A DNA stretch of 64,000 nt from Flavobacteriales bacterium. Lineage in GTDB: Bacteria > Bacteroidota > Bacteroidia > Flavobacteriales_F > PHOS-HE28. The stretch is taken from contig JADJXH010000003.1 in NCBI GenBank assembly GCA_016715895.1, forward strand, positions 325,583 to 389,582, read 5' to 3'. The notes under the pieces were generated by a model. It made no database searches. It saw nothing but the letters and a program-made list of their open reading frames with translations, and was not told the origin of the DNA. Positions 1-64,000 of the stretch are shown here, one piece after another (positions within the stretch are counted from its first letter, which is position 1; every line of letters starts with the position of its first letter). Made by a program: the position numbers and the translations under genes.

Positions 1-2
1 TG

Positions 3-2582
3 GTGCTGGACGGTGTTCCGGTGCCGTCGTCTGCGTTCACGCCCTACCCGGCCTGCACCACGGTGGCCCACGCCTCACTGCCGCTTCCGGTGGGCAGCCA
101 CACCCTGGAGTGTGTGGGCGGTCTCACGGCGTACGTGTATGGCATGGGCAGCGCCGAGAGCTACGCTTACTCCGTCGGCTCCTTCACGCCGGAGCCCATC
201 CTTCCGCTGGACACCGTGCTGTGCCTGGCGGACACGAACACCACCATCACGCTCTCGATCCCCGAGCCGCTGAACGATCCCTACTGGACCACCCAGAGCG
301 ACCCGAACACGGTCCTGTTCCAAGGGGCCAGCTTCACCTTCACCCCGACGGCGTCCGACGTGTACATCGTGACGGGCACCTCGGGGATCAGCGGCTGCGA
401 GAAGCAGTTCTTCTTCAGCATCGAACTGGCGATCCCGCCGGTGATCCAGGCCCTGGCGAGCGGTGACAGCACCGGGGTGGAGGCCTGCCTGCTGCAGCCG
501 GTCCAACTGGGCGTGGCCGTCAGCCCGCCCGGGACCTACAGCTACACTTGGAGCCCGGGTGCCGACCTCAACGACCCGTCCATCTCCTCGCCGGTGGCGA
601 GCCCGGCGCACACCACCTGGTACACGGTGGTGGTGAGCACACTGAACGGCTGTGCGGTGACGACCGACAGCGTGCAGGTGACCGTGGTGAACGGGGACGT
701 GTTCTCGGTGACCACCACGGCGGTCCCCCCCTTGATCTGCACCGGCGAGCAGAGCCAGCTGGGGCTCAGCGCCCAGCAGGTGATCCAGGGGCTCGACGTG
801 CTGGATGTGGCGCCGTCGTCCCTGTGGAACGGCATTCTGAACGGCAGCATCAGCAACGCCTGCGGATCCGTGGCCGGCAATGCGCTCTACTTCGATGGAC
901 CAGGACAGCGCAGCGCCACGGCGGGACCGGTCGACGTGTCCACAGGGGGGACGGTCCGGTTCGCGATCAAGATCGCCACGGGTACAGCGCCCTGCGAGGA
1001 TGCCGATCCCGGGGAACATGTGGTGCTGGAGTACAGCACGAACGGGGGAGGGGCGTGGACGATCATGGACACCTACTACGAGTATGCGCACCCCACCTTC
1101 AGCGTGATCCAGGTGAACATCCCGGCACCGGCACAGACCGTGAGCACGTTGTTCCGCTGGCGGCAGCTGGCCAATGGGGGAACGGGCGAGGACAATTGGA
1201 GCCTGGATGATGTGGCGATCACCACCAACACGGTGGGGGGCTTGTCCTTTACCTGGACACCCGCCGCCACGCTCAATGATCCGTCCATCGCCGATCCGCT
1301 CGCGACACCGCCCACGGACCAGTGGTACACCGTGGACGTGTTCGATGCGCAGTTCGGCTGCACCTACACCGATTCGGTCTTCGTGCAGGTGGGTCAGTCC
1401 TTCGACCTGTTGCTGGTGGACGACACCACGATCTGCAGCGGCGGCTCGGTGGTGCTGAACGCGCAACCCACCTCGGGCACGGGCCACTCCTGGTCCTGGT
1501 CACCCGGTACGGGCCTCAACGCCACCTTCCTGCAGGCCCCCACGGCATCGCCCACGGCCACCACCACCTACTTCGTGACGGTGACGAACGCCGAAGGCTG
1601 TGTGCGCACCGATAGCGTCACCGTTCAGGTGGACGTGCCGCTGGTGGTGCTTGCCTTGAACGGCACCGATCCCATCTGCAGCGGCAGCAGCACCCAGCTC
1701 ACGGCCGTGGTGAGCGGCGGGCAGGGCGGGTACAGCTACCTGTGGTCGCCTCCGGTGGACCTGAACGACCCCGGGGCGCAGGCACCCCTGGCCAGCCCCG
1801 GCAGCACCACGGTCTATACGGTGACGGTCACCGATACGCTCTGCGCCACAAGTGCCTCAGCCTCGGTGACGGTGAACGTGATCCCGGGTGTGGAGGTGGA
1901 CCTCGGCCCCGATCAGGTGCTGTGCCCGGGTGCCGGCACGGTGCTGTCCACCGGCCTGGCCGGGCCCGACCATGTCTGGAGCACGGGCGCCACCACCTCG
2001 GGCATCACCGTGGATCAGCCCGGGACCTATTGGGTGGAGGTCAGCCTCGGCCAGTGTGGCGGAACGGACACGGTGGTCGTCTCACCCGCTCCCGATCCGG
2101 GTCCGCTCGACTTCGAGGCCGTGGCCTGCCCCGGCGACAGCGTGCTGCTGATCATCCCCTACGAGGGCGTGTCCTACACCTGGTCGGGCGGGGCCACCAC
2201 AAGGGCCATCGTGGTGGGTGCGCAGGGCAGCTATGGCTTCAGCGTCACGGACGCCTTCGGCTGCACGTATTCGGGCATCGCGGCCGTGATCCCCGATCCG
2301 CTCGGGACGGACATCGTGGTGCCCAACGTCTTCAGTCCGAACGGGGATGGCAACAACGATCGCTTCGAGCCCATGGCCAACGGGAGCCAGGACGTGGAGG
2401 TCTCCATCTATGACCGCTGGGGGACCGAGGTGTTCCGTTCCACCAGCCTCGCCGTCACCTGGGATGGCAACAACCCGGACCGCAAGGCGAGCGAAGGCAC
2501 GTACTTCTACGTGATCCGCTACACACCGTCATGCGATGACACCTTGCGCGAACTGCGCGGGCATGTCACCGTACTGCGCTGA
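3..2582 (+). CDS. Large secreted multi-repeat adhesin-like protein with a MAM-like domain and a T9SS type-B (gliding motility-associated, CHU_C-like) C-terminal sorting domain; 5' end truncated by the window edge
   Basis: C-terminus ...IVVPNVFSPNGDGNNDRFEP...GTYFYVIRYT matches the gliding-motility-associated C-terminal domain. Internal Ig-like repeats share SP..DLNDP motifs. ORF runs from the window start with no stop. Confidence 0.8.
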   Translation: MLDGVPVPSSAFTPYPACTTVAHASLPLPVGSHTLECVGGLTAYVYGMGSAESYAYSVGSFTPEPILPLDTVLCLADTNTTITLSIPEPLNDPYWTTQSDPNTVLFQGASFTFTPTASDVYIVTGTSGISGCEKQFFFSIELAIPPVIQALASGDSTGVEACLLQPVQLGVAVSPPGTYSYTWSPGADLNDPSISSPVASPAHTTWYTVVVSTLNGCAVTTDSVQVTVVNGDVFSVTTTAVPPLICTGEQSQLGLSAQQVIQGLDVLDVAPSSLWNGILNGSISNACGSVAGNALYFDGPGQRSATAGPVDVSTGGTVRFAIKIATGTAPCEDADPGEHVVLEYSTNGGGAWTIMDTYYEYAHPTFSVIQVNIPAPAQTVSTLFRWRQLANGGTGEDNWSLDDVAITTNTVGGLSFTWTPAATLNDPSIADPLATPPTDQWYTVDVFDAQFGCTYTDSVFVQVGQSFDLLLVDDTTICSGGSVVLNAQPTSGTGHSWSWSPGTGLNATFLQAPTASPTATTTYFVTVTNAEGCVRTDSVTVQVDVPLVVLALNGTDPICSGSSTQLTAVVSGGQGGYSYLWSPPVDLNDPGAQAPLASPGSTTVYTVTVTDTLCATSASASVTVNVIPGVEVDLGPDQVLCPGAGTVLSTGLAGPDHVWSTGATTSGITVDQPGTYWVEVSLGQCGGTDTVVVSPAPDPGPLDFEAVACPGDSVLLIIPYEGVSYTWSGGATTRAIVVGAQGSYGFSVTDAFGCTYSGIAAVIPDPLGTDIVVPNVFSPNGDGNNDRFEPMANGSQDVEVSIYDRWGTEVFRSTSLAVTWDGNNPDRKASEGTYFYVIRYTPSCDDTLRELRGHVTVLR

Positions 2583-2588
2583 ACGGGC

Positions 2589-3653
2589 TCAGTACCGGGT
2601 GATGAGCGCGATGCCCTCGTAGGCCTTCAGGCTGCCCGGCGGAAGCATGCGGACATCACCGCCATGCCGCAGTTGCGCGGCGATGATCCGGTCCACCACA
2701 TCCGCCTCGTCGGCCGGCGCATCAAGCTGCACGCGGTCGTCCACCACGGCCCCGGGGATCACCAGGTCGCGGTCGACCAGCAAGGTCTGTCCGCGGCCTT
2801 CCTGCACCCGTGCCCAGATGTCATCGACCGTGGTCACATGCTTGTCGGCGGGGGTCCTGGCCAGGGTCTCCAGATCGGCCAGGTGGCGCCGTTTCTGGTC
2901 TTCATAGGCCAGCGGCCACGCCTGCCGCACCAGTTCGGCCGGGGCCGCATGCTCGTGGTTGCCTTCGAGCTGGGCGATGAAGAGCCCGGCGTGGGGCGCG
3001 GCCTCCAGGAAGGGTGCATGATGGGTGGCCGTGGTGGCCACCACCACCCTTCCCTGTGGACCAACGGCCTGCTCCACGGCCTTGGCCACGTCGGCGTACC
3101 AATGGCGGGCCTGGTTGTCCTGGCCGCGCGAGGTGGTCACCTGCGCTGCATCGGTCGTGTAGTGGCGGTTCTCCAGGGGAAGTCCGCCGCGCACCTCACC
3201 CACCAGGTGGTCATCGTTCGCCGCGAAGAGCCGTGCCGCATGCTGGCTGAGTACCAGGACGTGATAGTGGACCGATCCGAGCCGCGCCCGGACCACGTCG
3301 CGCACCATGTAGGCGTCACCCACCACCACGCGCGCATCCACCGGGAAGGGCAGCTTCACGAGCTCGGCATGGTCGGCGGACGCGAAAAGCGCGAGGCCGT
3401 CCATGTGGTGGCCGTGGTCAACGGACGTGGCGAGGGTGTGCAGGCGATCGATGATGGGCGCCACCGTACGCTTCCCGCCCAAGCCGCCGAGGCGGTCCTC
3501 GGCCTGGCGGAGCAGGTCCTTCAACAGGATGATGTCCCGGTTCGCATCCGGCATCGTCCGGTGCGTGGGCAGGGTGAGGGTGACACAGGGCCCCGGTCGG
3601 GCTTCCATCAGGCGGTCGATCACCGGGTCGTGCAGAAGGGTGCGGGTGGTCAT
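2589..3653 (-). CDS. Hypothetical protein, possibly a bacterial eRF1-like (baeRF/Vms1-like) domain protein
   Basis: 354-aa ORF with protein-like composition and no recognised catalytic motif. The C-terminal ...DVRMLPPGSLKAYEGIALITRY resembles eRF1-like families. The overlapping 337-aa plus-strand ORF is antisense noise. Confidence 0.45.
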   Translation of the reverse strand: MTTRTLLHDPVIDRLMEARPGPCVTLTLPTHRTMPDANRDIILLKDLLRQAEDRLGGLGGKRTVAPIIDRLHTLATSVDHGHHMDGLALFASADHAELVKLPFPVDARVVVGDAYMVRDVVRARLGSVHYHVLVLSQHAARLFAANDDHLVGEVRGGLPLENRHYTTDAAQVTTSRGQDNQARHWYADVAKAVEQAVGPQGRVVVATTATHHAPFLEAAPHAGLFIAQLEGNHEHAAPAELVRQAWPLAYEDQKRRHLADLETLARTPADKHVTTVDDIWARVQEGRGQTLLVDRDLVIPGAVVDDRVQLDAPADEADVVDRIIAAQLRHGGDVRMLPPGSLKAYEGIALITRY

Positions 3654-3736
3654 GATCAGGTCGGTTGGGGACCTTGAAGGTCCGGAACGACCGGATGTGC
3701 CGGCATGATGCCGGTCAAGCCGGAAGGCAACGATCG

Positions 3737-6691
3737 TCAGTTCAGCCTGCTGCGCAGGTGTGCGCCTGTGAGGCTGGAAGGGTGGGCGGCCAAGGCCTCC
3801 GGGGAACCCACGAAGACGAGCTCTCCGCCGGCATCGCCGCCATCGGGTCCCAGGTCGATGACGTGGTCGGCGCAGGCGATCACCTCCATGTTGTGTTCGA
3901 TGCAGATCACACTATGCCCGTTGCGGATGAGCATGTCCAGGGCCTTGAGCAGCCGGGCGATGTCATGCACATGCAGGCCGGTGGTGGGCTCGTCGAAGAT
4001 GAAGAGGGTGGGGCGCTCCTCCTGACCCTTGGTGAGGAAGCTGGCGAGCTTGATGCGCTGGGCCTCGCCGCCGCTGAGGGTGCTGCTGCTCTGGCCGAGC
4101 TTCACATAGCCGAGGCCCACGTCCTGCAAGGGTTTCAGCCGGTGCACGATGCGGGCGCAGGCCGCCGGGCCGCTCGCGCCGCCGAAGAAGGTGATGGCGT
4201 CGTCCACGGTGAGGTCGAGCACCTCGGCGATGTCGCGGCCCTGGAAGCGGACATCGAGCATCTCCTCCTTGAATCGCTTGCCGCGGCAGGCTTCGCAGGT
4301 GAGCCGGATATCGGCCATGAACTGCATCTCGATGTGCACCTCACCCTCGCCCTGGCAGGTCTCGCAGCGGCCACCGTCCACATTGAAGCTGAAGAAGGAG
4401 GGCTTGTATCCGCGCACACGCGCCACGTCCTGCTCGCTGAAGAGCTGGCGGATCTCCTCGTAGGCCTTCACATAGGTCACCGGGTTGCTGCGGCTGCTGC
4501 GGCCGATGGGGTCCTGGTCCACGAGCTCCACGGCCTCGATGCGTTTCAGGTCCCCTTCCAGGGCGCGGTGCTCGCCGGGGCGTTCGCTGAACCCCTCCAG
4601 CTCGCGGCGCAGGGCGGGGTACAGGATGCGCTTCACCAGGGTGGTCTTGCCGCTGCCGCTCACACCGGTCACCACGGTGAGCATGTGCAGGGGGAAGGCC
4701 ACGTCGATGTCCTTCAGGTTGTTGGCCCGCGCACCCCGAACGATGATCCGGTCCTTCACGGGCCGCCGCCCGGTGGGGCGGGGGATGCGCAGACGGCCGG
4801 TGAGGTAGCGGGCCGTGAGGCTGTCGCTGGAGAGCAGGGCGGCATGGTCGCCCTGGAAGACCACCTGGCCGCCGTGCGAGCCCGCTTCGGGGCCCATGTC
4901 GATGATGTGGTCGGCCGCCCGCATCACCTCCTCGTCGTGCTCCACCACGATCACGGTGTTGCCCAGGTCGCGGAGGCGCTTCAGCACACCGATCAGGCGT
5001 TGGGTGTCGCGCGGGTGCAGGCCGATGCTGGGCTCGTCCAGGATGTACATGCTGCCCACCAGGCTGCTGCCCAGGCTGGTGGCCAGGTCGATGCGCTGGG
5101 TCTCGCCGCCGCTCAGGGTGTTGCTGCGGCGGTCGAGCGTGAGGTAGCCCACGCCCACATCGCTCAGGTATTGCAGGCGGTTGCGGATTTCGGTGAGCAG
5201 CCGGGCGGCCACATGCTGGTCATGCTCGTTCAGCTCCAGCGCGCGGAAGAACGCCAGCAGCCGGTCGATCGGCATGCGCACGAGCTCGGTGATGGTGCGG
5301 TCGGCGACGCGCACGTAGGAGGCCTCCTTCCGCAGGCGCGACCCGCCGCAGGACGGGCAGGTGGTCTTGCCCCTGTAGCGGCTGGCCAGCACGCGGTACT
5401 GGATCTTGTAGCTCTTCTCCTCCACGTACCGGAAGAAGGCATCGATGCCGCGGACGCCCCGGGCCCCCTTCCACAGCAGGTCGCGCTGCGGGTCGGTCAG
5501 GTCGCGGTAGGGCCGGTGGATGGGGAAGTCATGGCGTTCGGCCTGCTCGATGAAGGCGGTGCGCCATTCCCCCAGCTTCTCCCCGCGCCAGGGGGCCACG
5601 CATTCGTCATACACGCTCAGCCCCTGGTCGGGGATCACCAGGTCGTGGTCGATGCCGATCACGCTGCCGTAGCCTTCGCATTGGGGGCAGGCGCCCACCG
5701 GGTCGTTGAAGCTGAACAGGTTGGTGCTGGGTTCCTCGAAGCGCATGCCATCGCGCTCGAAGCGATCGTTGAGCACGGTACGGCGCACGCCCCCGCGTCC
5801 ATCGTCCCCCAGAAGGTGCAGTTCGCCCTGCCCCTCGAAGAAGGCGGCCTCGGCACTGTCCGCGATGCGGCTGTCGTTCTCGGGATCGTCGGCCGTCACG
5901 CTCACGCGGTCCACCACCAGGGACCACTCGCCCGTGGGCAGGGTACGCGCCGCCAGCAGGTCCTCGATGCGGTGCACCGTGGTGCCGTCGTGGACCCGCG
6001 CGAACCCCTGCTGGTGGAGCACATCGAGGTGTTGGGCCATCGTGCGTCCGGAGGGCAGGTGGAGCGGGCAGAGGAGGAGGACGGCCGACCCGGCCGGATG
6101 GCTGTGCACGGTCCGCAGGACGTCCTCCACGGTGTGGCGCTTCACGGGTTCGCCGCTCACCGGACTGTAGGTGCGGCCGATGCGGGCGAAGAGGAGCTTG
6201 AGGTGGTCGTAGACCTCGGTGCTGGTGCCCACGGTGCTCCGCGGGTTGCGGGTCATCACCTTCTGTTCGATGGCGATGGCCGGGCTGATCCCGATGATGC
6301 GGTCCACATCGGGTTTCTCCAGCCGGCCCATGAACTGGCGGGCGTAGCTGCTGAGGCTCTCCACGTACCGGCGTTGTCCTTCGGCATACAGGGTGTCGAA
6401 GGCCAGGCTGCTCTTGCCGCTTCCGCTGAGGCCGGTGATCACCACCAGCTTTCCCCGCGGGATGTCGACGTCGATGTTCTTCAGGTTGTGGACGCGGGCA
6501 CCCTGCACCCGGATCAGGCCGGGAGACCTGGTCGGGGCGGGCGGAGCACCGTTCGCGGAAGCGGGTGCGGACCTTCGGGTGCGGGAGGGGGTGGGCAAGA
6601 GCGGCGCGAAATTAGGCATCGGCCTGCCCGCTGTTCCCGGCAGATCACTACCTTCGCCTTGGTCCGACGAAAAGTTGACCCGGTCGCACAA
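3737..6691 (-). CDS. uvrA: Excinuclease ABC subunit A (UvrA). True start may be the internal Met at 6619 (MPNFAPLL...).
   Basis: Hallmark N-terminus [54 protein letters not shown]. Two ABC ATPase modules with zinc-finger CxxC pairs. Length and architecture are typical of UvrA. Confidence 0.95.
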
Positions 6692-6838
6692 TACGGACGA
6701 TCAGGCAACGTTCTCACCCCGGGCCACGTCATATCCCCGAACCCGGCCGACAGGCCCGCACCTTCAAAACCCCCTTCGCCCATCGCGTGACCACTACCCT
6801 GGATCGTTGATCCGAACCGGACAAAAAGGGAAGGTCAC

Positions 6839-7426
6839 ATGCGTACGAAGGTGCTCACCGATACGGAGCTCGTGCACGCCTATCAGGCGGGGAACGAGCA
6901 GGCATTCGAAACCCTGCTGCTGCGCCACAAGCGCAAGGTGTGGAGCCACATCTACCTGATGGTGCGTGACCGCGAGGTCACAGAGGACCTCTTCCAGGAG
7001 GCCTTCATCAAGGTGGTGCACACGCTCAAGACAGGGAAGTACAACGAGGAGGGCAAGTTCCTCCCCTGGGTGATGCGGATCGCCCATAATCTGGTCATCG
7101 ACCACTTCCGGCGCGCCAAGAAGATGCCGCTCGTCCGGGGCTCGGAGGATCACGACGTCTTCTCCACCGTGGCGCAGCCCGACCGGAACATCGAGCAGCG
7201 GCTCGTGAACGTGCAGATCGACGAGGACGTGCGGCGGCTGATCGAGCACCTGCCCGAGGAGCAGCGCGAAGTGGTGATCATGCGCACGTACCTGAGCATG
7301 AGCTTCAAGGAGATCGCCGAGCACACCCAGGTGAGCATCAACACCGCCCTGGGGCGGATGCGCTACGCGCTGATCAACATGCGCAAGCTCATCAAGGAAC
7401 ACGACATCCATCTGGAGCGCGCATAG
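6839..7426 (+). CDS. RNA polymerase sigma-70 factor, ECF subfamily
   Basis: The region-2 motif (...[10 protein letters not shown]..., ...[16 protein letters not shown]) and the region-4 helix-turn-helix ([35 protein letters not shown]) are typical of ECF sigma factors; 195 aa. Confidence 0.9.
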
Positions 7427-7497
7427 GCCTGCCAGCTGCATGTCCTTGAACGCCGGCCCGTAAGCCGGCGTTCGCATTTGCAGAGGGTAAGGCCTTG

Positions 7498-7590
7498 ATG
7501 TTCAGGAGGTCCTTGGTTCGTTCGGGGGTGTGTGCAATAGCGGGCGGGGCGCTGGCGTTCTTCATCACGCACACCAACCCGATGGCATGA
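7498..7590 (+). CDS. Small 30-aa hydrophobic peptide (MFRRSLVRSGVCAIAGGALAFFITHTNPMA), candidate membrane-anchored partner of the ECF sigma factor
   Basis: Lies 70 bp downstream of the ECF sigma gene. Has a single predicted TM segment. Its stop overlaps the next ORF's start (ATGA). Confidence 0.2.
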   Translation: MFRRSLVRSGVCAIAGGALAFFITHTNPMA

Positions 7591-7760
7591 AGCACTCTAC
7601 CCTCCGCCGGCGCGATCGCCGGTCATCCGTTCGCCGCAGCAGCATGGACCTCCAACCGGGTCCCCGGCCCTCCACCCTCCAGGCCATCCTGAGCTACAGC
7701 AAGGCGCTCTCCGTTGTGGAGGCTCCGCCACTGGGCACCGTGGCCTTGGTGCTCAACTGA
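7587..7760 (+). CDS. Small 57-aa hypothetical protein, translationally coupled to the upstream peptide
   Basis: ATG at 7587 overlaps the TGA of the 30-aa ORF. Located between the ECF sigma gene and nth. No recognisable domain. Confidence 0.2.
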   Translation: MKHSTLRRRDRRSSVRRSSMDLQPGPRPSTLQAILSYSKALSVVEAPPLGTVALVLN

Positions 7761-7768
7761 GGCCCGGA

Positions 7769-8413
7769 TCACCGGCCTGCGGTGAACAGCTCCTTCCGGC
7801 CGATCACGCTGCAGATGGGGCATTTGCGCGGATCGTGGCCTTTGGCCGGGCAGTGTTCGCGGCCGAAGTAGATGATCCGCAGGTGCAGGTCGGCCCATTC
7901 CTCCCTGGGGAAGAGCTTCTTCAGGTCGGCCTCGGTATGCTCCACGCTCTTCCCGTTGCTCAGCGTCCAGCGCCAGGCCAGCCGGTGGATGTGGGTGTCC
8001 ACCGGAAAGGCCGGTACGCCGAAGGCCTGCACCATCACCACGCTGGCGGTCTTGTGGCCCACGGAAGGCAGCGCCTCCAGTTCCTCCAGGGTATCCGGCA
8101 CCTTGCCGCCATGCTTCTCCAGGATGATCCTGCTGAGCCCGTGGATGCCCTTGGCCTTCGCGGGCGCCAGGCCGCAGGGCCGGATGATGTCCTCGATCTG
8201 CTGCACGCTCAGCTTCACCATCTGCTGCGGGGTGCGCGCCTTGGCGAACAGCAGCGGCGTGATCTCGTTCACCTTCCTGTCCGTGCACTGCGCGCTCAGC
8301 ACCACGGCCACCAGCAGCGTGTATGCGTCCTCATGGTCGAGGGGGATGGACGTGCGCGGGTAGAGGTCGGCGAGCTTCTGCGCGACGAAGGCGGCTTTCT
8401 CGGCGCGGGTCAT
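7769..8413 (-). CDS. nth: Endonuclease III (DNA-(apurinic or apyrimidinic site) lyase)
   Basis: HhH-GPD motif ...LPSVGHKTASVVMVQAFGVPAFPVDTHIHRLA. C-terminal 4Fe-4S cluster ligands CPAKGHDPRKCPICSV (CX6CX2CX5C). Confidence 0.95.
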   Translation of the reverse strand: MTRAEKAAFVAQKLADLYPRTSIPLDHEDAYTLLVAVVLSAQCTDRKVNEITPLLFAKARTPQQMVKLSVQQIEDIIRPCGLAPAKAKGIHGLSRIILEKHGGKVPDTLEELEALPSVGHKTASVVMVQAFGVPAFPVDTHIHRLAWRWTLSNGKSVEHTEADLKKLFPREEWADLHLRIIYFGREHCPAKGHDPRKCPICSVIGRKELFTAGR

Positions 8414-8432
8414 CGGTGCGAAGGAACAACGC

Positions 8433-9199
8433 TCACCGGATCCGTTCGCTCAGGTGGGCGCATCGACCGTGCGCCTTTTCGATGTGCTGGTGGTCCTGCG
8501 GCCGCTGCCAGCGGCCGCCCCAGGTCCAGCCGTGGGGGGTCAGGTGCTTCAGGATGCGGGCGCGGGTGAGGGTGCCCGGTCGCGCCGGGTCGTAGCGTCC
8601 GCTGGCGGGTTCGCGAAGCACGCCATCCGGTCCCTGTTTCACCAGCGGGTTCAGCAGCGGGTTGATGTCGATCGCGATCCCTTGGGCGTGCTTGGAGGTC
8701 TCGGGCACGTGGGCCTTGCCGCGGTAGTTGAAGGCGCTGGTGTTGTTGTCGGCATGGAGGCGGCATCGTCCCAGCCCGTGCTGTCGGCGTTGAGCCCGTA
8801 GCGGTTCACCGGCACCACCTTGGCGATGGGGAAGCGGTCATGCAGCAGTCCCTCGAAGATCGCCCGCACCTCGCCGGCCACGCACGCGTGCACCAGCAGG
8901 ATGCCCGTGCACAGGCGGCTGGTGTCGACCGCCGAACAGCTGCTGTCCGCGAAGCCGTAGTAGGTGACCTCCACCGCCTCCAGGTGGTCGCGGATGCCAG
9001 GGTCCAACGGCCCGAGCTTGCGCTCGATGATCCGCAGTTGAACCTCCAGACCGGCGGTGTCGGCCAGGGTGCTATGCGCTATCAGCGTATCATGCCACCT
9101 GGGCTTCTTCTCGGTCCAGGCCGGAGGTTCATGGCTGTCCGACCCGCAGGCAAGGGCCAGCAGGTGGAAGAGCTGGATGCAGGGCAGGGCGTGACGCAT
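8433..9199 (-). pseudogene. M15 family (Peptidase_M15_4-like) metallopeptidase lipoprotein, apparently interrupted by a 1-nt frameshift near 8752
   Basis: The N-terminal part (MRHALPCIQLFHLLALACGS lipobox ... FPIAKVVPVNRYGLNADSTGWDDAASM) is in one frame (ORF 8651..9490). The C-terminal catalytic part (ADNNTSAFNYRGKAHVPETSKHAQGIAIDINP, SxHxxGxAxD zinc-binding motif) is in the +2 frame (ORF 8433..8708). The junction atgccgac would read atgGccgac if intact. Confidence 0.55.
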
Positions 9200-9236
9200 C
9201 GAAGGACCAGCACCTGCAAAGGTGGGCGCCCGGACC

Positions 9237-9671
9237 TCACTCCGCCTTTTTGGGCAGGGGGCGCCAGGTGTAGCTCTTCTGCACGATCCGCCAGGCGCCT
9301 TCGTACCGGAGCAGCAGGAAGTAATCGGTGAACACCCGCCAGCCCGGCACCACGATCTCGGCCTTGGCCATGGCGGCGTTGTGCTCCACGTCGATGGAGA
9401 TGATCCGGCCTTGGCGCTCGTTCCGTTCGCCCGGCTTGAACCCTGCGATGTACTTCTCCCCCGAGCGCACCCACAGGCTGTCGCGCTCATTCACCGTGTA
9501 GAGGTTGAAGTCGGGATGGAACGCGCGGCGTAAACGCTCCGGCTCGCCATTGGCCGTGCCCTCGATGTAGTCCATCAGCGTCGTACGGATCTGCTCGATG
9601 TCGGAGGTCGCGTTCTGAGCGAACGCTGATGCGATGGAGAACAGGCCGGTCAAGAGGAGAGGGGTGCGCAT
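9237..9671 (-). CDS. Nuclear transport factor 2 (SnoaL-like) family secreted protein
   Basis: Signal peptide MRTPLLLTGLFSIASAFAQ. A ~125-aa mature domain in an NTF2-like/SnoaL fold pattern (…LMDYIEGTANGEPERLRRAFHPDF…). Confidence 0.55.
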   Translation of the reverse strand: MRTPLLLTGLFSIASAFAQNATSDIEQIRTTLMDYIEGTANGEPERLRRAFHPDFNLYTVNERDSLWVRSGEKYIAGFKPGERNERQGRIISIDVEHNAAMAKAEIVVPGWRVFTDYFLLLRYEGAWRIVQKSYTWRPLPKKAE

Positions 9672-9745
9672 GGCGACAAAGTAGTCCCGCTCCGCGCAAG
9701 GCCGGTCCCGCCGGGACACGGTTCATCCCAGAAGGGCCGGGACGC

Positions 9746-11329
9746 TCAAGACCGGTTCTCCGCCACCTGCGCCATGGCGTGCTCGGCAAGGGCGGTGATG
9801 GTGAGGCTGGGGTTCACGCCGGGATTGGCCGAGATGGCGCTGCCGTCGCACACCCAGAGGTTCGCGTAGCCGAACACCCGGTTGTGCCGGTCGATCACAC
9901 CGGTGGAGGCATCGGCGCCCATGCACGCGCCGCCGAGGATGTGCGCGGTGGTGGGGATGCCCAGCAGCGTCTCCTGCAGCAGCACCATGGCCTTGCCGTT
10001 CACGATGCGTTCCACCCGGTGGGCGATGTCCTGCGCCTGCGGGTTGAAGGCCGTGGGCGCTGCGCCCGACTCCAGGGCGCTCCGCGTGCCGAAGGTGCCG
10101 CGCTTCAGGCGGAGGGTGGAGTCGATGCTCTCCATGTAGAGCAGGATGTGCGTGCGCCGGCTCCAGTCGTTCACGAAGAAGGTGCGGAGGTACTGCCCCG
10201 GCTGCTTCAACGGCAGCAGCACCATGTTCAGCAGGCGCTGCGGCCAGGCGCTGCCCTTCACCATCGGCGCCATCAGGATCCGCCAGATGCCATTGCCGGG
10301 CGGGTACTTCACGGGCTCCACGTGCCGGTCCTGGTCCAGCTCCACGATGGAGCCGATGGCGATGCCTTCCGAGAAGGTGGCCTTGCGGTCGAAGGTGGTG
10401 ACGCCGATGAGGCTCTCGGAGTTGGTGCGCACGCCGTGGCCCAAGGTGTCCGAGAGGTTCGGCAGGCTGCCGGCCTTCAGCTTCAGGAGCAGGGGCAGGG
10501 TGCCCATCACGCCGCCGGCGAACACCACGCCCCGCGCCGTCACCGTGCGGATGCGCGGGAACCAGCTGGACGGGTCGCGGTAACGGATGCGGTAGCCGGC
10601 GCTGCCATCGGGGCTCAGGGGCTTCACGTCCACCACCTCGGCGTTGGCGCGGATGGTGCAGCCCAGCTGTTGCGCCAGGTGCAGGTAGTTCTTGTCGAGC
10701 GTGTTCTTGGCGTTATGCCGGCAGCCCAGCATGCAGCCGCCGCACTGGATGCAGCCGGTGCGGTCGGGTCCCTTGCCGCCGAAGTAAGGGTCCTTCACGG
10801 TGACGCCTGGTGTGCCGAAATGCACGGCGGCATCCACGGTGCTGAAGCCTTCGGGGACGCCCAGATCGGCGGCCAGCTCCTGCATCACCAGGTCGCTGCG
10901 GCTGGTGTAGGGGTGGCGCTCGGTGCCGAGCATGCGCCTGGCCAGAGCGTAGTACGGAGCCAGTTCGCGCTCCCAGTCGCACAGGTCCTTCCAGCTGCCG
11001 GTGTGGAAGAAGGGCGCGCGGGGCACGGGCAGGGTGTTCGCGTAGACCAGCGAGCCACCGCCCACGCCGGTGCCGCTCAGCACCGTCACATGCCGGAAGA
11101 AGCTGATCTTGAACAGGCCCCGCCAGCCCAGACGAGGCGCCCAGAGCCAGCGGCGGAGGTTCCAGTTGGAGCTGGGAAAGTCGGCTGGCTTGTTGAACCA
11201 CCGGCCCTTCTCCAGCACCAGCACGCGGTAGCCCTTCTCGCTGAGGCGTAGCGCCGCCACCGAGCCGCCGAAGCCGCTGCCGATCACCACGTGGTCGACG
11301 TCGAAGGAAGGCGTTCCCGGTTCGTGCAT
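9746..11329 (-). CDS. GMC family FAD-dependent oxidoreductase (cholesterol oxidase / alcohol dehydrogenase-like)
   Basis: N-terminal FAD motif FDVDHVVIGSGFGGSVAALRLSEKGYRVLVLEKG. C-terminal GMC active-site region ...HILGGACMG...NLWVCDGSAISANPGVNPSLTITALAE. Confidence 0.9.
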   Translation of the reverse strand: MHEPGTPSFDVDHVVIGSGFGGSVAALRLSEKGYRVLVLEKGRWFNKPADFPSSNWNLRRWLWAPRLGWRGLFKISFFRHVTVLSGTGVGGGSLVYANTLPVPRAPFFHTGSWKDLCDWERELAPYYALARRMLGTERHPYTSRSDLVMQELAADLGVPEGFSTVDAAVHFGTPGVTVKDPYFGGKGPDRTGCIQCGGCMLGCRHNAKNTLDKNYLHLAQQLGCTIRANAEVVDVKPLSPDGSAGYRIRYRDPSSWFPRIRTVTARGVVFAGGVMGTLPLLLKLKAGSLPNLSDTLGHGVRTNSESLIGVTTFDRKATFSEGIAIGSIVELDQDRHVEPVKYPPGNGIWRILMAPMVKGSAWPQRLLNMVLLPLKQPGQYLRTFFVNDWSRRTHILLYMESIDSTLRLKRGTFGTRSALESGAAPTAFNPQAQDIAHRVERIVNGKAMVLLQETLLGIPTTAHILGGACMGADASTGVIDRHNRVFGYANLWVCDGSAISANPGVNPSLTITALAEHAMAQVAENRS

Positions 11330-11341
11330 CCGAGCTGTGGG

Positions 11342-12415
11342 TCAAGCGAGCTCGTCCCTGCCCAGCCGCTCCTTCAAGCGGTCGATCTCGCGGTCCATCA
11401 CGCGGAACCACAGGGGCGGGAAGAAGGCCAGGGCCATCATGGCGGGATAGCCGGCGGGCAGCTGTGGGCTCTCGTCGAAGTGGCGCAGCACCTGGTACGT
11501 GCGGCTGGCCAGGTAATGGTGGTCGCTGTGGCGCGTGAGCTCCAGGAGGATCAGGCGGCCGAGCGGGTGGTCGGAGTTCCAGGAGTGGATGGGCAGCGGA
11601 CGTTCGTAGCTGTCGCCGTTCCTCTTCCGCCGCAGGCCGTAATGCTCGATGTAGTTCACCGTTTCCAGCAGCAGGATGCCGATGAGCGCGGCCCCCAAGA
11701 ACCAGCCCATCACTTCCACGCCGAATTGGGCCGCGATCGCAACGACCAGCGCGACCTGGATCACTTGGAAGCCCAGCATCTCGTTGTGCCAGCTCCACAC
11801 GGGCAGGCCCTTCTTCCGCAGCCGTTGCGCTTCCAGCTTCCACGCGCTGAGCCAGCTGCCGGTGATCGTGCGCACGAAGAAGGCGTAGAGCCACTCGCCG
11901 CGCCGGCTGCTGGCGGGGTCCGCGTCGGTGCTCACGTGTTTGTGGTGGCCGCGGTTGTGCTCGATGAAGAAGTGGATGTACAGCGTGGTGAGCAGCAGCG
12001 CCTTGGCCATGAACTGCTCGTGCTTGGTGGGCCGGTGCCCCAGCTCGTGCGCGGCGTTGATGCCCAGCACGCCACAGGCCATGCCGAAGGCCGAGGTGAG
12101 CCCCAGCTTCACCACCCACGAGAGCTCCGCGGCGCTCACTTGCACCAGGAAGAAGAGCAGCAGGCCCCATTGGATGGGCACCAGGCTGTAGAGGATGAGG
12201 TCGTAGGTGCGGTCCTGCCTGGCCACGGCCTCCTGCACGGCATCCAGGTTGCGCGGGTCGGGTTTCAGGAACAGTTCAATGACCGGCAGCACCCCGAAGA
12301 CGAAGGCCACCGCGGCGAAGGACCATGCGTTCCGCACCGCGAGCGAGGCCGCGACCACCCCGGGGATCAGGTAGACCAAGGAGTACTTGAGCGCGTTGGG
12401 GCGCATGGATGACAA
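11342..12415 (-). CDS. alkB: Alkane 1-monooxygenase (AlkB) / membrane fatty-acid desaturase family
   Basis: All four di-iron histidine boxes are present: HELGHR, EHNRGHH, NYIEHYGL and HSDHH. Multiple TM helices. Confidence 0.85.
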   Translation of the reverse strand: MSSMRPNALKYSLVYLIPGVVAASLAVRNAWSFAAVAFVFGVLPVIELFLKPDPRNLDAVQEAVARQDRTYDLILYSLVPIQWGLLLFFLVQVSAAELSWVVKLGLTSAFGMACGVLGINAAHELGHRPTKHEQFMAKALLLTTLYIHFFIEHNRGHHKHVSTDADPASSRRGEWLYAFFVRTITGSWLSAWKLEAQRLRKKGLPVWSWHNEMLGFQVIQVALVVAIAAQFGVEVMGWFLGAALIGILLLETVNYIEHYGLRRKRNGDSYERPLPIHSWNSDHPLGRLILLELTRHSDHHYLASRTYQVLRHFDESPQLPAGYPAMMALAFFPPLWFRVMDREIDRLKERLGRDELA

Positions 12416-12448
12416 GGATGCCCCGAAGTTATTGAGCCCAAGGGGCGG

Positions 12449-12928
12449 CTACCACGTGTACGCATGCGGTGTGCTTCCCCGGATGAAGGTGTGCGACCGC
12501 GTGGGCAGCTTCTCGCCCTCCACATGCACCAGGTTCTGCTGTTCGTAGAAGAGGTCCTGCAGCAGGGTGTTCTGCACCAGCAGATCCTTCGGTGAGGTGA
12601 TGCTGTCCACCTGCAGGTAGCAGTAGAGCGTTTCGCCGTCGAGCTCCTTGCCGATCCAGGTCCAGGTGAGCTGTTCCTCCTGCATCAGCACGAGGTGCTG
12701 CCTGAAGTAGGTGTTCAGGATGCTGTCGGCCTTGGGGTGCTCGCGATCGGACCCGAGCTTCAGCGGGGCCACGTTCTCCAGGGCATGCTCGATGTCGTGG
12801 GCCGTGATCCGCCAGGTGAGGTCGAGGGTCTGCGTGGCCGGGGAATGGCGGATGGTGAGGATGGAGACAAAGAAATCGTGGACGCTCAGCGCTCCGGTGA
12901 GGAAGAGGGCGAGGAGGGAGGCTTTCAT
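12449..12928 (-). CDS. Secreted hypothetical protein (DUF6702-like)
   Basis: Signal peptide MKASLLALFLTGALS, followed by an HDFFVSILTIRH... pattern reminiscent of DUF6702. Confidence 0.45.
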   Translation of the reverse strand: MKASLLALFLTGALSVHDFFVSILTIRHSPATQTLDLTWRITAHDIEHALENVAPLKLGSDREHPKADSILNTYFRQHLVLMQEEQLTWTWIGKELDGETLYCYLQVDSITSPKDLLVQNTLLQDLFYEQQNLVHVEGEKLPTRSHTFIRGSTPHAYTW

Positions 12929-12937
12929 ACCGGTACA

Positions 12938-12989
12938 AAAGTGGGGATGAGTGGCGAGTCATGAGTAGCGAGTGGCGAGTAAATGCCGC
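12938..12989. repeat. Left half of a REP-like palindromic element built from GAGTGGCGAGT units (family A), split by the IS256 insertion
   Basis: gagtggcgagtcatgagtagcgagtggcgagtaa pairs with the inverted copy at 14396-14441. A third copy of the family is at 59379-59462. Confidence 0.7.
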
Positions 12990-14375
12990 GAGACTGTTCA
13001 GTAAAGTGTGTCAGGCCGGATTGCGAACTTCAACACCTGACCCATGGAGGACAAGACGGACAAGTTCGATTACGAAGCCTTCGAGAAGGAGGCCATGAAG
13101 CAATTGCTACTGGGCAAGCCCTTGAGCGGCAGCGATGGGGTGCTGACCCCGCTGGTGAAGCGACTGATGGAGGCCTCGCTACGGGGCGAGCTGAGCGCTC
13201 ACCTGGCCGAGGAGCCGCCTGGAGGTAACCGGCGCAACGGACATGGGCGCAAGCGGATGAAGACCGCCCACGGAGAGGTGGAGATCGCCACGCCGCGCGA
13301 CCGTGAGGGAACCTTTGACCCGGTGCTGCTGCCCAAGCGCGAGCGCGTGCTGAACGCCGAGCTGGACATGAAGATCATCAAGCTCTACGGGCTTGGGATG
13401 AGCCAGCGCGACATAAGCGACCATGTGCGGGACCTGTACGGCATCGAGGTGAGCGAGGCCACGATCAGCGCGGTGACCGACCAGGTGATCGCCGATGTAC
13501 AGACCTGGCGGCAGCGGCCCTTGGAGGCGCGCTACGCGATCGTGTGGCTCGATGCCATCCACTTCAAGGTGAAGCAGGAAGGGCGCGTGGTGAACAAGGC
13601 CGTATACACCGCCTTGGGCGTTGGCCCCGATGGCCACAAGGACCTGCTGGGCCTGTACGTGGGGCAGAGCGAAGGGGCCAAGTTCTGGCTGGGCGTGCTG
13701 GGCGACCTGCGCCAACGCGGCGTGGAGGACATGCTGATCGCATGCATCGACAACCTGAGCGGCTTCTCCGACGCGATCTCCTTGGTGTACCCACAGAGCG
13801 ATATCCAGCTCTGCATCGTGCACCAGGTGCGCAATACCCTGAAGTACGTCAGCTACAAGCACTACAAGGAGGTGGTCAAGGACATGCGGGCCATCTACCG
13901 GGCTCCTGGTGAGCAGCAAGCGCTGCATGCCCTGGAGGTCTTCAGCGACAAATGGGGGGAACGCTACCCGCAGGCGGTGAGCTCCTGGCACACCAACTGG
14001 CCGCTGCTGGCCAGCCAGTACCGCTACAGCGAGCGCATCCGGCGGCTCATCTACACCACCAATCCCATCGAGGGCTTCCACGCTCAGCTGCGCAAGTACA
14101 CCAAGACCAAGCGCGTCTTCGACAACGACATGGCCCTGCTCAAGCTGCTCTATCTGGCCCAGCAGCGCATCGTGGAGAAAATGGCCGCCAAGCCCATCTT
14201 CGCTTGGAGGGAGATAGCCGCCGAGCTACGCCTGCTCTTCGGCCCACGCTTCGATCCACAGGCGATCAACACCGATCAACAGGTTCTGAGTCTCCCCCGG
14301 ACCCCCTCGTTCAAAACCCAACAACATCAACATCGTCAGCAATAACGATGATGACACACTTTATCTAACAGACCC
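12990..14375 (+). mobile_element. Complete IS256-family insertion sequence (1386 bp) with 24-bp imperfect terminal inverted repeats, flanked by an 8-bp direct target duplication AATGCCGC
   Basis: IRL gagactgttcagtaaagtgtgtca (12990-13013). IRR reverse-complement gggtctgttagataaagtgtgtca (14352-14375). They match 19/24 and share the IS256-like GATAAAGT terminal motif. AATGCCGC is present at both 12982-12989 and 14376-14383. Confidence 0.85.
13044..14345 (+). CDS. IS256 family (mutator-type) transposase
   Basis: 433 aa with conserved IS256 blocks ...YAIVWLDAIHFKVKQEGRVVNKAVYTALGVGPDGHKDLLGLYVG...LIACIDNLSGFSDAISLVYPQSDIQLCIVHQVRN...SWHTNWPLL...YTTNPIEGFHAQLRKYTKTK (DDE triad context). Confidence 0.95.
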   Translation: MEDKTDKFDYEAFEKEAMKQLLLGKPLSGSDGVLTPLVKRLMEASLRGELSAHLAEEPPGGNRRNGHGRKRMKTAHGEVEIATPRDREGTFDPVLLPKRERVLNAELDMKIIKLYGLGMSQRDISDHVRDLYGIEVSEATISAVTDQVIADVQTWRQRPLEARYAIVWLDAIHFKVKQEGRVVNKAVYTALGVGPDGHKDLLGLYVGQSEGAKFWLGVLGDLRQRGVEDMLIACIDNLSGFSDAISLVYPQSDIQLCIVHQVRNTLKYVSYKHYKEVVKDMRAIYRAPGEQQALHALEVFSDKWGERYPQAVSSWHTNWPLLASQYRYSERIRRLIYTTNPIEGFHAQLRKYTKTKRVFDNDMALLKLLYLAQQRIVEKMAAKPIFAWREIAAELRLLFGPRFDPQAINTDQQVLSLPRTPSFKTQQHQHRQQ

Positions 14376-14383
14376 AATGCCGC

Positions 14384-14441
14384 CAACCGACATTTCCTGA
14401 GGCGGACATTTTACTCACCACTCACTACTCGCCACTCATGA
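14384..14441. repeat. Right half of the family-A REP-like palindrome disrupted by IS256
   Basis: ggcggacattttactcaccactcactactcgccactcatgactcgccactg is the reverse complement of the left half at 12938-12989. Confidence 0.7.
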
Positions 14442-14470
14442 CTCGCCACTGCCCACGTACTTTCGCAGAC

Positions 14471-16846
14471 ATGCCTTCGAAGCTCTTCCTCGCCCTTTGC
14501 ACAGCGGTCATAGCCTGCACTGCCACCCTCGCCCAGGACAGTCCCCGCTACGGCCGCGACAAGTTCCGCCAGCTCGACCAGGAACTGCCCACGCCTAACG
14601 AGCAGCGCACCGCCAGCGGAGCCCCCGGCCACGCCTACTGGCAGATGAAGGCCGACTACGACATCCACGTGGAGATCACCGAGCCCAAGGCCGGGGAAGG
14701 CGTGCTGCCGAAGCTGACGGGCTACGAGACCATCACCTACCACAACCAGAGCCCGGACAAGCTGGAGTACCTGTGGCTGCAGCTCGACCAGAACATCTTC
14801 GAGCCGGGCAGCGACGCCAACACCACCCGCACGGGTACACTACCCGACAGCGTGGGCCTGAGCCAGCTGGACAAGTGGGTGAACCCGTTCGACGGCGGGT
14901 ACAAGATCACCGGTGTCACCGATGCCAATGGCGGCAAGCTGAAGTACACCATCAACAAGACCATGATGCGGGTGGACCTGCCGAAGCCCCTCGCGCCCGG
15001 TGCCACCTTCAGCTTCAAGGTGAGCTGGTGGAACTGGATCAACGACCGCATGAAGTGGGGTGGCCGGGGCGGCTACGAGTACTTCCCCGAGGAGGACAAC
15101 TACATCTTCACCATCGCGCAGTTCTACCCGCGCATGTGCGCCTACATGGACTACAGCGGGTGGATGCACAAGCAGTTCCTCGGCGCCGGTGAGTTCACCT
15201 TGGACTTCGGCGACTACACGCTCAGCATCACCGTACCCAGTGACCACATCGTGGCGGCCACCGGCGAATGGGCCAACGCCTCAAGTGTGCTCACCGCCGC
15301 CCAACAGAAGCGGCTCGCACAAGCCCGCACGAGCTCCACCCCCGTCATGATCGTGACGCCGCAGGAGGCGCTGGACAACGAGAAGGAGCGCAGCAGCGGC
15401 ACCAAGACCTGGGTGTACAAGAGCAAGAACGTCCGCGATGTGGCTTTCGCCAGCAGCCGCAAGTTCATCTGGGACGCGATGAACCAGCCGGTCAAGACGA
15501 ATAACGTCCTATGCATGTCGTACTACCCCAAGGAGGGCAATCCGCTCTGGGAACAATACAGCACCAAGGTGGTGGCGCACACCATCAAGACCTACAGCAA
15601 GTTCACGGCCGACTACATCTACCCGGTGGCCATCAGCGTGCACACCGACCGCATTGGCATGGAGTACCCCATGATCTGCTTCAACGGCGGGCGGCCCGAG
15701 AAGGACGGCACCTACAGCGAGCGCACGAAGTATGGCATGATCGGCGTGATCACGCACGAGGTGGGGCACAACTTCTTCCCCATGATCATCAATTCCGACG
15801 AGCGGCAGTGGACCTGGATGGATGAGGGTCTCAACACCTTCGTGCAATACCTCACCGAGCAGGAGTGGGACAAGGACTACCCCAGCTGGCGCGGCAAGCC
15901 CCGCAACATCGTCGATTACATGAAGGGCGACCCCAACGCCGCGCCGGACAAGGTGAAGGCGCGCATCGAGCCCATCATGACCAACAGCGAGAGCATCACG
16001 CAGTTCGGCAATAACGCCTACGGCAAGCCCTGCACGGCGCTCAACATCCTGCGCGAGACGGTGATGGGCCGCGAGCTCTTCGACCACGCCTTCAAGACCT
16101 ATTGCGAGCGCTGGAAGTTCAAGCACCCCACGCCCGCCGATTTCTTCCGCACCATGGAGGATGCCAGTGGCGTGGACCTCGACTGGTTCTGGCGCGGCTG
16201 GTTCTACACCACCGACCACGTGGACATCGAGCTGGCCAACCTCCGCTACAAGCGCATGGATCCGCGCGATCCGCTGCTGGCCGAAAAGCTGAAGCGTGAG
16301 GACAAGGCGCGCGAAGTGCCCGACCTCAGCCGCCAGCGCAACATCGACGCGAAGCTGGACTTCGTGGTGGACCGCGATCCCACCACGCGCGACTTCTACA
16401 ACAGCTACGACCCGCTCACCGTCACGGAGCGCGACATAGCGGCCTACGAGAAGTGGAAGAGATCCCTGAAGCCTGATGAGCTCGCGCTATTGAACGAGGA
16501 CATCCATCTCTACGAACTTTCCTTCAAGAACATCGGCGGGCTGGTGATGCCGTTGATCCTCGAATGGGAGTACACCGACGGCACCAAGGAGGTGGAGCGC
16601 ATCCCCGCCGAGATCTGGCGCATCAGCGACGACATCTCCAAGGTCTTCGTGAAGCGCAAGGAGGTGGTGCGTGTCATGCTCGATCCCTTCCTCGAGACCG
16701 CCGACTGCGACCTCAACAACAACAGCTGGCCGCCGCGCATGGTGCCCACGCGCTTCGATGTGTTCAAGGAGCAGCAGTGGCGGCAGCCGAACCCCATGCA
16801 GATGGAGCGCAACCGGATCACGGGTGGGGAGATGAAGGGGAAGTGA
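14471..16846 (+). CDS. M1 family (gluzincin) metallopeptidase, secreted
   Basis: Signal peptide MPSKLFLALCTAVIACTATLAQ. Zinc motif VITHEVGHNFFPMIINSDERQWTWMDEGLNTF (HEXXH-X18-E). GGMEYPMI-like GxMEN region. Confidence 0.85.
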   Translation: MPSKLFLALCTAVIACTATLAQDSPRYGRDKFRQLDQELPTPNEQRTASGAPGHAYWQMKADYDIHVEITEPKAGEGVLPKLTGYETITYHNQSPDKLEYLWLQLDQNIFEPGSDANTTRTGTLPDSVGLSQLDKWVNPFDGGYKITGVTDANGGKLKYTINKTMMRVDLPKPLAPGATFSFKVSWWNWINDRMKWGGRGGYEYFPEEDNYIFTIAQFYPRMCAYMDYSGWMHKQFLGAGEFTLDFGDYTLSITVPSDHIVAATGEWANASSVLTAAQQKRLAQARTSSTPVMIVTPQEALDNEKERSSGTKTWVYKSKNVRDVAFASSRKFIWDAMNQPVKTNNVLCMSYYPKEGNPLWEQYSTKVVAHTIKTYSKFTADYIYPVAISVHTDRIGMEYPMICFNGGRPEKDGTYSERTKYGMIGVITHEVGHNFFPMIINSDERQWTWMDEGLNTFVQYLTEQEWDKDYPSWRGKPRNIVDYMKGDPNAAPDKVKARIEPIMTNSESITQFGNNAYGKPCTALNILRETVMGRELFDHAFKTYCERWKFKHPTPADFFRTMEDASGVDLDWFWRGWFYTTDHVDIELANLRYKRMDPRDPLLAEKLKREDKAREVPDLSRQRNIDAKLDFVVDRDPTTRDFYNSYDPLTVTERDIAAYEKWKRSLKPDELALLNEDIHLYELSFKNIGGLVMPLILEWEYTDGTKEVERIPAEIWRISDDISKVFVKRKEVVRVMLDPFLETADCDLNNNSWPPRMVPTRFDVFKEQQWRQPNPMQMERNRITGGEMKGK

Positions 16847-16858
16847 CGCGGACGTGCG

Positions 16859-17185
16859 ATGGTCACCCGCGAAGAGATCATTCAATTCGTTCGTGATCGT
16901 CTTGGCTTCACACCGACTTCAACTACCAAGTTCTGGTGGGATACGGGCGTGGTAGGCTTGGATGTGATCGCGTTCTGGGAGGAGTTCGCCCAGCATTACG
17001 GTGTCGATCTGGAGGTCGCCGACGAAGGCTATGACTACGGGGACAGCGACGCCGGTCTTGGGGATGCACTAGCGCACCTCTGGAAGCGCCTCACCTGCCA
17101 GCGAGTGAGTCGACCTCACCACTTCGCCATTGATCACCTTGTTGAGGTTGCGAACCGCAAGAAGTGGTTCGATCCCCCGCGATGA
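16859..17185 (+). CDS. Small hypothetical protein, DUF1493-like
   Basis: 108 aa, acidic; REEIIQFVRDRLG...FWEEFAQHYGVDL pattern resembles DUF1493 family members. Confidence 0.35.
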   Translation: MVTREEIIQFVRDRLGFTPTSTTKFWWDTGVVGLDVIAFWEEFAQHYGVDLEVADEGYDYGDSDAGLGDALAHLWKRLTCQRVSRPHHFAIDHLVEVANRKKWFDPPR

Positions 17186-17241
17186 TCCCGGTGGACCTCC
17201 TGCGCTGCTTTGCAGTATATCTTTGAACAACTCGAACTTCC

Positions 17242-17478
17242 ATGAGCACCTCCGACCTCAAGCTCAGCCTGATGGAGCGCCTAGCCTTGGTGCAGGACGC
17301 TGGTTTCCTTCAGCGCCTCAAGCAGATCTTCGACAAGGAGCTCGGCACGGGGGATGAGTTCACCGATGAGGAGCTCGCCGAGCTGCAGGAGATCGATCGT
17401 CGTCGCAAAGCGGGTCTGGATACCTATCTGTCCGTGGAGGAGGCCATGCGCATGCTCCGCGAGGGCCGTCGGGCATGA
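17242..17478 (+). CDS. Type II antitoxin (putative addiction-module component family)
   Basis: 78 aa. The C-terminal region DEELAELQEIDRRRKAGLDTYLSVEEAMRMLREGR is typical. Overlaps the downstream toxin gene by 4 bp. Confidence 0.6.
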   Translation: MSTSDLKLSLMERLALVQDAGFLQRLKQIFDKELGTGDEFTDEELAELQEIDRRRKAGLDTYLSVEEAMRMLREGRRA

Positions 17479-17765
17479 ACTATTCGGTGGTCGTTCGTGC
17501 GGCCGCCCAGGCCGAAGCGGTTGATGCGTTCTTGTGGTATGAGGCACGAAGCAAAGGGTTGGGAGTCCGCTTTGCGGATGCCTTGCAAGCCTGCTTGGAC
17601 CAATTGGCCACCGATCCGAAGCACCAGAAGCGCAACGGCGACTTTCGGCATGTGATGGTGGAGAAGTTCCCATATCGTGTTGTGTTCATCGTTGAAGACA
17701 ACACCGTGTACGTCTATCAGATCCGCCACACCAGCCGCATACCGAGCAAGCGCTTCGGCCCCTAG
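17475..17765 (+). CDS. Type II toxin, RelE/ParE family
   Basis: 96 aa, ...FLWYEARSKGLGVRFADAL...RHVMVEKFPYRVVFIVEDNTVYVYQIRHTSR, a typical ParE/RelE fold signature; ATGA overlap with the antitoxin. Confidence 0.75.
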   Translation: MNYSVVVRAAAQAEAVDAFLWYEARSKGLGVRFADALQACLDQLATDPKHQKRNGDFRHVMVEKFPYRVVFIVEDNTVYVYQIRHTSRIPSKRFGP

Positions 17766-18208
17766 CCCTGCTTCTCCGACCACGCCTTGAAGCGCTCCTG
17801 GATCTTCGCGCTCTCCTTCTTGAACGCGCCGGGCATCAGGAGGGCCATGACCTTCATGAAGCCACGCATGCGGAACTCGTTGTCCGAATGCCAGATGGTC
17901 CGTGACGGGCCGGCCTCCTCGAAGGTGTTCCGCACTTCGTTCCACACGCCGCCGGTCTCGTAGGTGCCGCAGAAGGCGCGTGGGAGGTCACGCTCCGTGA
18001 TGGTCTCCACCATCTCGATCTCCCGCTTGCCCATCCGGTACCGCAGACGGCTGTTGGCACCCACCTGTCCCGGCGTGCCACTGATCGGCTCGAAGCTGAT
18101 GAGCGCGGGCTGCCATTCCTTCATGGTCGTCGGGTCGTCGAAGAGCTGGACCATCCGGTCGCGCGGCAGGTCGATGGTGATGCTGGTGCGGAACTTCATG
18201 ACCGCCAA
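17762..18208 (-). CDS. SRPBCC (START/Bet v1-like, polyketide cyclase/AHSA1-type) family protein
   Basis: 148 aa with an SRPBCC-type pattern (…REIEMVETITERDLPRAFCGTYETGGVWNEVRNTFEE…). Confidence 0.65.
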   Translation of the reverse strand: MAVMKFRTSITIDLPRDRMVQLFDDPTTMKEWQPALISFEPISGTPGQVGANSRLRYRMGKREIEMVETITERDLPRAFCGTYETGGVWNEVRNTFEEAGPSRTIWHSDNEFRMRGFMKVMALLMPGAFKKESAKIQERFKAWSEKQG

Positions 18209-18256
18209 GCTAGGGCCTGGGGGAAGGAGCGCGGGCGATCTCGTGGCGGGCCGTGC

Positions 18257-19120
18257 TCACCGCACCACCCACAGCCGCTTGGGTTCCAGCCGGAACCGCA
18301 CTTCGTTGCCGATCACGGCCGGTTCGCCGTCCAGATGCGCGAGGGACCCGGCCTGGTGCACCTGGGCCTCGCGGGTGAGAATGGTGCGCACATACCGGCT
18401 CTTGTCCGCGCGGTTGGCGTACACATCGTAGAAGGCCTTCAACAGCGGGATGAAGGAGGGCTTGCTCACGATCTGGAGCTCCGCGAGGCCGTCATCGGGC
18501 CTCGAGCCGGGACTGATGATGGCCCCGTTGCCGAACTCGCGCGTGTTGCAGAACACCAGCATGAGCACCTCGTGCTCGGTGGTCTCGTGGTTGGCCTTCA
18601 CCACAACATGCATCGGCTTCGCGCTCAGGATGTCCTTCAGGATGATGCGCATGTAGTTCCACATCCCGCGCGCTTCGCTGCGGTCGAATTCCCAGGCCAC
18701 GCGCGCGTCGAAGCCGATGCCGGCCGTGCCGAGGAAGAGGCGGTCGTTGAGATGGCAGACGTCCATGATGGCCGGGGTTCCCGTGAACGCCCGCCGCAGG
18801 GCCGCCTCGGGCTTCAAGGGCAGCTGGAGCGAGCGGGCGTAGCCATTTCCGCTACCCATGGCCACCACACCCAGCGCGACCGGTGTGCCCACCAGCCCCG
18901 CGGCCACGGCGTTCAACGTGCCGTCACCGCCCACGCTGATCACCCGTAGCGCGCCGTCCTCCACCGCCTGCTGGGCGAGGGTGGTGCCGTGGCCCGGCGC
19001 TTCGATCACCCGCACCGTGAGCGACCATCCGAGCTCCGCCGCAAGGCGTTCCGCCGCCTGCTGCGCGGTGAGCGCGCGTTTCCGTCCGGCCCGCGGGTTC
19101 AGCAGGAGCCAGGCGTTCAT
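18257..19120 (-). CDS. Diacylglycerol kinase catalytic domain family lipid kinase (YegS/BmrU-like)
   Basis: N-terminal LLLNPRAGR...; GGDGT motif VISVGGDGTLNAVAAGL; ...MGSGNGYARSL. Confidence 0.85.
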   Translation of the reverse strand: MNAWLLLNPRAGRKRALTAQQAAERLAAELGWSLTVRVIEAPGHGTTLAQQAVEDGALRVISVGGDGTLNAVAAGLVGTPVALGVVAMGSGNGYARSLQLPLKPEAALRRAFTGTPAIMDVCHLNDRLFLGTAGIGFDARVAWEFDRSEARGMWNYMRIILKDILSAKPMHVVVKANHETTEHEVLMLVFCNTREFGNGAIISPGSRPDDGLAELQIVSKPSFIPLLKAFYDVYANRADKSRYVRTILTREAQVHQAGSLAHLDGEPAVIGNEVRFRLEPKRLWVVR

Positions 19121-21003
19121 GGTGCGGCGGGTTTCACCGTCAGGCTGTTGCGCACGAGATTCCCGTTGTACTGCTGGATGGCGGCCTGCAGGCGCGTGAG
19201 CATGTCGAAGGCCACCAGCTCGCGCGGTTCGCCCAACGGCCCGGTGGTGTCCGCGCCGAGCGGGTCCACGCCCAGCAGGCGCTCGCCGTCGTAGTGCAGG
19301 ATGAACCGGTCGCCCACGGCATGGTACACCTGGTTGCTGGCCATCACGGCATAGGGAGGACTGGCCGGGCGCAGGGCGCTGTGGCCGAAGCTGAAGAAGG
19401 GCTCGCGATGTCCGATGAGGTCCAGCACCGTGGGCAGGATGTCGATGTGCTGCGTCACCCGGTGCTGATCACGCGCCGGCAGGTGCGCGGGCATGTGGTA
19501 GAGCAGAGGCACCCAGTAGTCGATGGCCTTGCTGTACTGCTGGCCATTGCGGTCCAGGTCGGCCGTATGGTCGGCGGTGATCACGAACAGGGTGTTGGCG
19601 AACCAGGGCTTGGTGCGTGCCGTGTCGAAGAACCGGCGCAACGCCTCGTCGGTGTAGCGGAGCACGGGGTGGATCTTGTGGGTGCCCCCGCTGAACTGGG
19701 CGGCCAGGTCGGGCGGCAGCTCGTAGGGGTGATGGCTGCTGAGGGTGAAGACGCAGCTCATGAAGGGCTGCTGTTCCCGGCTCAGCTCCTCGGCGAAGTA
19801 CTGCAGGAAGGGCGGGTCCCAGATGCCCCAATGGCCGTCGTAGTGCTCCTGCACGGGGTACTCGTTGCGGCCCACGTAGCGTTGGAACCCCGCGCTGCGG
19901 GCGAAGCCGTCGAAGCCCATGGTGCCGTTGTTGCCGCCGTGGAAGAAGCTGGTGCGGTAACCTTCCGCGGCCAGGACCCCGGCCAGCGAGGTGAAGGGCT
20001 GCTGGGCATAGCTCGAGGTGATGAAGGCCTCATCCATCAGTTCGGGGATCGAGGCGAGCACGGCCGGGATGCCATCGATGCTGCGGCGCCCGTTGGCGTA
20101 GGCATGCGTCATGTTCAGGCTCTGGTCCATCAGCTCGTCGAGGAAGGGCATGTACCCCGGTCCGCCGCTGAGCCGTGCGCTGTACACCGCGCTGAAGCTC
20201 TCCAGCACGATCACCACCACGTTGGGGCGCTGCGGGATGTGCCCGAGGGGATCGGCCGGGGCATCGAACCGGTGCGTCACGGGCCACAGCACATCGGCCT
20301 GCATCGGCGCCATGTAGGTCCGCTCCTGCACCGCGGGCTTCCCCAGCGTCATCAGCAGGGTGAAGGGTGTGTTGAGCACCACGGGGACATGGGTGGCGGG
20401 CGCGTACCAGGCCGCATCGATCACCTGCAGGGGGATGAGCTGCAGGCCCCCGCGGGAGGCCACCACGAGCGCGGCGACGGTCACGACGGCACCGGTGGCC
20501 CTTCGCCAGGGGCGCAGGGGAGATCCGGCATCGAGCCGGCCCGCCCATCGGTGCCCCCAGGCCAGCAGGGCCAGCAGCGCCAGGTAGATCAGCACGATAT
20601 ACCAGTAGTCGCGGGCGAAGGCCGGGGCCAGGTTGGCGGTGTCGCTGCCGGCGGTGAGGATGCGCAGGAAGTCGGCCGTACTGCGCTTGAGGCTGAACTT
20701 GTAGTACTCCAGATCGACGCAGGCGAAGAAGAGGGCGATGGCGTTCACGCCCAGGTAGAGGCCGGTGAGCGCCTTCCGCCACGCGCCTTGCGGCCGGGGC
20801 ACCGCCAGGCTCAGGAGCACCCACAGGGCGTTCAGCCAGGCCAGCGCGCTGAGGTCGAACCGCAAGCCGCCCCAGTAGGCCGAGGCCGGCGCATCGGCGA
20901 ACGACCCCGCGTTCAGCGCGACGAAGAGGACGCGGACCAGCGCGTACACCCCGAGCAGCAGCCCGGAACGCACCGCCAACACCAACAGGGGACCGCGTAG
21001 CAC
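19117..21003 (-). CDS. LTA synthase / sulfatase-family membrane protein (phosphoglycerol or phosphoethanolamine transferase-like). Start uncertain: proposed GTG at 21003; the ORF extends to 21183 but that would overlap the divergent E1 gene start.
   Basis: N-terminal multi-TM region followed by an alkaline-phosphatase-superfamily domain (VVVIVLESFSAVYS...RRSIDGIPAVLASIPEL...WVPLLYHMP...). Confidence 0.75.
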   Translation of the reverse strand: MLRGPLLVLAVRSGLLLGVYALVRVLFVALNAGSFADAPASAYWGGLRFDLSALAWLNALWVLLSLAVPRPQGAWRKALTGLYLGVNAIALFFACVDLEYYKFSLKRSTADFLRILTAGSDTANLAPAFARDYWYIVLIYLALLALLAWGHRWAGRLDAGSPLRPWRRATGAVVTVAALVVASRGGLQLIPLQVIDAAWYAPATHVPVVLNTPFTLLMTLGKPAVQERTYMAPMQADVLWPVTHRFDAPADPLGHIPQRPNVVVIVLESFSAVYSARLSGGPGYMPFLDELMDQSLNMTHAYANGRRSIDGIPAVLASIPELMDEAFITSSYAQQPFTSLAGVLAAEGYRTSFFHGGNNGTMGFDGFARSAGFQRYVGRNEYPVQEHYDGHWGIWDPPFLQYFAEELSREQQPFMSCVFTLSSHHPYELPPDLAAQFSGGTHKIHPVLRYTDEALRRFFDTARTKPWFANTLFVITADHTADLDRNGQQYSKAIDYWVPLLYHMPAHLPARDQHRVTQHIDILPTVLDLIGHREPFFSFGHSALRPASPPYAVMASNQVYHAVGDRFILHYDGERLLGVDPLGADTTGPLGEPRELVAFDMLTRLQAAIQQYNGNLVRNSLTVKPAAP

Positions 21004-21106
21004 CGCGCGAAAGTAACGGGGCGGCAGAGTGCAGGGCCCAAGGCACCGCCGGGGATACCTTTGGCCCGCCGGATCACGCGGGCCGCACGCCCGACCGGCG
21101 ACTTCC

Positions 21107-23152
21107 ATGACGCCATTGACCATCGAGGACCGCCAGCTGCGTTTCGAGCGCGGCACGCACGACGACGCCTTTCTGCTGGACACCTACACCAAGCTGGTGT
21201 ACCCCCGCATCATTGAGGAGAAGATGCTGAGCCTGCTGCGGCAGGGCAAGATCAGCAAGTGGTTCAGCGGGATCGGCCAGGAGGCCATCGCCGTGGGGGC
21301 CGCCATGGCCCTGCGCGACGACGAGTACATCCTGCCCATGCACCGAAACCTGGGCGTCTTCACCACGCGCGGCATGCCGTTCCGCAAGCTCTTCGCGCAG
21401 TGGCAGGGCAAGGCCACCGGCTACAGCAAGGGCCGCGAGCGCAGCTTCCACTTCGGAAGCAAGGAGCACAGGGTGGTGGGCATGATCAGCCACCTGGGCC
21501 CGCAGATGGGCATCGCCGACGGCATTGCGCTGGCCCACAAGCTGCAGAAGGAGAGCCGCTGCACCATCGTTTTCACTGGTGATGGCGCCACCAGCGAGGG
21601 CGATTTCCACGAAAGCGTGAACGTGGCGGCGGTGTGGGACCTGCCGGTGCTCTTCATCATCGAGAACAACGGCTATGGGCTGAGCACGCCCAGCAGCGAG
21701 CAGTTCCGCATGAAGAGCTTCGTGGACAAGGCCATCGGGTATGGCATCGAAGGCGTGCAGATCGCCGGCAACAACATCCTGGAGGTCTACGACACCCTGG
21801 CGAAGCTGGCCGACAGCGTGCGCGAGAACCCGCGGCCCATCCTGGTGGAGTGCATCACCTTCCGCATGCGCGGCCACGAGGAGGCAAGCGGCACCAAGTA
21901 CGTGCCCAAGGAGCTCTTCGAGGAATGGGGCAAAAAGGACCCTGTGGCCAACTACGAGGCGTGGCTGCTGAAGCACGGGGTGCTCACCATCGCCAAGCGG
22001 GACGAGATCCGCGCGCGGCTGAAGGAGGGCATCGAGGATGACCTGAAGCACGCGTTCGAGGAGCCGGAACCGGTGCCGAACGCGGAACAGGAACATGCGG
22101 ATGTGTATGCGGACATGGATCGGGGCCCCCGTAGCGTCGACCCACCGGGTCGACCTGCTGCGCTGCCAGCAGAACCCGCCACGTCCGGCGTGCCCGAGAA
22201 GCGCATGATCGACGCCATCCAGGAAGGCCTGCGCCAGAGCATGGAGCGTCATCCCGGCTTGGTGCTGATGGGGCAGGACATCGCCGAGTACGGCGGCGCG
22301 TTCAAGATCACCGAGGGCTTCGTGGAACAGTTCGGCAAGGAGCGGGTGCGGAACACCCCGTTGTGCGAGAGCGCCATCCTCGGCGCGGCGCTGGGCCTCA
22401 GCATCAAGGGGATGAAGGCCATGATGGAGATGCAGTTCGCCGACTTCGTGAGCGAGGGCATCACCCAGATCTGCAACAACCTGGCGAAGATCCACTACCG
22501 CTGGGGCCAGAACGCCGATGTGGTGGTGCGCATGCCCACCGGCGCGGGGGTGGGAGCGGGGCCCTTCCACAGCCAGAGCAACGAGATGTGGTTCGTGAAG
22601 ACACCGGGCCTGAAGGTGGTGTACCCCAGCAACCCGTACGACGCCAAGGGCCTGCTGATGACGGCCTTCGACGACCCCAACCCGGTGATGTTCTTCGAGC
22701 ACAAGGCCATGTACCGCAGCATCAACGGACCCGTGCCCGAGCAGCCCTACGGCATCCCCTTCGGGAAGGCGCGCGTGGTGCGCGAAGGGTCGGCACTCAG
22801 CCTCATCACCTACGGCATGGGCGTGCATTGGGCCACCGATGTGCAGCGGGAGACCGGCATCGACATCGACATCATCGACCTGCGCACCTTGGTGCCGCTG
22901 GACGTGGAGACCATCCTGGCCAGCGTGAAGCGGACCGGCAAGGTGTTGCTGCTGCACGAGGACACGCTGACGGCCGGCTTTGGTGGGGAGCTGGCGGCCA
23001 TCATCGCCGAGCACGCCTTCGAGCACCTGGATGCGCCGATCGTTCGGGTGGCCAGCTGGGATACGCCCGTGCCCTTCGCCATTCCGCTGGAGAACGGGTT
23101 CCTGCCGAAGGGAAGGTTGAAGGCGGCGGTGGAACGGCTGGCGGGGTACTGA
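21107..23152 (+). CDS. Fused 2-oxoacid (branched-chain alpha-keto acid/pyruvate-type) dehydrogenase E1 component, alpha and beta subunits in one polypeptide
   Basis: Alpha-like TPP-binding half (…HRNLGVFTTRG…, GDGATSEGDFHESVNVAAVWDLPVLFIIENNGYGLSTP). Beta-like half (MIDAIQEGL...VLMGQDIAEYGGAFKITEGFVEQFGKERVRNTPLCESAILGAALG...). The fusion is typical of Bacteroidota. Confidence 0.9.
   Translation: MTPLTIEDRQLRFERGTHDDAFLLDTYTKLVYPRIIEEKMLSLLRQGKISKWFSGIGQEAIAVGAAMALRDDEYILPMHRNLGVFTTRGMPFRKLFAQWQGKATGYSKGRERSFHFGSKEHRVVGMISHLGPQMGIADGIALAHKLQKESRCTIVFTGDGATSEGDFHESVNVAAVWDLPVLFIIENNGYGLSTPSSEQFRMKSFVDKAIGYGIEGVQIAGNNILEVYDTLAKLADSVRENPRPILVECITFRMRGHEEASGTKYVPKELFEEWGKKDPVANYEAWLLKHGVLTIAKRDEIRARLKEGIEDDLKHAFEEPEPVPNAEQEHADVYADMDRGPRSVDPPGRPAALPAEPATSGVPEKRMIDAIQEGLRQSMERHPGLVLMGQDIAEYGGAFKITEGFVEQFGKERVRNTPLCESAILGAALGLSIKGMKAMMEMQFADFVSEGITQICNNLAKIHYRWGQNADVVVRMPTGAGVGAGPFHSQSNEMWFVKTPGLKVVYPSNPYDAKGLLMTAFDDPNPVMFFEHKAMYRSINGPVPEQPYGIPFGKARVVREGSALSLITYGMGVHWATDVQRETGIDIDIIDLRTLVPLDVETILASVKRTGKVLLLHEDTLTAGFGGELAAIIAEHAFEHLDAPIVRVASWDTPVPFAIPLENGFLPKGRLKAAVERLAGY
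22137..22163. repeat. 27-bp palindromic element GTAGCGTCGACCCACCGGGTCGACCTG embedded in-frame in the E1 alpha-beta linker; identical inverted copy at 30589-30615
   Basis: Exact 27/27 identity with the reverse complement of 30589-30615. The core is a 19-bp perfect-arm palindrome containing two GTCGAC sites. Confidence 0.8.
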
Positions 23153-23156
23153 CCTA

Positions 23157-25139
23157 TCACTCCTTCACGAACGGCCAGGCGCGCACCGCCGTACCGGTCG
23201 ACAGACGCAGCCAATACGTTCCCGGTCGCAGGGCCGACACATCGATCCCGTTCCGCTGGACCGTGGACCGCCCGACCTCACGGCCCAGGGCATCCAGGAT
23301 GCGCAGCTCAGCACCGGCCCGCGACGCGTGATCGGCGACGAAAAGCCGGTCGGTCACCGGGTTCGGGTACAGCGGTGATGTGGTGGAGAACGCTTCAGCC
23401 AATCCCATGGGCATGGTGCCCTCCACCACGGTGAGGAGGGTGTCCGCCGCGGGCGTCGGGACCACGTCCACGATGCCGCTGGGCCAGCGCACCACCACCT
23501 GATCGACGACGGGGGAGGGGCCCAGGCCGAAATGGGCGTACAGGCTGCTCATGAACCGGGCGCCTTCGCCGCTGCGGATGTCGCGGATCTGCTGGCCCAT
23601 CGACGTGTGCAGCTCCACCCGCGCACCGATGCCGCTGCGGTTGCTCACCGTGCCCACGGTCCGCACGCGCAGCCAGTGGTTGGCCGTGCCGCTGCTGATC
23701 CAGACCACGTTGCCGTTGGTGAGGTCCAGGGCACCATCGTGGTTGAGGTCGCCCACGGCCTCGGGCTGAAGAACCCCGCCTTGAACGAACTGCAGGCCGC
23801 CGATGCCGTAGTGCACCCGCCCGCCGCCCAGGATGTCCAACCATCCGTCGTTGTTCAGGTCGTGCGTCACCCACTCGGTGCCGGTGGCGTGGAACACGTC
23901 CAGGCCGGAGCCCAGGATGACGTTCGTGAAGGTGCCATCGCCGTTGTTGCGCAGCAGCAGGTGACGGAAGCTCCAGTTCGGGCTGCCGCTGGCGCCCACG
24001 AAGCCGTCCATGTCGCCGTCGTTGTCGAAGTCCCCCCAGGCGCTGCTGCGGGCATCATGGTCCTGCGTCACCACGGGGTCGTTCACAGGGGTCAGCACCA
24101 GACCGCCTTCGTTGTGGAGCAGCACATCCTCCTCCGCGCATCCGCTCTTGGTGCAGTACGCGTCCACCAGCCCGTCGTTGTCCAGGTCGGTCCACAGCAC
24201 GGCCTTGTTGCCGCAGACCGTGCCATAGGTCTGATTGACGAAGGCCAGGCCTCCATTGCCATCATTGTGCAGCACGAAGTTCAAGGCGAGGTCGCTGGTG
24301 ACGAAGCCGTCCAGATGCCCATCCGCATCCACGTCCACCAGATTGTTGCGGTAGGTGGCCCCGCCGATGGTGAGCGCGGTGGGCAGGTAGCTGGTCCCGT
24401 TGGCATCGGCCATCAGCACATGGAAGCTGCTCTGGGCCCCGGCATAGAACAGGTCGGGGTATCCGTTGTTGTCGATATCGCCCGCGGCCAGGCCTTGGGA
24501 TGCGGGGTTGTTGATGATCCCATGCGGGGTCGCCTGCGGCACGAACGAACCGTCCGCCTGCTGATGATGCACGGTCAGGCCGAAGACATCGGGCACCACG
24601 AGGTCGTCCCGACCATCCTCGTTCATGTCGACGACACCGGCGATGACGGCGGGGTCCGTGAGCGCGAAGCCGCTGAACGTGACCGCGTCCACCGGAGCGG
24701 AGGGATTGGCGAACTCGGAGAGCTCGAAGGCGCATCCCTGGCCGCCGTTGTTGTTCTCCACGATGATGCGGTAGGTGGTGCCCTGTTCCGCCCGGAAGCT
24801 GAAGGCCGAGGTGAGGTTGGGGCCCGAATTGTCGTCACCAGCGAAGCAGCCCAAGCCGCCGCACGGTCCGACGGCCACACTGACGCGGGTGTCCTGGTCG
24901 GGATACCCCTGGACGTGCGTGACGATGCGCACGTTGGTGTCCTGCGAGGCGGTATAGGCGTACCAGGCACTGGCGGAGGCCATCACGGCGTTCTCGGTGC
25001 AGACCATGGGGGCCGGTGTGCCGGTGATGGCCGGCACCACGTGGATGCCTGCGCTGATGGGGAGCGCGGAGGCGCAGTCGTTCTGTGCGGCCAGCACGGT
25101 GCTGAACGCCGCGGTGGAAAGGAGGAGCAGGTGGCGCAT
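23157..25139 (-). CDS. CRTAC1-family secreted protein (FG-GAP repeats plus UnbV/ASPIC domain) with T9SS type-A C-terminal sorting domain
   Basis: Signal peptide MRHLLLLSTAAFSTVLAAQ. Repeated DxDxDG / FG-GAP-like motifs. UnbV_ASPIC segment ARVELHTSMGQQIRDIRSGEGARFMSSLYAHFGLG. C-terminal YPNPVTDRLFV...PGTYWLRL...FVKE tail. Confidence 0.8.
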   Translation of the reverse strand: MRHLLLLSTAAFSTVLAAQNDCASALPISAGIHVVPAITGTPAPMVCTENAVMASASAWYAYTASQDTNVRIVTHVQGYPDQDTRVSVAVGPCGGLGCFAGDDNSGPNLTSAFSFRAEQGTTYRIIVENNNGGQGCAFELSEFANPSAPVDAVTFSGFALTDPAVIAGVVDMNEDGRDDLVVPDVFGLTVHHQQADGSFVPQATPHGIINNPASQGLAAGDIDNNGYPDLFYAGAQSSFHVLMADANGTSYLPTALTIGGATYRNNLVDVDADGHLDGFVTSDLALNFVLHNDGNGGLAFVNQTYGTVCGNKAVLWTDLDNDGLVDAYCTKSGCAEEDVLLHNEGGLVLTPVNDPVVTQDHDARSSAWGDFDNDGDMDGFVGASGSPNWSFRHLLLRNNGDGTFTNVILGSGLDVFHATGTEWVTHDLNNDGWLDILGGGRVHYGIGGLQFVQGGVLQPEAVGDLNHDGALDLTNGNVVWISSGTANHWLRVRTVGTVSNRSGIGARVELHTSMGQQIRDIRSGEGARFMSSLYAHFGLGPSPVVDQVVVRWPSGIVDVVPTPAADTLLTVVEGTMPMGLAEAFSTTSPLYPNPVTDRLFVADHASRAGAELRILDALGREVGRSTVQRNGIDVSALRPGTYWLRLSTGTAVRAWPFVKE

Positions 25140-25498
25140 GGGGTCTTCGGTGGAAGCATGACCCATGAGCGGGCCCGGCGGTTGTCCGGACCGGGGTGCG
25201 GAGCCCCATCTTTGCCCCATCGCACCCATCATGCCGCAGAAGAGCAGACAGAACCGCAACCGCAAGCGCAAGGCCACCCTGAAGCTGGTGAAGCGCATGA
25301 TCGCCCGGGACGAGCAGGAAGAGGCCACGAAGCCGGCGCCGGCGGGGAAGGAGCCACACGGCAACGAGGCGTGAACGGATGCCCGCCCCCAGCGGGCGGG
25401 TTGTGCACAGGCGGTGGTGAACAAGCCGCTTCGGACGCGACAACGCTTGAAGGCCAAGCGGATAGCGCCATCCACTCCGTTCCTTCAAACGTGCCCTG

Positions 25499-26239
25499 TT
25501 GATGAACGCCGCCGTACCGCCCTTCGGATCGGGCGCAGCCGGCCTTCACTTTGGCACCATGAGCTCGGCCGTGTTCGACATCCGCTGGAACAGGATCCTT
25601 CGTGCCCGCGAACAGGGGCAGGAGGAACTGACCGATTTCCTTGGCCCCCGGGCCGATCTGGGGCCCCTGGTGCGCCTGGGGCTCATCCGCCGCCGCGAGG
25701 TCAATGGCGAGTTCCAACGGTACCACGGCTATGTGCCCACCCCGAAGGGCAGCGAGTACCTGCTCCACATCCCGGAGAAGGAACTGATCCTGGTGCGCCA
25801 GCAGCGCGGGGCGGCCCTGATGGCCGAACTGCGGAAGGACCCCGCCCCGGATGCGGTGTTCAAGCCCACCTATGCGGAGCCCACCCACGAGCAGTTCGAG
25901 CTGGTGCGACAGATGCGCGAGCAGGCCGGTCGCGATGTGTGGAAGGTGCAACGGGCCGATCACCTTCGCGACCGCTTGATGGAGGGCTACATGGACCTGC
26001 GCATGTTCACCAAGCGCACCGGCATCGGTGAGGGGGTGTTGATGCGGCACATGCTGTGCACGCCCCGGAGCGAACGGGCGCACGACCGCGCGCTCCAGAT
26101 CGAGATCACACCATCGGGCGCGCGGTTCCTGGCCGTGGCCGATCCGTGGGAGCTGCTGCTGGTGCGACCGGGCATGGAACTGCCGCTGTTCGAGCGCTGC
26201 GATCCGATGGCCGCGGCCTACCATTGTGCGCTCCCGTGA
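25499..26239 (+). CDS. Hypothetical protein (246 aa), translationally coupled to the downstream FNR-like reductase
   Basis: No recognisable domain. Its TGA stop overlaps the GTG start of the next gene (GTGA at 26236-26239). Start may be the internal Met (MSSAVFD...). Confidence 0.4.
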   Translation: MMNAAVPPFGSGAAGLHFGTMSSAVFDIRWNRILRAREQGQEELTDFLGPRADLGPLVRLGLIRRREVNGEFQRYHGYVPTPKGSEYLLHIPEKELILVRQQRGAALMAELRKDPAPDAVFKPTYAEPTHEQFELVRQMREQAGRDVWKVQRADHLRDRLMEGYMDLRMFTKRTGIGEGVLMRHMLCTPRSERAHDRALQIEITPSGARFLAVADPWELLLVRPGMELPLFERCDPMAAAYHCALP

Positions 26240-26925
26240 GCGCGGGCGGGCCCTCCACCGATCGGCACCGGGTGGAGGTGCTGGGAGCGGTCTTCCTCAA
26301 CCCCACGGTCAAACGGTTCACCCTGTCCCGACCCAAAGGGTTCATTTTCACCCCCGGCCAGGGCTGCATGGTGGCGGTCGACCGTGACGGCTGGCGCGAC
26401 AAGCCCAGGCCCTTCACCTTCACGGCCCCGCCGGGCGCGCGGACGCTGGAGCTCATCGTCAAGATCTACGAGGCGCATCAGGGGGTCACCCGGCAGATGG
26501 GCACCTTGGGCAAGGGCGACCACCTGCTGCTGGGCGAGGTCTTCGGCACCATCGCGTACAAGGGGCCGGGCGTCTTCTTCGCCGGGGGGGCGGGCATCAC
26601 GCCGTTCCTGTCCATCCTGCGCCAGTTGCACCGGGCGAAGGCCCTGAAGGCGCACACGCTGGTATGGTCGAACCGAACGGCCGGGGATGTGTTCCTGGAC
26701 GACGAGCTCGCGCGGATGCTGGGCCGGCAGTACCTGAAGACCTTCACCCGGGAGAACGTGATCGGCTTCCGCGACCGGCGCATCGACCGCGATGACCTCG
26801 TGGGCCTGATCAGGGACTTCGACCAGTGCTTCTACCTCTGCGGACCGGATCGTTTCGTGACCGACCTGAAGGCCATGCTGCTGGAGCTCGGCGCTGCGCC
26901 GGACAGCCTCGTGTTCGAGTCCTGA
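26236..26925 (+). CDS. Ferredoxin-NADP reductase-like FAD/NAD(P)-binding oxidoreductase (no Fe-S domain)
   Basis: FAD-binding RxYS-like module (…LIVKIYEAHQGVTRQMGTLGKGD…) and NAD module GVFFAGGAGITPFLSIL...CGPDRFV. Proposed GTG start overlaps the upstream stop. Confidence 0.6.
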   Translation: MSAGGPSTDRHRVEVLGAVFLNPTVKRFTLSRPKGFIFTPGQGCMVAVDRDGWRDKPRPFTFTAPPGARTLELIVKIYEAHQGVTRQMGTLGKGDHLLLGEVFGTIAYKGPGVFFAGGAGITPFLSILRQLHRAKALKAHTLVWSNRTAGDVFLDDELARMLGRQYLKTFTRENVIGFRDRRIDRDDLVGLIRDFDQCFYLCGPDRFVTDLKAMLLELGAAPDSLVFES

Positions 26926-27040
26926 GCCCCGGTGTACACGGTGTGTTGTTCGTTGCTTGCGGGGGAAGGCCCGGTCCGGCGGTGGACGCACGGCTATGTT
27001 TGACCGCGCCGATCCAGATCACCGTCGGGCCCCACCACTC

Positions 27041-27790
27041 ATGAGCATGGACAACGCCTTCATCGCCACCACGTTCGACTGGGATCATCGCACACCGACC
27101 GCGTGGCAGTTGTTCATGAACAAGGCCTTCCGGAAACTCCACCTCCCGGTGCGGCTCACCCCGGCCCCGAGCGACATGGCCAATGTGGAGGCGCGGATGA
27201 ACCTCTTTCATCTCTTGGATCAGGTCATCGCCTACAAGGTTCCGGGCGACATCGTGGACCTGGGCTGCAATGCGGGGGACAGCACCATCGTGATGCAGAA
27301 GGTGGTGAGCGCGCTCGCGCCCGACCGGCAGGTGCATGCGTTCGACAGCTTCGAGGGCCTGCCCGAGGTGACAGGGACCGATGTGGCCGACGGGGTGTAC
27401 GGCAAGGGGTATATGGCGGCTCCGCTCGACGTGTTCAAGCGCAAGTTCGATGCGCTCGGCCTGAGGCACCCGCACATCCACAAAGGCTGGTTCCAGGACA
27501 CGGTACCGCAGCACCTGCCCGAGCGGATCGCCTTCGCCCTCATCGATGGTGACCTGTACGAGAGCACCAGGCACGTGCTGCCTCATGTGTATGCGCGCAT
27601 GGCTCCGGGGGCCATCGGCATGATCGCCGTGTACTATGATGAGAAAGTCCTGGCCCGTCGCGGGCTGTCCGGAGGCTATCGCTCACCCGGCGTGAAACGC
27701 GCTTGCGACGAGTTCTTCGCCGACAAGCCGGAGAAGGTGCACGTGCTTTACGCGAACGAGTACTCGAACGGGTACTTCCGCAAGCGCTGA
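27041..27790 (+). CDS. TylF/MycF/NovP-family class I SAM-dependent O-methyltransferase (macrocin-O-methyltransferase type)
   Basis: …GDIVDLGCNAGDSTIVM… (SAM-binding glycine-rich motif); …FALIDGDLYESTRHVL… metal-binding DxD-like signature of TylF-type enzymes. Confidence 0.7.
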   Translation: MSMDNAFIATTFDWDHRTPTAWQLFMNKAFRKLHLPVRLTPAPSDMANVEARMNLFHLLDQVIAYKVPGDIVDLGCNAGDSTIVMQKVVSALAPDRQVHAFDSFEGLPEVTGTDVADGVYGKGYMAAPLDVFKRKFDALGLRHPHIHKGWFQDTVPQHLPERIAFALIDGDLYESTRHVLPHVYARMAPGAIGMIAVYYDEKVLARRGLSGGYRSPGVKRACDEFFADKPEKVHVLYANEYSNGYFRKR

Positions 27791-27794
27791 TCGC

Positions 27795-28124
27795 TCAACG
27801 CAGCGCGATGCTGTCCAGCACGGCGGGCGTACCCTTGCTGCAGTCGCCGGAGTGGATGCGCGACAGGGTGTAGGTGAAGCTCAGCTTCAGCCCTTCCTGG
27901 CGGTAGCGTTCGTCCAAGCCGACCGGCATCAGGTGACCGATCTCTCCGGGCGGATCCAGGGCGATGAGCACGGGGCAGCCATCCGCCGCATGGGCGAGGG
28001 TGACCGTGCCGAGCGTGTGGCCCGGAGGTGGTGATGCGGCACCGCCGGACGGTGCGCTCTTCCCACCCGCACATCCGCACAACACGGCGGAGGCGGCCAG
28101 CAGATTCTTGAACAGGCGGATCAC
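27795..28124 (-). CDS. Small lipoprotein, hypothetical
   Basis: Lipobox AASAVLCGCAGG after an N-terminal signal; 109 aa. Confidence 0.4.
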   Translation of the reverse strand: MIRLFKNLLAASAVLCGCAGGKSAPSGGAASPPPGHTLGTVTLAHAADGCPVLIALDPPGEIGHLMPVGLDERYRQEGLKLSFTYTLSRIHSGDCSKGTPAVLDSIALR

Positions 28125-29965
28125 GGCAGCACGAAGCGTTGGACCTTCTGGCCCGCGGTGTTGCCCACGCGCACGAAGTACACCCCGGAGGCGAGCCCCT
28201 CGGTGGGGAAGCGGCCCTGCCAGCTGCCGGCCGGGGCGCTCACCTGGAGGGAGCTGACGGTCCGTCCATCCATGCCGATCACATCGGCCACCAGACCATC
28301 ATCCGGAGCACCCATGTACTGCACCCGAAGGTCGGTCCCGTCCAGCCAGGCGTTCAGGCTGGCCTGGGGAAGGGCGGCGTCGCCATCGAGCCCCACGGTG
28401 GCCACCAGGTCGAAGGAGGCGATGCGGGTGCGGGGCTGACCGGAAGCGCTGAGGTATTCGCCGGTGAACCAGAAGGTGGTGCCGTTGGGGTCCAGGGCGG
28501 TGTGCGAGTAATCGCCGTACCGGTTGAAGCCGGTCTGTGAGCCGCCGCCATCGATGATGGTCTGCTCGGGCACGGTCATCAGCCCAAGGGGATCGCTGGC
28601 ATAGCGGCCCGTGTACCGCAGGCCGGGGTACACGGTCGTGCTGGGGTTGGTGTGGCAGTAGCCCATGCCGATGTTCCCCTGGTTGTCCATGGCGATGCTC
28701 GCCATCCACCGGTTGCCGTTGTCCGGCGACCAGGTGCCCTGCTGGTGGATGCTGAAGTTGCCGTCGTTCGCGTCGCGCAGCTCGTACCACCGGATGCCGG
28801 CGCGGTTGCCGCCGTTCACGTCCACCACGTGGCAGAGCAGCACGCTGCTGTGGCCCACGAAGCGCACGTGCTGGGCACGGAAGTACAGGATCTGCGCCAC
28901 CGCATCCAGCTTGTCGCTGGTGCCGGGCTGGCTGATGTTGCTGAAGCCGAAGCCGAAGTTGGTGTCGAACGGGTCCGTGTTCAGGGTCTGGCTCTGCACC
29001 ACCTGGGTGTTCGACGGAGTGGCCCAGTCGGTGGTCATCTCATAGATCTTGATCCGGTCGTCCGGCACACCGCCCCAGGCATCATCCTCCAGGTTGAAGA
29101 AGTAGCAAGGCGTGCCGTTCGGCGGCAGGTCGCCATCCGCATCGGCCGGCAGCACCGAGCGGAAGCCCGCGTTGGCGGCACTGGGCGCCGACAGCTGGAT
29201 GCGCTGCGCGGGCAGGCCCTGGAGCATCTTCTCGCGCTCGAACACCACTGCGGTATGCGTGCTGTTCGAGGTCATGTAGTACCCATCCCACCAGATGGAG
29301 AACTTGGGGTAGTCGGGGAATTGCGAGAAGGACCAGGAGTAGGTGTAGTAGTCGCCCGTGGGGTCGTTGGTCTGGCTCACGGCGATGAGGATCTCGTTGC
29401 CGCTCACCTGGAACTGGCTGATGAACCAGCGGTCGGCATGCCGGTCGTAGAGCACGATCGGGTCGCCATCGTTGGTGCTTCCGGGCCAGATGCTGGCCAG
29501 GCTGAAGGTGCTCCCGGCGCTGGCACCGGTCTTGGTGTAGGGGCGGCAGGACGTGTTGACGCACTGCAGGTAGTGGTCAGGTCCGGCGGACCCCGTCGGG
29601 TCCGGCGGGATGCCCGATCCGTTCTGTCCGGCGAAGGAGACGAGCGGCTGGCGGGAAAGACGGCTGGCGGCGCTCCGCTGCAGGGCGGGGTCCTCGCCTT
29701 TGGGCAGGGCGTCCAGGTTCTCCACCGCACGCTGCACCTGGATGTTGCGCGTCAGCTTGCGTTCCGCCACAGGCAGGTCGAGGTCCTCCAGCGCAGGCAG
29801 GTCGCGCAGCGGACCCACGGAGCGGGCCGCCACGGGCGGGCTGATGGCGATCTGTTGGCCGTGGGCGTTCACCCAGGTCCGGTCACCGGGAAGGGTGGCG
29901 GGGAACTGGGCGGCCAGCGGATACACGGTCAGGGCAAGGCCGGCGAGGGTCAGGAGGCGAAGCAT
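28121..29965 (-). CDS. Secreted hypothetical protein with T9SS type-A C-terminal sorting domain
   Basis: Signal peptide MLRLLTLAGLALTVYPLAAQ. C-terminal ...GVYFVRVGNTAGQKVQRFVLP tail. The N-terminal 86 codons of the ORF are a high-GC extension. Confidence 0.65.
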   Translation of the reverse strand: MLRLLTLAGLALTVYPLAAQFPATLPGDRTWVNAHGQQIAISPPVAARSVGPLRDLPALEDLDLPVAERKLTRNIQVQRAVENLDALPKGEDPALQRSAASRLSRQPLVSFAGQNGSGIPPDPTGSAGPDHYLQCVNTSCRPYTKTGASAGSTFSLASIWPGSTNDGDPIVLYDRHADRWFISQFQVSGNEILIAVSQTNDPTGDYYTYSWSFSQFPDYPKFSIWWDGYYMTSNSTHTAVVFEREKMLQGLPAQRIQLSAPSAANAGFRSVLPADADGDLPPNGTPCYFFNLEDDAWGGVPDDRIKIYEMTTDWATPSNTQVVQSQTLNTDPFDTNFGFGFSNISQPGTSDKLDAVAQILYFRAQHVRFVGHSSVLLCHVVDVNGGNRAGIRWYELRDANDGNFSIHQQGTWSPDNGNRWMASIAMDNQGNIGMGYCHTNPSTTVYPGLRYTGRYASDPLGLMTVPEQTIIDGGGSQTGFNRYGDYSHTALDPNGTTFWFTGEYLSASGQPRTRIASFDLVATVGLDGDAALPQASLNAWLDGTDLRVQYMGAPDDGLVADVIGMDGRTVSSLQVSAPAGSWQGRFPTEGLASGVYFVRVGNTAGQKVQRFVLP

Positions 29966-30080
29966 GGGTGGTTCAACAAGGGTGCCCAAGGTAAGCCAGG
30001 ACACCATCCGTCCCTCCGCGACCGGACCGACCTTGCCGCAGGGCCGATGGAGCAGGCCTCCCCGCCGACGAGGCCGACCA

Positions 30081-30590
30081 TCAGCGGCGGCCCTTGCCCA
30101 CCTGGAAGTCGCCGGCCTCGAACCGCCGGAGCAGCTCCGCCACCCGCTTGGCCTGCGTGGCCTCGGTCTTCGCGCTGCCCACCCAGTAGCACATGCTTCG
30201 CCGCATGCCGGGGGTGAGCGCATCCCACGCGGCCTTCATCTCGGGCAGGAAGTCCAGGGTCTCGGCCAGCGCCTCGGGCAGCTCAAGCACCTCGGGCGAA
30301 GGGTGCCTCCAGATCTCCACCTCCACAGGTTGTCCCACACGCTTGATCTTGGCCGCCCTGCGGATGTCGCCCCCGAGGATGATGATGTGCACACCGCTCT
30401 TCTGGGGCATCAGGGCGCGGTCCACCGCCACGCCGTTCACCGTGCCCAGCACCCGCACGCGCCCCTTGGTGCCGAAGACCGCCTGCACATCGAACGGCAC
30501 CTCCACGTACATGAAGGCCATCTGTGCGTTCATCTTCTCCAGCGGCGCGGTAAAGCGGTAGGTCTTGGTTGCGGGTTTCTTGGCCATCAT
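30081..30590 (-). CDS. YdeI/OmpD-associated family protein (DUF1905 plus bacteriocin-protection-like domain)
   Basis: The N-terminal DUF1905 beta-domain and C-terminal YdeI-like helical region (…RRSMCYWVGSAKTEATQAKRV…) fit the pattern; 169 aa. Confidence 0.65.
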   Translation of the reverse strand: MMAKKPATKTYRFTAPLEKMNAQMAFMYVEVPFDVQAVFGTKGRVRVLGTVNGVAVDRALMPQKSGVHIIILGGDIRRAAKIKRVGQPVEVEIWRHPSPEVLELPEALAETLDFLPEMKAAWDALTPGMRRSMCYWVGSAKTEATQAKRVAELLRRFEAGDFQVGKGRR

Positions 30591-30615
30591 CTCAGGTCGA
30601 CCCGGTGGGTCGACG
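30589..30615. repeat. Intergenic copy (opposite orientation) of the 27-bp palindromic element found inside the E1 gene
   Basis: caggtcgacccggtgggtcgacgctac is the reverse complement of 22137-22163. It lies between the yciH stop and the ydeI-like start and may act as a hairpin terminator. Confidence 0.8.
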
Positions 30616-30630
30616 CTACTGGTGCGTTGA

Positions 30631-30957
30631 TCAACCTCCTGCCTTTTTGACCTTGTACCCTTTCTCGGTGAGATAGGCCAAGACCTTGTCGCGGTGGTCG
30701 CCCTGCAGCAGGATCACGCCGTCCTTGGTGTTGCCGCCTACACCGCACTTGCTCTTCAGGGCGCGGCCCAGGTCCTCCAGATCGGCTTCCTTCCCCACGA
30801 AGCCCACGATGCGGGTCACCACCTTGTTGCCTTTCAGCCGGTCCAGGTGGATGCGGAGGTCCTGGTCCTTGGCCGGGGCGGTGGGCTTGCCGGAGCCTTT
30901 CGGGCCGCTGGAATACACCAGGCCACCGAGATCGGAAAGGGTGGGGCGTTTCTTCAC
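30631..30957 (-). CDS. yciH: Translation initiation factor SUI1/YciH family protein (proposed GTG start; the ORF continues to 31026 through repeat sequence)
   Basis: ...LVYSSGPKG...VTRIVGFVGKEADLEDLGRALKSKCGVGGNTKDGVILLQGDHRDKVLAYLTEKGYKVKKAGG is a near-canonical SUI1 domain. Confidence 0.8.
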   Translation of the reverse strand: MKKRPTLSDLGGLVYSSGPKGSGKPTAPAKDQDLRIHLDRLKGNKVVTRIVGFVGKEADLEDLGRALKSKCGVGGNTKDGVILLQGDHRDKVLAYLTEKGYKVKKAGG

Positions 30958-30961
30958 AAGG

Positions 30962-31092
30962 TGCAAATTTCGGTGAATGGCTGAAAGTGAATGGGAGTTG
31001 GTTGGTGGTGAATGGCGAATGGTCAATGGTGAATGGGGAATGCCGCCGGGCTAGCGTTCCATTCACCAACTCCCATTCACCATTCACCGCAT
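30962..31092. repeat. REP-like palindromic cluster built from GTGAATGG / GGCGAATGG units (family B) between the GH38 gene and yciH
   Basis: Left arm gtgaatgggagttggttggtggtgaatggcgaatggtcaatggtgaatgggg, loop ccgccgggctagcg, right arm ttccattcaccaactcccattcaccattcacc. A second family-B copy is at 58995-59075. Confidence 0.75.
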
Positions 31093-31093
31093 T

Positions 31094-34000
31094 CTACTTC
31101 CACCACGTAATGAGCGGCCGCGTCATCTCCAGCCCGAACCGCCGCGCGTCCTCCAGCTTGAAAGGCCCGTGCATCTTCAGGTAGATGTCGAAGACGATCG
31201 GTCCTTCCTGGTCGGCCTTGAAGTTGGTGTGCCAGTAGTTGTTGAGGGCGTAGAGGTAGATGGTGCTGCTGCTCTTCGCCTCGGTCTTCCAAGCCTTGTA
31301 GTACTCAGGGTTCGTGCCTTTGCCGGGGTTCACCTTGCGCTCGTCCACCATCTCGCCCACCTCCCAGATCGCGCCTTGCGGGCACACGATGGTGACGCCC
31401 ATGCTGTCGTTGCTCACATCGATCCAGCGCTGGGCGCAGAAGAAATCGTTGTTGCTGCCGGGGATGCGGCCGCTCTCGGGTGTGACACAGGTATCGCCAA
31501 TGCCGATGCGGACGGTGGCGTTGGGGATGTTGAAGGGAAGGGCGAGGTGGAGGGATTCCTTTTCGCGGACTTTTGACTTGCTAATGATATACCTCAGTTG
31601 CACAAGGTCTTTCTCAACCCAGGCCCTGGTCTCAATCCATCTGGACCATGAACTGCTGTCCTGACCGACGATATGCATCATGTACGGCCCAGTGGAAATT
31701 GTGTCCTTGAGGACAACCTGATTCTCTGACTCAACGACTACATCAGTTCCGTTGCGATAATGCAGTGAGTGTTTTGGCACCCATTCAGGAATCACCATTG
31801 TCCTTTTATTCTTTCTGTACTGATGCCTTGCTTCACGCCAATTGGTTGTTCCGGATAACCGCCATGCCTTCGTCGATTCCGGTGGTATAGTCATTGGTGC
31901 GTACGATAGCCCACCTTGGACTTCGCGCTGAACCATTTGACTGCTTCCGTTTTCATCGTGAACCGCCTTTACCAGGAAGCGTTTGCCTGTTTCAATTTCT
32001 ATGGAGTCGCATAGCACGACAAGTGACGAAAGCTCCCATGGAAGCGTATTCAGTGCGCTTAGATCAGCTGAACAGTCATGCCAAGGGATCATACGCCTCT
32101 CGATCGCATCCACATACCACCCCGCACTATCCGCAAAGTCCTGCTTCACCCGCCACTGGTCCGTGGTGAAGTGCGCGTCCGGATCGCTGATGCTGCACCA
32201 CGCGCCCCAGGTGTGCTCGTGCCACATCACGATGCTGCGTTTGGCGCGGTAGAGCAGGTGCGGGTCGATGGGCTTGTTAAGGATCTTCGCCGCTTCGATC
32301 AGGTTGGTGAGCCGCGCACTGAGCACGCGCACATCGCCTTCCTCCTTCGCCGTGCTGTACGCGCCATCCTCCCAATAGGGCGTGAAGTCACCGCTCCAAG
32401 TGGGGATCTGCTTGCCGTACAGGTTCTCGAACTCTTGCATCATCGTGCCCGCGTTCGCGATGATCAAGCGCGGTGAGGCGTACTTCTCGTTCCAGTCGCG
32501 CACGAAGTCGCTGAGGGTGCTGTCCACCGGACCGTTGTCGCTCACGATGTTGTAGCGCCACTGCACCATGCGGTAGCGATAACGTTTCGCATCGAGCTCG
32601 TTCATGTAGGCGGCGATCTTCCGGGTGCCGCGTTCCTTGATCGCCCCGGCCGTATAGCCGTGCCAGCCGCCGTAGCCCTGTCCGGCCGTCCACACGAGGA
32701 TGCTGTCGCGACCGGTCGTGCTCTTCCACCAGTAGGGCTTGTCGCCCTGCTCGCGCAGGGTGCTGCCGATGCGGTCGCCGCCATCGGGCATGTCGGGGAT
32801 GTAGTTGGGCCCCTGGCTCAGGTGGCGGATGCCATGCGCGGCGTAGGCGTCCACCATGCTCCAGCTCATGCCGGGGATGTCGGTCTGCATGGCCATGGTG
32901 ATCGGGAAGTCGTACCACTTCCGCAGCGAATCGGCGTACTCCATAATCCAGTGCATCTCCTCGGGCGTGCAGAGGCCGGTGAGGATATTCGCGTAGTTCG
33001 CGCTGAGGGCGATGCTGCCGTTCTTCACTGCCGCGATGAAGCGCTGCTTGTCCGCCTCGCTGGCGATGCCCAGGAAATTCTCCACGGCCCAGAGGCTCTC
33101 CACGTTCCACACGAAGCGGCTGCCATCGGGATAGTCCTTGGTGCGTTCGATCAGCTCTAGTGCCTTCCAGATGTTGTTGTTCTGGATCCGCTCCACTTCG
33201 GCCTGCAGGTGGCTGTAGCCGATGTCGGTGTGGCTGTGGTGGACCAAGTACACGTCTCGGTGAACGAGTTTCGGGATCACCACAAGGGAGTCAAGCAGAT
33301 CGACCTTGTCGATCCTCGCTTTCACCTTGACCGGTGTGAACGCTCCGACGATCGGTGTTTCGATGACCTGAAGGCCATTCGCGATCTTGAATTTCTGCGA
33401 TCCCTGCTGACCATCGATCCAAACTTCCATGGTCGTTGGCTTTCCGAAGTGCATGACAGTGAACTGCAAGGGTTGCAACTCGCTGTGACTTCGCCGGTAC
33501 ACGAACGGCAAAGCTTCCACCTCCACCTTCTCCTCGAAGCTGTACCGGAAGGTCATGAACCAATCCGGGCTGTTCTGGGCATGGCCCACCACCTTCAGCC
33601 GCAGCGGCTGGCCGGGTGTGATGAACTTCCGTGGCACCCGCAGGTGCGTAAAGCCGTGCGCATCGCCGTGGCGGTCCTTCTTGCTGAACTCGAAGACCAG
33701 CTTGGTGCCGTCCGTGCCATCCGCCTCCCACGAGCCCGGCGTGGTGCTGTGGTGCGTGGTGAAGGTGAGCGCCTTCGCATCGTTGATGTAAAGGTCGAAC
33801 GAACGATCTCCGCCGCTGGTGCTGCTGTTGTGCGCCGCGATCCAGCTGAAGTAATAGTAGGGGATGTGCTCGTCCTGTGGGTAGTGCGGCACAACGGCGG
33901 TCTCCCAGGCGATGGCCTTCTTCCCATCGGTGCACCTCGTCAGCAACGCGGTGGTGGCATGCTCCGGGTACACGCTGAAGTAGGAGAGGACCTCGCCCTC

Positions 34001-34111
34001 CACGTCCTTGGCGTAGCCATTGATCACCTGTTGCTTCCCGAAGACGGGCAGGTCGACCTGGGCGTGGAGCAGGCCCGGCAGGAGCAGGGCGGCGGGCAGG
34101 GCGGTCCGCAT
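31094..34111 (-). CDS. Glycoside hydrolase family 38 (alpha-mannosidase-like) secreted enzyme
   Basis: Signal peptide MRTALPAALLLPGLLHAQ. GH38 N-terminal catalytic signature VYLVHHSHTDIGYSH (HxHxDxGW-type). About 1005 aa. The first 112 codons of the ORF are a Pro/Arg-rich extension judged spurious. Confidence 0.8.
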   Translation of the reverse strand: MRTALPAALLLPGLLHAQVDLPVFGKQQVINGYAKDVEGEVLSYFSVYPEHATTALLTRCTDGKKAIAWETAVVPHYPQDEHIPYYYFSWIAAHNSSTSGGDRSFDLYINDAKALTFTTHHSTTPGSWEADGTDGTKLVFEFSKKDRHGDAHGFTHLRVPRKFITPGQPLRLKVVGHAQNSPDWFMTFRYSFEEKVEVEALPFVYRRSHSELQPLQFTVMHFGKPTTMEVWIDGQQGSQKFKIANGLQVIETPIVGAFTPVKVKARIDKVDLLDSLVVIPKLVHRDVYLVHHSHTDIGYSHLQAEVERIQNNNIWKALELIERTKDYPDGSRFVWNVESLWAVENFLGIASEADKQRFIAAVKNGSIALSANYANILTGLCTPEEMHWIMEYADSLRKWYDFPITMAMQTDIPGMSWSMVDAYAAHGIRHLSQGPNYIPDMPDGGDRIGSTLREQGDKPYWWKSTTGRDSILVWTAGQGYGGWHGYTAGAIKERGTRKIAAYMNELDAKRYRYRMVQWRYNIVSDNGPVDSTLSDFVRDWNEKYASPRLIIANAGTMMQEFENLYGKQIPTWSGDFTPYWEDGAYSTAKEEGDVRVLSARLTNLIEAAKILNKPIDPHLLYRAKRSIVMWHEHTWGAWCSISDPDAHFTTDQWRVKQDFADSAGWYVDAIERRMIPWHDCSADLSALNTLPWELSSLVVLCDSIEIETGKRFLVKAVHDENGSSQMVQREVQGGLSYAPMTIPPESTKAWRLSGTTNWREARHQYRKNKRTMVIPEWVPKHSLHYRNGTDVVVESENQVVLKDTISTGPYMMHIVGQDSSSWSRWIETRAWVEKDLVQLRYIISKSKVREKESLHLALPFNIPNATVRIGIGDTCVTPESGRIPGSNNDFFCAQRWIDVSNDSMGVTIVCPQGAIWEVGEMVDERKVNPGKGTNPEYYKAWKTEAKSSSTIYLYALNNYWHTNFKADQEGPIVFDIYLKMHGPFKLEDARRFGLEMTRPLITWWK

Positions 34112-34161
34112 CTTCGCCGAAGGTAGTGTGGCCGTTGACGGCTGTTCGCGTTCTTTGCGCC

Positions 34162-35340
34162 ATGGCCACCGAGCACGTCCTGATCCTGTTGGGGGGGCTG
34201 GTGGTCTTCTCCTACATCTTCGACCTCTTCGCCAAACGGGCCCGGGTGCCCTCGGTGCTGCTGTTGCTGGCGCTGGGGGTGGCGCTGCGCGAGATCTCGG
34301 TGGGCATGGGCTTCCCCGTGCTGGCCACCGAGGGCCTGCTGCCGACCCTCGGCACGGTGGGCCTGATCCTGATCGTGTTCGACGGCGCCCTGGAGCTGGA
34401 GTACAGCCCCGAGCGGCGCGGGGTGATCCTCCGGGCCCTGCTGGCATCGGTCGCGGGTTTGCTGCTGGTGGGGGCGGCCTACACCGTGCTGCTCCACGGG
34501 CTCAGCGGCGCGCCGTGGCGGGCCTGCCTGGCCAACGCGGTACCCTTCAGCGTCATCAGCAGCGCGGTCGCCATCCCCTCCGCCGCCGGCCTGCCCAAGG
34601 CCCGCAAGGAGTTCATCATCTACGAGTCCTCGATCAGCGACATCCTCGGGGTGGTGGCCTTCAACCTGTTCGCCACTTCCGGTGCGCTGGACCTGGAGCA
34701 TTTCGGCGGCACCCTGTTCGACCTGCTCATCGTGGTGGTCATCAGCCTGCTGTCGTGCGCGGGCCTGCTCTGGCTGCTGTCGCGCTCCACCCACAACGTC
34801 CGCGTCTTCCTCATCCTGGCCTTGCTGATGATGGTGTACGGGCTGGGCAAGTCGTTCCACCTGTCCTCCCTGATCATCATTCTGGTCTTCGGCCTCTTCA
34901 TGGCCAACCTCACCCAGATCCCCCTGGCGTGGCTGCACCGCATGGCCGACTATCCCCGGGCGGCGGCGGACCGGGAACTGCTGCATGCCCTCACCCGGGA
35001 GAGCACCTTCATCGTGCGCACCTTCTTCTTCGTGCTCTTCGGCTATTCCATCAGCCTGGCGACGGTGCTGCGCGGCGAAGTGTGGATCATCGTGGGGGCC
35101 TTGCTCGGGCTGCTGTACGCCTCGCGCGCCGTGGTGCTCGCCGTCAGCATGGGGCGGGTGGACCCGGCCACCCTGGTGCTGGCACCCCGCGGGTTGATCA
35201 CCGTGCTGCTCTTCCTGTCCCTTCCGGCGGACCTGCGGATCACCCAGGTGGACCTGCCGCTCGTGGTGGCCATGGTGCTGGGCACCGCCGTGGTGATGGC
35301 GCTGGTGCTGCCCCTGGTCCGCATGGAACGGAAGCCCTGA
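34162..35340 (+). CDS. Cation:proton antiporter (Na+/H+ exchanger family)
   Basis: About 12 TM helices. N-terminal …SYIFDLFAKRARVPSVLLLLALGVAL… is typical of CPA1/NhaP-type exchangers. Confidence 0.8.
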   Translation: MATEHVLILLGGLVVFSYIFDLFAKRARVPSVLLLLALGVALREISVGMGFPVLATEGLLPTLGTVGLILIVFDGALELEYSPERRGVILRALLASVAGLLLVGAAYTVLLHGLSGAPWRACLANAVPFSVISSAVAIPSAAGLPKARKEFIIYESSISDILGVVAFNLFATSGALDLEHFGGTLFDLLIVVVISLLSCAGLLWLLSRSTHNVRVFLILALLMMVYGLGKSFHLSSLIIILVFGLFMANLTQIPLAWLHRMADYPRAAADRELLHALTRESTFIVRTFFFVLFGYSISLATVLRGEVWIIVGALLGLLYASRAVVLAVSMGRVDPATLVLAPRGLITVLLFLSLPADLRITQVDLPLVVAMVLGTAVVMALVLPLVRMERKP

Positions 35341-35346
35341 TCCCGC

Positions 35347-36348
35347 TCAGCGTCCGAAGCGGTAGGCCAGCCCCAGGTTGAGCACCATGCTGCGCGTCAG
35401 ACCGTCCGTCCGAACGGTGCGGGTCACCAGCGGCGATCCGTAGCTCAGCTCCAGCGCCCACCGGTCGCTCATCCGCCAGCGGGCATCCACCGTCACGTTC
35501 AGGGTCAGGCCCTCGGAGCCGGCCACGGCCTCGGTCCCGGGGAAGCCGATGATGTTCCCCGACGAGGCCAGCCGCCGGTCCTGACCCAGGTGGACGATCG
35601 CGAGCAGGCCGGGCTGCACGGTCACGCGGCCGATGGGCACGGCATATTGAAGCCGGGCCACCGCATCGTTCGCCCGCTCCAGGAAGGGGCTCTCGAAGTA
35701 GCCCAGGGCCCGCATGTCGTCCATCCAGCGCTCGTGGGTGAAGCCGTTCTCGTTGGTGTTCTTCAGCACGTGCTGGTAGGCCAGGGCCAGGCTCCAGCGG
35801 TCGTGCCGGTAGCTGAGGCCGGCGAGCAGGTCGATGGTGCCCAGGCTGGTCTGGTAGGGCATGGGCAGGGGCTTGCCGTCGGCCGTGGTGGCGTCGGCCT
35901 TGTTGCTCGGGGCCTTCACACCGAGCAGCACGTCCAGTCGGCGGGCACCGGCCCAGCGCGGACGGCCACCGTCCAGCCGGTGCGGGTCGCGGCGCCACAC
36001 CGCATAGCTCAGCGTGGCCACCGGGTCGCCCACGCCGTTCACCTGTCCTAGTTCACCGCTGGCCTGTTGGTATGGGAGCCGGAGCTGCAGGCCGAGCCGC
36101 CGCGTGAGGCCCAGGCTCACCTCGGCCACTTCCTGGATCACCGTGGTTCCCTGCTCGCCCACCGCGTAGCTGAAGGTGAACCGCAGCAGGTGCCGGGGCT
36201 CCGCGGTCACGGACGCGCTGTCGCGCAGCAGCAACGGGGCCTCGCCGATCGGGCCGGCCGTGCAGACGCCCGCATCGCTGCAGCCTTGGGCCTGAGCGTG
36301 ATGCAGGGTGACCAGCAGGACGGGGGCGAGGAGAAGCGCGCGTTTCAT
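35347..36348 (-). CDS. Outer-membrane beta-barrel protein, hypothetical
   Basis: Signal peptide MKRALLLAPVLLVTLHHAQAQ. Alternating amphipathic beta-strand pattern. C-terminal aromatic residue ...LGLAYRFGR. Confidence 0.5.
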   Translation of the reverse strand: MKRALLLAPVLLVTLHHAQAQGCSDAGVCTAGPIGEAPLLLRDSASVTAEPRHLLRFTFSYAVGEQGTTVIQEVAEVSLGLTRRLGLQLRLPYQQASGELGQVNGVGDPVATLSYAVWRRDPHRLDGGRPRWAGARRLDVLLGVKAPSNKADATTADGKPLPMPYQTSLGTIDLLAGLSYRHDRWSLALAYQHVLKNTNENGFTHERWMDDMRALGYFESPFLERANDAVARLQYAVPIGRVTVQPGLLAIVHLGQDRRLASSGNIIGFPGTEAVAGSEGLTLNVTVDARWRMSDRWALELSYGSPLVTRTVRTDGLTRSMVLNLGLAYRFGR

Positions 36349-36413
36349 GGGGTGAAGCTAACGCCACGCCCATCCCGCTTCGTATGCGTTGAACGCCCAC
36401 CGCCCGCCTTCGC

Positions 36414-37163
36414 TCACCGCGTCAGGTACCCGCCGTCCACGGCGTGGTAGCTGCCGGTGACGAAGCTGGCCTTGTCGCTCGCGAGCCAGAGCACCAGTTC
36501 GGCCACCTCCTCCGATCGGCCAAGCCGGCCGATGGGGTGCAGCGTGGCGATACCGGCCATCTGCTCCTGGGTGAGGTTCTTGTCCAGCAGCGGCGTCTTG
36601 ATGAAGCCCGGGCCCACACTGTTCACGCGGATACCCTGGGCGGCATACTCCATGGCGGCGTTCTTGGTGAGGCCCACCACACCGTGCTTGGCGGCCACAT
36701 AGGCGCTGCTGTAGGCAAAGCCCACCTGCCCCAGGATGGAAGCGATGTTGACGATGCTGCCGCCGCCGCGCTTCAGCATGGCCGGGATCTGGTAGCGCAT
36801 GCCGTAGAACACGCCGTTCAGGTTCACCCCGATCACCTTCTCCCACCCGTCCAGCGGATACTCCCCCGTGGGTGCGGCGGGTCCGCCGATGCCCGCGTTG
36901 TTCACCGCCACATCCAGGCGACCGAAGGCCTTCACGGCAGCGGCCACGGCGGCTTCGCACTGCGCAGCCACCGCCACATCGTTGCGCACGGTGATCGCTT
37001 CCGCACTGGCGGCCTTCACCCCTGTGGCCACCCGCTCCAGTCCAGCGCTGTCCACATCCGTCAACACCAGCTTCGCCCCGTGCTTCGCGAAGAGCAGCGC
37101 GCACGCTTCACCGATGCCGGATCCCGCGCCCGTGATCAGGGCCACCTTGCCGTTCAGGTCCAT
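36414..37163 (-). CDS. SDR family NAD(P)-dependent oxidoreductase (3-oxoacyl-ACP reductase-like)
   Basis: TGxxxGIG Rossmann motif LITGAGSGIGEA; NNAG; catalytic YSSAYVAAKHG (YxxxK); ...PGFIKTPL. Confidence 0.9.
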   Translation of the reverse strand: MDLNGKVALITGAGSGIGEACALLFAKHGAKLVLTDVDSAGLERVATGVKAASAEAITVRNDVAVAAQCEAAVAAAVKAFGRLDVAVNNAGIGGPAAPTGEYPLDGWEKVIGVNLNGVFYGMRYQIPAMLKRGGGSIVNIASILGQVGFAYSSAYVAAKHGVVGLTKNAAMEYAAQGIRVNSVGPGFIKTPLLDKNLTQEQMAGIATLHPIGRLGRSEEVAELVLWLASDKASFVTGSYHAVDGGYLTR

Positions 37164-37271
37164 GGACGCTTTCGTTTCCGGCGAACCTAGTCCCCGCGCG
37201 CGGCGCCGACCCTGAGGATCGTCAACCGGCCAACGGCCGCCCGCTACTTTTGCGCCACAACCCATTCCACC

Positions 37272-38477
37272 ATGCCCGGCACGGAGCTTTTCGGAGAAGA
37301 GGAGAAGAAGGAAGTGATGGACGTCCTGAACACCGGCGTTCTGTTCCGCTTCAACCACGACGCCCAGCGCGAGGGCCATTGGAAGGCGAAGGACTTCGAG
37401 GCCGAGGTGGCGAAGTTCTGCGGGGCCAAGTACGGCCTGGCCGTGAGCAGTGGCAGCACCGCAGTGAGCACCATGCTCGCGGCCTGTGGCGTGGGCTACG
37501 GCGACGAGGTCATCGTGCCACCCTTCACCTACATCGCCACCATCGAAGCGGTGATGCTCGCCGGGGCCCTGCCCGTCTTCGCCGAGATCGACGACACGCT
37601 CTGCATGAGCGCCGAAGGCATCCGCGCCGTCATCGGTCCGAAGACCAAGGCCGTGCTGCTCGTGCACATGTGCGGCGCCGCGGCCGACCTGGACGGCATC
37701 ATGGCCGTGTGCAAGGAGCACAACGTGCAGCTCATCGAGGATAGCGCGCAGGCCCTGGGCGCCAGCTACAAGGGGAAGATGCTCGGCACCTTCGGGCGCA
37801 TGGGCAGCTTCAGCTACGACTTCTTCAAGATCAACACCTGCGGCGAAGGCGGCGTGGTGATCACCGACGACCACCAGCTGTGGGACACCGCCCAGCAGTT
37901 CACCGACCACGGCCACGACCACATCGGCAACAACCGGGGCATGGAGCAGCACCCCATCATGGGCACCAACTTCCGCATCGGCGAGATCAACGCCGCCATC
38001 GGCCTGGCCCAAACGCGGAAGCTGCCCTACATCCTCGCCCAGCAGCGCACCCACAAGGCCATCATCAAGGAGCGCCTGTCGAAGATCCCCGGCCTGCAGT
38101 TCCGCCGCCACACCGATGAGGCCGGCGACAGCGCCACCTTCTTCCACCTGCTGCTGCCCAGCGAGCAGGTCGCCCGCGCCACTGTGAAGCTGTTCGCCGA
38201 GGCCGGCATCCCCCACGGCTACTGGTACGACAACATGTTCCACTACATCAAGCAGTGGGACCACGTGAAGAACCTCAGCATGCCCTACAAGCTGGTGGCC
38301 CACGAGCTCGGCCTCCCGCAGGACCTCAAGACCCTGACCTTCCCCAAGAGCGATGCCGTCATGAGCCGCCTCATCAGCTTCAACATCCGCGTCACCTGGA
38401 AGGCGGAGGAGCTGGATGCGATGGTGGGGAAGATGGAAGCGGCGATCGTGAAGGCGATGGAGTCCGCCTACGCTTAG
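37272..38477 (+). CDS. DegT/DnrJ/EryC1/StrS family PLP-dependent aminotransferase
   Basis: Family-specific N-terminus FGEEEKKEVMDVLNTGVLFRF. …FGRMGSFSYDFFKINTCGEGGVVITDD… region (PLP-lysine segment). Confidence 0.9.
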   Translation: MPGTELFGEEEKKEVMDVLNTGVLFRFNHDAQREGHWKAKDFEAEVAKFCGAKYGLAVSSGSTAVSTMLAACGVGYGDEVIVPPFTYIATIEAVMLAGALPVFAEIDDTLCMSAEGIRAVIGPKTKAVLLVHMCGAAADLDGIMAVCKEHNVQLIEDSAQALGASYKGKMLGTFGRMGSFSYDFFKINTCGEGGVVITDDHQLWDTAQQFTDHGHDHIGNNRGMEQHPIMGTNFRIGEINAAIGLAQTRKLPYILAQQRTHKAIIKERLSKIPGLQFRRHTDEAGDSATFFHLLLPSEQVARATVKLFAEAGIPHGYWYDNMFHYIKQWDHVKNLSMPYKLVAHELGLPQDLKTLTFPKSDAVMSRLISFNIRVTWKAEELDAMVGKMEAAIVKAMESAYA

Positions 38478-38526
38478 GCTTCGGCGGATGATAGGGGTGG
38501 TGGTTTAGGTCACCTACTTTGCGCCT

Positions 38527-39012
38527 ATGCGCATTGAGCGGATACCGGATGACAACCCTGTCGTGCCGGATGTCATTTGCTCAGAGAAGTCCGTTGGTGA
38601 ACCTGAAGTGCATGCATCAGCGCTATTTCGAGTGCATCATTCGAGCGAGAGCTTCACATTGAGGGTTGAATGGGCCAGCGACCATTCCGCCAGAGATGTT
38701 GAGGAGTCCGACTTTCTATTGATCCCGGAGACGGGAACGATCTTCTTCAGAACGTTGTATCAATGGGGGGTGCTCGACGTTCGGCGAGCGGCGCTCGTTC
38801 GACATGAGAAGGCGATGTACAGGCCATTCATCAGCAGGCATGGGAGCTTTGTCGTGATCGAAGATGAACTGCAAGCGGAGTCTACGGACCTTTGGGGAAG
38901 GCACGTTCATTCAGTACCGATCGATCCACCTTGGGATGCCGTTGAGCATGATGATCGCATCGAGTATGATTGTCCGGTGTATGGCAGGCAGGTTCTCAGG
39001 CTGACCAGGTGA
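38527..39012 (+). CDS. Hypothetical protein in a low-GC insertion
   Basis: 161-aa ORF. Local GC is about 50% versus about 67% flanking. Adjacent to the IS110-family element. No recognisable domain. Confidence 0.35.
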   Translation: MRIERIPDDNPVVPDVICSEKSVGEPEVHASALFRVHHSSESFTLRVEWASDHSARDVEESDFLLIPETGTIFFRTLYQWGVLDVRRAALVRHEKAMYRPFISRHGSFVVIEDELQAESTDLWGRHVHSVPIDPPWDAVEHDDRIEYDCPVYGRQVLRLTR

Positions 39013-40436
39013 TCTGTTCTCCTTGGAAAGGCGGATAGGACGTTCCGGCGCGGCCCAATGCGCCGCGCCGTCGGGCCATTCGCTCGTAGTCCTCGCCGCC
39101 CTCGCCCGGCCTTGAGCCGGGGTTCGTGCGGCTGTGGGCTACCCGCTGCTGCTCTACACTTGGACGCTTGGAAGATGAAGCATCTTCGAAGTGAACAATT
39201 CCTCCGAAGGAGGCTGAGCAGGATCACAGGTGAACCAGTCCGCTGCGAAGGTGTGATGACCTATAGCGATTATCGGTACCTGCGGTCCCTCAGGTCTGAG
39301 GCTTGGATAGAATGTGAGGCTCACGGCCTACTAGAGTTGTCAAGTTCAGGACCCGATGCTCAGCGCTCCCCCAGGGGATCGTGTGTCACCCAAAAGTAAA
39401 CGAACATGAAACACTGGATCGGGATCGACGTGAGCAAGGCGACACTGGATGTGGCCCTGCTGGATGAACGCGGGACGCTGACCGCTGAGACCAAGGTGGA
39501 GAACACCACCAGAAGCGTGAAGACACTACTGCGTCGATGGACCAAGGAGTTCGCACCGGTCAAAGGAGAATACCTGGTGTGCCTGGAGCCCACGGGCTAC
39601 TACGGCCATGCGCTGCTGGAAGTGTTGGTGGAATTGGAGATCCCCACCTGGCTTGCTCATCCCAACGACATCAAGCAGAGCATCGGAATGACCCGGGGAA
39701 AGAGCGACCGAGTGGATGCGCTCAGGATCGCCGACTACGCCCGGCGCTTCCAAGACAAGTCGCGGTTGTTCACGGCCGACCAGCTGAAGATGAACAAGCT
39801 CAAGCAGCTCCTGAGCAAGCGCCAGAACTACGTGATGCGCAAGACCATGCACCAGCGGCAGATCAAGGACATGAACAAGCTCATGGACAAGGACCTGCGC
39901 GGGCCGTTCACCCGGTTCGATAAGGCACAGATCAAAGCGCTGGACAAGGCGATCAAGGAACTGGAAGGCATGATCGAGGACACCATCAACGCGGAGCCCG
40001 AGTTGAGCAAGCGCTTCGAACTGCTGAAGTCCGTGGAAGGCGTTGGGCTCATTCTGGGCTCACATCTGCGGGCCCTCACCGACGGCTTCACGCGATTCAC
40101 CTCACCGCGACAGCTAGCTTGCCATGCCGGATGCGCACCCTTCGAGAACAGGTCAGGCACCAGCATCAGAGGGCGCACCCGCGTATCGCACAATGCCAAC
40201 CATACGCTCAAGGCCCTGCTGCATGTCTCGGTGGTCGGGCTCATCCGGTTCCCTGGTGAGTTCCGCGCCTACTACGACCGCAAAGTGGCCGAGGGCAAAC
40301 ACAAGATGCTTGTCTTCAACGCCATGCGCAACAAACTCATCCACCGCGTCTGTGCCGTGATCCGAAAGGGAGTGCCTTACGAGATACGAACACCCCTTGC
40401 ACACGTCATAGAATAATCCCTAACGCGGAATGCCGG
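39013..40436 (+). mobile_element. IS110-family insertion element: ~390-bp non-coding 5' leader plus DEDD transposase, with no terminal inverted repeats, as expected for this family. Left boundary approximate; 3' end abuts a family-C repeat.
   Basis: The transposase gene is preceded by a long leader containing only a 113-aa non-protein-like ORF. Element plus neighbouring ORF form a low-GC block (38480-40440). High-GC sequence resumes immediately after, starting with repeat ctgcatcatctgtgtccatccgtgtccatctgtgg. Confidence 0.55.
39406..40416 (+). CDS. IS110 family transposase (DEDD/RuvC-like N-terminal domain plus C-terminal Tnp domain)
   Basis: MKHWIGIDVSKATLDVALLDE...VCLEPTGYYGHALLEVL... (DEDD N-domain). 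...LKSVEGVGLILGSHLRALTDGFTRFTSPRQLACHAGCAPFENRSGTSIRGRTRVSHNANHTLKALLHVSVV... is a typical IS110/IS1111 C-terminal domain. Confidence 0.95.
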   Translation: MKHWIGIDVSKATLDVALLDERGTLTAETKVENTTRSVKTLLRRWTKEFAPVKGEYLVCLEPTGYYGHALLEVLVELEIPTWLAHPNDIKQSIGMTRGKSDRVDALRIADYARRFQDKSRLFTADQLKMNKLKQLLSKRQNYVMRKTMHQRQIKDMNKLMDKDLRGPFTRFDKAQIKALDKAIKELEGMIEDTINAEPELSKRFELLKSVEGVGLILGSHLRALTDGFTRFTSPRQLACHAGCAPFENRSGTSIRGRTRVSHNANHTLKALLHVSVVGLIRFPGEFRAYYDRKVAEGKHKMLVFNAMRNKLIHRVCAVIRKGVPYEIRTPLAHVIE

Positions 40437-40488
40437 CTGCATCATCTGTGTCCATCCGTGTCCATCTGTGGTTCGCTGCATTCACCCC
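40437..40488 (+). repeat. Family-C repeat (GCATCATCTGTGTCCATCCGTGTCCATCTGTGGTT...CCCC) immediately 3' of the IS110 element
   Basis: Internally three tandem CATC[TC]GTGTC decamers. Four further copies lie at 44787-44819 (inverted), 45204-45243, 45301-45345 and 45361-45405. Confidence 0.75.
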
Positions 40489-40898
40489 GTGTACACCCAC
40501 ATCCCACCCGCGCACAGCAGGAAGTAGGGCACCAGGCTCGCGGCCCCCGCGTAGTCCTTTGCCACGCGCTGGCCGAAGAAGAGCAGGGTGATCGCCAACG
40601 CCCCCAAGGTGCACCCCCAGGCCCCCAGGGTCGGGTCGCCGTGGAGGCCGACCTGCAACAGGCCGATCGCGGCGCACGCCCCGGCCGACAGTTCAATGGC
40701 CGTGATCACCGGCAGCAGCAGCGGCACCGTGCCCTTCAGCGGCGACTTCGCGAAGTGGCCGGTCAGCCAGGCCAGGTTCCCTTTCCAGTCCAGGGCCTTG
40801 TCCAGCCCCGATTGCAGGAAGAGGATGGCCACCATGGCGGTGAAGGCCATGCGCAGCAGGTCGATGCCGGTGTAGCCGAACAGGATGCCCGATTCCAT
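40482..40898 (-). CDS. DoxX family membrane protein
   Basis: About 138 aa from MESGILFGYTGIDLLRMAFTAMVAILFLQSGLDK. Four TM helices with a DoxX-like pattern. The upstream part of the ORF is an extension through repeat sequence. Confidence 0.65.
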   Translation of the reverse strand: MESGILFGYTGIDLLRMAFTAMVAILFLQSGLDKALDWKGNLAWLTGHFAKSPLKGTVPLLLPVITAIELSAGACAAIGLLQVGLHGDPTLGAWGCTLGALAITLLFFGQRVAKDYAGAASLVPYFLLCAGGMWVYTG

Positions 40899-41029
40899 GG
40901 CGTGAAGGTGCGGGTTCCGATGACAAAACGAGGCATTCCCACGGCTCGTTCGATCTGAGCCGGAAATGGGGCGGTGGATGAACATCCGGGGTGGGCGATC
41001 TCCCAACACGGTACTTGTTCAGATCCTGA

Positions 41030-41968
41030 TCATGGCAAGATGAACCGTCCGTGGCCCGTGCCATGGTCACCCGACCAGCTCAGGATGTATGCGCCTTTTG
41101 GGAGTTGGCTCACATCCAGCCCGCCATCCGACATGGACCGGCCATGGGAGACGGTCTTCCCATGGACGTCCCGGATCATCCAGGTGGCATTCGGCTCCAT
41201 TGACCTCACCCCGACCCGAGCGCCGTTGGCATCCAGCCAGATCATGGCTTCTGAAGTGGGGCTGTCCTCACTGATGGACAGGGGTGAGGTGTCCGCGCTT
41301 ATGTCGAGGTTGTCAAAAGCGGCATACCCTGATGCTTGAAGGTCGATCAGCACGGTGACCGTCCCATTGGAGGAGGCGCTAACGTCCAGAGCGGCACCGA
41401 CGGTGGTCCAATTGAAGGAGAATGGATCCGAAGAAGGGGGGCCACCGGTCAGCGTGGCATCATCCAACACCATACCGGGCGAATTGATGTTGAACGCACC
41501 CGAGGGCGTGTCGAACACGGTCACCTGGAAGATGGGAGCGGCCGTTCCGAACGGGGCACCACAACCGGAGACTTCGATGCCCGAAATGTCCATTGTCAGG
41601 TTCACATAGGGAAGACCGTCGCTGTCCAGTGTCAAGGCCGCTTTGTCATTCTGTTGGGCCGTCTGAAGCCCAATGCAGTAATCACCGCCGATGCCGGCCT
41701 GGTCGGTATACACATTACCGGGACCATTGATCAACAAGGTCTCAACAGTAAAGGTCTGTGCCCAATTGCCACCGCCTCCTGTCCCACCACCTGTGCCGGC
41801 CCAAAGATCGTTCACTGCCTGCTGGCTGATGTCCGTACCGCACGCGGCGGTGGTCACGGCCATGTTCGGGCTCGTGAAAGCGTTCGAATACAACGTGATG
41901 GTCTGGGCGACCAGCGGGGTCGTCAAAGCGAACGGGGTACCAATGGTGAAAAGGTAGATGTGACGCAT
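41030..41968 (-). CDS. Secreted hypothetical protein with T9SS type-A C-terminal sorting domain
   Basis: Signal peptide MRHIYLFTIGTPFALTTPLVAQ. C-terminal ...LPKGAYILSWSGDHGTGHGRFILP. Confidence 0.6.
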   Translation of the reverse strand: MRHIYLFTIGTPFALTTPLVAQTITLYSNAFTSPNMAVTTAACGTDISQQAVNDLWAGTGGGTGGGGNWAQTFTVETLLINGPGNVYTDQAGIGGDYCIGLQTAQQNDKAALTLDSDGLPYVNLTMDISGIEVSGCGAPFGTAAPIFQVTVFDTPSGAFNINSPGMVLDDATLTGGPPSSDPFSFNWTTVGAALDVSASSNGTVTVLIDLQASGYAAFDNLDISADTSPLSISEDSPTSEAMIWLDANGARVGVRSMEPNATWMIRDVHGKTVSHGRSMSDGGLDVSQLPKGAYILSWSGDHGTGHGRFILP

Positions 41969-42128
41969 GGTGGTCTCATTTTTCACAAAGTAAGACTAGG
42001 AATGGCCATTGTTCCCCGAGCCTGTGCTCCCGAAGAATATGGATGGACATGCATCGCGTACTTCTTCGGACCAACTGGCGGAGCGGCTTGGACCGGTCAC
42101 ATCGTCCCAACCGCTTTCCTTTGTGGCC

Positions 42129-43211
42129 ATGCACCTCTTCCGGAATTTCAAGTCCGTCACCAAGACCTGCTACGGCCGCGGCAGCTTCGGCAAGCTGGGC
42201 GAGATCCTTGAGCCGCACCGCAACACGGGCAAGGGCTTCATGGTCTTCCTGGTGGACCACTACTTCCAGGACAAGACCGACTTCCTCGCCCGCATCCCGA
42301 AGCAGGAGGGCGACGAGCTCATCTTCTGCAGCACGAAGAAGGAGCCGAGCACCGAGCAGATCGATGGGCTGCGCGACGACATCCTTGGGCGCCGCGGCCT
42401 TCCTGCCGGTGTGGTGGGCGTCGGTGGCGGCAACGTGATGGACGTGGCCAAGGCGCTCTCGCTCATGTTCACCAACGCGGGCAGCAGCGTGCAGTACCAG
42501 GGCCTCAACCTGATCAAGAAGCCCGGCATCTACCATTGCGGCGTGCCCACCATCAGTGGCACCGGGGCGGAGGTGAGCATGACCGCCGTGCTCACCGGCC
42601 CCGTGAAGAAGCTCGGCCTCAAGTGCGACTGGACCGTCTTCGACCAGATCGTGCTAGACCCGGACCTCATCGCCTCCGTGCCCACCGACCAGTGGTTCTA
42701 CACGGGCATGGACACCTACATCCACAGCGTGGAAGCCATCACCGGCACCAAGAAGAACACCTTCGCCGAGGCCTACAGCGAGAAGGCGCTCGACCTATGC
42801 CGCGAGGTGTACCTGAAGCGCGACCGCAGCGACCCCAAGAGCGACGAGCTGCTGATGGTGGCCAGCTACATGGGTGGCCTCAGCCTCACCTACAGCGAGG
42901 TGGGCGTGTGCCACGCGCTGAGCTACGGCCTGGGCAAGGTGCTGGAGATGCACCACTGCTTCGCGAACTGCGTGGCCTTCAACCAGCTGGAGGACGTGTA
43001 TGGCGAATACGTGCAGGAGTTCAAGCACATGGTGAAGGAGCGCGGCGTGAACCTGGCCGCCAACCTCAGCAAGGACTGGGACGAGAAGACCCTCGACGCC
43101 ATGGCCGAAGTGGCCTACAACCTGCCGCACATGTGGGACCACGCCTTCGGCCCGGACTGGCAGCAGGTGCTGGACCGCGAGCGGATCAAGGGGTGGTACA
43201 GGCGGATGTGA
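42129..43211 (+). CDS. Iron-containing (group III) alcohol dehydrogenase family protein
   Basis: GGGSxxD-type motif VGGGNVMDVAKAL. Downstream metal-binding His-containing blocks ...DTYIHSVEAI...CHALSYGLG...; start taken at MHLFRNF. Confidence 0.8.
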   Translation: MHLFRNFKSVTKTCYGRGSFGKLGEILEPHRNTGKGFMVFLVDHYFQDKTDFLARIPKQEGDELIFCSTKKEPSTEQIDGLRDDILGRRGLPAGVVGVGGGNVMDVAKALSLMFTNAGSSVQYQGLNLIKKPGIYHCGVPTISGTGAEVSMTAVLTGPVKKLGLKCDWTVFDQIVLDPDLIASVPTDQWFYTGMDTYIHSVEAITGTKKNTFAEAYSEKALDLCREVYLKRDRSDPKSDELLMVASYMGGLSLTYSEVGVCHALSYGLGKVLEMHHCFANCVAFNQLEDVYGEYVQEFKHMVKERGVNLAANLSKDWDEKTLDAMAEVAYNLPHMWDHAFGPDWQQVLDRERIKGWYRRM

Positions 43212-43300
43212 GTCCGATCAGAGGATCAGCGAATGAGATGATCAGTGAATGGACCTCTGCGGCGATCATCATCTGATCTTCTGATCAACTCATTATCCGA

Positions 43301-43636
43301 TCAACCCAAGAACGCCCCATCCACCACAAGCATCTTCACCGGGCCGTTGGTGCGCGACCGGTGCGAACTGAGCCCGTCGCTGACGTGATAGGACATGCCG
43401 GCCTGTAGCACGTTCACCGTCCCGTCTTCGTGCTCGTTGATCAGTTCGCCTTCCAGCACGAAGACCAGGTGTCCGAGCTGGCACCAATGGTCGGTGAGGT
43501 AGCCTGCTGAATACTCCACCATCCGAATACGCAACCCTTGGTGCTGCACGGTGCGCATGGTGGCCGTGCCGGTGGTGCCGTTCACCGTGGTGGTCGGCAG
43601 CTGTGACCAGTCAATGGTTTCGAAGGGGATCTGCAT
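43301..43636 (-). CDS. Cupin domain protein
   Basis: 111 aa with a two-motif cupin beta-barrel pattern (...RMVEYSAGYLTDHWCQLGHLVFVLEGEL...). Confidence 0.6.
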   Translation of the reverse strand: MQIPFETIDWSQLPTTTVNGTTGTATMRTVQHQGLRIRMVEYSAGYLTDHWCQLGHLVFVLEGELINEHEDGTVNVLQAGMSYHVSDGLSSHRSRTNGPVKMLVVDGAFLG

Positions 43637-43656
43637 TCAGTGATCAGTTGTCGTTC

Positions 43657-44034
43657 CTAAAATGGCGCCGCCAGCGCGATCACATGGCCGTCCGGGTCGG
43701 CGAAGTAGGCCACCCGGTCGCCCCAGTCTCGGTCGGTGGCGGGGGAGACCGCGGTAAGACCGGCCTGCACCGCTCGCGCGATCGCCGCATCCAGGTCATC
43801 CACGCGCAGGTAGAGCTCGCAACGCGGCACACCATGCCCGGCATCGGGGTGGGGCAGGGCGGGCGTAATGATGCGGGCGATGCCGCTGGCAGGCATCAGG
43901 CCCAGCGTGCAGCCGCCCAGGTCGAACTCGGTCATGCCCGGCACGTCGAGCACCGGTTCACGGTCCAGCAACAACCGGTACAGGTCGCGGCTGCGCTGCT
44001 GGTCCTGCACGTAGAGGATGAACTCGGCCTGCAT
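43657..44034 (-). CDS. VOC (glyoxalase/bleomycin-resistance/dioxygenase) family protein
   Basis: About 125 aa; C-terminal ...AYFADPDGHVIALAAP is a typical VOC signature. Confidence 0.6.
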   Translation of the reverse strand: MQAEFILYVQDQQRSRDLYRLLLDREPVLDVPGMTEFDLGGCTLGLMPASGIARIITPALPHPDAGHGVPRCELYLRVDDLDAAIARAVQAGLTAVSPATDRDWGDRVAYFADPDGHVIALAAPF

Positions 44035-44044
44035 CGCTTCAAAG

Positions 44045-44818
44045 ATGGCGTTCCTCCCCATCTTCGGCGCGGCGATGCATCACCTGCTGCACCTGGTCTT
44101 CGAGCTGGCCGCCTTCGCGGTGGGCTACGCCTACTTCCAGCGGCTGCGCGCAGGGCAGGGCGATCCCATCCCCGAGCCGAAGCGCGTATGGATCATCATC
44201 GGTGCGGCGGCCGGGGCCCTGCTGGGCTCGCGGGTGCTGGGCGCGCTGGAGGATCCAGCCAAGCTCGCCGCCGATGGCTTGGCCCTCTTCATCGCATTCA
44301 ATAACCGCACGATCGTGGGCGGACTGCTCGGCGGGCTGGTGGGGGTGGAGCTCACCAAGAAGCTGATCGGTGTCCGTACCAGCAGCGGCGACCTCTTCAC
44401 CTACCCGCTGATCCTGGGCATGATGATCGGTCGCGTGGGCTGCCTGCTCGGTGGGCTGGAGGACAACACCTACGGCACGCCCACGGACCTGCCCTGGGGC
44501 ATCGACCTTGGCGATGGCGTGCGCCGGCATCCCACCAACCTCTACGAGATCCTGTGGCTGGGTGCGCTTTGGATGCTGTTGCGCGGGGTTGAACGCCGGT
44601 GGACCCTCGCGAACGGTGCGCGTTTCAAGCTCTTCATGGTGGGCTACCTGCTCTTCCGCCTGGCCGTAGAGGCCATCAAGCCGCAGCCCATCATTGCCCT
44701 CGGCCTTTCAACCATCCAGTGGGCCTGCGCGGCCGGACTCCTGTATTACTTCAAGGTGTGGCTGACGCCACGGTCCTTGGTTATTCAACCACAGATGAAC
44801 ACGGATGGACACAGATAG
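44045..44818 (+). CDS. lgt: Prolipoprotein diacylglyceryl transferase; the 3' end runs into a family-C repeat
   Basis: Lgt signature HPTNLYEILWLGALWMLL (HPTQLYE-type). ...GRVGCLLGG...; multi-TM. Confidence 0.75.
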   Translation: MAFLPIFGAAMHHLLHLVFELAAFAVGYAYFQRLRAGQGDPIPEPKRVWIIIGAAAGALLGSRVLGALEDPAKLAADGLALFIAFNNRTIVGGLLGGLVGVELTKKLIGVRTSSGDLFTYPLILGMMIGRVGCLLGGLEDNTYGTPTDLPWGIDLGDGVRRHPTNLYEILWLGALWMLLRGVERRWTLANGARFKLFMVGYLLFRLAVEAIKPQPIIALGLSTIQWACAAGLLYYFKVWLTPRSLVIQPQMNTDGHR

Positions 44819-44819
44819 G
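44787..44819 (-). repeat. Family-C repeat copy in inverted orientation, overlapping the lgt 3' end and the GxxExxY start codon
   Basis: aaccacagatgaacacggatggacacagatagg is the reverse complement of CCTATCTGTGTCCATCCGTGTTCATCTGTGGTT. Confidence 0.75.
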
Positions 44820-45197
44820 AAAGGACAGGACGGTTATCCGCTCGCGAGCGAGACAGAGGAGGTCATTGGCTGTGCCATGGAGGTGCTGAACGTGCTGGGG
44901 CATGGCCTGCTCGAGAAGCCCTATGAGAACGCCTTGGTGGTGGAGTTCAGGCTGCGCGGCATCCCTTTCGAGCAACAGCCCGCCTTCGATGTGCTCTACA
45001 AGAACGAACAGGTCGGTTTGTATGTGCCGGACCTGATCGTGCGGGAGGCTGTGGTCGTGGATGCCAAGACCATCGACCGCATCACCGATCACGAGCTCGG
45101 CCAGATGCTCAACTACCTGCGCATCACCGGCCATCGCGTCGGACTGATCCTGAACTTCAAGCGCGCCAAGCTCGAATGGAAACGCGTCATTCTCTGA
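44805..45197 (+). CDS. GxxExxY family protein (PD-(D/E)xK nuclease superfamily)
   Basis: ...EEVIGCAMEVLNVLGHGLLEKPYENALVVEFRLRGIPFEQQ...GLYVPDLIVREAVVVDAKTI...LGQMLNYLRITGHRVGLILNF matches the GxxExxY family motifs (here GLLEKPY) and the PD-D/ExK core (D...E.K). Confidence 0.8.
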   Translation: MDTDRKGQDGYPLASETEEVIGCAMEVLNVLGHGLLEKPYENALVVEFRLRGIPFEQQPAFDVLYKNEQVGLYVPDLIVREAVVVDAKTIDRITDHELGQMLNYLRITGHRVGLILNFKRAKLEWKRVIL

Positions 45198-45203
45198 CCA
45201 TGC

Positions 45204-45405
45204 GCGCTCATCTGTGTGCATCTGTGTCCATCAGTGGTTCCCCTTCCGCGAAGGCGAAGCCGAGCGCCGCCCGCATGGAGTTCGGATGCAATGCTGATCT
45301 ACGCATTCATCTGTGTCCATCCGTGTCCATCAGTGGTTGTGCCCCACGCTGGCCAGCCCGTCGCATTCATCTGTGTTCATCCGTGTCCATCTGTGGTTAT
45401 TCCCC
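45204..45405 (+). repeat. Cluster of three direct family-C repeat copies (45204-45243, 45301-45345, 45361-45405) immediately downstream of the GxxExxY gene
   Basis: The copies are about 90-95% identical to each other and to the 40437 copy. Spacers are irregular (57 and 15 bp). Confidence 0.75.
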
Positions 45406-45410
45406 CTCCC

Positions 45411-46817
45411 ATGCCTGAACGCCCCTACACCTACTACGACTTCACGCTGAGCCTGTGCCCGACGTGCCTGAAGCGCATCGACGCCAAGGTGATCTTCGAG
45501 GACGATCGCGTGTACATGCTGAAGCGCTGTCCCGAGCACGGGGCGCAGAAGGTGCTCATCGCCACCGATGTGGACTACTACAAGCGCTGCCGGCACTACC
45601 TGAAGCCCGGCGAGATGGTGCGCACCTTCAACACGAAGACCCATTACGGCTGTCCGTACGATTGCGGCATCTGCCCGGACCACGAGCAGCACGGCTGCCT
45701 CACGCTGATCGAGGTCACCGACCGCTGCAACCTGGAGTGCCCCATCTGCTACGCCAGCAGCGGGCCCATGCACGGCAGGCACCGCACGCTGGAGGAGGTG
45801 GAGCGCATGCTCGATGCCGCCGTACGCAACGAGGGTGAACCCGATGTGGTGCAGCTCAGCGGCGGCGAACCCACGGTGCATCCGCAGTTCTTCGAGATCC
45901 TCGATGCGGCCAAGCGCCGGCCCATCCGCCACCTGATGGTGAACACCAACGGCATCCGCATCGCCAAGGACAAGGCCTTCGCGGAGCGCCTCGCCACCTA
46001 CATGCCGGACTTCGAGCTGTACCTGCAGTTCGACTCGTTCAAGCCCGAGGTGCTGAAGCGGCTGCGCGGGGAGGACCTCACCGCTGTGCGCATGAAGGCC
46101 CTGGAGCACCTGAACGAGCTCAACCTCAGCACCACGCTGGTGGTGACGGTGGAGAAGGGTGTGAACGACGACGAAGTGGGCGCCATCATCGACTTCGCCC
46201 TGAAGCAGCGCTGCGTGCGGGGCGTCACCTTCCAGCCGGTGCAGGCCGCAGGCAGGACCGAGCACTACGACCCCGCCACCGACCGCATCACGCTCACCGA
46301 GGTGCGGCAGGCCATCCTGGACCAGGCACCGCTGTTCACGCCGGAGGACATCGTGCCCGTGCCCTGCAACCCCGACGCGCTCGCCATGGGCTACGCGCTG
46401 AAGCTAGGCAGCGAGGTGTTCCCGCTCACGCGCATGATCGACCCGGACGACCTGCTGAACAACAGCCGCAACACCATCGTGTACGAGCAGGATGCCCGCC
46501 TGAAGGAGCACATGGTGAAGCTCTTCAGCACCGGCACACCCAGCGACAAGGCGCACGAGACGCTCCACCGGATCATGTGCTGCCTGCCCGACATCGACGC
46601 GCCGGAGCTGCGGTACGAGAACCTTTTCCGCATCATCATCATGCGCTTCATCGACGCCTACGACTTCGACGTGCGGGCCATCAAGCGCAGTTGCGTCCAC
46701 ATCATCGACCCGCGCACGATGAACGCGATCCCCTTCGAGACGATGAACCTGTTCTACCGGGAGGAGGCGCAACGGATGCGGTTGGCGGAACTGCAGCAAG
46801 CAGCATCTACCTTGTGA
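45411..46817 (+). CDS. Radical SAM protein with an N-terminal Cys-rich zinc-ribbon-like segment (~468 aa)
   Basis: CX3CX2C motif CNLECPIC. Upstream Cys pairs CPTC...CPEHG and CPYDCGICPDHEQHGC. ...QLSGGEPT... SAM-binding glycine motif. Start placed at MPERPYTYYDF after the repeat cluster. Confidence 0.75.
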   Translation: MPERPYTYYDFTLSLCPTCLKRIDAKVIFEDDRVYMLKRCPEHGAQKVLIATDVDYYKRCRHYLKPGEMVRTFNTKTHYGCPYDCGICPDHEQHGCLTLIEVTDRCNLECPICYASSGPMHGRHRTLEEVERMLDAAVRNEGEPDVVQLSGGEPTVHPQFFEILDAAKRRPIRHLMVNTNGIRIAKDKAFAERLATYMPDFELYLQFDSFKPEVLKRLRGEDLTAVRMKALEHLNELNLSTTLVVTVEKGVNDDEVGAIIDFALKQRCVRGVTFQPVQAAGRTEHYDPATDRITLTEVRQAILDQAPLFTPEDIVPVPCNPDALAMGYALKLGSEVFPLTRMIDPDDLLNNSRNTIVYEQDARLKEHMVKLFSTGTPSDKAHETLHRIMCCLPDIDAPELRYENLFRIIIMRFIDAYDFDVRAIKRSCVHIIDPRTMNAIPFETMNLFYREEAQRMRLAELQQAASTL

Positions 46818-46822
46818 TCACC

Positions 46823-47128
46823 ATGAACACCAAGCTCCTCCGCACGAACCTGCTGGTGCTGCTCGGTTATGCCGTGCTGATCCAGTTGCTTTCCCTGTTG
46901 GAGAACAACGGCGGCAGCATGGTGGTGCTGATGGGCATGATGGTGGCGGTGGTCATTCACGTGTGCGTGCTGGTGTTGGGTGCCGTGGTGGTCCTGTTCG
47001 GTCAGCGCAAGCAGGAGGCGGCGTCGTGGGTGCTGTGCGCGCTGGCCATCGGCGTCATCGGCTTCGGCACGTGCTGGGGTGGTGCCTCGCTGGCCGAACT
47101 GTACTCCGGCCCGGCGAACTTCCACTAG
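46823..47128 (+). CDS. Small membrane protein, hypothetical (101 aa, three TM helices)
   Basis: MNTKLLRTNLLVLLGYAVLIQLL...; 6 bp after the radical SAM stop, so possibly co-transcribed. Confidence 0.4.
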   Translation: MNTKLLRTNLLVLLGYAVLIQLLSLLENNGGSMVVLMGMMVAVVIHVCVLVLGAVVVLFGQRKQEAASWVLCALAIGVIGFGTCWGGASLAELYSGPANFH

Positions 47129-48252
47129 TGCACTTCAGGGTCGAACCCCTTGAGCAGTGCTGCGGTGCGTTCGGCCGCCCGGGCGATCAACAGGCTGCGC
47201 ACGGAACCGCCACGGCCCAGGTCCTGCTTGGCCATATGCACCAGCTCTGACCGATGAATGCGGCCGGTGCTGGCGTCCATCAGGTTCACCTGCATCTCCA
47301 GGTGTCGGCCGATGCCTTCCTCATAACGCAACAGCTTGGTCATCAGGACGTACTTGGCGCCCAGCAGCTGCCCGGCGCGGGCCGCGGTGCGCTCATCGTA
47401 GATGCCGTCCAGGCTTCGCTGTTGCTCCTCCAGAAGCGCATCCGTCTGTTCACGAGCCACCAGCACCAGGAAGGGGTCCCGCAGGGCCAGCAGCTCCTCC
47501 TTGATGGCCGTGGCCAATGCGGCAGGCACGCCGTTCACGCGGGCCGCATAGGTGGCGCGGGCGGCCACGCCCTGTTCCTCCACGGGCACAAGGGCCAGGG
47601 TGTAGCTGGCGTTCGTGCGGGCGGCATCGCGCAGCAGCCGGGCATCCTTGTAGGAAGGGTCCTCGGTGAGAACCGCGTCCAGCCCGCTGTACGCTTCGCG
47701 CCAGCGGCCTTCCTCGAAGGCCCGCCGGGCCAGGCGATACCGGGGCTCCAATTCCGCCATCCGCAGCAGGTGGGGTGCATCGGCGTGACCGGGGTCCAGG
47801 GCGAGGACCTCGTTCAGCAGCTCGCGGCACGGTGGAAAACGGTCCTCCTCAAAGGCCTGTACGGCACGCGCATAGAGCGTCGCCACATGCGTCCGGCGCG
47901 CCTGAAGGCGTCGCTGTTCCACCAAGGGGTCGCGCCGCAGGACCAACCCCTCCACGGAGGCGCGCGTGGCGAATTCGTGCAGCACCTGCCACTGCTGCTC
48001 GCCCAGGTCATGGTCGCCGGCGAGGAAGGCGCTGGACGCCGCGGCCTCCAACTGGATCAGCACCTGCTGACCGGTCCGCTGAGTGCCGGCGTGCGCCCTG
48101 GCATGACCAGGCCGTTCCAGCTTGGCGGTGCGGTAGGCGGCGTATGCGGCACTGACATCACCCGCCTGCTCGGCGCGCTCCCCGTGCTTCACGAGGCGGC
48201 CGGCGCCCGAACAGGCGGCCAGGGAGAGCAGCAGAGGGAGCAGGGATCGCAT
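47125..48252 (-). CDS. Lipoprotein, hypothetical (helical/TPR-like)
   Basis: Signal plus lipobox MRSLLPLLLSLAACSG. 375 aa. The 676-aa track ORF carries a spurious N-terminal extension. Confidence 0.55.
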   Translation of the reverse strand: MRSLLPLLLSLAACSGAGRLVKHGERAEQAGDVSAAYAAYRTAKLERPGHARAHAGTQRTGQQVLIQLEAAASSAFLAGDHDLGEQQWQVLHEFATRASVEGLVLRRDPLVEQRRLQARRTHVATLYARAVQAFEEDRFPPCRELLNEVLALDPGHADAPHLLRMAELEPRYRLARRAFEEGRWREAYSGLDAVLTEDPSYKDARLLRDAARTNASYTLALVPVEEQGVAARATYAARVNGVPAALATAIKEELLALRDPFLVLVAREQTDALLEEQQRSLDGIYDERTAARAGQLLGAKYVLMTKLLRYEEGIGRHLEMQVNLMDASTGRIHRSELVHMAKQDLGRGGSVRSLLIARAAERTAALLKGFDPEVH

Positions 48253-48306
48253 GCGGCGAAGATGGCACAGCGATCCGCGTGCCGGAACGCGGTTCACCGG
48301 GACCGT

Positions 48307-49332
48307 ATGTTTGCCCGCATGCGTTCCGTCGGTGCCCTGGCCGCAGCGCTCCTCTCCCTGCTGGTGCTGCTGCTGGTTCATATCAGCACGGGACCGGTAT
48401 CGGTGTCGCTCAGGGAGGCGTTGCATGCCGTCCTGGGGCTTCCCGGGGTCGATCGGGCCTTGGTCGCGGTGGTCCGGGATGTGCGGATCCCATCGGCGCT
48501 GACGGCCATGCTCGTGGGGGCAGCGTTGGCATGCAGCGGTGCGGTGATGCAGACGCTCTTCTCCAATCCGCTCGCGGGTCCGAGCGTGCTCGGTGTCAGC
48601 TCCGGGGCGGGCCTTGGGGCGGCCCTGGTCATGCTCGTCCCCGGCCTCTCCAGCACGCTCGGCGCCGCGGCCGATCTGGCGCTCGTGCTGGCCGCGTTCG
48701 CCGGTGCCTTGGTGGTGCTGGCGGTCATCGTGCTGGCGGACCGTCGTCTCGGCGACCCGGTCACGCTCCTCATCCTGGGCCTCATGGTCGGGCACCTCGG
48801 AGGGGCGCTCGTCAGTGTGCTCGAGGTGGCCGCCGGAGAGGGCGCCCTGCGTGGGTTCGTGCTGTGGGGCATGGGCTCCTTCGCAGGCGTGGGTCCGGAA
48901 CGGATGCCATGGCTCGCCCTGCCGATCGTGGTCGGTCTGTTCGTCACCCTGGTGCATATGAAGGCCCTCGATGCGATGCTGCTGGGCGATGAGTACGCCC
49001 GTTCCATGGGCGTGGAGGTGCGCGCGACCCGCACACGGCTCATCCTCGCGACCGGCCTGATGGCGGGGGCGTGCACCGCGTTCTGCGGCCCCATCGCCTT
49101 CATCGGACTGGCCACCCCGCACCTGGCCCGGGCGCTGCTGCGCTCGGCCGGGCACCGCCTGGTCCTGCCGGGCAGCGCGCTCTGTGGGGCACTGCTGGCG
49201 CTGGCCTGCGACATCCTCGTGCGGCGCGTGGACGGACTGCCGGTCAACGCCCTCACCTCATTGATCGGCGCGCCCGTGGTCGTGTGGGTGCTGTGGAGCG
49301 GACGCCGCTGGGCGAGAATGGCCACCGGATGA
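48307..49332 (+). CDS. Iron-siderophore/cobalamin ABC transporter permease (FecCD family)
   Basis: ...LTAMLVGAALACSGAVMQTLFSNPLAGPSVLGVSSGAGLGAAL... is the canonical FecCD/BtuC block; 341 aa. Confidence 0.9.
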   Translation: MFARMRSVGALAAALLSLLVLLLVHISTGPVSVSLREALHAVLGLPGVDRALVAVVRDVRIPSALTAMLVGAALACSGAVMQTLFSNPLAGPSVLGVSSGAGLGAALVMLVPGLSSTLGAAADLALVLAAFAGALVVLAVIVLADRRLGDPVTLLILGLMVGHLGGALVSVLEVAAGEGALRGFVLWGMGSFAGVGPERMPWLALPIVVGLFVTLVHMKALDAMLLGDEYARSMGVEVRATRTRLILATGLMAGACTAFCGPIAFIGLATPHLARALLRSAGHRLVLPGSALCGALLALACDILVRRVDGLPVNALTSLIGAPVVVWVLWSGRRWARMATG

Positions 49333-50102
49333 GGACCGTGACCCTGCATGCCGAGGCACTTGTGATCGGGCACCACGGCCGGCCGCTGCGCCCTGCGTTC
49401 GATCTGCAGCTCCGTCCGGGCAGGGTCACCGCCCTGCTGGGGAACAATGGATCGGGCAAGACCACGCTGCTGCGGACCTTGTCCGGCCTGTTGGCGCCGC
49501 TCTCCGGACGGGTGCTCCTCGATGGCCGCGAGGTGCAGGGCATGGCGGAGCGTGAGCGTGCCCGGCAGCTCGCCGTGGTGATGGCCCATCGCCCACGCGC
49601 GGGACTGATGCGCGCGGAGGATGTGGTCCGGCTGGGGCGCCTTCCGTGGAGCGCGGGTTGGTTCCGGTCCGACCCTGACGATGCAGCGCGGGTCCAGCAG
49701 GCGATGGAGCAGACCCGAACGCTGACGATGGTGGGCAGGGCCTTCAACGAGCTGAGCGATGGGGAGGCGCAGCGTGTGCTCATCGCCCGGGCCCTGGCAC
49801 AGGATGCCCCGGTCCTCCTGCTGGACGAGCCCACAGCGTATCTGGATGTCAGCCAGCGGGCCGCACTGATGCAGCTCCTGCGGACCATCGCGCGGGAACG
49901 GGCGCTGACGGTGCTGATGGCCACGCACGATCTCCAACAGGCATTGGACAGCGCGGACGAGGTGTTCATCCTCGGTCCTGATGGCGCCCACTTCCACGGT
50001 GCGCCCGGGGATGCCGTGCAAAGCGGTGCGATCGCCAGCGCGTTCGCGGTGGATGGACTGCGCTTCGATCCCGCTCAGCGCGTGTTCCGGCCTGTGGAAT
50101 GA
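49329..50102 (+). CDS. ABC transporter ATP-binding protein (iron-siderophore type), coupled to the permease
   Basis: Walker A GNNGSGKTT, signature LSDGEAQRV, Walker B LLLDEPTAYLD. ATGA overlap with the permease stop. Confidence 0.9.
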   Translation: MRTVTLHAEALVIGHHGRPLRPAFDLQLRPGRVTALLGNNGSGKTTLLRTLSGLLAPLSGRVLLDGREVQGMAERERARQLAVVMAHRPRAGLMRAEDVVRLGRLPWSAGWFRSDPDDAARVQQAMEQTRTLTMVGRAFNELSDGEAQRVLIARALAQDAPVLLLDEPTAYLDVSQRAALMQLLRTIARERALTVLMATHDLQQALDSADEVFILGPDGAHFHGAPGDAVQSGAIASAFAVDGLRFDPAQRVFRPVE

Positions 50103-50149
50103 CGAAGCCCCGGCAGGCCGGGGCTTCGGAACGGGAATGTGCGGGACGC

Positions 50150-50578
50150 TTACTTGCGCAGCGCGTCGCGGATCTCCATCAGCAGCTTCTCTTCATTGGA
50201 GGGGCCGGGCGGGGGAGGAGCCGGCTCGGCCTTCTTCATCCTGTTCATGGCCTTCACCACCATGAAGATCGCGAACGCCACGATGAGGAAGTCGATGATG
50301 ACGGTGATGAAGGCGCCGTATTTCACGGACACCTCGGCCACCGCGGGTGTGATGACGGCGCCGGCCGCATCCTTCACTTCGGCCGTCCCGTGCTGGATCA
50401 CCCATTTCAGTTCCTTGAAGTCGACGCCACTGGTCAGCATGCCCACGAGCGGCATCACCATGCCGTCCACGAAACCGCTGACGACCTTGCCGAAGGCACC
50501 GCCCATCACGAAGGCGACCGCCGTATCCACGAGGTTACCGCGCATCGCGAACTCCTTGAACTCCTTCATCATGCTCAT
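50150..50578 (-). CDS. mscL: Large-conductance mechanosensitive channel
   Basis: MKEFKEFAMRGNLVDTAVAFVMGGAFGKVVSGFVDGMVMPLVG... is a near-canonical MscL N-terminus; 142 aa. Confidence 0.9.
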   Translation of the reverse strand: MSMMKEFKEFAMRGNLVDTAVAFVMGGAFGKVVSGFVDGMVMPLVGMLTSGVDFKELKWVIQHGTAEVKDAAGAVITPAVAEVSVKYGAFITVIIDFLIVAFAIFMVVKAMNRMKKAEPAPPPPGPSNEEKLLMEIRDALRK

Positions 50579-50654
50579 GGTCAACAGGGGTTTGGTTGGT
50601 GGGGGTTGTTCGGGCGAAACTAATGACCGGCGCGATCCCCATCCCGTCCGACCG

Positions 50655-51158
50655 TCATCGGGGCCTGAAGCGGTAATGCTCCTCGTGCTGGGCGCCTTTC
50701 GAGAAGCCGGAAACGATGGCGTGCCAGCCGTTCCCTTCACGGAAGTAACGGATGTGCTGCGGGAAGTCGTGGGAGAGGTTCGTGAAGTGCAGGGTATCGC
50801 CGGACGTGGGCACAGCGGTGAAGTCCGTCCACGCGCCGTTGTTCTGTCCTCCTGGGAGGGCGGAATAGATCACAGCGCCATTGCGGCGCATCAGTTTGAG
50901 CCCTTCGATGAACACGGTGTCCGCCCCCGCGAGCACACGGCCGACACCGGAAAGGGTGCTGTCATCCACTTCGGTCCAGGCCTCCACCACGGTGAAGGTG
51001 TCACTGCTGGTGCTGTCCACCCAGTCGCCAAGAAGCTCTTTGGCGAGGGGCCAGACGTCCACTGGTGCCGAAGCAGCGGGGTCCACCGATGGGCTGTGCT
51101 GTCCGCCACATCCGATGAGAAGGGCGATCGCGGTCGAAAGGAGGAACGCTCGGTTCAT
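50655..51158 (-). CDS. Lipoprotein, hypothetical
   Basis: MNRAFLLSTAIALLIGCGG lipobox; 167 aa. Confidence 0.45.
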   Translation of the reverse strand: MNRAFLLSTAIALLIGCGGQHSPSVDPAASAPVDVWPLAKELLGDWVDSTSSDTFTVVEAWTEVDDSTLSGVGRVLAGADTVFIEGLKLMRRNGAVIYSALPGGQNNGAWTDFTAVPTSGDTLHFTNLSHDFPQHIRYFREGNGWHAIVSGFSKGAQHEEHYRFRPR

Positions 51159-51574
51159 GACAGGGTTTCGATGGCCGATCGGATGGGGGCGGGGATGGGC
51201 ACCTTGTGGCCCTTGGCGTAGTCGTACATCACCTGAACGCTTGTGCCTTCGGCCACCACGGCGCCGCTGACGTCCGTGAGCCGGTAGGCCAGGGTGAAGC
51301 TGGTGGTGCCCACGTGTGCCGCGCCGGTGCGGATGTGCAGGCGGGCGGGCCAGTGCACGGGCCGCTTGAAGTCGCAGGTGGTGCTGGCCAGGATCACGCC
51401 GATGCCGTCCTCGGCATGGGAGCGCAGGGCACCGATGCGCTCCAGGAAATGCATGCGCACGCTCTCCATCCAGCGGAAGTAGACCACGTTGTTCACATGG
51501 CCGAAGAGGTCCTGTTCGCCCCAGGCGACGGTGATGTCGAGCCCGATGGGCAGGTCGGGAACGATGGTGCTCAC
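51155..51574 (-). CDS. Acyl-CoA thioesterase (4HBT/YbgC hot-dog fold)
   Basis: ...GEQDLFGHVNNVVYFRWME... is the typical 4HBT catalytic region; 139 aa. Confidence 0.8.
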   Translation of the reverse strand: MSTIVPDLPIGLDITVAWGEQDLFGHVNNVVYFRWMESVRMHFLERIGALRSHAEDGIGVILASTTCDFKRPVHWPARLHIRTGAAHVGTTSFTLAYRLTDVSGAVVAEGTSVQVMYDYAKGHKVPIPAPIRSAIETLS

Positions 51575-53313
51575 GCCTGGCGCAGCTCCTTCACCAGCTG
51601 CTTGTGCTGTTCGCGCAGGCGTTCCACATCACGGCGGGTGCGGTCGGCCTGCTTCTCCATCTCCTTGCGCATGGCCTCGCCGGTCGCGCTCTTGAAGTTG
51701 AACATGCCCATCCTGTTCTCGAACTGTCGCAGCTCGTTCTCGAGCTCCTCGATCTTGCGCTTCACGAAGCGCGTCTCGCGCTCGATGCGGTCGCGTCCGT
51801 CAGGTGCGCTCTTCAGGCTCTCGACATGGTCGTGGAACTGGGCGCGGCGGCGCTCCTCGCCCTCCACCTTCAGCTGCCCGTAGTGCTTGTCCAGCGCGGC
51901 CCGATAGCGGTCCTGCAGCACGTCGAAGTGTTTGGGCGACACGCGGCCGCATTCGAGCCAGCGTTTGCTGAAGGCCTTCAGGGCATCCAGGTCGGCGTTG
52001 CGGTCACCGGTGAGGGCGAAGCCTTCGAGCTCGGCCAGCAGGGCCTCGCGGGCTTTGAGGTGCTCGGCCTGTTCGCCGTCGAGCTTGTCGAAGTGGGCCT
52101 TGCGGGCGGCGAAGAAGCCATCGCAGGCCTCGCGGAACCGGTTCCACAGCTTCTGCTCATCGCGGGGTCCTGCGGAACCGGCCTCCTTCCATTGCTGCTG
52201 CAACGCCTTCATCTTCTCGGCCGTCTGCCGCCATTCGGTGCTGTCCTTCAGGGCCAGCGCCTGGTCCAGCAGGGCCTGCTTCTTCTCACGGGCGCCCTTG
52301 AACTGGTCCTTCAGCGCGTCGAAATACTGCTTCTTGCGGTCGAAGAAGGCGTTGCAGGTGGTGCGGAACTCCTTCCAGATGCGCTCGTTGTCCTTCTTGG
52401 TGGCGAAACCGATGGACTTCCACGCGTTCTGCGCCTCCAGCACCTGATCGGTGAGGGCCTTCCAGTCCTTCACCCCCACCTCGGCGCTCTGCTCCACCAG
52501 GGCCTGCACCTTGTCGATCAGGGCCTGCTTGGCGGCCAGGTTGGTCTCGTGCTCGGTGCGGCGGGCCTTGTAGTACTCGTGGATCCGCTCGTACACCACA
52601 CGGGTGGCGTTCCAGAACCGGTCGCGGATGATCTCCCATTCCTCCTTCACCACAGGCCCGATCTGGTGCCACTTCTCCTGGTACTCCTTCACCAGCGCCT
52701 CGGCCTCCTTCACGCTGTCCACCCGCTGCACGGCCTCCATGTCGGCGATCAGCGCCTGCTTCAGGGCGGTGTTCTTCTTCAGGTCGTGGTCGCGCAGCTC
52801 CTTGTAGATGCGGATGTGATAGAAGAAATCGTCCAGCAGGTGGGCGAAATCGCGCTGCAGGTCACGATAGGCCTGCTGGGGCACGGGGCCGATGGTCTTC
52901 CACTTCTCCTGCAGGTCCTTGAAGCGCTGGAAGGCGCTGCCGATGTTCTCCTCCTGATGGATGAGGGCCTTGAGCTCCTCCATCACGGCCAGCTTGGCGG
53001 CCAGGTTGTCGGCCTCCTCCTTGGCCTTGCGGCGGCGCACATCGTTCACCTTGGTGTGAAAGGCGTCGACGAGCTGCTTGAACCGCTTGTCATCCTCATC
53101 GCCCAGCGGCGCGGATTCGATGGGGACCTGCGCGGGGGCATCGGCCCCCTCTGCGGAGGGTTCGCCTGCGGCCACCGTGGCGGCATGCTGGGCCTCGGCC
53201 ACCAGCGCCTCGTAGCTTTCCTTCACGGCATCCACCAGTTCGGCGGTGTGCTCCAGGTCTTCGTTCTGGAGCAACGCCTCCATTCGGGCGATCAGCTCCG
53301 CTTTCGTGGTCAT
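51571..53313 (-). CDS. DUF349 domain-containing protein
   Basis: Repeated about 70-aa helical modules with conserved W/K (…WKTIGPVP…, …WHQIGPVVKEEWE…, …WKEAGSAGP…), typical of DUF349. Confidence 0.7.
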   Translation of the reverse strand: MTTKAELIARMEALLQNEDLEHTAELVDAVKESYEALVAEAQHAATVAAGEPSAEGADAPAQVPIESAPLGDEDDKRFKQLVDAFHTKVNDVRRRKAKEEADNLAAKLAVMEELKALIHQEENIGSAFQRFKDLQEKWKTIGPVPQQAYRDLQRDFAHLLDDFFYHIRIYKELRDHDLKKNTALKQALIADMEAVQRVDSVKEAEALVKEYQEKWHQIGPVVKEEWEIIRDRFWNATRVVYERIHEYYKARRTEHETNLAAKQALIDKVQALVEQSAEVGVKDWKALTDQVLEAQNAWKSIGFATKKDNERIWKEFRTTCNAFFDRKKQYFDALKDQFKGAREKKQALLDQALALKDSTEWRQTAEKMKALQQQWKEAGSAGPRDEQKLWNRFREACDGFFAARKAHFDKLDGEQAEHLKAREALLAELEGFALTGDRNADLDALKAFSKRWLECGRVSPKHFDVLQDRYRAALDKHYGQLKVEGEERRRAQFHDHVESLKSAPDGRDRIERETRFVKRKIEELENELRQFENRMGMFNFKSATGEAMRKEMEKQADRTRRDVERLREQHKQLVKELRQA

Positions 53314-53385
53314 GGTCAACTGCGGCCGACCGCTCAGGTGCACCGCCGTTCAAAGATAGACGGCCCTTTCGGAACGGAAGGCGCG

Positions 53386-54852
53386 CTAGACGGCAAGGCC
53401 GAGCACGCACACATCGTCCATCTGCTCGTGCGACCCCTTCCACGCGTCGAACGCGCGTTCCAGCTCCTCGGCCTGCAGGGCCATCGGCAGGTGCTGGTGC
53501 TGCTCGAGGATGGCGCTGAAGCGGGTGGCCATGAGCTTGCGCCCATCCGGCCCGCCGAACTGGTCCACATAGCCGTCGCTGAACAGGTAGATGCGGTCGC
53601 CCGCGTGGTAGGCCAGGCGGTGCACGGTGAACCGCCTGTCGGGTTCATGCTGGTTGCCACCGATCGGCCGCCGGTCGCCGTTGATCACGGTGAGCTGGCC
53701 GTCGTGCATCCAATACAGCGGACGGAAGGCGCCGGCAAAGAGGATCTCGCGCTGTGCGCGGTCCACCCGGCAAAGCGCGATGTCCATGCCATCACCGGCC
53801 CCGAGCCGCTCCCCGCGCTGGTTCAGCGCATGCACCATGCGCTGGTTGAGGAGGGCCAGCAGCTCCGCCGGGTCCTTGTCCGGGTGCTGCATCACCAGCT
53901 CGTTGAGCAGTGAACAGCCGATGGCGGCCATCATGGCGCCGGGAAGGCCGTGCCCGGTGCAGTCGGCCTGGGCCACCAGCCGCACGTGCTCGCTGAGGCG
54001 GTGCACCCAGTGGAAATCGCCGCTCACCACATCCTTGGGGCGGTTGAGCACGAAGTGGTCGTCGAAAAGCTCGCCGTAGCGCTCGGGCCGGGGGATCAGC
54101 GCCGACTGGATCTTGCCGGCGTAGGCGATGCTGTCGGTCACCCCGTCGTGTCGCTGCTGAAGGGCGCTGCGGGCCTCCTCCTCGCGACGGACCAACCCGC
54201 CCACGAAGCGCATGAGGAATCCGCCGACAAGGACCAGGGCCAGCACCAGCAGGCCGATGTGGCGCCATAGGCGCCCCAGGGCCAGGGCGTCCAGTTCCGC
54301 GGTGGGCAGTTCGGCCACCAGGGCGGCCACCACCTTCCCGCGTGCGTTCCGCACGGCGTCGAACGCCGCGACATGATGGTCGTCGACCGCCCGGCCCGGG
54401 TCGATGCGCCCTTCGGTGATGGCGGCGATGATCGCGGCCTGGTCCGGACCGGTGTACGGTTCACGAAGGGCGGGTGTCGCCGAGCTGGTCACCACCACCT
54501 GGAGTTCGTGTTTCCGATCGTCGTAGGCCACCAGACGCAGCGGCATGCTCAGCCGGTTCGCCTCCGCCGGCTTGCGCAGGTTCTCGTGCAGCACATAGTA
54601 CCAGGGGTCCTGGGTGTTATGCAGCAGCATGCCCCGCGAATCGTATTTCTCCATCAGGCGGGTCACGCGTCCGCCTTCGATCGCCGTGGCCAGCGTGCCG
54701 GTGATGCTGCTCAAGCGCGCCATGGCCTCATGCCGCAGCGTGCGTCGGGTGGTCGAATGCGACCACACCACCAGGGCCACACCCACGGTGAGCAGGGTGG
54801 CGAAGAGCACCAGGAGCACGGTGCGGGTGGTGGAGGGTCGGCGCAGGTCCAA
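53386..54852 (-). CDS. SpoIIE/PP2C-family protein serine/threonine phosphatase with an N-terminal TM sensor region
   Basis: Two TM segments flanking a periplasmic region. C-terminal PP2C motifs ...SGDFHWV...DCTGHGLPGAMM...LYLFSDGYVDQ... Confidence 0.8.
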   Translation of the reverse strand: MDLRRPSTTRTVLLVLFATLLTVGVALVVWSHSTTRRTLRHEAMARLSSITGTLATAIEGGRVTRLMEKYDSRGMLLHNTQDPWYYVLHENLRKPAEANRLSMPLRLVAYDDRKHELQVVVTSSATPALREPYTGPDQAAIIAAITEGRIDPGRAVDDHHVAAFDAVRNARGKVVAALVAELPTAELDALALGRLWRHIGLLVLALVLVGGFLMRFVGGLVRREEEARSALQQRHDGVTDSIAYAGKIQSALIPRPERYGELFDDHFVLNRPKDVVSGDFHWVHRLSEHVRLVAQADCTGHGLPGAMMAAIGCSLLNELVMQHPDKDPAELLALLNQRMVHALNQRGERLGAGDGMDIALCRVDRAQREILFAGAFRPLYWMHDGQLTVINGDRRPIGGNQHEPDRRFTVHRLAYHAGDRIYLFSDGYVDQFGGPDGRKLMATRFSAILEQHQHLPMALQAEELERAFDAWKGSHEQMDDVCVLGLAV

Positions 54853-54953
54853 ACGCGTATCGCCCGGAAGGTGCGGGCCACCCGTTCATACGGACCCGTC
54901 CCGAGGTGGGTTGCCGTCGCCTGCCGAACTTCGCCCCGCATCAACCCGGACCC

Positions 54954-55724
54954 ATGAACGACGGCTACGTCAAGCACGCCGTGGCGGAAGGCATCGCCAC
55001 CGTCACCTTCCATCACCCCAAGAGCAACAGCCTGCCCGGACATGTGCTGCGCGAGCTGGCCGATGCCATCACCCGCATGGGTGCCGATCCGGCCGTACGG
55101 GTGATCGTCCTGCGGAGCGACGGCGAGAAGGCCTTCTGCGCCGGGGCCAGCTTCGACGAGCTGCTCACCATCGACACGCCCGGGAAGGGGCTGGCCTTCT
55201 TCAGCGGCTTCGCCCTGGTGATCAACGCCATCCGCACCGCCCCCTGTCTGGTCATCGGCCGCGTGCACGGCAAGGCGGTCGGCGGGGGGGTGGGCCTGGC
55301 GTCGGCCTGCGATGTGAGCTATGCGCACGGCAGCGCCAGCGCGCGCCTCAGCGAGCTGGCCATCGGCATCGGTCCGTTCGTGGTGGGGCCTGCCGTGGAA
55401 CGGAAGGTGGGCACCGGTGCGTTCGGCTTCATGAGCTTCACCCCGGCGGCCTGGCGCGATGCGGAATGGTGCCGGCAGCATGGGCTCTACCAGGCGGTGT
55501 TCGCCACGGTGGAGGAGCTGGACGGGGCGGTGGACGCCCATGCCCGCGAGCTGGGCGCCTACAGCCCGGATGCCATGCGCGAGCTCAAGCGGGTGCTATG
55601 GCGTGGAACCGAGGACTGGGATGTGCTCCTGGCGGAACGTGCGGCCACCAGCGGTCGACTGATCCTCTCGGAGTTCGCCGTGAACGCCATCAACCGGTTC
55701 AAGGCGGAGGCGGCGAAGCGGTAG
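54954..55724 (+). CDS. Enoyl-CoA hydratase/isomerase family protein
   Basis: ...RVIVLRSDGEKAFCAGASFDEL...AIRTAPCLVIGRVHGKAVGGGVGLA... is a crotonase fold. Confidence 0.85.
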   Translation: MNDGYVKHAVAEGIATVTFHHPKSNSLPGHVLRELADAITRMGADPAVRVIVLRSDGEKAFCAGASFDELLTIDTPGKGLAFFSGFALVINAIRTAPCLVIGRVHGKAVGGGVGLASACDVSYAHGSASARLSELAIGIGPFVVGPAVERKVGTGAFGFMSFTPAAWRDAEWCRQHGLYQAVFATVEELDGAVDAHARELGAYSPDAMRELKRVLWRGTEDWDVLLAERAATSGRLILSEFAVNAINRFKAEAAKR

Positions 55725-55742
55725 CAGAAAGGGCCGGCCGGC

Positions 55743-56522
55743 CTATTCGCCCGTGTACACCGGCTTGCGCTTCTCCAGGAAGGCCTTCACGCCCTCGTTG
55801 TAATCGTGGCTGCGGCCGGCGATGCGCTGCAGCTCGTTCTCGTGGTCCAGCTGGGTGTCGAGGCTGGTGTTCTGCGCGCGGTTCATGGCTTCCTTGGTGA
55901 GGGCGATGGCCTTGGTGGGCATGGTCGCCAGCTTCTTGGCGAGGGCGATGGCCTCGTTCATCAACTCGGCATCGGGTACGGCCTTCCAGATCATGCCCAG
56001 TGCCTCGGCCTCCTTGGCGCTCACCTTGGGTGCCAGGATCATCTGCCCGAAGGCGCGCTGCATGCCCACCAGGCGCGGCAGGGTATAGGTGCCGCCGCTG
56101 TCGGGGATCAGGCCGATGTTGATGAAGCTCTGGATGAAGTTGGCGCTCTCGGCCGCCAGCGTGAGGTCGCAGGCGTAGGCGATGTTGGCCCCGGCACCGG
56201 CCGCCACACCGTTCACCGCGCATACCACCGGCTTCGGCAGGGTGCGCAGGCGCCGCACGATCGGGTTGTATTGCGTGGTCAGGATGTCCTCGATCCGGGT
56301 GCCGGGCGCAATGGCCTCGGCCAGGTCCTGACCCGCGCAGAAGGCCCGCCCCTCGCCGGTGAGCAGCACGGCCCGTACGCTGGCATCGTCCTTGGCGGCG
56401 TCCAGGGCAGCGATGGTCTCCAGCGCCATCTCCCGGTCGAAGCTGTTCAGCTTGTCCGGACGGTTCAGGGTGATGGTGGCGACGCCCTCGGCGACGGTGT
56501 AGTGGATCTTGGTGTAGTTCAT
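55743..56522 (-). CDS. paaG: Enoyl-CoA hydratase-related protein, probably 1,2-epoxyphenylacetyl-CoA isomerase PaaG
   Basis: …AFCAGQDLAE… / …PVVCAVNGVAAGAGANIAYACDL… crotonase motifs. The gene lies in the paa cluster. Confidence 0.75.
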   Translation of the reverse strand: MNYTKIHYTVAEGVATITLNRPDKLNSFDREMALETIAALDAAKDDASVRAVLLTGEGRAFCAGQDLAEAIAPGTRIEDILTTQYNPIVRRLRTLPKPVVCAVNGVAAGAGANIAYACDLTLAAESANFIQSFINIGLIPDSGGTYTLPRLVGMQRAFGQMILAPKVSAKEAEALGMIWKAVPDAELMNEAIALAKKLATMPTKAIALTKEAMNRAQNTSLDTQLDHENELQRIAGRSHDYNEGVKAFLEKRKPVYTGE

Positions 56523-56734
56523 TGATCGAGCTTGTCGAGTCCGGTTTGGCGAAGGATGGCGAGCAAGGTTCCCTTGGGCAGGTCACCACGGTGCAATGGC
56601 ACCACGGTCATCTTGCCGGTCGTGCGGTTCTTGAAGATCTGGTGCGACCCTTTGGATCGAACGTGTTCGTAGCCGTGCTGCTTCAACAGGCGGATCAGGT
56701 CGGCCGCCGTCATGCTGGGCGACTTGGCCATCAC
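56519..56734 (-). CDS. hicA: Type II toxin HicA (mRNA interferase)
   Basis: ...LIRLLKQHGYEHVRSKGSHQIFKN...GKMTVVPLH... is a canonical HicA dsRBD-like toxin. Overlaps the hicB stop. Confidence 0.7.
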   Translation of the reverse strand: MMAKSPSMTAADLIRLLKQHGYEHVRSKGSHQIFKNRTTGKMTVVPLHRGDLPKGTLLAILRQTGLDKLDQ

Positions 56735-56958
56735 GAAGCCAGGACGAGGGAGTACTCAAAGGTCTTGCTGTCGTCCGGAACAGGGTCTCCTTCGGCCTCC
56801 AACGTTTCCACGTATAGCTCGATGGCTTCCTTGGCCATGCTCAAGGCGTGATCGATGGACTCCCCGTAAGTGATGCAGCCCGGCAAGGCCGGCACCGAAA
56901 CGGTGAAGCCGCCTTCAGGCTCAGGTGTCAAGAGAACGCGGTACGTGCGCTGTGACAT
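56731..56958 (-). CDS. hicB: Type II antitoxin HicB (UPF0150 family)
   Basis: MSQRTYRVLLTPEPEGGFTVSVPALPGCITYGESIDHALSMAKEAIELYVE is a typical HicB N-terminal domain. Confidence 0.65.
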   Translation of the reverse strand: MSQRTYRVLLTPEPEGGFTVSVPALPGCITYGESIDHALSMAKEAIELYVETLEAEGDPVPDDSKTFEYSLVLAS

Positions 56959-57074
56959 GTGTGCAAGATACGGCACTTCACCTGCCTTCATCGATGGTGA
57001 AAAGGATCTTGGTGTAGGGCATGCGACGAAGATCGGTCGATCAGATCGATCAGACGACCAGAAACGCAAGGTCG

Positions 57075-57629
57075 TTAATCCGGGAAGAAGCGTTCAAAGA
57101 GCTGTTGGTCGCCCCCTGCTCGAGTAGATCGAAGACTGTCGCCAGCACTCAAGTGGTACACTGTGACGTGATCGAAACACAGCCCGTACTTGCAGTATAC
57201 CTTGGCGTCAACCGCGCGCATTCTGTGATTCTCATCGAAGTGGACCCAGAGCATAGGATGGCTTCCAGGCCCGTTCGGCTTTCTTGAGTATTCGAGTGTG
57301 AACCCGCGCGTGCGCTGTTCCCGTTCAGTATTGCAACAGAACCGTGCTGAGTAGAATGCAGCATCGACAGTAGCGACAATTGACGAGCCGTCTGGTGGAA
57401 CAAATTTCTGGAGAGGTATTGGGTCTTGGCAACTTCCCTCATGGACACCTGTACCATAACTGGCGTAAAACGGGAGTCCGATGATCTTTATCACACTATC
57501 CACAGACATCCCGATCTTCAAACTCCTCACCGTTCGTTGGGTGACGCCTTCCGCGAGGTCGGATGTCGAGCAACCTGTCAACGCGACAACAAGGGCAATT
57601 TCGACAAGAAGAAAGGGTTCAAGCGTCAT
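57075..57629 (-). CDS. Hypothetical lipoprotein in a low-GC islet
   Basis: MTLEPFLLVEIALVVALTGCS lipobox. Local GC is about 50%. The upstream part of the 309-aa track ORF overlaps paaD out of frame and is spurious. Confidence 0.45.
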   Translation of the reverse strand: MTLEPFLLVEIALVVALTGCSTSDLAEGVTQRTVRSLKIGMSVDSVIKIIGLPFYASYGTGVHEGSCQDPIPLQKFVPPDGSSIVATVDAAFYSARFCCNTEREQRTRGFTLEYSRKPNGPGSHPMLWVHFDENHRMRAVDAKVYCKYGLCFDHVTVYHLSAGDSLRSTRAGGDQQLFERFFPD

Positions 57630-57670
57630 GACGCGCCATGGAAACGTTTGTTTCCCATGGCGTATTGCCA

Positions 57671-58156
57671 TCATAAACACTTGAACTGATCGAACGGCTC
57701 CAGGCAGTCGTTGCACTTCCACAGCGCCTTGCAGGCCGTGCTGCCGAAAGCAGAGAGCATCACGGTGTTGGTGGAGCCGCATTGCGGACAGGCCACCACG
57801 GGCCGTTCGCCCTTGAGCGCGCGGATGTCGGCGGTCTTTTCGGGCGGCGCGATGCCATACTCTTTCAGCTTGCGCTTGCCGGTCTCGGTGATCCAGTCGG
57901 TGGTCCAGGCAGGGGAGAGGCTCATGCGCACCTCCACGTAAGGCACACCCGCCTCCAGTAGTTCCTTCTTGATGTCGGCCGCCATCACGTCCATGGCCGG
58001 ACAACCGGTGTACGTAGGGGTGATGGTGACGATGGCCTTCCCGTCGGGCTCCACCTCCACCTGCCGCACCACACCCAGCTCCAGCACATTGATGGCCGGG
58101 ATCTCCGGGTCCTTCACGTAGTCGAGGAGCTCGAGGATGCGGGCTTTGGTGATCAT
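57671..58156 (-). CDS. paaD: 1,2-phenylacetyl-CoA epoxidase subunit D
   Basis: ...ELGVVRQVEV...ITPTYTGCPAMDVMA... (DUF59/PaaD). C-terminal Cys cluster CPQCGSTN...CKALWKCNDC. Confidence 0.85.
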   Translation of the reverse strand: MITKARILELLDYVKDPEIPAINVLELGVVRQVEVEPDGKAIVTITPTYTGCPAMDVMAADIKKELLEAGVPYVEVRMSLSPAWTTDWITETGKRKLKEYGIAPPEKTADIRALKGERPVVACPQCGSTNTVMLSAFGSTACKALWKCNDCLEPFDQFKCL

Positions 58157-58249
58157 GGTTCGAACGTGTTCACCGCAACGGCGCAACGGACGCTACGTCG
58201 ACCCAACGACCGGATAACGTTGCGTTCGCTGCGTCGTTGCGGTTCTTTC

Positions 58250-59002
58250 CTACCACTCCGCCCCCGGGTACGCCCGCTGCAGGTATTGCATCTCGGCCAG
58301 GATGAAGCCGAGGTGCTCGCTGTGCTTGCCTTGGCGACCGCCCGTGGCCATGAAGCCGTCGGCGGGGCGCTTCAGCGTGGCCTCGGCCAGCACCTTGTCC
58401 ACGGTGGCGTCGAAGGCGGCCTTCATCTTGGCGAGGTCGGGCGCGATGCCGGCCTTCAGCAGTTGCTGGTGAACCTCGTCCATCACGAAGAGGTCGCCGC
58501 TGTAGGTCCACAGGTTGTCGAGGGCCTCCTGGGCACGGCGGTGGCTTTCCTCCGTGCCGTCGCCGAAGCGGATCAGCCAGTCGCTGCTGTGCTTCACGTG
58601 GTACTGGGCCTCCTTCACGGCCTTGGCGGCGATGGCGGCCAGCTGGGCATCGGTGCTCTTGGTAAGCGCCTCGGCCAGCGGCAGGTGGTAGGCATCGAAC
58701 AGGAAGCTCCGCACGATGGTATGCGCGTAGTCGCCGTTGGGCTGCTCCACCAGCTTGGTGTTCACGAACTGCCGCTCGTTGCGCAGGTAGGCCAGGGCAT
58801 CCTCGTCACGTCCCTTGCCCTCCACCTGTCCGGCGTAGGTGTACAGGTTGCGGGCTTCGCCAATGTGGTCCAGCGCCCGGTTGGTGAGGGCGATGTCCTC
58901 CTCCAGCACGGGGCCGTGGCCGCACCACTCGCTCAAGCGGTGGCTCAGGATGAGGAGGTCGTCCGCGAGGCGAAGGCTATACGTGAAGAGGGCGTTGCTC
59001 AT
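58250..59002 (-). CDS. paaC: 1,2-phenylacetyl-CoA epoxidase subunit C
   Basis: MSNALFTYSLRLADDLLILSHRLSEWCGHGPVLEEDIALTN... is the canonical PaaC (formerly PaaI) N-terminus. Confidence 0.85.
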   Translation of the reverse strand: MSNALFTYSLRLADDLLILSHRLSEWCGHGPVLEEDIALTNRALDHIGEARNLYTYAGQVEGKGRDEDALAYLRNERQFVNTKLVEQPNGDYAHTIVRSFLFDAYHLPLAEALTKSTDAQLAAIAAKAVKEAQYHVKHSSDWLIRFGDGTEESHRRAQEALDNLWTYSGDLFVMDEVHQQLLKAGIAPDLAKMKAAFDATVDKVLAEATLKRPADGFMATGGRQGKHSEHLGFILAEMQYLQRAYPGAEW

Positions 59003-59075
59003 GGTGAATGGGAGTTGGCGAATGGTGAATGGGAAAGCGTTCAGGCGCTATTCACCAACTTCCATTCGCCAGTCA
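58995..59075. repeat. Family-B REP-like palindrome (GTGAATGG units) between paaB and paaC, overlapping the paaC start codon
   Basis: ggtgaatgggagttggcgaatggtgaatggg ... attcaccaacttccattcgccagtcac (inverted arms). Confidence 0.75.
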
Positions 59076-59369
59076 CTAAATGTATTTCGCCCCCTCGGGC
59101 ATGGTGTAGAAGGTGGGGTGCCGGTAGGTCTTGTCGTCGGCGGGGTCGAAGAGCATGGCCGCATCATCGGGCTGGCTGCTGCTGATGGCGCCGGCGGGCA
59201 CCACCCAGATGCTCTGCCCTTCCTGGCGGCGCGTATATACGTCGCGGGCGTTCTCGATGGCCATCTGGGCGTCGGCAGCGTGCAAACTGCCCACGTGTTT
59301 GTGCTCCAGGCCGCGCTTGCTCTGGATGAAGATCTCCCAAAGGGGCCAGTTGTTCGGGTTGTCGCTCAT
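59076..59369 (-). CDS. paaB: 1,2-phenylacetyl-CoA epoxidase subunit B
   Basis: MSDNPNNWPLWEIFIQSKRGLEHKHVGSLHAADAQMAIENARDVYTRR... matches canonical PaaB. Confidence 0.9.
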   Translation of the reverse strand: MSDNPNNWPLWEIFIQSKRGLEHKHVGSLHAADAQMAIENARDVYTRRQEGQSIWVVPAGAISSSQPDDAAMLFDPADDKTYRHPTFYTMPEGAKYI

Positions 59370-59378
59370 GGTGTCCGG

Positions 59379-59462
59379 TGAGTGGCGAGTGGCGAGCGAA
59401 GAGTAACGAGTGGCACTGCGGAAGCAGACTCGCCACTCGTCACTCGCTACTCGCCACTCGGA
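59379..59462. repeat. Family-A REP-like palindrome (GAGTGGCGAGT units) between paaA and paaB
   Basis: ggtgagtggcgagtggcgagcgaagagtaacgagtggcac tgcggaagcag actcgccactcgtcactcgctactcgccactcgg (inverted arms around a loop). Confidence 0.75.
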
Positions 59463-59463
59463 T

Positions 59464-60408
59464 TCATGCTGCTTGTTTCTTCTTGGCCTTCTTGGCGGCG
59501 TGGGCCAGCGCGGCCTCGCGCACCCAGGCGCCTTCGTCGTGAGCCTTGTTGCGGGCGGCCAGGCGTTCCTTGTTGCAGGGGCCGTTGCCGGCCACCACGT
59601 TGTTGAACTCGGTCCAGTCGATCTCGCCCCAGTCGTAGTGCTGGGTGGACTCGTTCCACTTCAGCTTCGGGTCGGGGATGGTGAGGCCGATCACTTCGGC
59701 CTGCTGCACGGTGCGGTCGATGAAGGTCTGGCGCAGCTCGTCGTTGCTCTGGCGCTTGATCTTCCACTTCATGCTCTCGGCGCTGTGCGGGCTGTTGGCG
59801 TCCGTGGGGCCGAACATCATCAGGCTGGGCCACCACCACCGGTTCAGGGCGTCCTGGGCCATCTCCTTCTGCTCGGGGGTACCCTTGGCCAGCACGGCAA
59901 TGATCTCGTAGCCCTGGCGCTGGTGGAAGCTCTCCTCCTTGCAGATGCGCACCATGGCCCGAGCGTAAGGACCGTAGCTGGTGCGGCACAGCATCACCTG
60001 GTTCATGATGGCGGCACCGTCCACCAACCAGCCGATGGCACCGATGTCGGCCCAGGTGAGGGTGGGGTAGTTGAAGATGCTGCTGTACTTGGCCTTGCCG
60101 CTCAGCAGGTCGTCGATGGTCTGCTCGCGGGAAACGCCCAGGGTCTCGCAGGCGCTGTAGAGGTAGAGACCATGACCGGCCTCGTCCTGCACCTTGGCGA
60201 GCAGAATGGCCTTGCGGCGCAGGTTGGGGGCCCGGGTGATCCAGTTGCCCTCCGGCAGCATGCCCACCACCTCGCTGTGCGCGTGCTGGCTGATCTGGCG
60301 GATGAGGGTCTTGCGGTACTTCTCAGGCATCCAGTCCTTCGGCTCGATCTTCTGTTCGGCGTCGATCTTGGCCTGGAAGCGTTCCTCAAGGTTCTGTACG
60401 TCGGTCAT
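59464..60408 (-). CDS. paaA: 1,2-phenylacetyl-CoA epoxidase catalytic subunit A
   Basis: Di-iron ferritin-like motifs ...[11 protein letters not shown]... and ...[11 protein letters not shown]...; 314 aa. Confidence 0.95.
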
Positions 60409-60587
60409 GGTGGATCTGCGAACGGCGAATTTAGGCCCTGCGCCTCAGCTCGGGCTGATGCCGGTCAATCCGGTGAACAGAATGGCGGGCCTGGTGGTTC
60501 ATGGTCGGCGGAGCGTGGAAGGGGGGCGCGGACGAGCGCGCGATCACCTGGACCCTATTTTCGCGCCCGCCGAACGGCAATCCTTCC

Positions 60588-61670
60588 ATGGCCCGCTTCC
60601 ATCCCTTGACCGTATCGCAGGTAACGCAGGAGACCCCTGACGCCATCGTGATCGGGTTCACTGTGCCGCCCGCTCTGCGGGACGAGTTCCGCTTCAACCA
60701 CGGTCAGTATGTCACGCTCAAGCTCACCGTCAACGGCGAGGAGCTGCGCCGCAGCTACAGCATCTGCAGCAGCCCGCTGGATGCGGACGGCTTCCGCATC
60801 GCGGTGAAGCGTGTCCGGGGCGGGCGGGCCAGCACGCAGCTGGTGGAGAAGCTCAAGGCGGGGATGTCGCTGGAGGTGATGGCACCGATGGGCAACTTCA
60901 CCGCGGCGCTTGATCCGGCGCGCAGCAGGCACTTCGTCGCCTTCGCGGCCGGCAGCGGCATCACGCCCATCCTCAGCATCCTGAAGACGGTGCTGAGGAC
61001 CGAGCCCAACAGCCGGTTCACGCTTTTCTATGGCAACACGGACACGGACCGGATCATGTTCCGTGGCAGGCTGTCCGAGCTTCAAGCCCAGTTCGGTGAC
61101 CGGCTCGCGGTGCACCACATCCTCAGTAAAGGCCGGGAGCAGGATGTCCTCTTCAATGGCCGGATCACCGCGGAGAAGGCCCGGCAGCTGCTGGCCCGGT
61201 TCGTCACGGACGCGCTGGACAAGGAGTTCTTCATCTGTGGCCCCGAGCAGATGATGGTGAACGTGAGCGAGGCCCTGGAGGCCGCCGGGGTGGAGAAGAA
61301 GCGCGTTCACATCGAACTGTTCACCAGCCCGGTGACCACCGAGGCGAAGCGTGAGGTGGCCCATGCCACCACGGCTGCGTTCACGGGCGAGGCCGAAGTG
61401 GTGGTGCGGCTGGATGGCCGCGAGCAGGTGCTACACATGACCGCCAAGGGCGATCCCGTGCTCGACGCGGCCATCGATGCCGGAATGGATGTTCCGTACG
61501 CGTGCAAGGGCGCCGTGTGCTGTACCTGCAAGGCGCGCGTGCTCGAAGGCCAGGTGGAGATGGACATGAACTACGCGCTCACCGACGAGGAGGTGGCACA
61601 GGGCTATGTGCTCACTTGCCAGACCCATCCCCGCAGCGCGCGTGTGGTGATCGACTACGATCAGCACTGA
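60588..61670 (+). CDS. paaE: Phenylacetate-CoA oxygenase/reductase subunit PaaE (PaaK): FNR-like FAD/NAD module plus C-terminal plant-type 2Fe-2S ferredoxin
   Basis: RxYS motif RRSYSICSSP; GSGITPILSIL; C-terminal Cys cluster CKGAVCCTCKARVLEG...C. Confidence 0.9.
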   Translation: MARFHPLTVSQVTQETPDAIVIGFTVPPALRDEFRFNHGQYVTLKLTVNGEELRRSYSICSSPLDADGFRIAVKRVRGGRASTQLVEKLKAGMSLEVMAPMGNFTAALDPARSRHFVAFAAGSGITPILSILKTVLRTEPNSRFTLFYGNTDTDRIMFRGRLSELQAQFGDRLAVHHILSKGREQDVLFNGRITAEKARQLLARFVTDALDKEFFICGPEQMMVNVSEALEAAGVEKKRVHIELFTSPVTTEAKREVAHATTAAFTGEAEVVVRLDGREQVLHMTAKGDPVLDAAIDAGMDVPYACKGAVCCTCKARVLEGQVEMDMNYALTDEEVAQGYVLTCQTHPRSARVVIDYDQH

Positions 61671-61765
61671 GGTGCTGGGAACGAAGAAGGCGGGCTTACG
61701 GGCCCGCCTTTCGTGTTCCTGCCGGCCGGTTGGTGGTGGTTGTGGCCGGGCGGGCAACATGCTTG

Positions 61766-62287
61766 TCAGAAGGAGGCCTGCGCGTGCCCGGCCACCTTGG
61801 TCTGGATGTGCTCCAGATAGTGTTCGCTGTGGTAGAAGCCGCCCATCTCGGCGTTCCAGCGCACGATGGCGCTCGGAAAGTCGGCATAGAACGGGTCGAC
61901 GCCGGCGGTCTTGCCACGGGGGATCAGGTTCACGTAACAGACATAGTCCGGGTATGTGACCAGGTCGGGGGGGAGGCTGGTGTCGATCAGCACGAGCTTG
62001 TCCTCGAAGCCGTCCTTGGTGACGCGCACCAGGAAGCTCTGGTCGATGTCCAGGTCCAGGGAGAAGCCTCCCTTCTTGTCCACGGCCACCTGCCCCAGTT
62101 TCTCGTCTCCCTTCCACAGTTCAACCTGGTAGTCCTGGACCTGCTTGCCGTCAGCGAGCACCTCGCCCCGCACGGGCACGTACCAGCCTTCGGCCTGGTC
62201 TCGACGATCAACGAGTTTGCGTTTCTGGGCGTGCACGGCAGGAAGGGTGAGCAGCACGAGCAGGGGAAGGGTCATCAACTTCTTCAT
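61766..62287 (-). CDS. Secreted hypothetical protein
   Basis: Signal peptide MKKLMTLPLLVLLTLPAVHAQ; 173 aa; no recognised domain. Confidence 0.45.
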   Translation of the reverse strand: MKKLMTLPLLVLLTLPAVHAQKRKLVDRRDQAEGWYVPVRGEVLADGKQVQDYQVELWKGDEKLGQVAVDKKGGFSLDLDIDQSFLVRVTKDGFEDKLVLIDTSLPPDLVTYPDYVCYVNLIPRGKTAGVDPFYADFPSAIVRWNAEMGGFYHSEHYLEHIQTKVAGHAQASF

Positions 62288-62380
62288 GGGGCAAGGGTTC
62301 ACGTGGGTGGTCGTCCTGGTCGCGGGCACTGAAGGTGTTGTTCCTACGCGGGGACGGACGGAAGGGTTACGCGCGGGGCT

Positions 62381-63907
62381 TCAGGAGGCGAACGGCAGGG
62401 CGGCGCGGTCGGCGACCCCGGCGTTCATGCGCAGGCTGATGGTGGTGCCCTTGCCCACGGTGCTCTCGGCCCACACCTCGCCGCCGTGCTTGTTCACGAT
62501 GCGTTGCACGATGGCCAGCCCGATGCCGCTGCCTTCGAACTGGTCGGCGCGATGCATCCGCTTGAAGGCGCCGAACACGGCCTTGGCGCCGGTGCTGTCG
62601 AACCCCACCCCGTTGTCGCGCACGCGCAGCACCTCCCCGGTGTCATCCGTGTCCATCCGCACCTCGATGCGGGGGGCCTCCACCTGGCGGGTGAACTTCA
62701 CGGCGTTGGACATCAGGTTGACGAGCACCACCTTCAGCATGGCGGCATCGGCATGGAGCAGGGTGTCCGGCGGCACCTTGTTCACCAGGAGCGGGGCATG
62801 GGGCGCAGGCGGCAGTTCGTCCATCACCTCCTGGACCAGATCGCGCAGTCGGATGTCTGAACGCTGGAGGTCGCGGTTGTTGGTCTGGGAGAAGCGGAGG
62901 AGGTCATCGACCAGTTCGAGCATGCGGCCCGCGCCGCGCTGGATGCGGCTGCTCAGCTCACGCCCGTCGATGTCGGTGGGCGGCTGGTGTTCCTGCAGCA
63001 GCTGGCAAAGGGCCAGCACGTTCTTCAACGGGCTGCGCAGGTCGTGCGCCACGGTGTAGGAGAAGGCGCCCAGGTCCTCCAAGGCCTCCAGCAGCTGGCG
63101 CGTGCGCACGGCCACGCGGCGGTCCAGGTCGCTGTTGAGCTTGCGCAGACGCTGTTCCTCCGCCCGCCGGTCGGTGATGTCCTTGATGATCACCTGGAAA
63201 CTCCGGTGGCCATCGTCCGACTTGCCCAGGTAGCTCACGGTGAGCAGCCCGTCGATGGGATCGCCGTTGCTGTTCCGAAGGGTGAGGTCAACGTTATGGA
63301 ACGACCGCCCCCGGAGGCGGCCGCTCAGCGCCTGGCGCAGAGCGGCCGGGTCGGTGAGCAGGTCCTGGAAGCTGCGGTCCAGCAGCGCGTCACGGTCCAG
63401 GCCCACCAGGCGCTGCGCGCTTGGATTGGCATCGTGGATGCGCCCGGTCTCGTCCAGGATCACGATCGGGTCGCCCGAGGTGGCGAAGACCTGCTCGTAC
63501 CGGCGGAGCAGACGCTCGCGGTCCACGCGCAGGCGGAAGACCTCGTGGGCCTGCTGGATGCGCAGCAGCAGATCGCTGGCGTCCCAGGGCTTTGTGACGT
63601 ATGCATAGATGCGGCCCTTGTTCACCGCATCGATCACCGCCTGGATGTCGGCGTAGCCGGTGAGCAGCATCCGGATGGTGTCCGGATGCCGTTGCTTCAC
63701 CTGGGCGAGGAAGTCCACACCCGTCACCTGGGGCATCCGCTGGTCGCTGATCACCACCGGGATCGGGGTGCGTTCCAGGATCTCCAACGCCTGCTCGGCG
63801 GTGGAGGCGGTGAAGACCTCCAGGTCACGACGGAAGTTGGCCCGGAAGGCGATCAGGTTGCCTTCCTCGTCGTCCAGATAGAGGACCTTGATGCGTTCCT
63901 TGTTCAT
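62381..63907 (-). CDS. Hybrid two-component protein: N-terminal response-regulator receiver, PAS, and HisKA/HATPase_c kinase core
   Basis: Receiver KVLYLDDEEGNL...VVISDQRMPQVTG...TGYAD; H-box TVAHDLRSPL; N/G boxes ...NLMSNAVKFT...VRDNGVGF...GSGIGLAIV. Confidence 0.85.
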   Translation of the reverse strand: MNKERIKVLYLDDEEGNLIAFRANFRRDLEVFTASTAEQALEILERTPIPVVISDQRMPQVTGVDFLAQVKQRHPDTIRMLLTGYADIQAVIDAVNKGRIYAYVTKPWDASDLLLRIQQAHEVFRLRVDRERLLRRYEQVFATSGDPIVILDETGRIHDANPSAQRLVGLDRDALLDRSFQDLLTDPAALRQALSGRLRGRSFHNVDLTLRNSNGDPIDGLLTVSYLGKSDDGHRSFQVIIKDITDRRAEEQRLRKLNSDLDRRVAVRTRQLLEALEDLGAFSYTVAHDLRSPLKNVLALCQLLQEHQPPTDIDGRELSSRIQRGAGRMLELVDDLLRFSQTNNRDLQRSDIRLRDLVQEVMDELPPAPHAPLLVNKVPPDTLLHADAAMLKVVLVNLMSNAVKFTRQVEAPRIEVRMDTDDTGEVLRVRDNGVGFDSTGAKAVFGAFKRMHRADQFEGSGIGLAIVQRIVNKHGGEVWAESTVGKGTTISLRMNAGVADRAALPFAS

Positions 63908-63911
63908 GGCT

Positions 63912-64000
63912 TCAGGCGCGTTGCTGCTGCTGCTCTTGGTGTGCGCGCTGTTGGCGCTTGGGCAGGGTGACATGGAAGGTGGCCCCCGCGCCGGGCAGGC
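63912..64000 (-). CDS. C-terminal end of an upstream sensor histidine kinase (partial, continues beyond the window)
   Basis: Frame ending ...LPGAGATFHVTLPKRQQRAHQEQQQQRA* resembles the last strand of a HATPase_c domain. Only 29 codons are visible. Confidence 0.35.
   Translation of the reverse strand, partial: LPGAGATFHVTLPKRQQRAHQEQQQQRA

Follow-up and report, generated by a model that had tools for sequence, protein, structure and literature searches.

The segment 39152–40416 (+ strand) of the window, that is, the whole 64,000-nucleotide stretch of DNA that was analysed, is very probably an intact IS110-group insertion sequence (IS), which is site-specific in a Flavo-1-like repeat and encodes a recombinase guided by a bridge RNA. 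Direct observations that carry this reading are the boundaries of the element, its site specificity, the conservation of its RNA structure, the complementarity and covariation of its guides and its intact catalytic residues. The element is 1,265 bp in length, with its terminal AA included as the crossover dinucleotide of the donor, and its extent was set by the sequence common to the four copies in the genome, all of which have the identical ends CTCTACAC...CATAGAATAA. The two ends are unrelated except for a 4-bp subterminal TAGA/TCTA, so the initial annotation was right in describing an element without terminal inverted repeats, and the comparison with other copies that it had proposed for defining the ends gave the limits 39152–40416, a crossover position of 2 nt and the donor dinucleotide AA. 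Three empty sites were found in the same genome, each with exactly 2 nt at the position of the IS, and the orthologous site in the sister genome G020 is unoccupied, with the repeat uninterrupted and both of its parts contiguous (CCGCTGC-TA-TCCCTAACGCG). The insertion therefore shows a 2-nt crossover position and no long target duplication, as in the IS110 group. The left end (254 nt) is also far longer than the right end, which stops with the transposase stop codon and holds 0 nt of non-coding sequence, a disproportion that serves as a criterion of the IS110 group (PMC11208160). With 0 nt in its right end and the RNA in its left end, the element was placed in the IS110 group and not in IS1111, and an IS1111-type layout, with the RNA in the right end, was ruled out. 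A core dinucleotide of CT or TC, as in IS621, was likewise rejected, because the empty and the occupied sites could not be reconciled with it.

The insertion splits a host repeat into two parts. The left part (39100–39151) aligns with the uninterrupted G020 orthologue and contains the target left half CCGCTGC (39143–39149), followed by the dinucleotide TG (39150–39151), while the right part (40417–40436) starts with the target right half TCCCT and is contiguous with the left part in G020. The form of the target repeat is CCGCTSC-NN-TCSCTMACGC. Intact copies of the repeat matched the Flavo-1 motif of Rfam (RF01705) on the strand opposite to the IS, with 33.5, 32, 29.2 and 24.2 bits (E 4e-5 to 0.014), and the repeat is named Flavo-1-like, and not a member of the family, because these scores lie below the gathering threshold of 42 bits. 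The CATCTGTGTCC repeat, which had been put forward earlier as the preferred target, was ruled out; it starts 20 nt past the IS, with 20 bases of the Flavo-1-like repeat (40417–40436) standing between the IS and the first CATCTGTGTCC unit, and none of the other three insertion sites has it.

The transposase ORF (39406–40416, + strand) is intact, encodes 336 aa and matches PF01548 (E=9.7e-22) and PF02371 (E=7.4e-17) of Pfam, and with 165.1 bits it passed the cutoff of 140 of the NCBIfam model NF033542, "IS110 family RNA-guided transposase", which confirms the family assignment made at the outset. The phmmer match to the IS621 chain 8wt6_A (E=1.8e-26) extends across residues 3–327, and the residues D8, E61, D101, D104 and S250 align with the catalytic D11, E60, D102, D105 and S241 of IS621. 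All four acidic residues of the N-terminal DEDD RuvC-like domain are hence present, together with the catalytic serine of the C-terminal Tnp domain, where S250-G251 aligns with S241-G242 of IS621. The product is predicted to be a DEDD/Ser recombinase of 336 aa that is guided by the bridge RNA.

Upstream of the transposase lies the left end (LE; 39152–39405, + strand), the non-coding leader for the bridge RNA. A leader of ~390 bp (39013–39405) had been proposed; it is non-coding as stated, but its length is reduced to 254 nt because the left boundary of the IS lies at 39152 and not at ~39013, and the remaining ~140 bp are host repeat. A 113-aa ORF (39058–39399) was dropped as a gene because it crosses the IS boundary, running from the host repeat into the leader. 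An LE profile (nhmmer, leader) was used to locate the leaders in the loci of relatives, and a homologous leader was found upstream of the transposase in 45 of the 45 loci. The fold of the LE has a z-score of −3.8. The consensus fold (RNAalifold, 12 and 36 leaders) consists of two modules, each with a stem, an internal loop and a hairpin. The target-binding module (39221–39288, + strand) contains the stem 39221–39231/39278–39288, an internal loop and the hairpin 39249–39262, whereas the donor-binding module (39291–39355, + strand), supported by RNAalifold and by pair counts, contains the stems 39291–39297/39349–39355 and 39301–39304/39342–39345 and the hairpin 39317–39329. A 5′ hairpin (39165–39193, + strand) is predicted by the minimum-free-energy fold and was not recovered by the RNAalifold consensus; at its position the relatives have a different sequence with the hairpin potential kept. 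Among the first 12 leaders, 94.4% of cells pair and compensatory changes occur in 17 of 41 pairs, while slid controls pair at 23–48%. This pairing level was reached by none of 500 shuffles, a figure that, like the other shuffle and permutation figures given below, overstates independence because related leaders are kin. With 36 leaders, 21 of 31 pairs show compensatory changes, with up to 12 of them per pair in the target-module stem. An Rfam 15 scan of 38300–40800 at E≤10 returned chance-level matches only and speaks neither for nor against the RNA, since that library is without a bridge-RNA family. Transcription of the 254-nt left end would yield a bridge RNA with two internal loops and a length of roughly 210 nt.

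Four guide matches of 7–8 nt were located in the two loops, in the order left target guide, right target guide, left donor guide and right donor guide, and both the order and the strand sense are those described in PMC11208160. The left target guide TCCGCTGCGA (39239–39248, + strand) has the same sense as the top strand and corresponds to the target left half; it matches the flank CCGCTGC of the window copy and, over 10 nt, the empty site C4:1457989, and it covaries with the left flank among the relatives. The right target guide AGCGATT (39265–39271, + strand) is the reverse complement of AA+TCGCT and fits exactly the right flank of copies L002, L004 and L021, and the right target guides of the relatives carry several different pentamers, each covarying with its own right flank. 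The left donor guide ATAGAAT (39307–39313, + strand) has the same sense as the IS right end at 40408–40414, exact over 7 nt, and right ends with ATGGAAT, ATAGCA or ATAGAAAT go with matching guides. The right donor guide TAGAGTT (39332–39338, + strand) is the reverse complement, again exact over 7 nt, of AA+CTCTA, which is made up of the junction core and the opening 5 nt of the IS, and its TAGAG is invariant in 36 leaders. The target loop, through TCCGCTGCGA and AGCGATT, would read the repeat as TCCGCTGC-RA-TCGCT, and the donor loop, through ATAGAAT and TAGAGTT, would recognise the right and left ends, once joined, as ...ATAGAAT-AA-CTCTA.... The summed guide match length was attained in 3 of 20,000 shuffles. 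Across the leaders of 36 relatives, with 26 distinct target loops, the mean match to the own flank was 6.9 vs 3.6 on the left and 4.8 vs 2.5 on the right, and the observed own-flank sum of the 26 target loops was reached by none of 20,000 label permutations. At the two "core" positions the left guides read GA and GT, which mismatch the donor AA. Judged computationally, the left end thus codes for a two-internal-loop RNA complementary to both target and donor, and the suggestion that the 5′ non-coding end is a candidate bridge RNA agrees with its structure, guide complementarity and covariation; the structure is conserved, and 39152–39405 lies within the IS.

A candidate promoter might also be formed at the junction of the two ends. 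The sequence TACACTTG (39155–39162, + strand), with a predicted start near 39167, deviates at 1 position from the Bacteroidota sigma-A consensus TAnnTTTG at −12 to −5 (PMC9723704), and may act as the −7 box for the bridge-RNA leader. Left-end positions 4–11 read TAnnnTTG, and the TTG at LE positions 9–11 is nearly invariant in 36 leaders and lies outside the guide-paired bases. A candidate −33 TTG (40397–40399, + strand), proposed by analogy with IS621 (PMC11208160), falls within the 3′-terminal part of the transposase gene. All relatives examined have it at a distance of exactly 17 nt from the right end, and the C-termini encoded there differ. Only once the right and left ends are joined, in a circle or a tandem, would this TTG stand 20 nt upstream of the −7 box. 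By analogy with IS621, the element would leave as a circle with the junction ATAGAATAA-CTCTACAC, and end joining would assemble the −33 TTG and the −7 TACACTTG into a promoter that switches on both the bridge RNA and the transposase. The RNA–protein complex would next carry out recombination between this junction and a fitting repeat, immediately past a 2-nt crossover position. Transcription, the promoter at the junction, the circle and the activity of the element today are inferred.

It is scarcely credible that the whole of 38480–40440 is one horizontally acquired low-GC island in which the 161-aa ORF (ORF161; 38527–39012, + strand) travels with the IS as cargo or as an accessory gene. The GC contents of ORF161 (53.9%) and the IS (57.7%) are indeed both lower than those of the whole window (65.1%) and of neighbours such as DegT (64.7%), the two lie next to each other, and ORF161 is patchy, occurring in 3 of the 25 genus genomes searched. 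However, the other three copies of the IS have only 39131–40436 in common with the window, the outer part of which is target repeat, and 0/3 of them carry ORF161, while G020 contains DegT and ORF161 adjacent to each other (92% nt identity), followed by the uninterrupted target repeat with no IS. The two low-GC blocks are moreover parted by a 139-bp spacer (39013–39151) of host DNA at 70.5% GC, the left part of the Flavo-1-like repeat split by the IS. The continuous low-GC foreign segment of ~1.9 kb described in the initial annotation accordingly dissolves. Lower GC after DegT was seen as claimed, but at about 54–59% and not ~50%, and the recovery said to begin exactly after the transposase lasts for ~400 bp only, after which GC falls to 55–60% over 40900–42300; elsewhere in the window, several 1-kb bins are as low. 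ORF161 is in fact of low GC and without a family in Pfam or NCBIfam, as had been noted, and the Atlas gives unnamed clusters only; it does not belong to a foreign segment, and its homologues (55–84% identity) and the synteny in G020 mark it as a conserved hypothetical host gene outside the element.

Alternatively, the leader could be no more than a structured 5′ UTR or promoter region of the transposase gene that affects translation or mRNA stability, without guiding, so that the protein picks the target. A conserved A-rich CAAAAGTAAACGAAC just before the ATG does resemble a Bacteroidota translation-initiation region, and guiding is not proven by structure alone. Nevertheless, it is the loops and not the stems that vary among the relatives, in step with their own left and right flanks, the bases of the donor loop agree with the ends of the element itself and change along with variant ends, and the anatomy is the same as that shown experimentally for IS621 (PMC11208160, PMC11208158), which makes a non-guiding leader highly improbable. 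It is also unlikely, though to a lesser degree, that the window copy is a fixed, immobile relic whose RNA and protein features are inherited and inactive here. Its own site fits the guides imperfectly, with the right half TCCCT against TCGCT in the guide (4/5) and the dinucleotide TG against GA/AA, and many relatives are decayed, with broken ORFs in L029–L032, L035 and L036. A search of the assembly for a joined right and left end (ATAGAAT-NN-CTCTA) found no circle or tandem junction, which is expected for an assembly and so is no evidence against circles. Against a relic, the full 336-aa ORF with all catalytic residues is kept in 4/4 genomic copies, and the sister species has no insertion at this site. 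Between the window copy and L002 there are 3 differences in 1,265 positions, and between L003 and L004 there is 1, suggesting recent transposition; these near-identical pairs and the empty orthologous site, compared at the sequence level, imply that the guided element probably moved recently. Two copy lineages in the genome are separated by ~49 substitutions, all in the ORF and 0 in the left end, a sign of selection that favours the bridge-RNA reading.

The dinucleotides at the left and right junctions were found to differ in 21 of 31 loci. Left junctions carry AA, GA, GG, TG or TA, which are those specified by the target and the left target guide, while right junctions keep the donor dinucleotide, AA in 29 of the 31 first-pass loci; in two further loci the right junction is AG, and the right target guide there also reads AG. 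The reciprocal arrangement, with AA on the left and another dinucleotide on the right, was never seen among the 31 loci. After a 2-bp staggered double-strand exchange between mismatched cores, both arrangements would be expected following replication, whereas the one-sided pattern is as would be left by top-strand insertion and then replication. We therefore tentatively consider it possible that the unequal dinucleotides in this IS clade are the footprint of top-strand-only insertion followed by replication. A copy-out, top-strand pathway has recently been proposed from bench work (bioRxiv 10.1101/2025.10.25.684509; 10.64898/2026.08.31.748434). If our reading is true, the loci would provide a natural-population footprint of that pathway, and an identical "core" in donor and target would not be needed in this IS clade.

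The element resembles IS621 of E. coli (PMC11208160, PMC11208158; PDB 8wt6) in its DEDD RuvC-like domain, coiled coil and Tnp domain with a catalytic Ser, in the alignment of the five catalytic residues and in the contrast of a long, non-coding left end with a minimal right end. Further likenesses are the order of the RNA, from 5′ hairpin to target loop to donor loop, with four guides following the same strand rules, the 2-nt crossover position, a short subterminal inverted repeat (here TAGA/TCTA) and a target that is a repeated extragenic element. It differs in that the protein match is distant (the phmmer E-value above), in that the donor dinucleotide is AA and is not read by the left guides, whereas the CT of IS621 is read by all four, and in an extra closing stem (39214–39218/39359–39363) around both loops. 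The right end here is without non-coding bases, its final triplet being the stop codon, and the promoter proposed at the junction belongs to the −33/−7 type of Bacteroidota, in contrast to the sigma-70 −35/−10 promoter of IS621. Like ISPpu10 and other REP-targeting IS110 elements (Tobes & Pareja 2006, as cited in PMC11208160; bioRxiv 10.64898/2026.03.19.712850), it is site-specific in a multi-copy intergenic repeat and has several identical copies per genome; unlike the gammaproteobacterial REP of ISPpu10, its target is a GC-rich relative of the Bacteroidota Flavo-1 motif. The IS1111 group has the same recombinase family and RNA-guided principle, but carries its RNA in a long right end and has subterminal inverted repeats of 7–17 bp (PMC11208160).

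For annotation, the limits of the element are now fixed, a host gene is removed from the supposed island, and the 254-nt leader appears, on computational grounds, to be a functional RNA gene and not an empty spacer. Bridge RNAs have already been predicted for most IS110 elements, so the element would not surprise a specialist, and it is a clear but ordinary addition to the already known bridge-RNA IS110 elements. The genus offers a compact natural series, with ~26 target-loop specificities on one conserved scaffold, which shows natural reprogramming of a bridge RNA and points to a GC-rich Bacteroidota scaffold as a candidate recombinase tool. The insertions also suggest a possible reason for the dispersed-DNA-repeat behaviour of the Flavo-1 motif, which would at the minimum serve these elements as a landing pad; two of the ~26 target-loop specificities aim at two arms of the same Flavo-1-like repeat.

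Four copies of the element were found in the genome of the window (G000; 4.35 Mb, 5 contigs), and these have CTCTACACTTGG...CATAGAATAA in common, with only a degenerate repeat being common beyond it. Elsewhere in G000, three uninterrupted members of the repeat have the form CCGCTSC-NN-TCSSTCACGC, with exactly 2 nt at the position that the IS takes in the occupied sites. In the sister species (G020), the DegT aminotransferase gene and the orthologue of the 161-aa ORF (ORF161, 38527-39012) share 92% DNA identity with window 37027-38984, and the downstream repeat is intact, reading CCGCTGC-TA-TCCCTAACGCG, while the window version reads CCGCTGC-TG-[IS]-TCCCTAACGCG. From the four copies, the three empty sites in G000 and the empty orthologous site in G020, the element is therefore placed at 39152-40416 (1,265 bp). 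Its final triplet is the stop codon of the transposase, and its non-coding left end is 254 nt in length; the initial annotation was thus right about a non-coding leader, though not about its length of 390 bp, of which about 140 bp are host DNA. A 4-bp subterminal inverted repeat, TAGA...TCTA (40409-40412 and 39153-39156), brackets the joined ends and is the counterpart of the short subterminal repeat of 2-3 bp described for IS110-group elements.

The transposase ORF (39406-40416, + strand) is full-length and of the IS110 type, with matches to Pfam PF01548 (DEDD_Tnp_IS110, E = 9.7e-22) and PF02371 (Transposase_20, E = 7.4e-17), and a score of 165 bits against NCBIfam NF033542 ("IS110 family RNA-guided transposase"), above the curated cutoff of 140, which bears out the earlier IS110 call. 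Among solved structures, the bridge recombinases of IS621 (E = 1.8e-26) and ISCro4 (E = 1.2e-25) are nearest, with residues 3-327 aligned. Residues D8, E61, D101, D104 and S250 align with D11, E60, D102, D105 and S241 in IS621, where mutation of any one of the five abolishes recombination (PMC11208158).

In the bridge RNA of IS621, the target loop comes first and the donor loop second, and the left guides share the top-strand sense of the left target and left donor (PMC11208160, Durrant et al.). The left end in the window contains four guides in this order, all on the + strand. The left target guide TCCGCTGCGA (39239-39248) equals the left half of the target plus the dinucleotide, and the right target guide AGCGATT (39265-39271) is the reverse complement of AA+TCGCT. 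The left donor guide ATAGAAT (39307-39313) is identical to the IS right end at 40408-40414, and the right donor guide TAGAGTT (39332-39338) is the reverse complement of AA+CTCTA at the IS left end. The summed guide match length was equalled in 3 of 20,000 leader shuffles, with order and loop position disregarded. The 2 nt after the right guides (AU and GU) can, by our reading of the sequence, pair with the last two bases of the partner DNA, the role of the "handshake" positions in IS621.

The transposase was detected in 42 of the 132 genomes searched in the genus survey. The relatives compared comprise 45 loci from one genus of uncultured Flavobacteriales, with transposases about 34-97% identical to that of the element, and a leader profile search showed that a homologous leader precedes the transposase in all 45, including a second IS family of G000. 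RNAalifold returned the same architecture from 12 and then from 36 distinct leaders: a closing stem; a long stem that opens into an internal loop, where both target guides flank a small hairpin; and a second stem with its own internal loop, where both donor guides flank an invariant hairpin. For the 12 leaders, pairing holds in 94.4% of the alignment cells, and both sides have changed in 17 of the 41 pairs, values that were reached by none of 500 shuffles, and pairing was 23-48% when the partners were slid. For the 36 leaders, compensatory changes occur in 21 of 31 pairs, and single pairs of the target-loop stem have as many as 12 double changes. The four G000 copies fall into two pairs; the members of one pair differ at 3 positions and those of the other at 1, and about 49 sites separate the pairs. 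All of these ~49 differences fall in the ORF (1,011 nt); the 254-nt leader, where about 10 would be expected under uniformity, has only one 1-nt indel. The element was probably active recently, as judged from the sequences of its copies. A decayed relative was also observed (L031:1295-1500), whose leader is without the 5′ half of the target-binding module and whose transposase ORF is broken at 155 aa.

The donor-loop guides and the element ends are both nearly invariant among the relatives, whereas the target-loop guides vary, tracking each element's own flanks. Left guides reading CTCCGCAG versus CTCCGCCG are accompanied by left flanks that likewise read CTCCGCAG versus CTCCGCCG, and the left guides CTGGCGCGA, CTCGCGCGA, AAAAGCCGA, TTCGCGTGA and GGATCTGCGA each equal the 9-10 nt adjoining their own element. 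Right guides for TCGCT, GTCCT, GTGTT, GTCTC, GCGTC, GGGAT, AGGGG, TCCGT, CGCGA and GGCGCAC were found, and the specified sequence is present at the right junction in each case. The variant right ends ATGGAAT, ATAGCA and ATAGAAAT have left donor guides that match accordingly. Over 26 distinct target loops, own-flank matches averaged 6.9 nt on the left and 4.8 on the right, against 3.6 and 2.5, respectively, for the flanks of other elements. The observed own-flank sums were equalled by none of 20,000 flank-label permutations, though the leaders compared are kin, so that the shuffle and permutation figures overstate independence. Despite this kinship, chance or shared descent is an inadequate explanation for the covariation, because many different specificities are involved. 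The second IS110-group family of G000 (L005-L007; C3:1016918-1017993, C3:1753573-1754649 and C4:2146579-2147408) encodes a transposase about 45% identical in aa sequence to that of the window, one of the three matches spanning residues 79-329 only. It has its own homologous leader, with left guide GGGCCAAGGT, right guide GGCGCAC and right end ATAGAAATA, all matching its flanks. With four guides, a conserved structure and guide-flank covariation, the proposal that the leader encodes a bridge RNA is supported computationally, and on sequence grounds the element is a well-defined IS110-group IS whose left end carries its bridge RNA.

L045 (G060 C2:206676-210683), with a transposase 97% aa identical to the window's, lies at a site, GAGCAGC-GA | TCGCTC, that fits the right guide only, and is a natural half-matching insertion. 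The left flank of L027 (1182-1250) is a fragment of its own leader (second nhmmer hit, 1182-1249), which reflects a rearrangement, nested or in tandem, or else an artefact of assembly in a 5.3-kb metagenome contig.

The intact host repeats and the G020 empty site match Rfam Flavo-1 (RF01705) on the opposite strand, but with 24-33.5 bits they fall short of its gathering score of 42. Intact copies of this small GC-rich family are located in G000 at C4:1457930-1458012, C3:1221277-1221341 and C3:1574316-1574385, and the interrupted one, split by the IS, at window 39100-39151 and 40417-40436. The Flavo-1 motif was inferred computationally and is widespread in Flavobacteriaceae, with hits in either orientation to transcripts and many outside them (PMC9723704; PMC2864571); in this, it behaves like a dispersed DNA repeat. 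The guides of the window-type bridge RNA specify one arm of the repeat, CCGCTGC-NN-TCGCT, and a related class (L022, L048-L050), with the left guide unchanged and a right guide for GTCCT, sits in the other arm, CCGCTGC-AA-GTCCT. Judged by their guides, two bridge-RNA classes within the genus are thus directed at different arms of one repeat. The CATCTGTGTCC repeat, suggested earlier as the target, starts 20 nt past the IS and is absent at the other insertion sites.

The crossover dinucleotide was unequal between the left and right junctions in 21 of 31 loci, in a comparison whose first-pass right-end pattern required a final A, partly corrected in the second pass. At the left junction it is that specified by the target and the left target guide, and at the right junction it is the donor AA, or AG in two further loci with a right guide reading AG; the reciprocal arrangement was never seen among the loci compared. 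This is a departure from IS621. Top-strand cleavage in IS621 falls immediately 3′ of the core on donor and target alike (PMC11208158), and a top-strand product would therefore show exactly the unequal arrangement. That insertion proceeds mainly through the top strand is the view taken in two recent preprints (bioRxiv 10.1101/2025.10.25.684509; 10.64898/2026.08.31.748434), and we offer top-strand insertion as a possible reading of the pattern rather than a conclusion.

The flavobacterial sigma-A -7 box is TAnnTTTG at -12 to -5 (PMC9723704). Positions 4-11 of the left end (39155-39162) read TACACTTG, and the TTG of this candidate -7 box is almost invariant in 36 leaders though it lies outside the guide-paired CTCTA. 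Another TTG lies exactly 17 nt from the right end in every right end examined, within otherwise variable codons, and when the right end is joined to the left end, it would come to lie 20 nt 5′ of the -7 box. The -33 element of Bacteroidota is TTTG or TTG, with a spacer of about 19-21 nt. The candidate junction promoter mirrors that of IS621 (PMC11208160), and the predicted transcription start lies near 39167, where a 5′ hairpin (39165-39193) has its base.

ORF161 had been included in a foreign segment of about 1.9 kb, a view that does not hold, as it lies outside the element and G020 keeps DegT and ORF161 beside the intact repeat. The GC drop described there is roughly correct, with ORF161 at 53.9% and the IS at 57.7%, compared with DegT at 64.7% and the window as a whole at 65.1%. 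However, the two low-GC blocks are parted by 139 bp (39013-39151) at 70.5% GC, and 3′ of the IS the GC content rises for only ~400 bp before falling back to 55-60%; other 1-kb bins of the window are as low. ORF161 is nonetheless a genuine gene that has homologues of 55-84% identity, and it was found in 3 of 25 genus genomes searched. No family was assigned to it in Pfam or NCBIfam, and the Atlas neighbours add none. Its predicted structure model (Atlas) is confident (pTM 0.88), and one structural-neighbour cluster consists of proteins annotated Barstar, with Pfam PF01337 in all members, a lead towards a possible immunity-protein-like role. Just 3′ of its stop, a GC-rich hairpin, cggcgcg...cgccgcgccg (39040-39085), looks like the ORF161 terminator and is host DNA outside the IS leader. 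In G020, the intergenic region replacing the IS contains a long perfect GC-rich palindrome of the GGACCCCTTCGGGGTCC type (L042:2209-2283), which belongs to another dispersed repeat family and attracts spurious microRNA hits in Rfam.

Follow-up and report, generated by a model that had tools for sequence, protein, structure and literature searches.

Several described systems resemble the locus analysed here. In REP/REPIN-RAYT systems, as at this locus, a single small nuclease-type gene lies between inverted short repeats. Dispersed gene-less copies of the repeat, often arranged as hairpin doublets, far outnumber the gene (in our case on metagenome contigs), which is vertically kept under purifying selection, and the repeat variants are specific to a genome or locus. 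MITEs with their parent insertion sequences (IS) and the Rickettsia palindromic elements share with our system the terminal inverted arms, a coding copy outnumbered by short gene-less derivatives, the nested insertions, the in-frame insertion into protein-coding genes and the presence/absence polymorphism. PD-(D/E)xK homing endonuclease genes, such as that of I-Ssp6803I, are likewise small stand-alone restriction-fold nuclease genes that interrupt the middle of a sequence of which an empty form exists as well. In ORF-bearing 23S rRNA intervening sequences, inverted repeats that pair into a long transcript stem surround a small ORF (PF05635, a four-helix bundle). Finally, the cyanobacterial STRR are intergenic tandem arrays of 7-10-mers, comparable to the arms and heptamer hairpins described below. 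To our knowledge, the STRR have been described as repeats only, and we know of no report of an associated gene or of a strict three-unit inverted-arm structure.

The window, which is the whole 64-kb stretch of Flavobacteriales DNA analysed, was searched with the pattern CATCYGTGTCCATCYGTGG, allowing up to three mismatches. The search returned 11 overlapping matches against 0.15 expected, a count that was reached in none of 100 shuffles of the window. Ten of these matches merged into five units of 30 nt, in each of which a decamer occurs three times in tandem (period 10). The eleventh, at 62644 with three mismatches, is within a coding region and is probably a chance match. Four units read ATC[TC]GTGT..GTGGTT on the + strand, and the fifth, at 44787-44816, is the reverse complement of the other four (AACCACAGATGAACACGGATGGACACAGAT). 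This left arm is 93-97% complementary to the other arms. Four arms bracket a GxxExxY gene in inverted orientation and the fifth stands alone. The features are the following:

39406..40416, + strand: IS110-family transposase gene, outside the repeat system.
40444..40473, - strand: solo arm, at the 3' end of a 139-aa gene (40482-40901, - strand).
44018..44818, + strand: Lgt-like host gene, upstream of the cassette and co-oriented with it.
44787..44816, + strand: left arm, with the three decamers AACCACAGATG AACACGGATG GACACAGAT on the gene strand.
44805..45197, + strand: GxxExxY / PDDEXK_3 nuclease gene, 130 aa (TIGR04256, PF13366).
45210..45239, - strand: right arm copy 1, reading ATCTGTGTGC ATCTGTGTCC ATCAGTGGTT on the + strand, 13 nt past the GxxExxY stop codon.
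45309..45338, - strand: right arm copy 2, 99 nt past copy 1.
45369..45398, - strand: right arm copy 3, 60 nt past copy 2.
45411..46817, + strand: radical-SAM (TrsS/Tes-like) host gene, downstream of the cassette and co-oriented with it.

A sequence-only reading of this DNA had placed five copies of a repeat of about 40 bp near the IS110 element and the GxxExxY gene. All five were recovered where it put them, including the reverse-oriented copy over the start of the gene and the three direct copies after its stop codon, as 30-nt units of tandem decamers. It had also proposed that the repeat supplies the ATG of the gene and the end of lgt, and both are indeed found within the left arm: the ORF has its first in-frame start codon there (ATG at 44805), as lgt has its stop codon (44816-44818). 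The last codons of the Lgt-like gene come from the left arm as well, and cassette-free relatives differ at the C-terminus. At the other end, 12 nt separate right arm copy 3 from the radical-SAM start codon (45411). The window contains further tandem-oligomer hairpins, the heptamer hairpins among them, which are intergenic and in some cases lie between convergent genes.

The ORF at 44805-45197 matched TIGR04256 (E 5e-38, 130 bits against a cut-off of 35) and PF13366 (E 4e-36, 124 bits against a cut-off of 22), the latter being its sole Pfam match. The motifs G34xxE37xxY40, P75-D76 and D86-x-K88 are intact. The protein therefore belongs to the GxxExxY / PDDEXK_3 family, with a PD...(D/E)xK signature and a restriction-endonuclease-like fold, and its gene is the only one of this kind in the window. 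PADLOC and PHROG models gave no match to the cassette protein, and a scan of IMG/VR with the protein alignment and patterns used here yielded no confirmed relative, leaving carriage by phages unsupported. The ORF is probably promoterless and co-transcribed with the host operon that runs from lgt to the radical-SAM gene.

The arrangement is not peculiar to this genome. Arms lay within reach of the gene in 81 of 84 GxxExxY relatives from at least 10 phyla, and a flanking inverted-repeat score of at least 15 was obtained for 81% of the relatives compared with 0.27% of 742 control ORFs. A gene bracketed by opposite repeats, the REPtron-like layout that had been suggested for the window, is thus conserved in this GxxExxY subfamily. 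The prevailing layout is a left arm, the gene and one or more right arms (L-gene-R(n)), and layouts of the type L-gene-[L-loop-R] also occur. Every arm consists of three decamers, the third being conserved even though it is absent from the search pattern. Arms pair better with their own partners (28.7 Watson-Crick pairs) than with the partners of other loci (26.1), a difference reached in none of 5000 permutations. The decamers within one arm co-vary (48 arms GGG, 12 AAA and 5 mixed). Base pairing alone does not account for this second pattern, which suggests that the three decamers are equivalent recognition sites or have been homogenised. Locus-specific arm variants occur at orthologous positions (L054 vs L064), and the right-arm copy number differs between strains from 1 to 5, with the 99-nt right-arm unit expanded to five copies in the relative L002. 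A comparison of the residues that separate proteins with GATG-type arms from those with AATG-type arms found just one conservative I/V change, and the AATG-type proteins are not monophyletic; the change gives no support either way for coevolution of protein and arm. Distant PF13366 genes have different 8-10-mer arms in the same layout. Among PLSDB plasmids, distant family members were the only ones found, and these too show other oligomer arms. The carriers include a cultured species, Bacteroides finegoldii (WP_032839887.1).

We considered whether the cassette is an expression module that works at the RNA level. A long-range stem would enclose the promoterless ORF, hide its start codon and offer a site for a double-strand RNase; the stem would gate translation and insulate the host operon, and the nuclease would target something else, such as foreign DNA or repair intermediates. 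In the transcript, base pairing is predicted between the left arm and right arm copy 1, and the minimum-free-energy fold joins these two arms around the whole ORF (z -2.8). The position of the start codon within the left arm, with a GGAGG-like run just ahead of it outside Bacteroidota, also speaks for such a module, as do the 67 of 75 upstream neighbours that are co-oriented with the cassette and the location of cassettes in tight intergenic gaps within operons, type III R-M operons among them. The co-orientation (89%) and the start codon predicted to be sequestered in the stem fit an RNA-level role of the arms equally well. However, the arm mismatches comprised 57 G.U and 70 A.C, and the lack of a G.U excess argues for a DNA-level rather than a sense-RNA constraint. 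The co-variation of the three decamers is not needed for a stem, and RNA gating would be meaningless for the majority of arms, which have no gene, stand alone or sit within coding genes. At some loci, such as L017, the arm is at least 50 nt upstream of the start codon, and the Rfam 15 covariance models, run over 40300-45600 with E up to 1, matched neither the arms nor the hairpin. The 23S rRNA intervening sequences offer a precedent for an ORF enclosed by a stem, but their protein has a different fold, the cassette here is outside rRNA, and excision by RNase III belongs to them. On balance, we regard an RNA-level module as quite unlikely.

We then compared the lgt-rSAM site among relatives, a comparison that the sequence-only reading had proposed. 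The cassette at this site has a dN/dS of 0.02-0.08 with a conserved catalytic motif, and the divergence of the GxxExxY gene tracks that of the neighbour genes. The cassette is old here and has been inherited vertically; it is missing or decayed in two relatives. It has kept to a single site throughout a long divergence, so the gene itself has moved little of late. At L091, an orthologous site that is empty, the arm is missing too, contrary to what would be expected if the repeat were a conserved regulatory site that is also present in genomes lacking the gene.

The copy near the IS110 element bears on whether the repeat is merely an ordinary host signal, such as a regulatory or terminator site or an IS110 target, whose nearness to the nuclease gene is meaningless. 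The solo arm lies about 27 nt past the stop codon of the IS110 transposase gene (40416), and the right end of the IS110 is about 25 nt from the arm. The two are therefore close to each other but not joined, whereas the sequence-only reading had described them as abutting, and relative L013 has the solo arm without the IS110, which identifies the arm as host sequence and not as part of the IS. The same facts leave the suggestion that the repeat is an IS110 integration target unsupported. An exact look-up of the IS110 transposase for insertion-site comparison returned no record, and alignment did not show where the left junction of the IS110 lies. A host signal would agree with the copy near IS110 and with the other tandem-oligomer hairpins of the window, whose intergenic and partly convergent settings are as expected of terminator-like elements. 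It does not explain why 81 of the 84 genes have flanking arms although their contexts and phyla are unrelated, or why the orthologous site L091 lacks both gene and arm. In several gene-less hairpins (few loci, inspected by eye), a T run precedes the stem instead of following it, unlike in intrinsic terminators. Coincidence or an ordinary host signal is accordingly a highly improbable explanation.

In L002, L011 and L014, the solo arm at 40444 is absent and a RAYT-type REP is found in its place. These three belong, like L013, to a lineage of closely related activated-sludge Flavobacteriales (L001-L014). A genuine RAYT gene (Y1_Tnp) with its own, different REP is a few kb away in relatives. It was examined as the partner of the decamer repeat and rejected, since it is flanked by this different, palindromic REP.

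The arms are far more widespread than the gene. When arms were found by DNA pattern in metagenomes, 2 of 77 adjoined such a gene and 75 had no gene nearby, so the proposed co-localisation of gene and repeat holds from the gene to the arm but not in the converse direction. Gene-less hairpins account for at least 39% of the pattern-found arms, and most arms are gene-less hairpins or solo. The notion of a genome-specific repeat family clustered by the gene therefore gives way to that of a 30-nt arm shared by a compact cassette and a widespread hairpin element. Hairpins sit in frame inside type III mod genes, where some homologues have them and others do not, and unrelated genes (RhuM, YhcG) also have arms ahead of them. 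Hairpin loops hold other hairpins and IS elements, an IS256 among them, and may simply be permissive landing sites. Inspection of hairpin flanks and of the mod-gene insertion revealed no consistent target-site duplication, and the linker around the mod-gene insertion is diverged. The loci compared yielded no filled and empty site that could be matched cleanly at nucleotide resolution.

The existence of empty hairpins raises another explanation, that of a loop-invading, homing-like selfish gene. The nuclease would cut empty short-loop hairpins, and repair templated by a gene-bearing copy would bring the gene into the loop; the hairpins would be made and spread by host processes or another enzyme, and the inserted gene would split the palindromic target and thereby protect its own site. 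The gene does sit exactly where empty versions of the element have their loop, loops receive other hairpins and an IS256 too, and the L-gene-[L-loop-R] layouts resemble a gene and an arm added to an existing hairpin. About 30 nt is close to the minimum length for homologous repair, and I-Ssp6803I is a small PD-(D/E)xK homing endonuclease; both points count in favour of invasion. Nevertheless, with about 3% of arms carrying a gene, invasion would be very inefficient. An old, vertical cassette under strong purifying selection would be unusual as well, because homing genes normally decay once fixed. The subfamily-specific oligomer arms are left unexplained unless recognition is specific, and in that case the explanation merges with a partnership of repeat and nuclease. 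Known homing endonuclease genes also differ in that the gene here has no intron or intein, is associated with dispersed repeats and not with one allele, and is under long-term purifying selection, with cleavage being a candidate activity. We judge loop invasion to be rather doubtful.

Given the observed cassette layout, cross-phylum conservation, gene-less excess, arm co-variation, insertion polymorphism and purifying selection, we tentatively favour a lasting REPIN/RAYT-like partnership between a dispersed repeat and one conserved, vertically kept gene for a nuclease of restriction-endonuclease fold. In this view, the decamer repeat forms the 30-nt arms of a hairpin element that is widespread and consists of arm, loop and inverted arm, and the GxxExxY gene of the window is the protein-coding version of this element, with the ORF in the loop between the inverted arms. 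We infer that the nuclease acts on the arms, by binding or cutting them, and that their spread results from this action. It may recognise three sites in each arm, spaced by 10 bp or about one helical turn, and it could meet the arm either in duplex form or extruded as a hairpin. Strand transfer is beyond a hydrolytic nuclease that acts alone, so that the arms would be spread and homogenised by cutting and subsequent repair by the host, or by gene conversion templated by other copies that bear arms, and not by transposase chemistry.

This putative partnership departs from REP/RAYT systems in several respects. The protein is a PD-(D/E)xK nuclease (PF13366) and not an HUH Y1 transposase (PF01797), which makes RAYT chemistry inapplicable. 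The arm consists of three decamers in direct orientation and has an AACCAC terminus; it has neither an internal palindrome nor the GTAG-type foot or conserved 5' tetranucleotide of REPs. The system also spans many phyla at 65-80% protein identity. It differs from MITEs and their parent IS in that the cassette encodes only the 130-aa PD-(D/E)xK protein and no DDE, serine or tyrosine transposase, and in that the coding copy at the window locus is old and immobile, with no target-site duplication established. With less confidence still, we suggest that PF13366/GxxExxY nucleases and tandem-oligomer hairpins might be phylum-spanning repeat-nuclease symbionts, each subfamily with its own 8-10-mer arm, which a lone enzyme of restriction-endonuclease fold would maintain and spread by cutting and subsequent repair or gene conversion.

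The GxxExxY/PDDEXK_3 family comprises 11,023 clusters at 50% identity, and the sole survey found gives its function as 'Unknown' (PMC3424549). Full-text literature searches found the family nowhere linked to repeats and no paper on the gene-repeat cassette. The near-obligatory bracketing by inverted arms of three decamers suggests the arms as a concrete candidate substrate, and the great surplus of hairpins without a gene suggests an evolutionary role that is equally concrete. For annotation, the arms yield spurious ORFs (for example, peptides with ...ICVHPCPSVV...) and donate start and stop codons to neighbour genes. If the partnership is real, compact sequence- or structure-specific nucleases might result from it. 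It would account for the tandem-oligomer hairpins scattered between and even within the genes of Bacteroidota, Verrucomicrobiota, Planctomycetota and others, and would give a large orphan family its function. It would also be a second, mechanistically different domesticated repeat-nuclease partnership beside REP/RAYT, its non-HUH, non-transposase counterpart.

A degenerate 19-mer of the repeat gave 11 overlapping matches in the 64-kb window, against 0.15 expected. Repeat finders recovered five units with a period of 10, and the inverted copies were 93–97% complementary. The units and the gene among them are as follows.

Decamer arms and the GxxExxY gene in the window
40444-40473: solo arm, 30 nt, three tandem decamers, same orientation as the right arms
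44787-44816: left arm, 30 nt, three tandem decamers, orientation opposite to the other four units
44805-45197: ORF of the GxxExxY/PDDEXK_3 protein, matched by family models
45210-45239: right arm, copy 1, 30 nt
45309-45338: right arm, copy 2, 30 nt
45369-45398: right arm, copy 3, 30 nt

The first available start codon of the GxxExxY gene lies inside the left arm, as does the stop codon of the lgt-like gene upstream, and the radical-SAM (rSAM) gene starts 12 nt past the third right arm. The sequence-only reading had described a nuclease gene bracketed by inverted repeats, with its start codon and the last codons of lgt in a repeat. That description was accurate, since the units, their inverted orientation, the PDDEXK_3 ORF, its start codon and the lgt stop codon were all found.

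A search through one genome per species yielded 80 loci at a protein identity of 65% or more. They span Flavobacteriales, other Bacteroidota, Planctomycetota, Verrucomicrobiota, Kiritimatiellia, Lentisphaeria, Armatimonadota, Hydrogenedentota, Terriglobia, Desulfobacterales, Zetaproteobacteria and Methylococcaceae. The pattern (G)GAACCAC..ATG.ACAC..AT..ACAC..AT precedes nearly all of the GxxExxY genes, and its reverse complement follows them. A flanking inverted-repeat score of at least 15 was obtained for 81% of 84 genes vs. 0.27% of 742 control ORFs from the same loci, and at least one arm was present at 81 of the 84. The commonest layout was left arm, gene and one or more right arms (39 genes). 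In 10 genes, or about 15 counting close variants, a left arm preceded the gene and a left arm-loop-right arm hairpin followed it, and 5 genes lay between two such hairpins. The third decamer was strongly conserved, though the search pattern left it unconstrained. By our own calculation, the loose arm pattern should match about 5 times by chance in the 864 kb searched; it matched 320 times. The left arm is also visible in the proteins, as its translation gives the N-terminal peptides MNTDGHG, MDTDKHG, MDADGHG and MNTNGHE. Of the 120 closest homologues, about 40% begin with one of them, as do 27% of 150 representatives of 50% identity clusters; none of the control proteins does. The structural association of the arms with the GxxExxY gene is established. 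We found no description of it for GxxExxY, PDDEXK_3 or PF13366 in the full-text literature searched, whose coverage falls short of all journals, and an earlier description may exist; in a 2012 superfamily survey, the entry for PDDEXK_3 reads 'Unknown', with 'Multiple transfers' (PMC3424549).

The architecture recurs in more distant PF13366 genes, where the arms are built from other oligomers.

Arm oligomers of more distant PF13366 genes
Locus L043: GCGCAGAGG 9-mers
Locus L032: CACAAAG 8-mers
Locus L204: GCCAAGA 8-mers
Bacteroides finegoldii (cultured strain): CACAGAGGA 9-mers
Bernardetia (cultured strain): CACAGAGA units

Arms thus differ between subfamilies while the layout is shared, as would be expected of specific recognition. 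Within the close GxxExxY subfamily, no residues tracking the arm variant were found.

The orthologous lgt-rSAM regions were compared, as the sequence-only reading had proposed. In close relatives, which are MAGs of activated-sludge Flavobacteriales, the gene order is again lgt-GxxExxY-rSAM and the number of right arms ranges from 1 to 5; the cassette is still at this site in more distant relatives. The downstream arm belongs to a tandemly amplified 99-nt unit, with five copies in relative L002 (10405-10830). The window has three right arms at spacings of 99 and 60 nt (45203-45405), and other strains have one or two.

Identity (%) of relatives' proteins to those of the window
L014: GxxExxY 97, rSAM 97, Lgt 96
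L015: GxxExxY 89, rSAM 91, Lgt 76
L019: GxxExxY 82, rSAM 83, Lgt 68
L020: GxxExxY 80, rSAM 81, Lgt 71

The dN/dS of the nuclease gene was 0.02–0.08, equal to or below that of the rSAM gene, and the arms were retained even at dS >2. Two relatives have no GxxExxY gene. In L091 (rSAM 81% identical) the spacer is 44 nt long and contains no arm, and L092 (rSAM 87% identical) has only a decayed right arm (3905-4000), in which the 19–20-nt palindrome CCTGCCGGCCGGCAGG is inserted twice between decamers. Because its identities track those of its neighbours, its dN/dS is low and the gene is missing from these two relatives, the cassette is an old insertion that has been inherited vertically under selection, with occasional loss. 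The cassette has a lower G+C content (58.8%) than the window (65.1%). The dS of the GxxExxY gene (0.71–0.77, window vs. L002 and L013) exceeded that of the neighbouring rSAM gene (0.30, vs. L002 alone) by a factor of more than two, and Lgt was likewise more diverged, a pattern that points to recombination with a breakpoint close to the right arms.

The repeat had alternatively been read as an IS110-family integration target. Homology between the window and relative L013 starts about 2 nt upstream of the stop codon of the IS110 transposase and continues through the solo arm, and L013 has the arm without IS110 at that place. The solo arm is therefore part of the host sequence and lies about 25 nt away from the end of the IS, and the integration-target reading is effectively excluded. 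Chance and a host terminator are likewise effectively excluded as sources of the arms by the flanking inverted repeats (81% vs. 0.27%), the empty, arm-free L091 site and the L013 arm without IS110. At the 3' end of a 139-aa gene, the interval 40416-40482 of the window contains the solo arm, as does the corresponding place in L013; in L002, L011 and L014 a RAYT-type REP (GCGACCCC..GGGGTCGC) stands there instead, and the flanks are conserved in all five. Small palindromic elements thus turn over at this gene end, which is a hot spot for their mutual replacement. In relatives, a Y1_Tnp (RAYT-like) gene with classical palindromic REPs (GCGACCCCTTCGGGGTCGC) on either side (L002 6200-6930) takes the place that IS110 has in the window (39000-40480), so that this lineage has a true REP/RAYT system alongside the decamer system. 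This RAYT-like gene was rejected as the partner of the decamer arms, its flanks carrying the other REP and no decamer arms.

For the converse test, the exact arm pattern was searched against metagenome contigs, which gave 120 loci. Only 5 of these contained any PF13366 gene, and among the 77 arms flanked by 550 nt or more on both sides, only 2 had one within 300 nt. Most were gene-less hairpins (loops of 10–170 nt), often with nested hairpins of other tandem oligomers in the loop, or solo arms. The probability of an arm given the gene is about 0.96 and that of the gene given an arm about 0.03, the same asymmetry as for RAYT genes and REPs. One main rival explanation is that a homing-like gene merely uses hairpin loops as landing sites. 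Several families of tandem-oligomer hairpins are present in the source genome. Intergenic, gene-less ones of the GGTGAATGG, GAGTGGC and GATCAGAG types lie at 30972-31088, 59001-59070, 59380-59460 and 43216-43303, and no cognate small gene for them was found within the window. An IS256-family gene (Transposase_mut, E 1e-100; ORF 13044-14345) lies between inverted GAGTGGC/GAGTAGC heptamer arrays (12947-12981 and 14412-14450), and appears to sit in a heptamer-hairpin loop as the GxxExxY gene does in the decamer hairpin. Type III mod genes at two Lentisphaeria-type loci carry two in-frame arm-loop-arm insertions (L054, 2649-4850; L064, 40-1491), read as EPRIDTNKHES...ISVHSCPFVV, with an arm variant of its own in each locus. 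Among homologues, the second insertion is absent from P0397, and neither is present in P0432. In L054, a YhcG/DUF1016 PD-(D/E)xK nuclease gene and a RhuM-family gene also take their start codons from left-type arms (1492-2633, 4860-5977), and share the type III R-M operon with a GxxExxY cassette.

The arm sequence varies by lineage (CACGGATG, CACAGATG, CACGAATG, CGCGAATG, CACAAATG), and the right arm tracks the left. Left and right arms were complementary at 28.7 of 36 positions with their own partner vs. 26.1 with partners from other loci (0 of 5000 permutations as high), and positions 7, 17 and 27 hold G-C as well as A-T pairs, with few mismatches. The three decamers inside one arm also co-vary (48 GGG, 12 AAA, 5 mixed). 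Base pairing cannot account for this, which suggests three equivalent recognition sites or continual homogenisation. Two cassettes with different variants (CACGAAT vs. CACAGAT/CACGGAT) occur in one Desulfobacterales MAG (L063 and L089) or side by side (L053, 5993-6900); the variant apparently moves with the gene and is not set by the host genome. The other main rival is that the arms act at the RNA level and the nuclease has an unrelated target. G.U was not in excess over A.C among arm mismatches (57 vs. 70), which gives no indication of selection specifically for a sense-strand RNA stem. Cassettes occupy tight intergenic gaps, co-oriented with the upstream neighbour in 67 of 75 cases and with the downstream one in 58 of 78, and in the predicted transcript fold the left arm, with the start codon, pairs with the first right arm and encloses the whole ORF (z -2.8). 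Given this co-orientation, spacing and pairing, the GxxExxY gene looks promoterless and is possibly stem-gated.

This expression context is compatible with our main model without being specific to it. We infer the mechanism linking the nuclease and the arms as follows. A lone hydrolytic PD-(D/E)xK enzyme cannot transpose DNA and would act through breaks and repair instead. The break-repair, homing-like and RNA-level readings are not mutually exclusive. The most economical model is that the nuclease would recognise the phased decamers and then make breaks, whose repair from other copies would spread and homogenise the arms, keeping the gene embedded among them.
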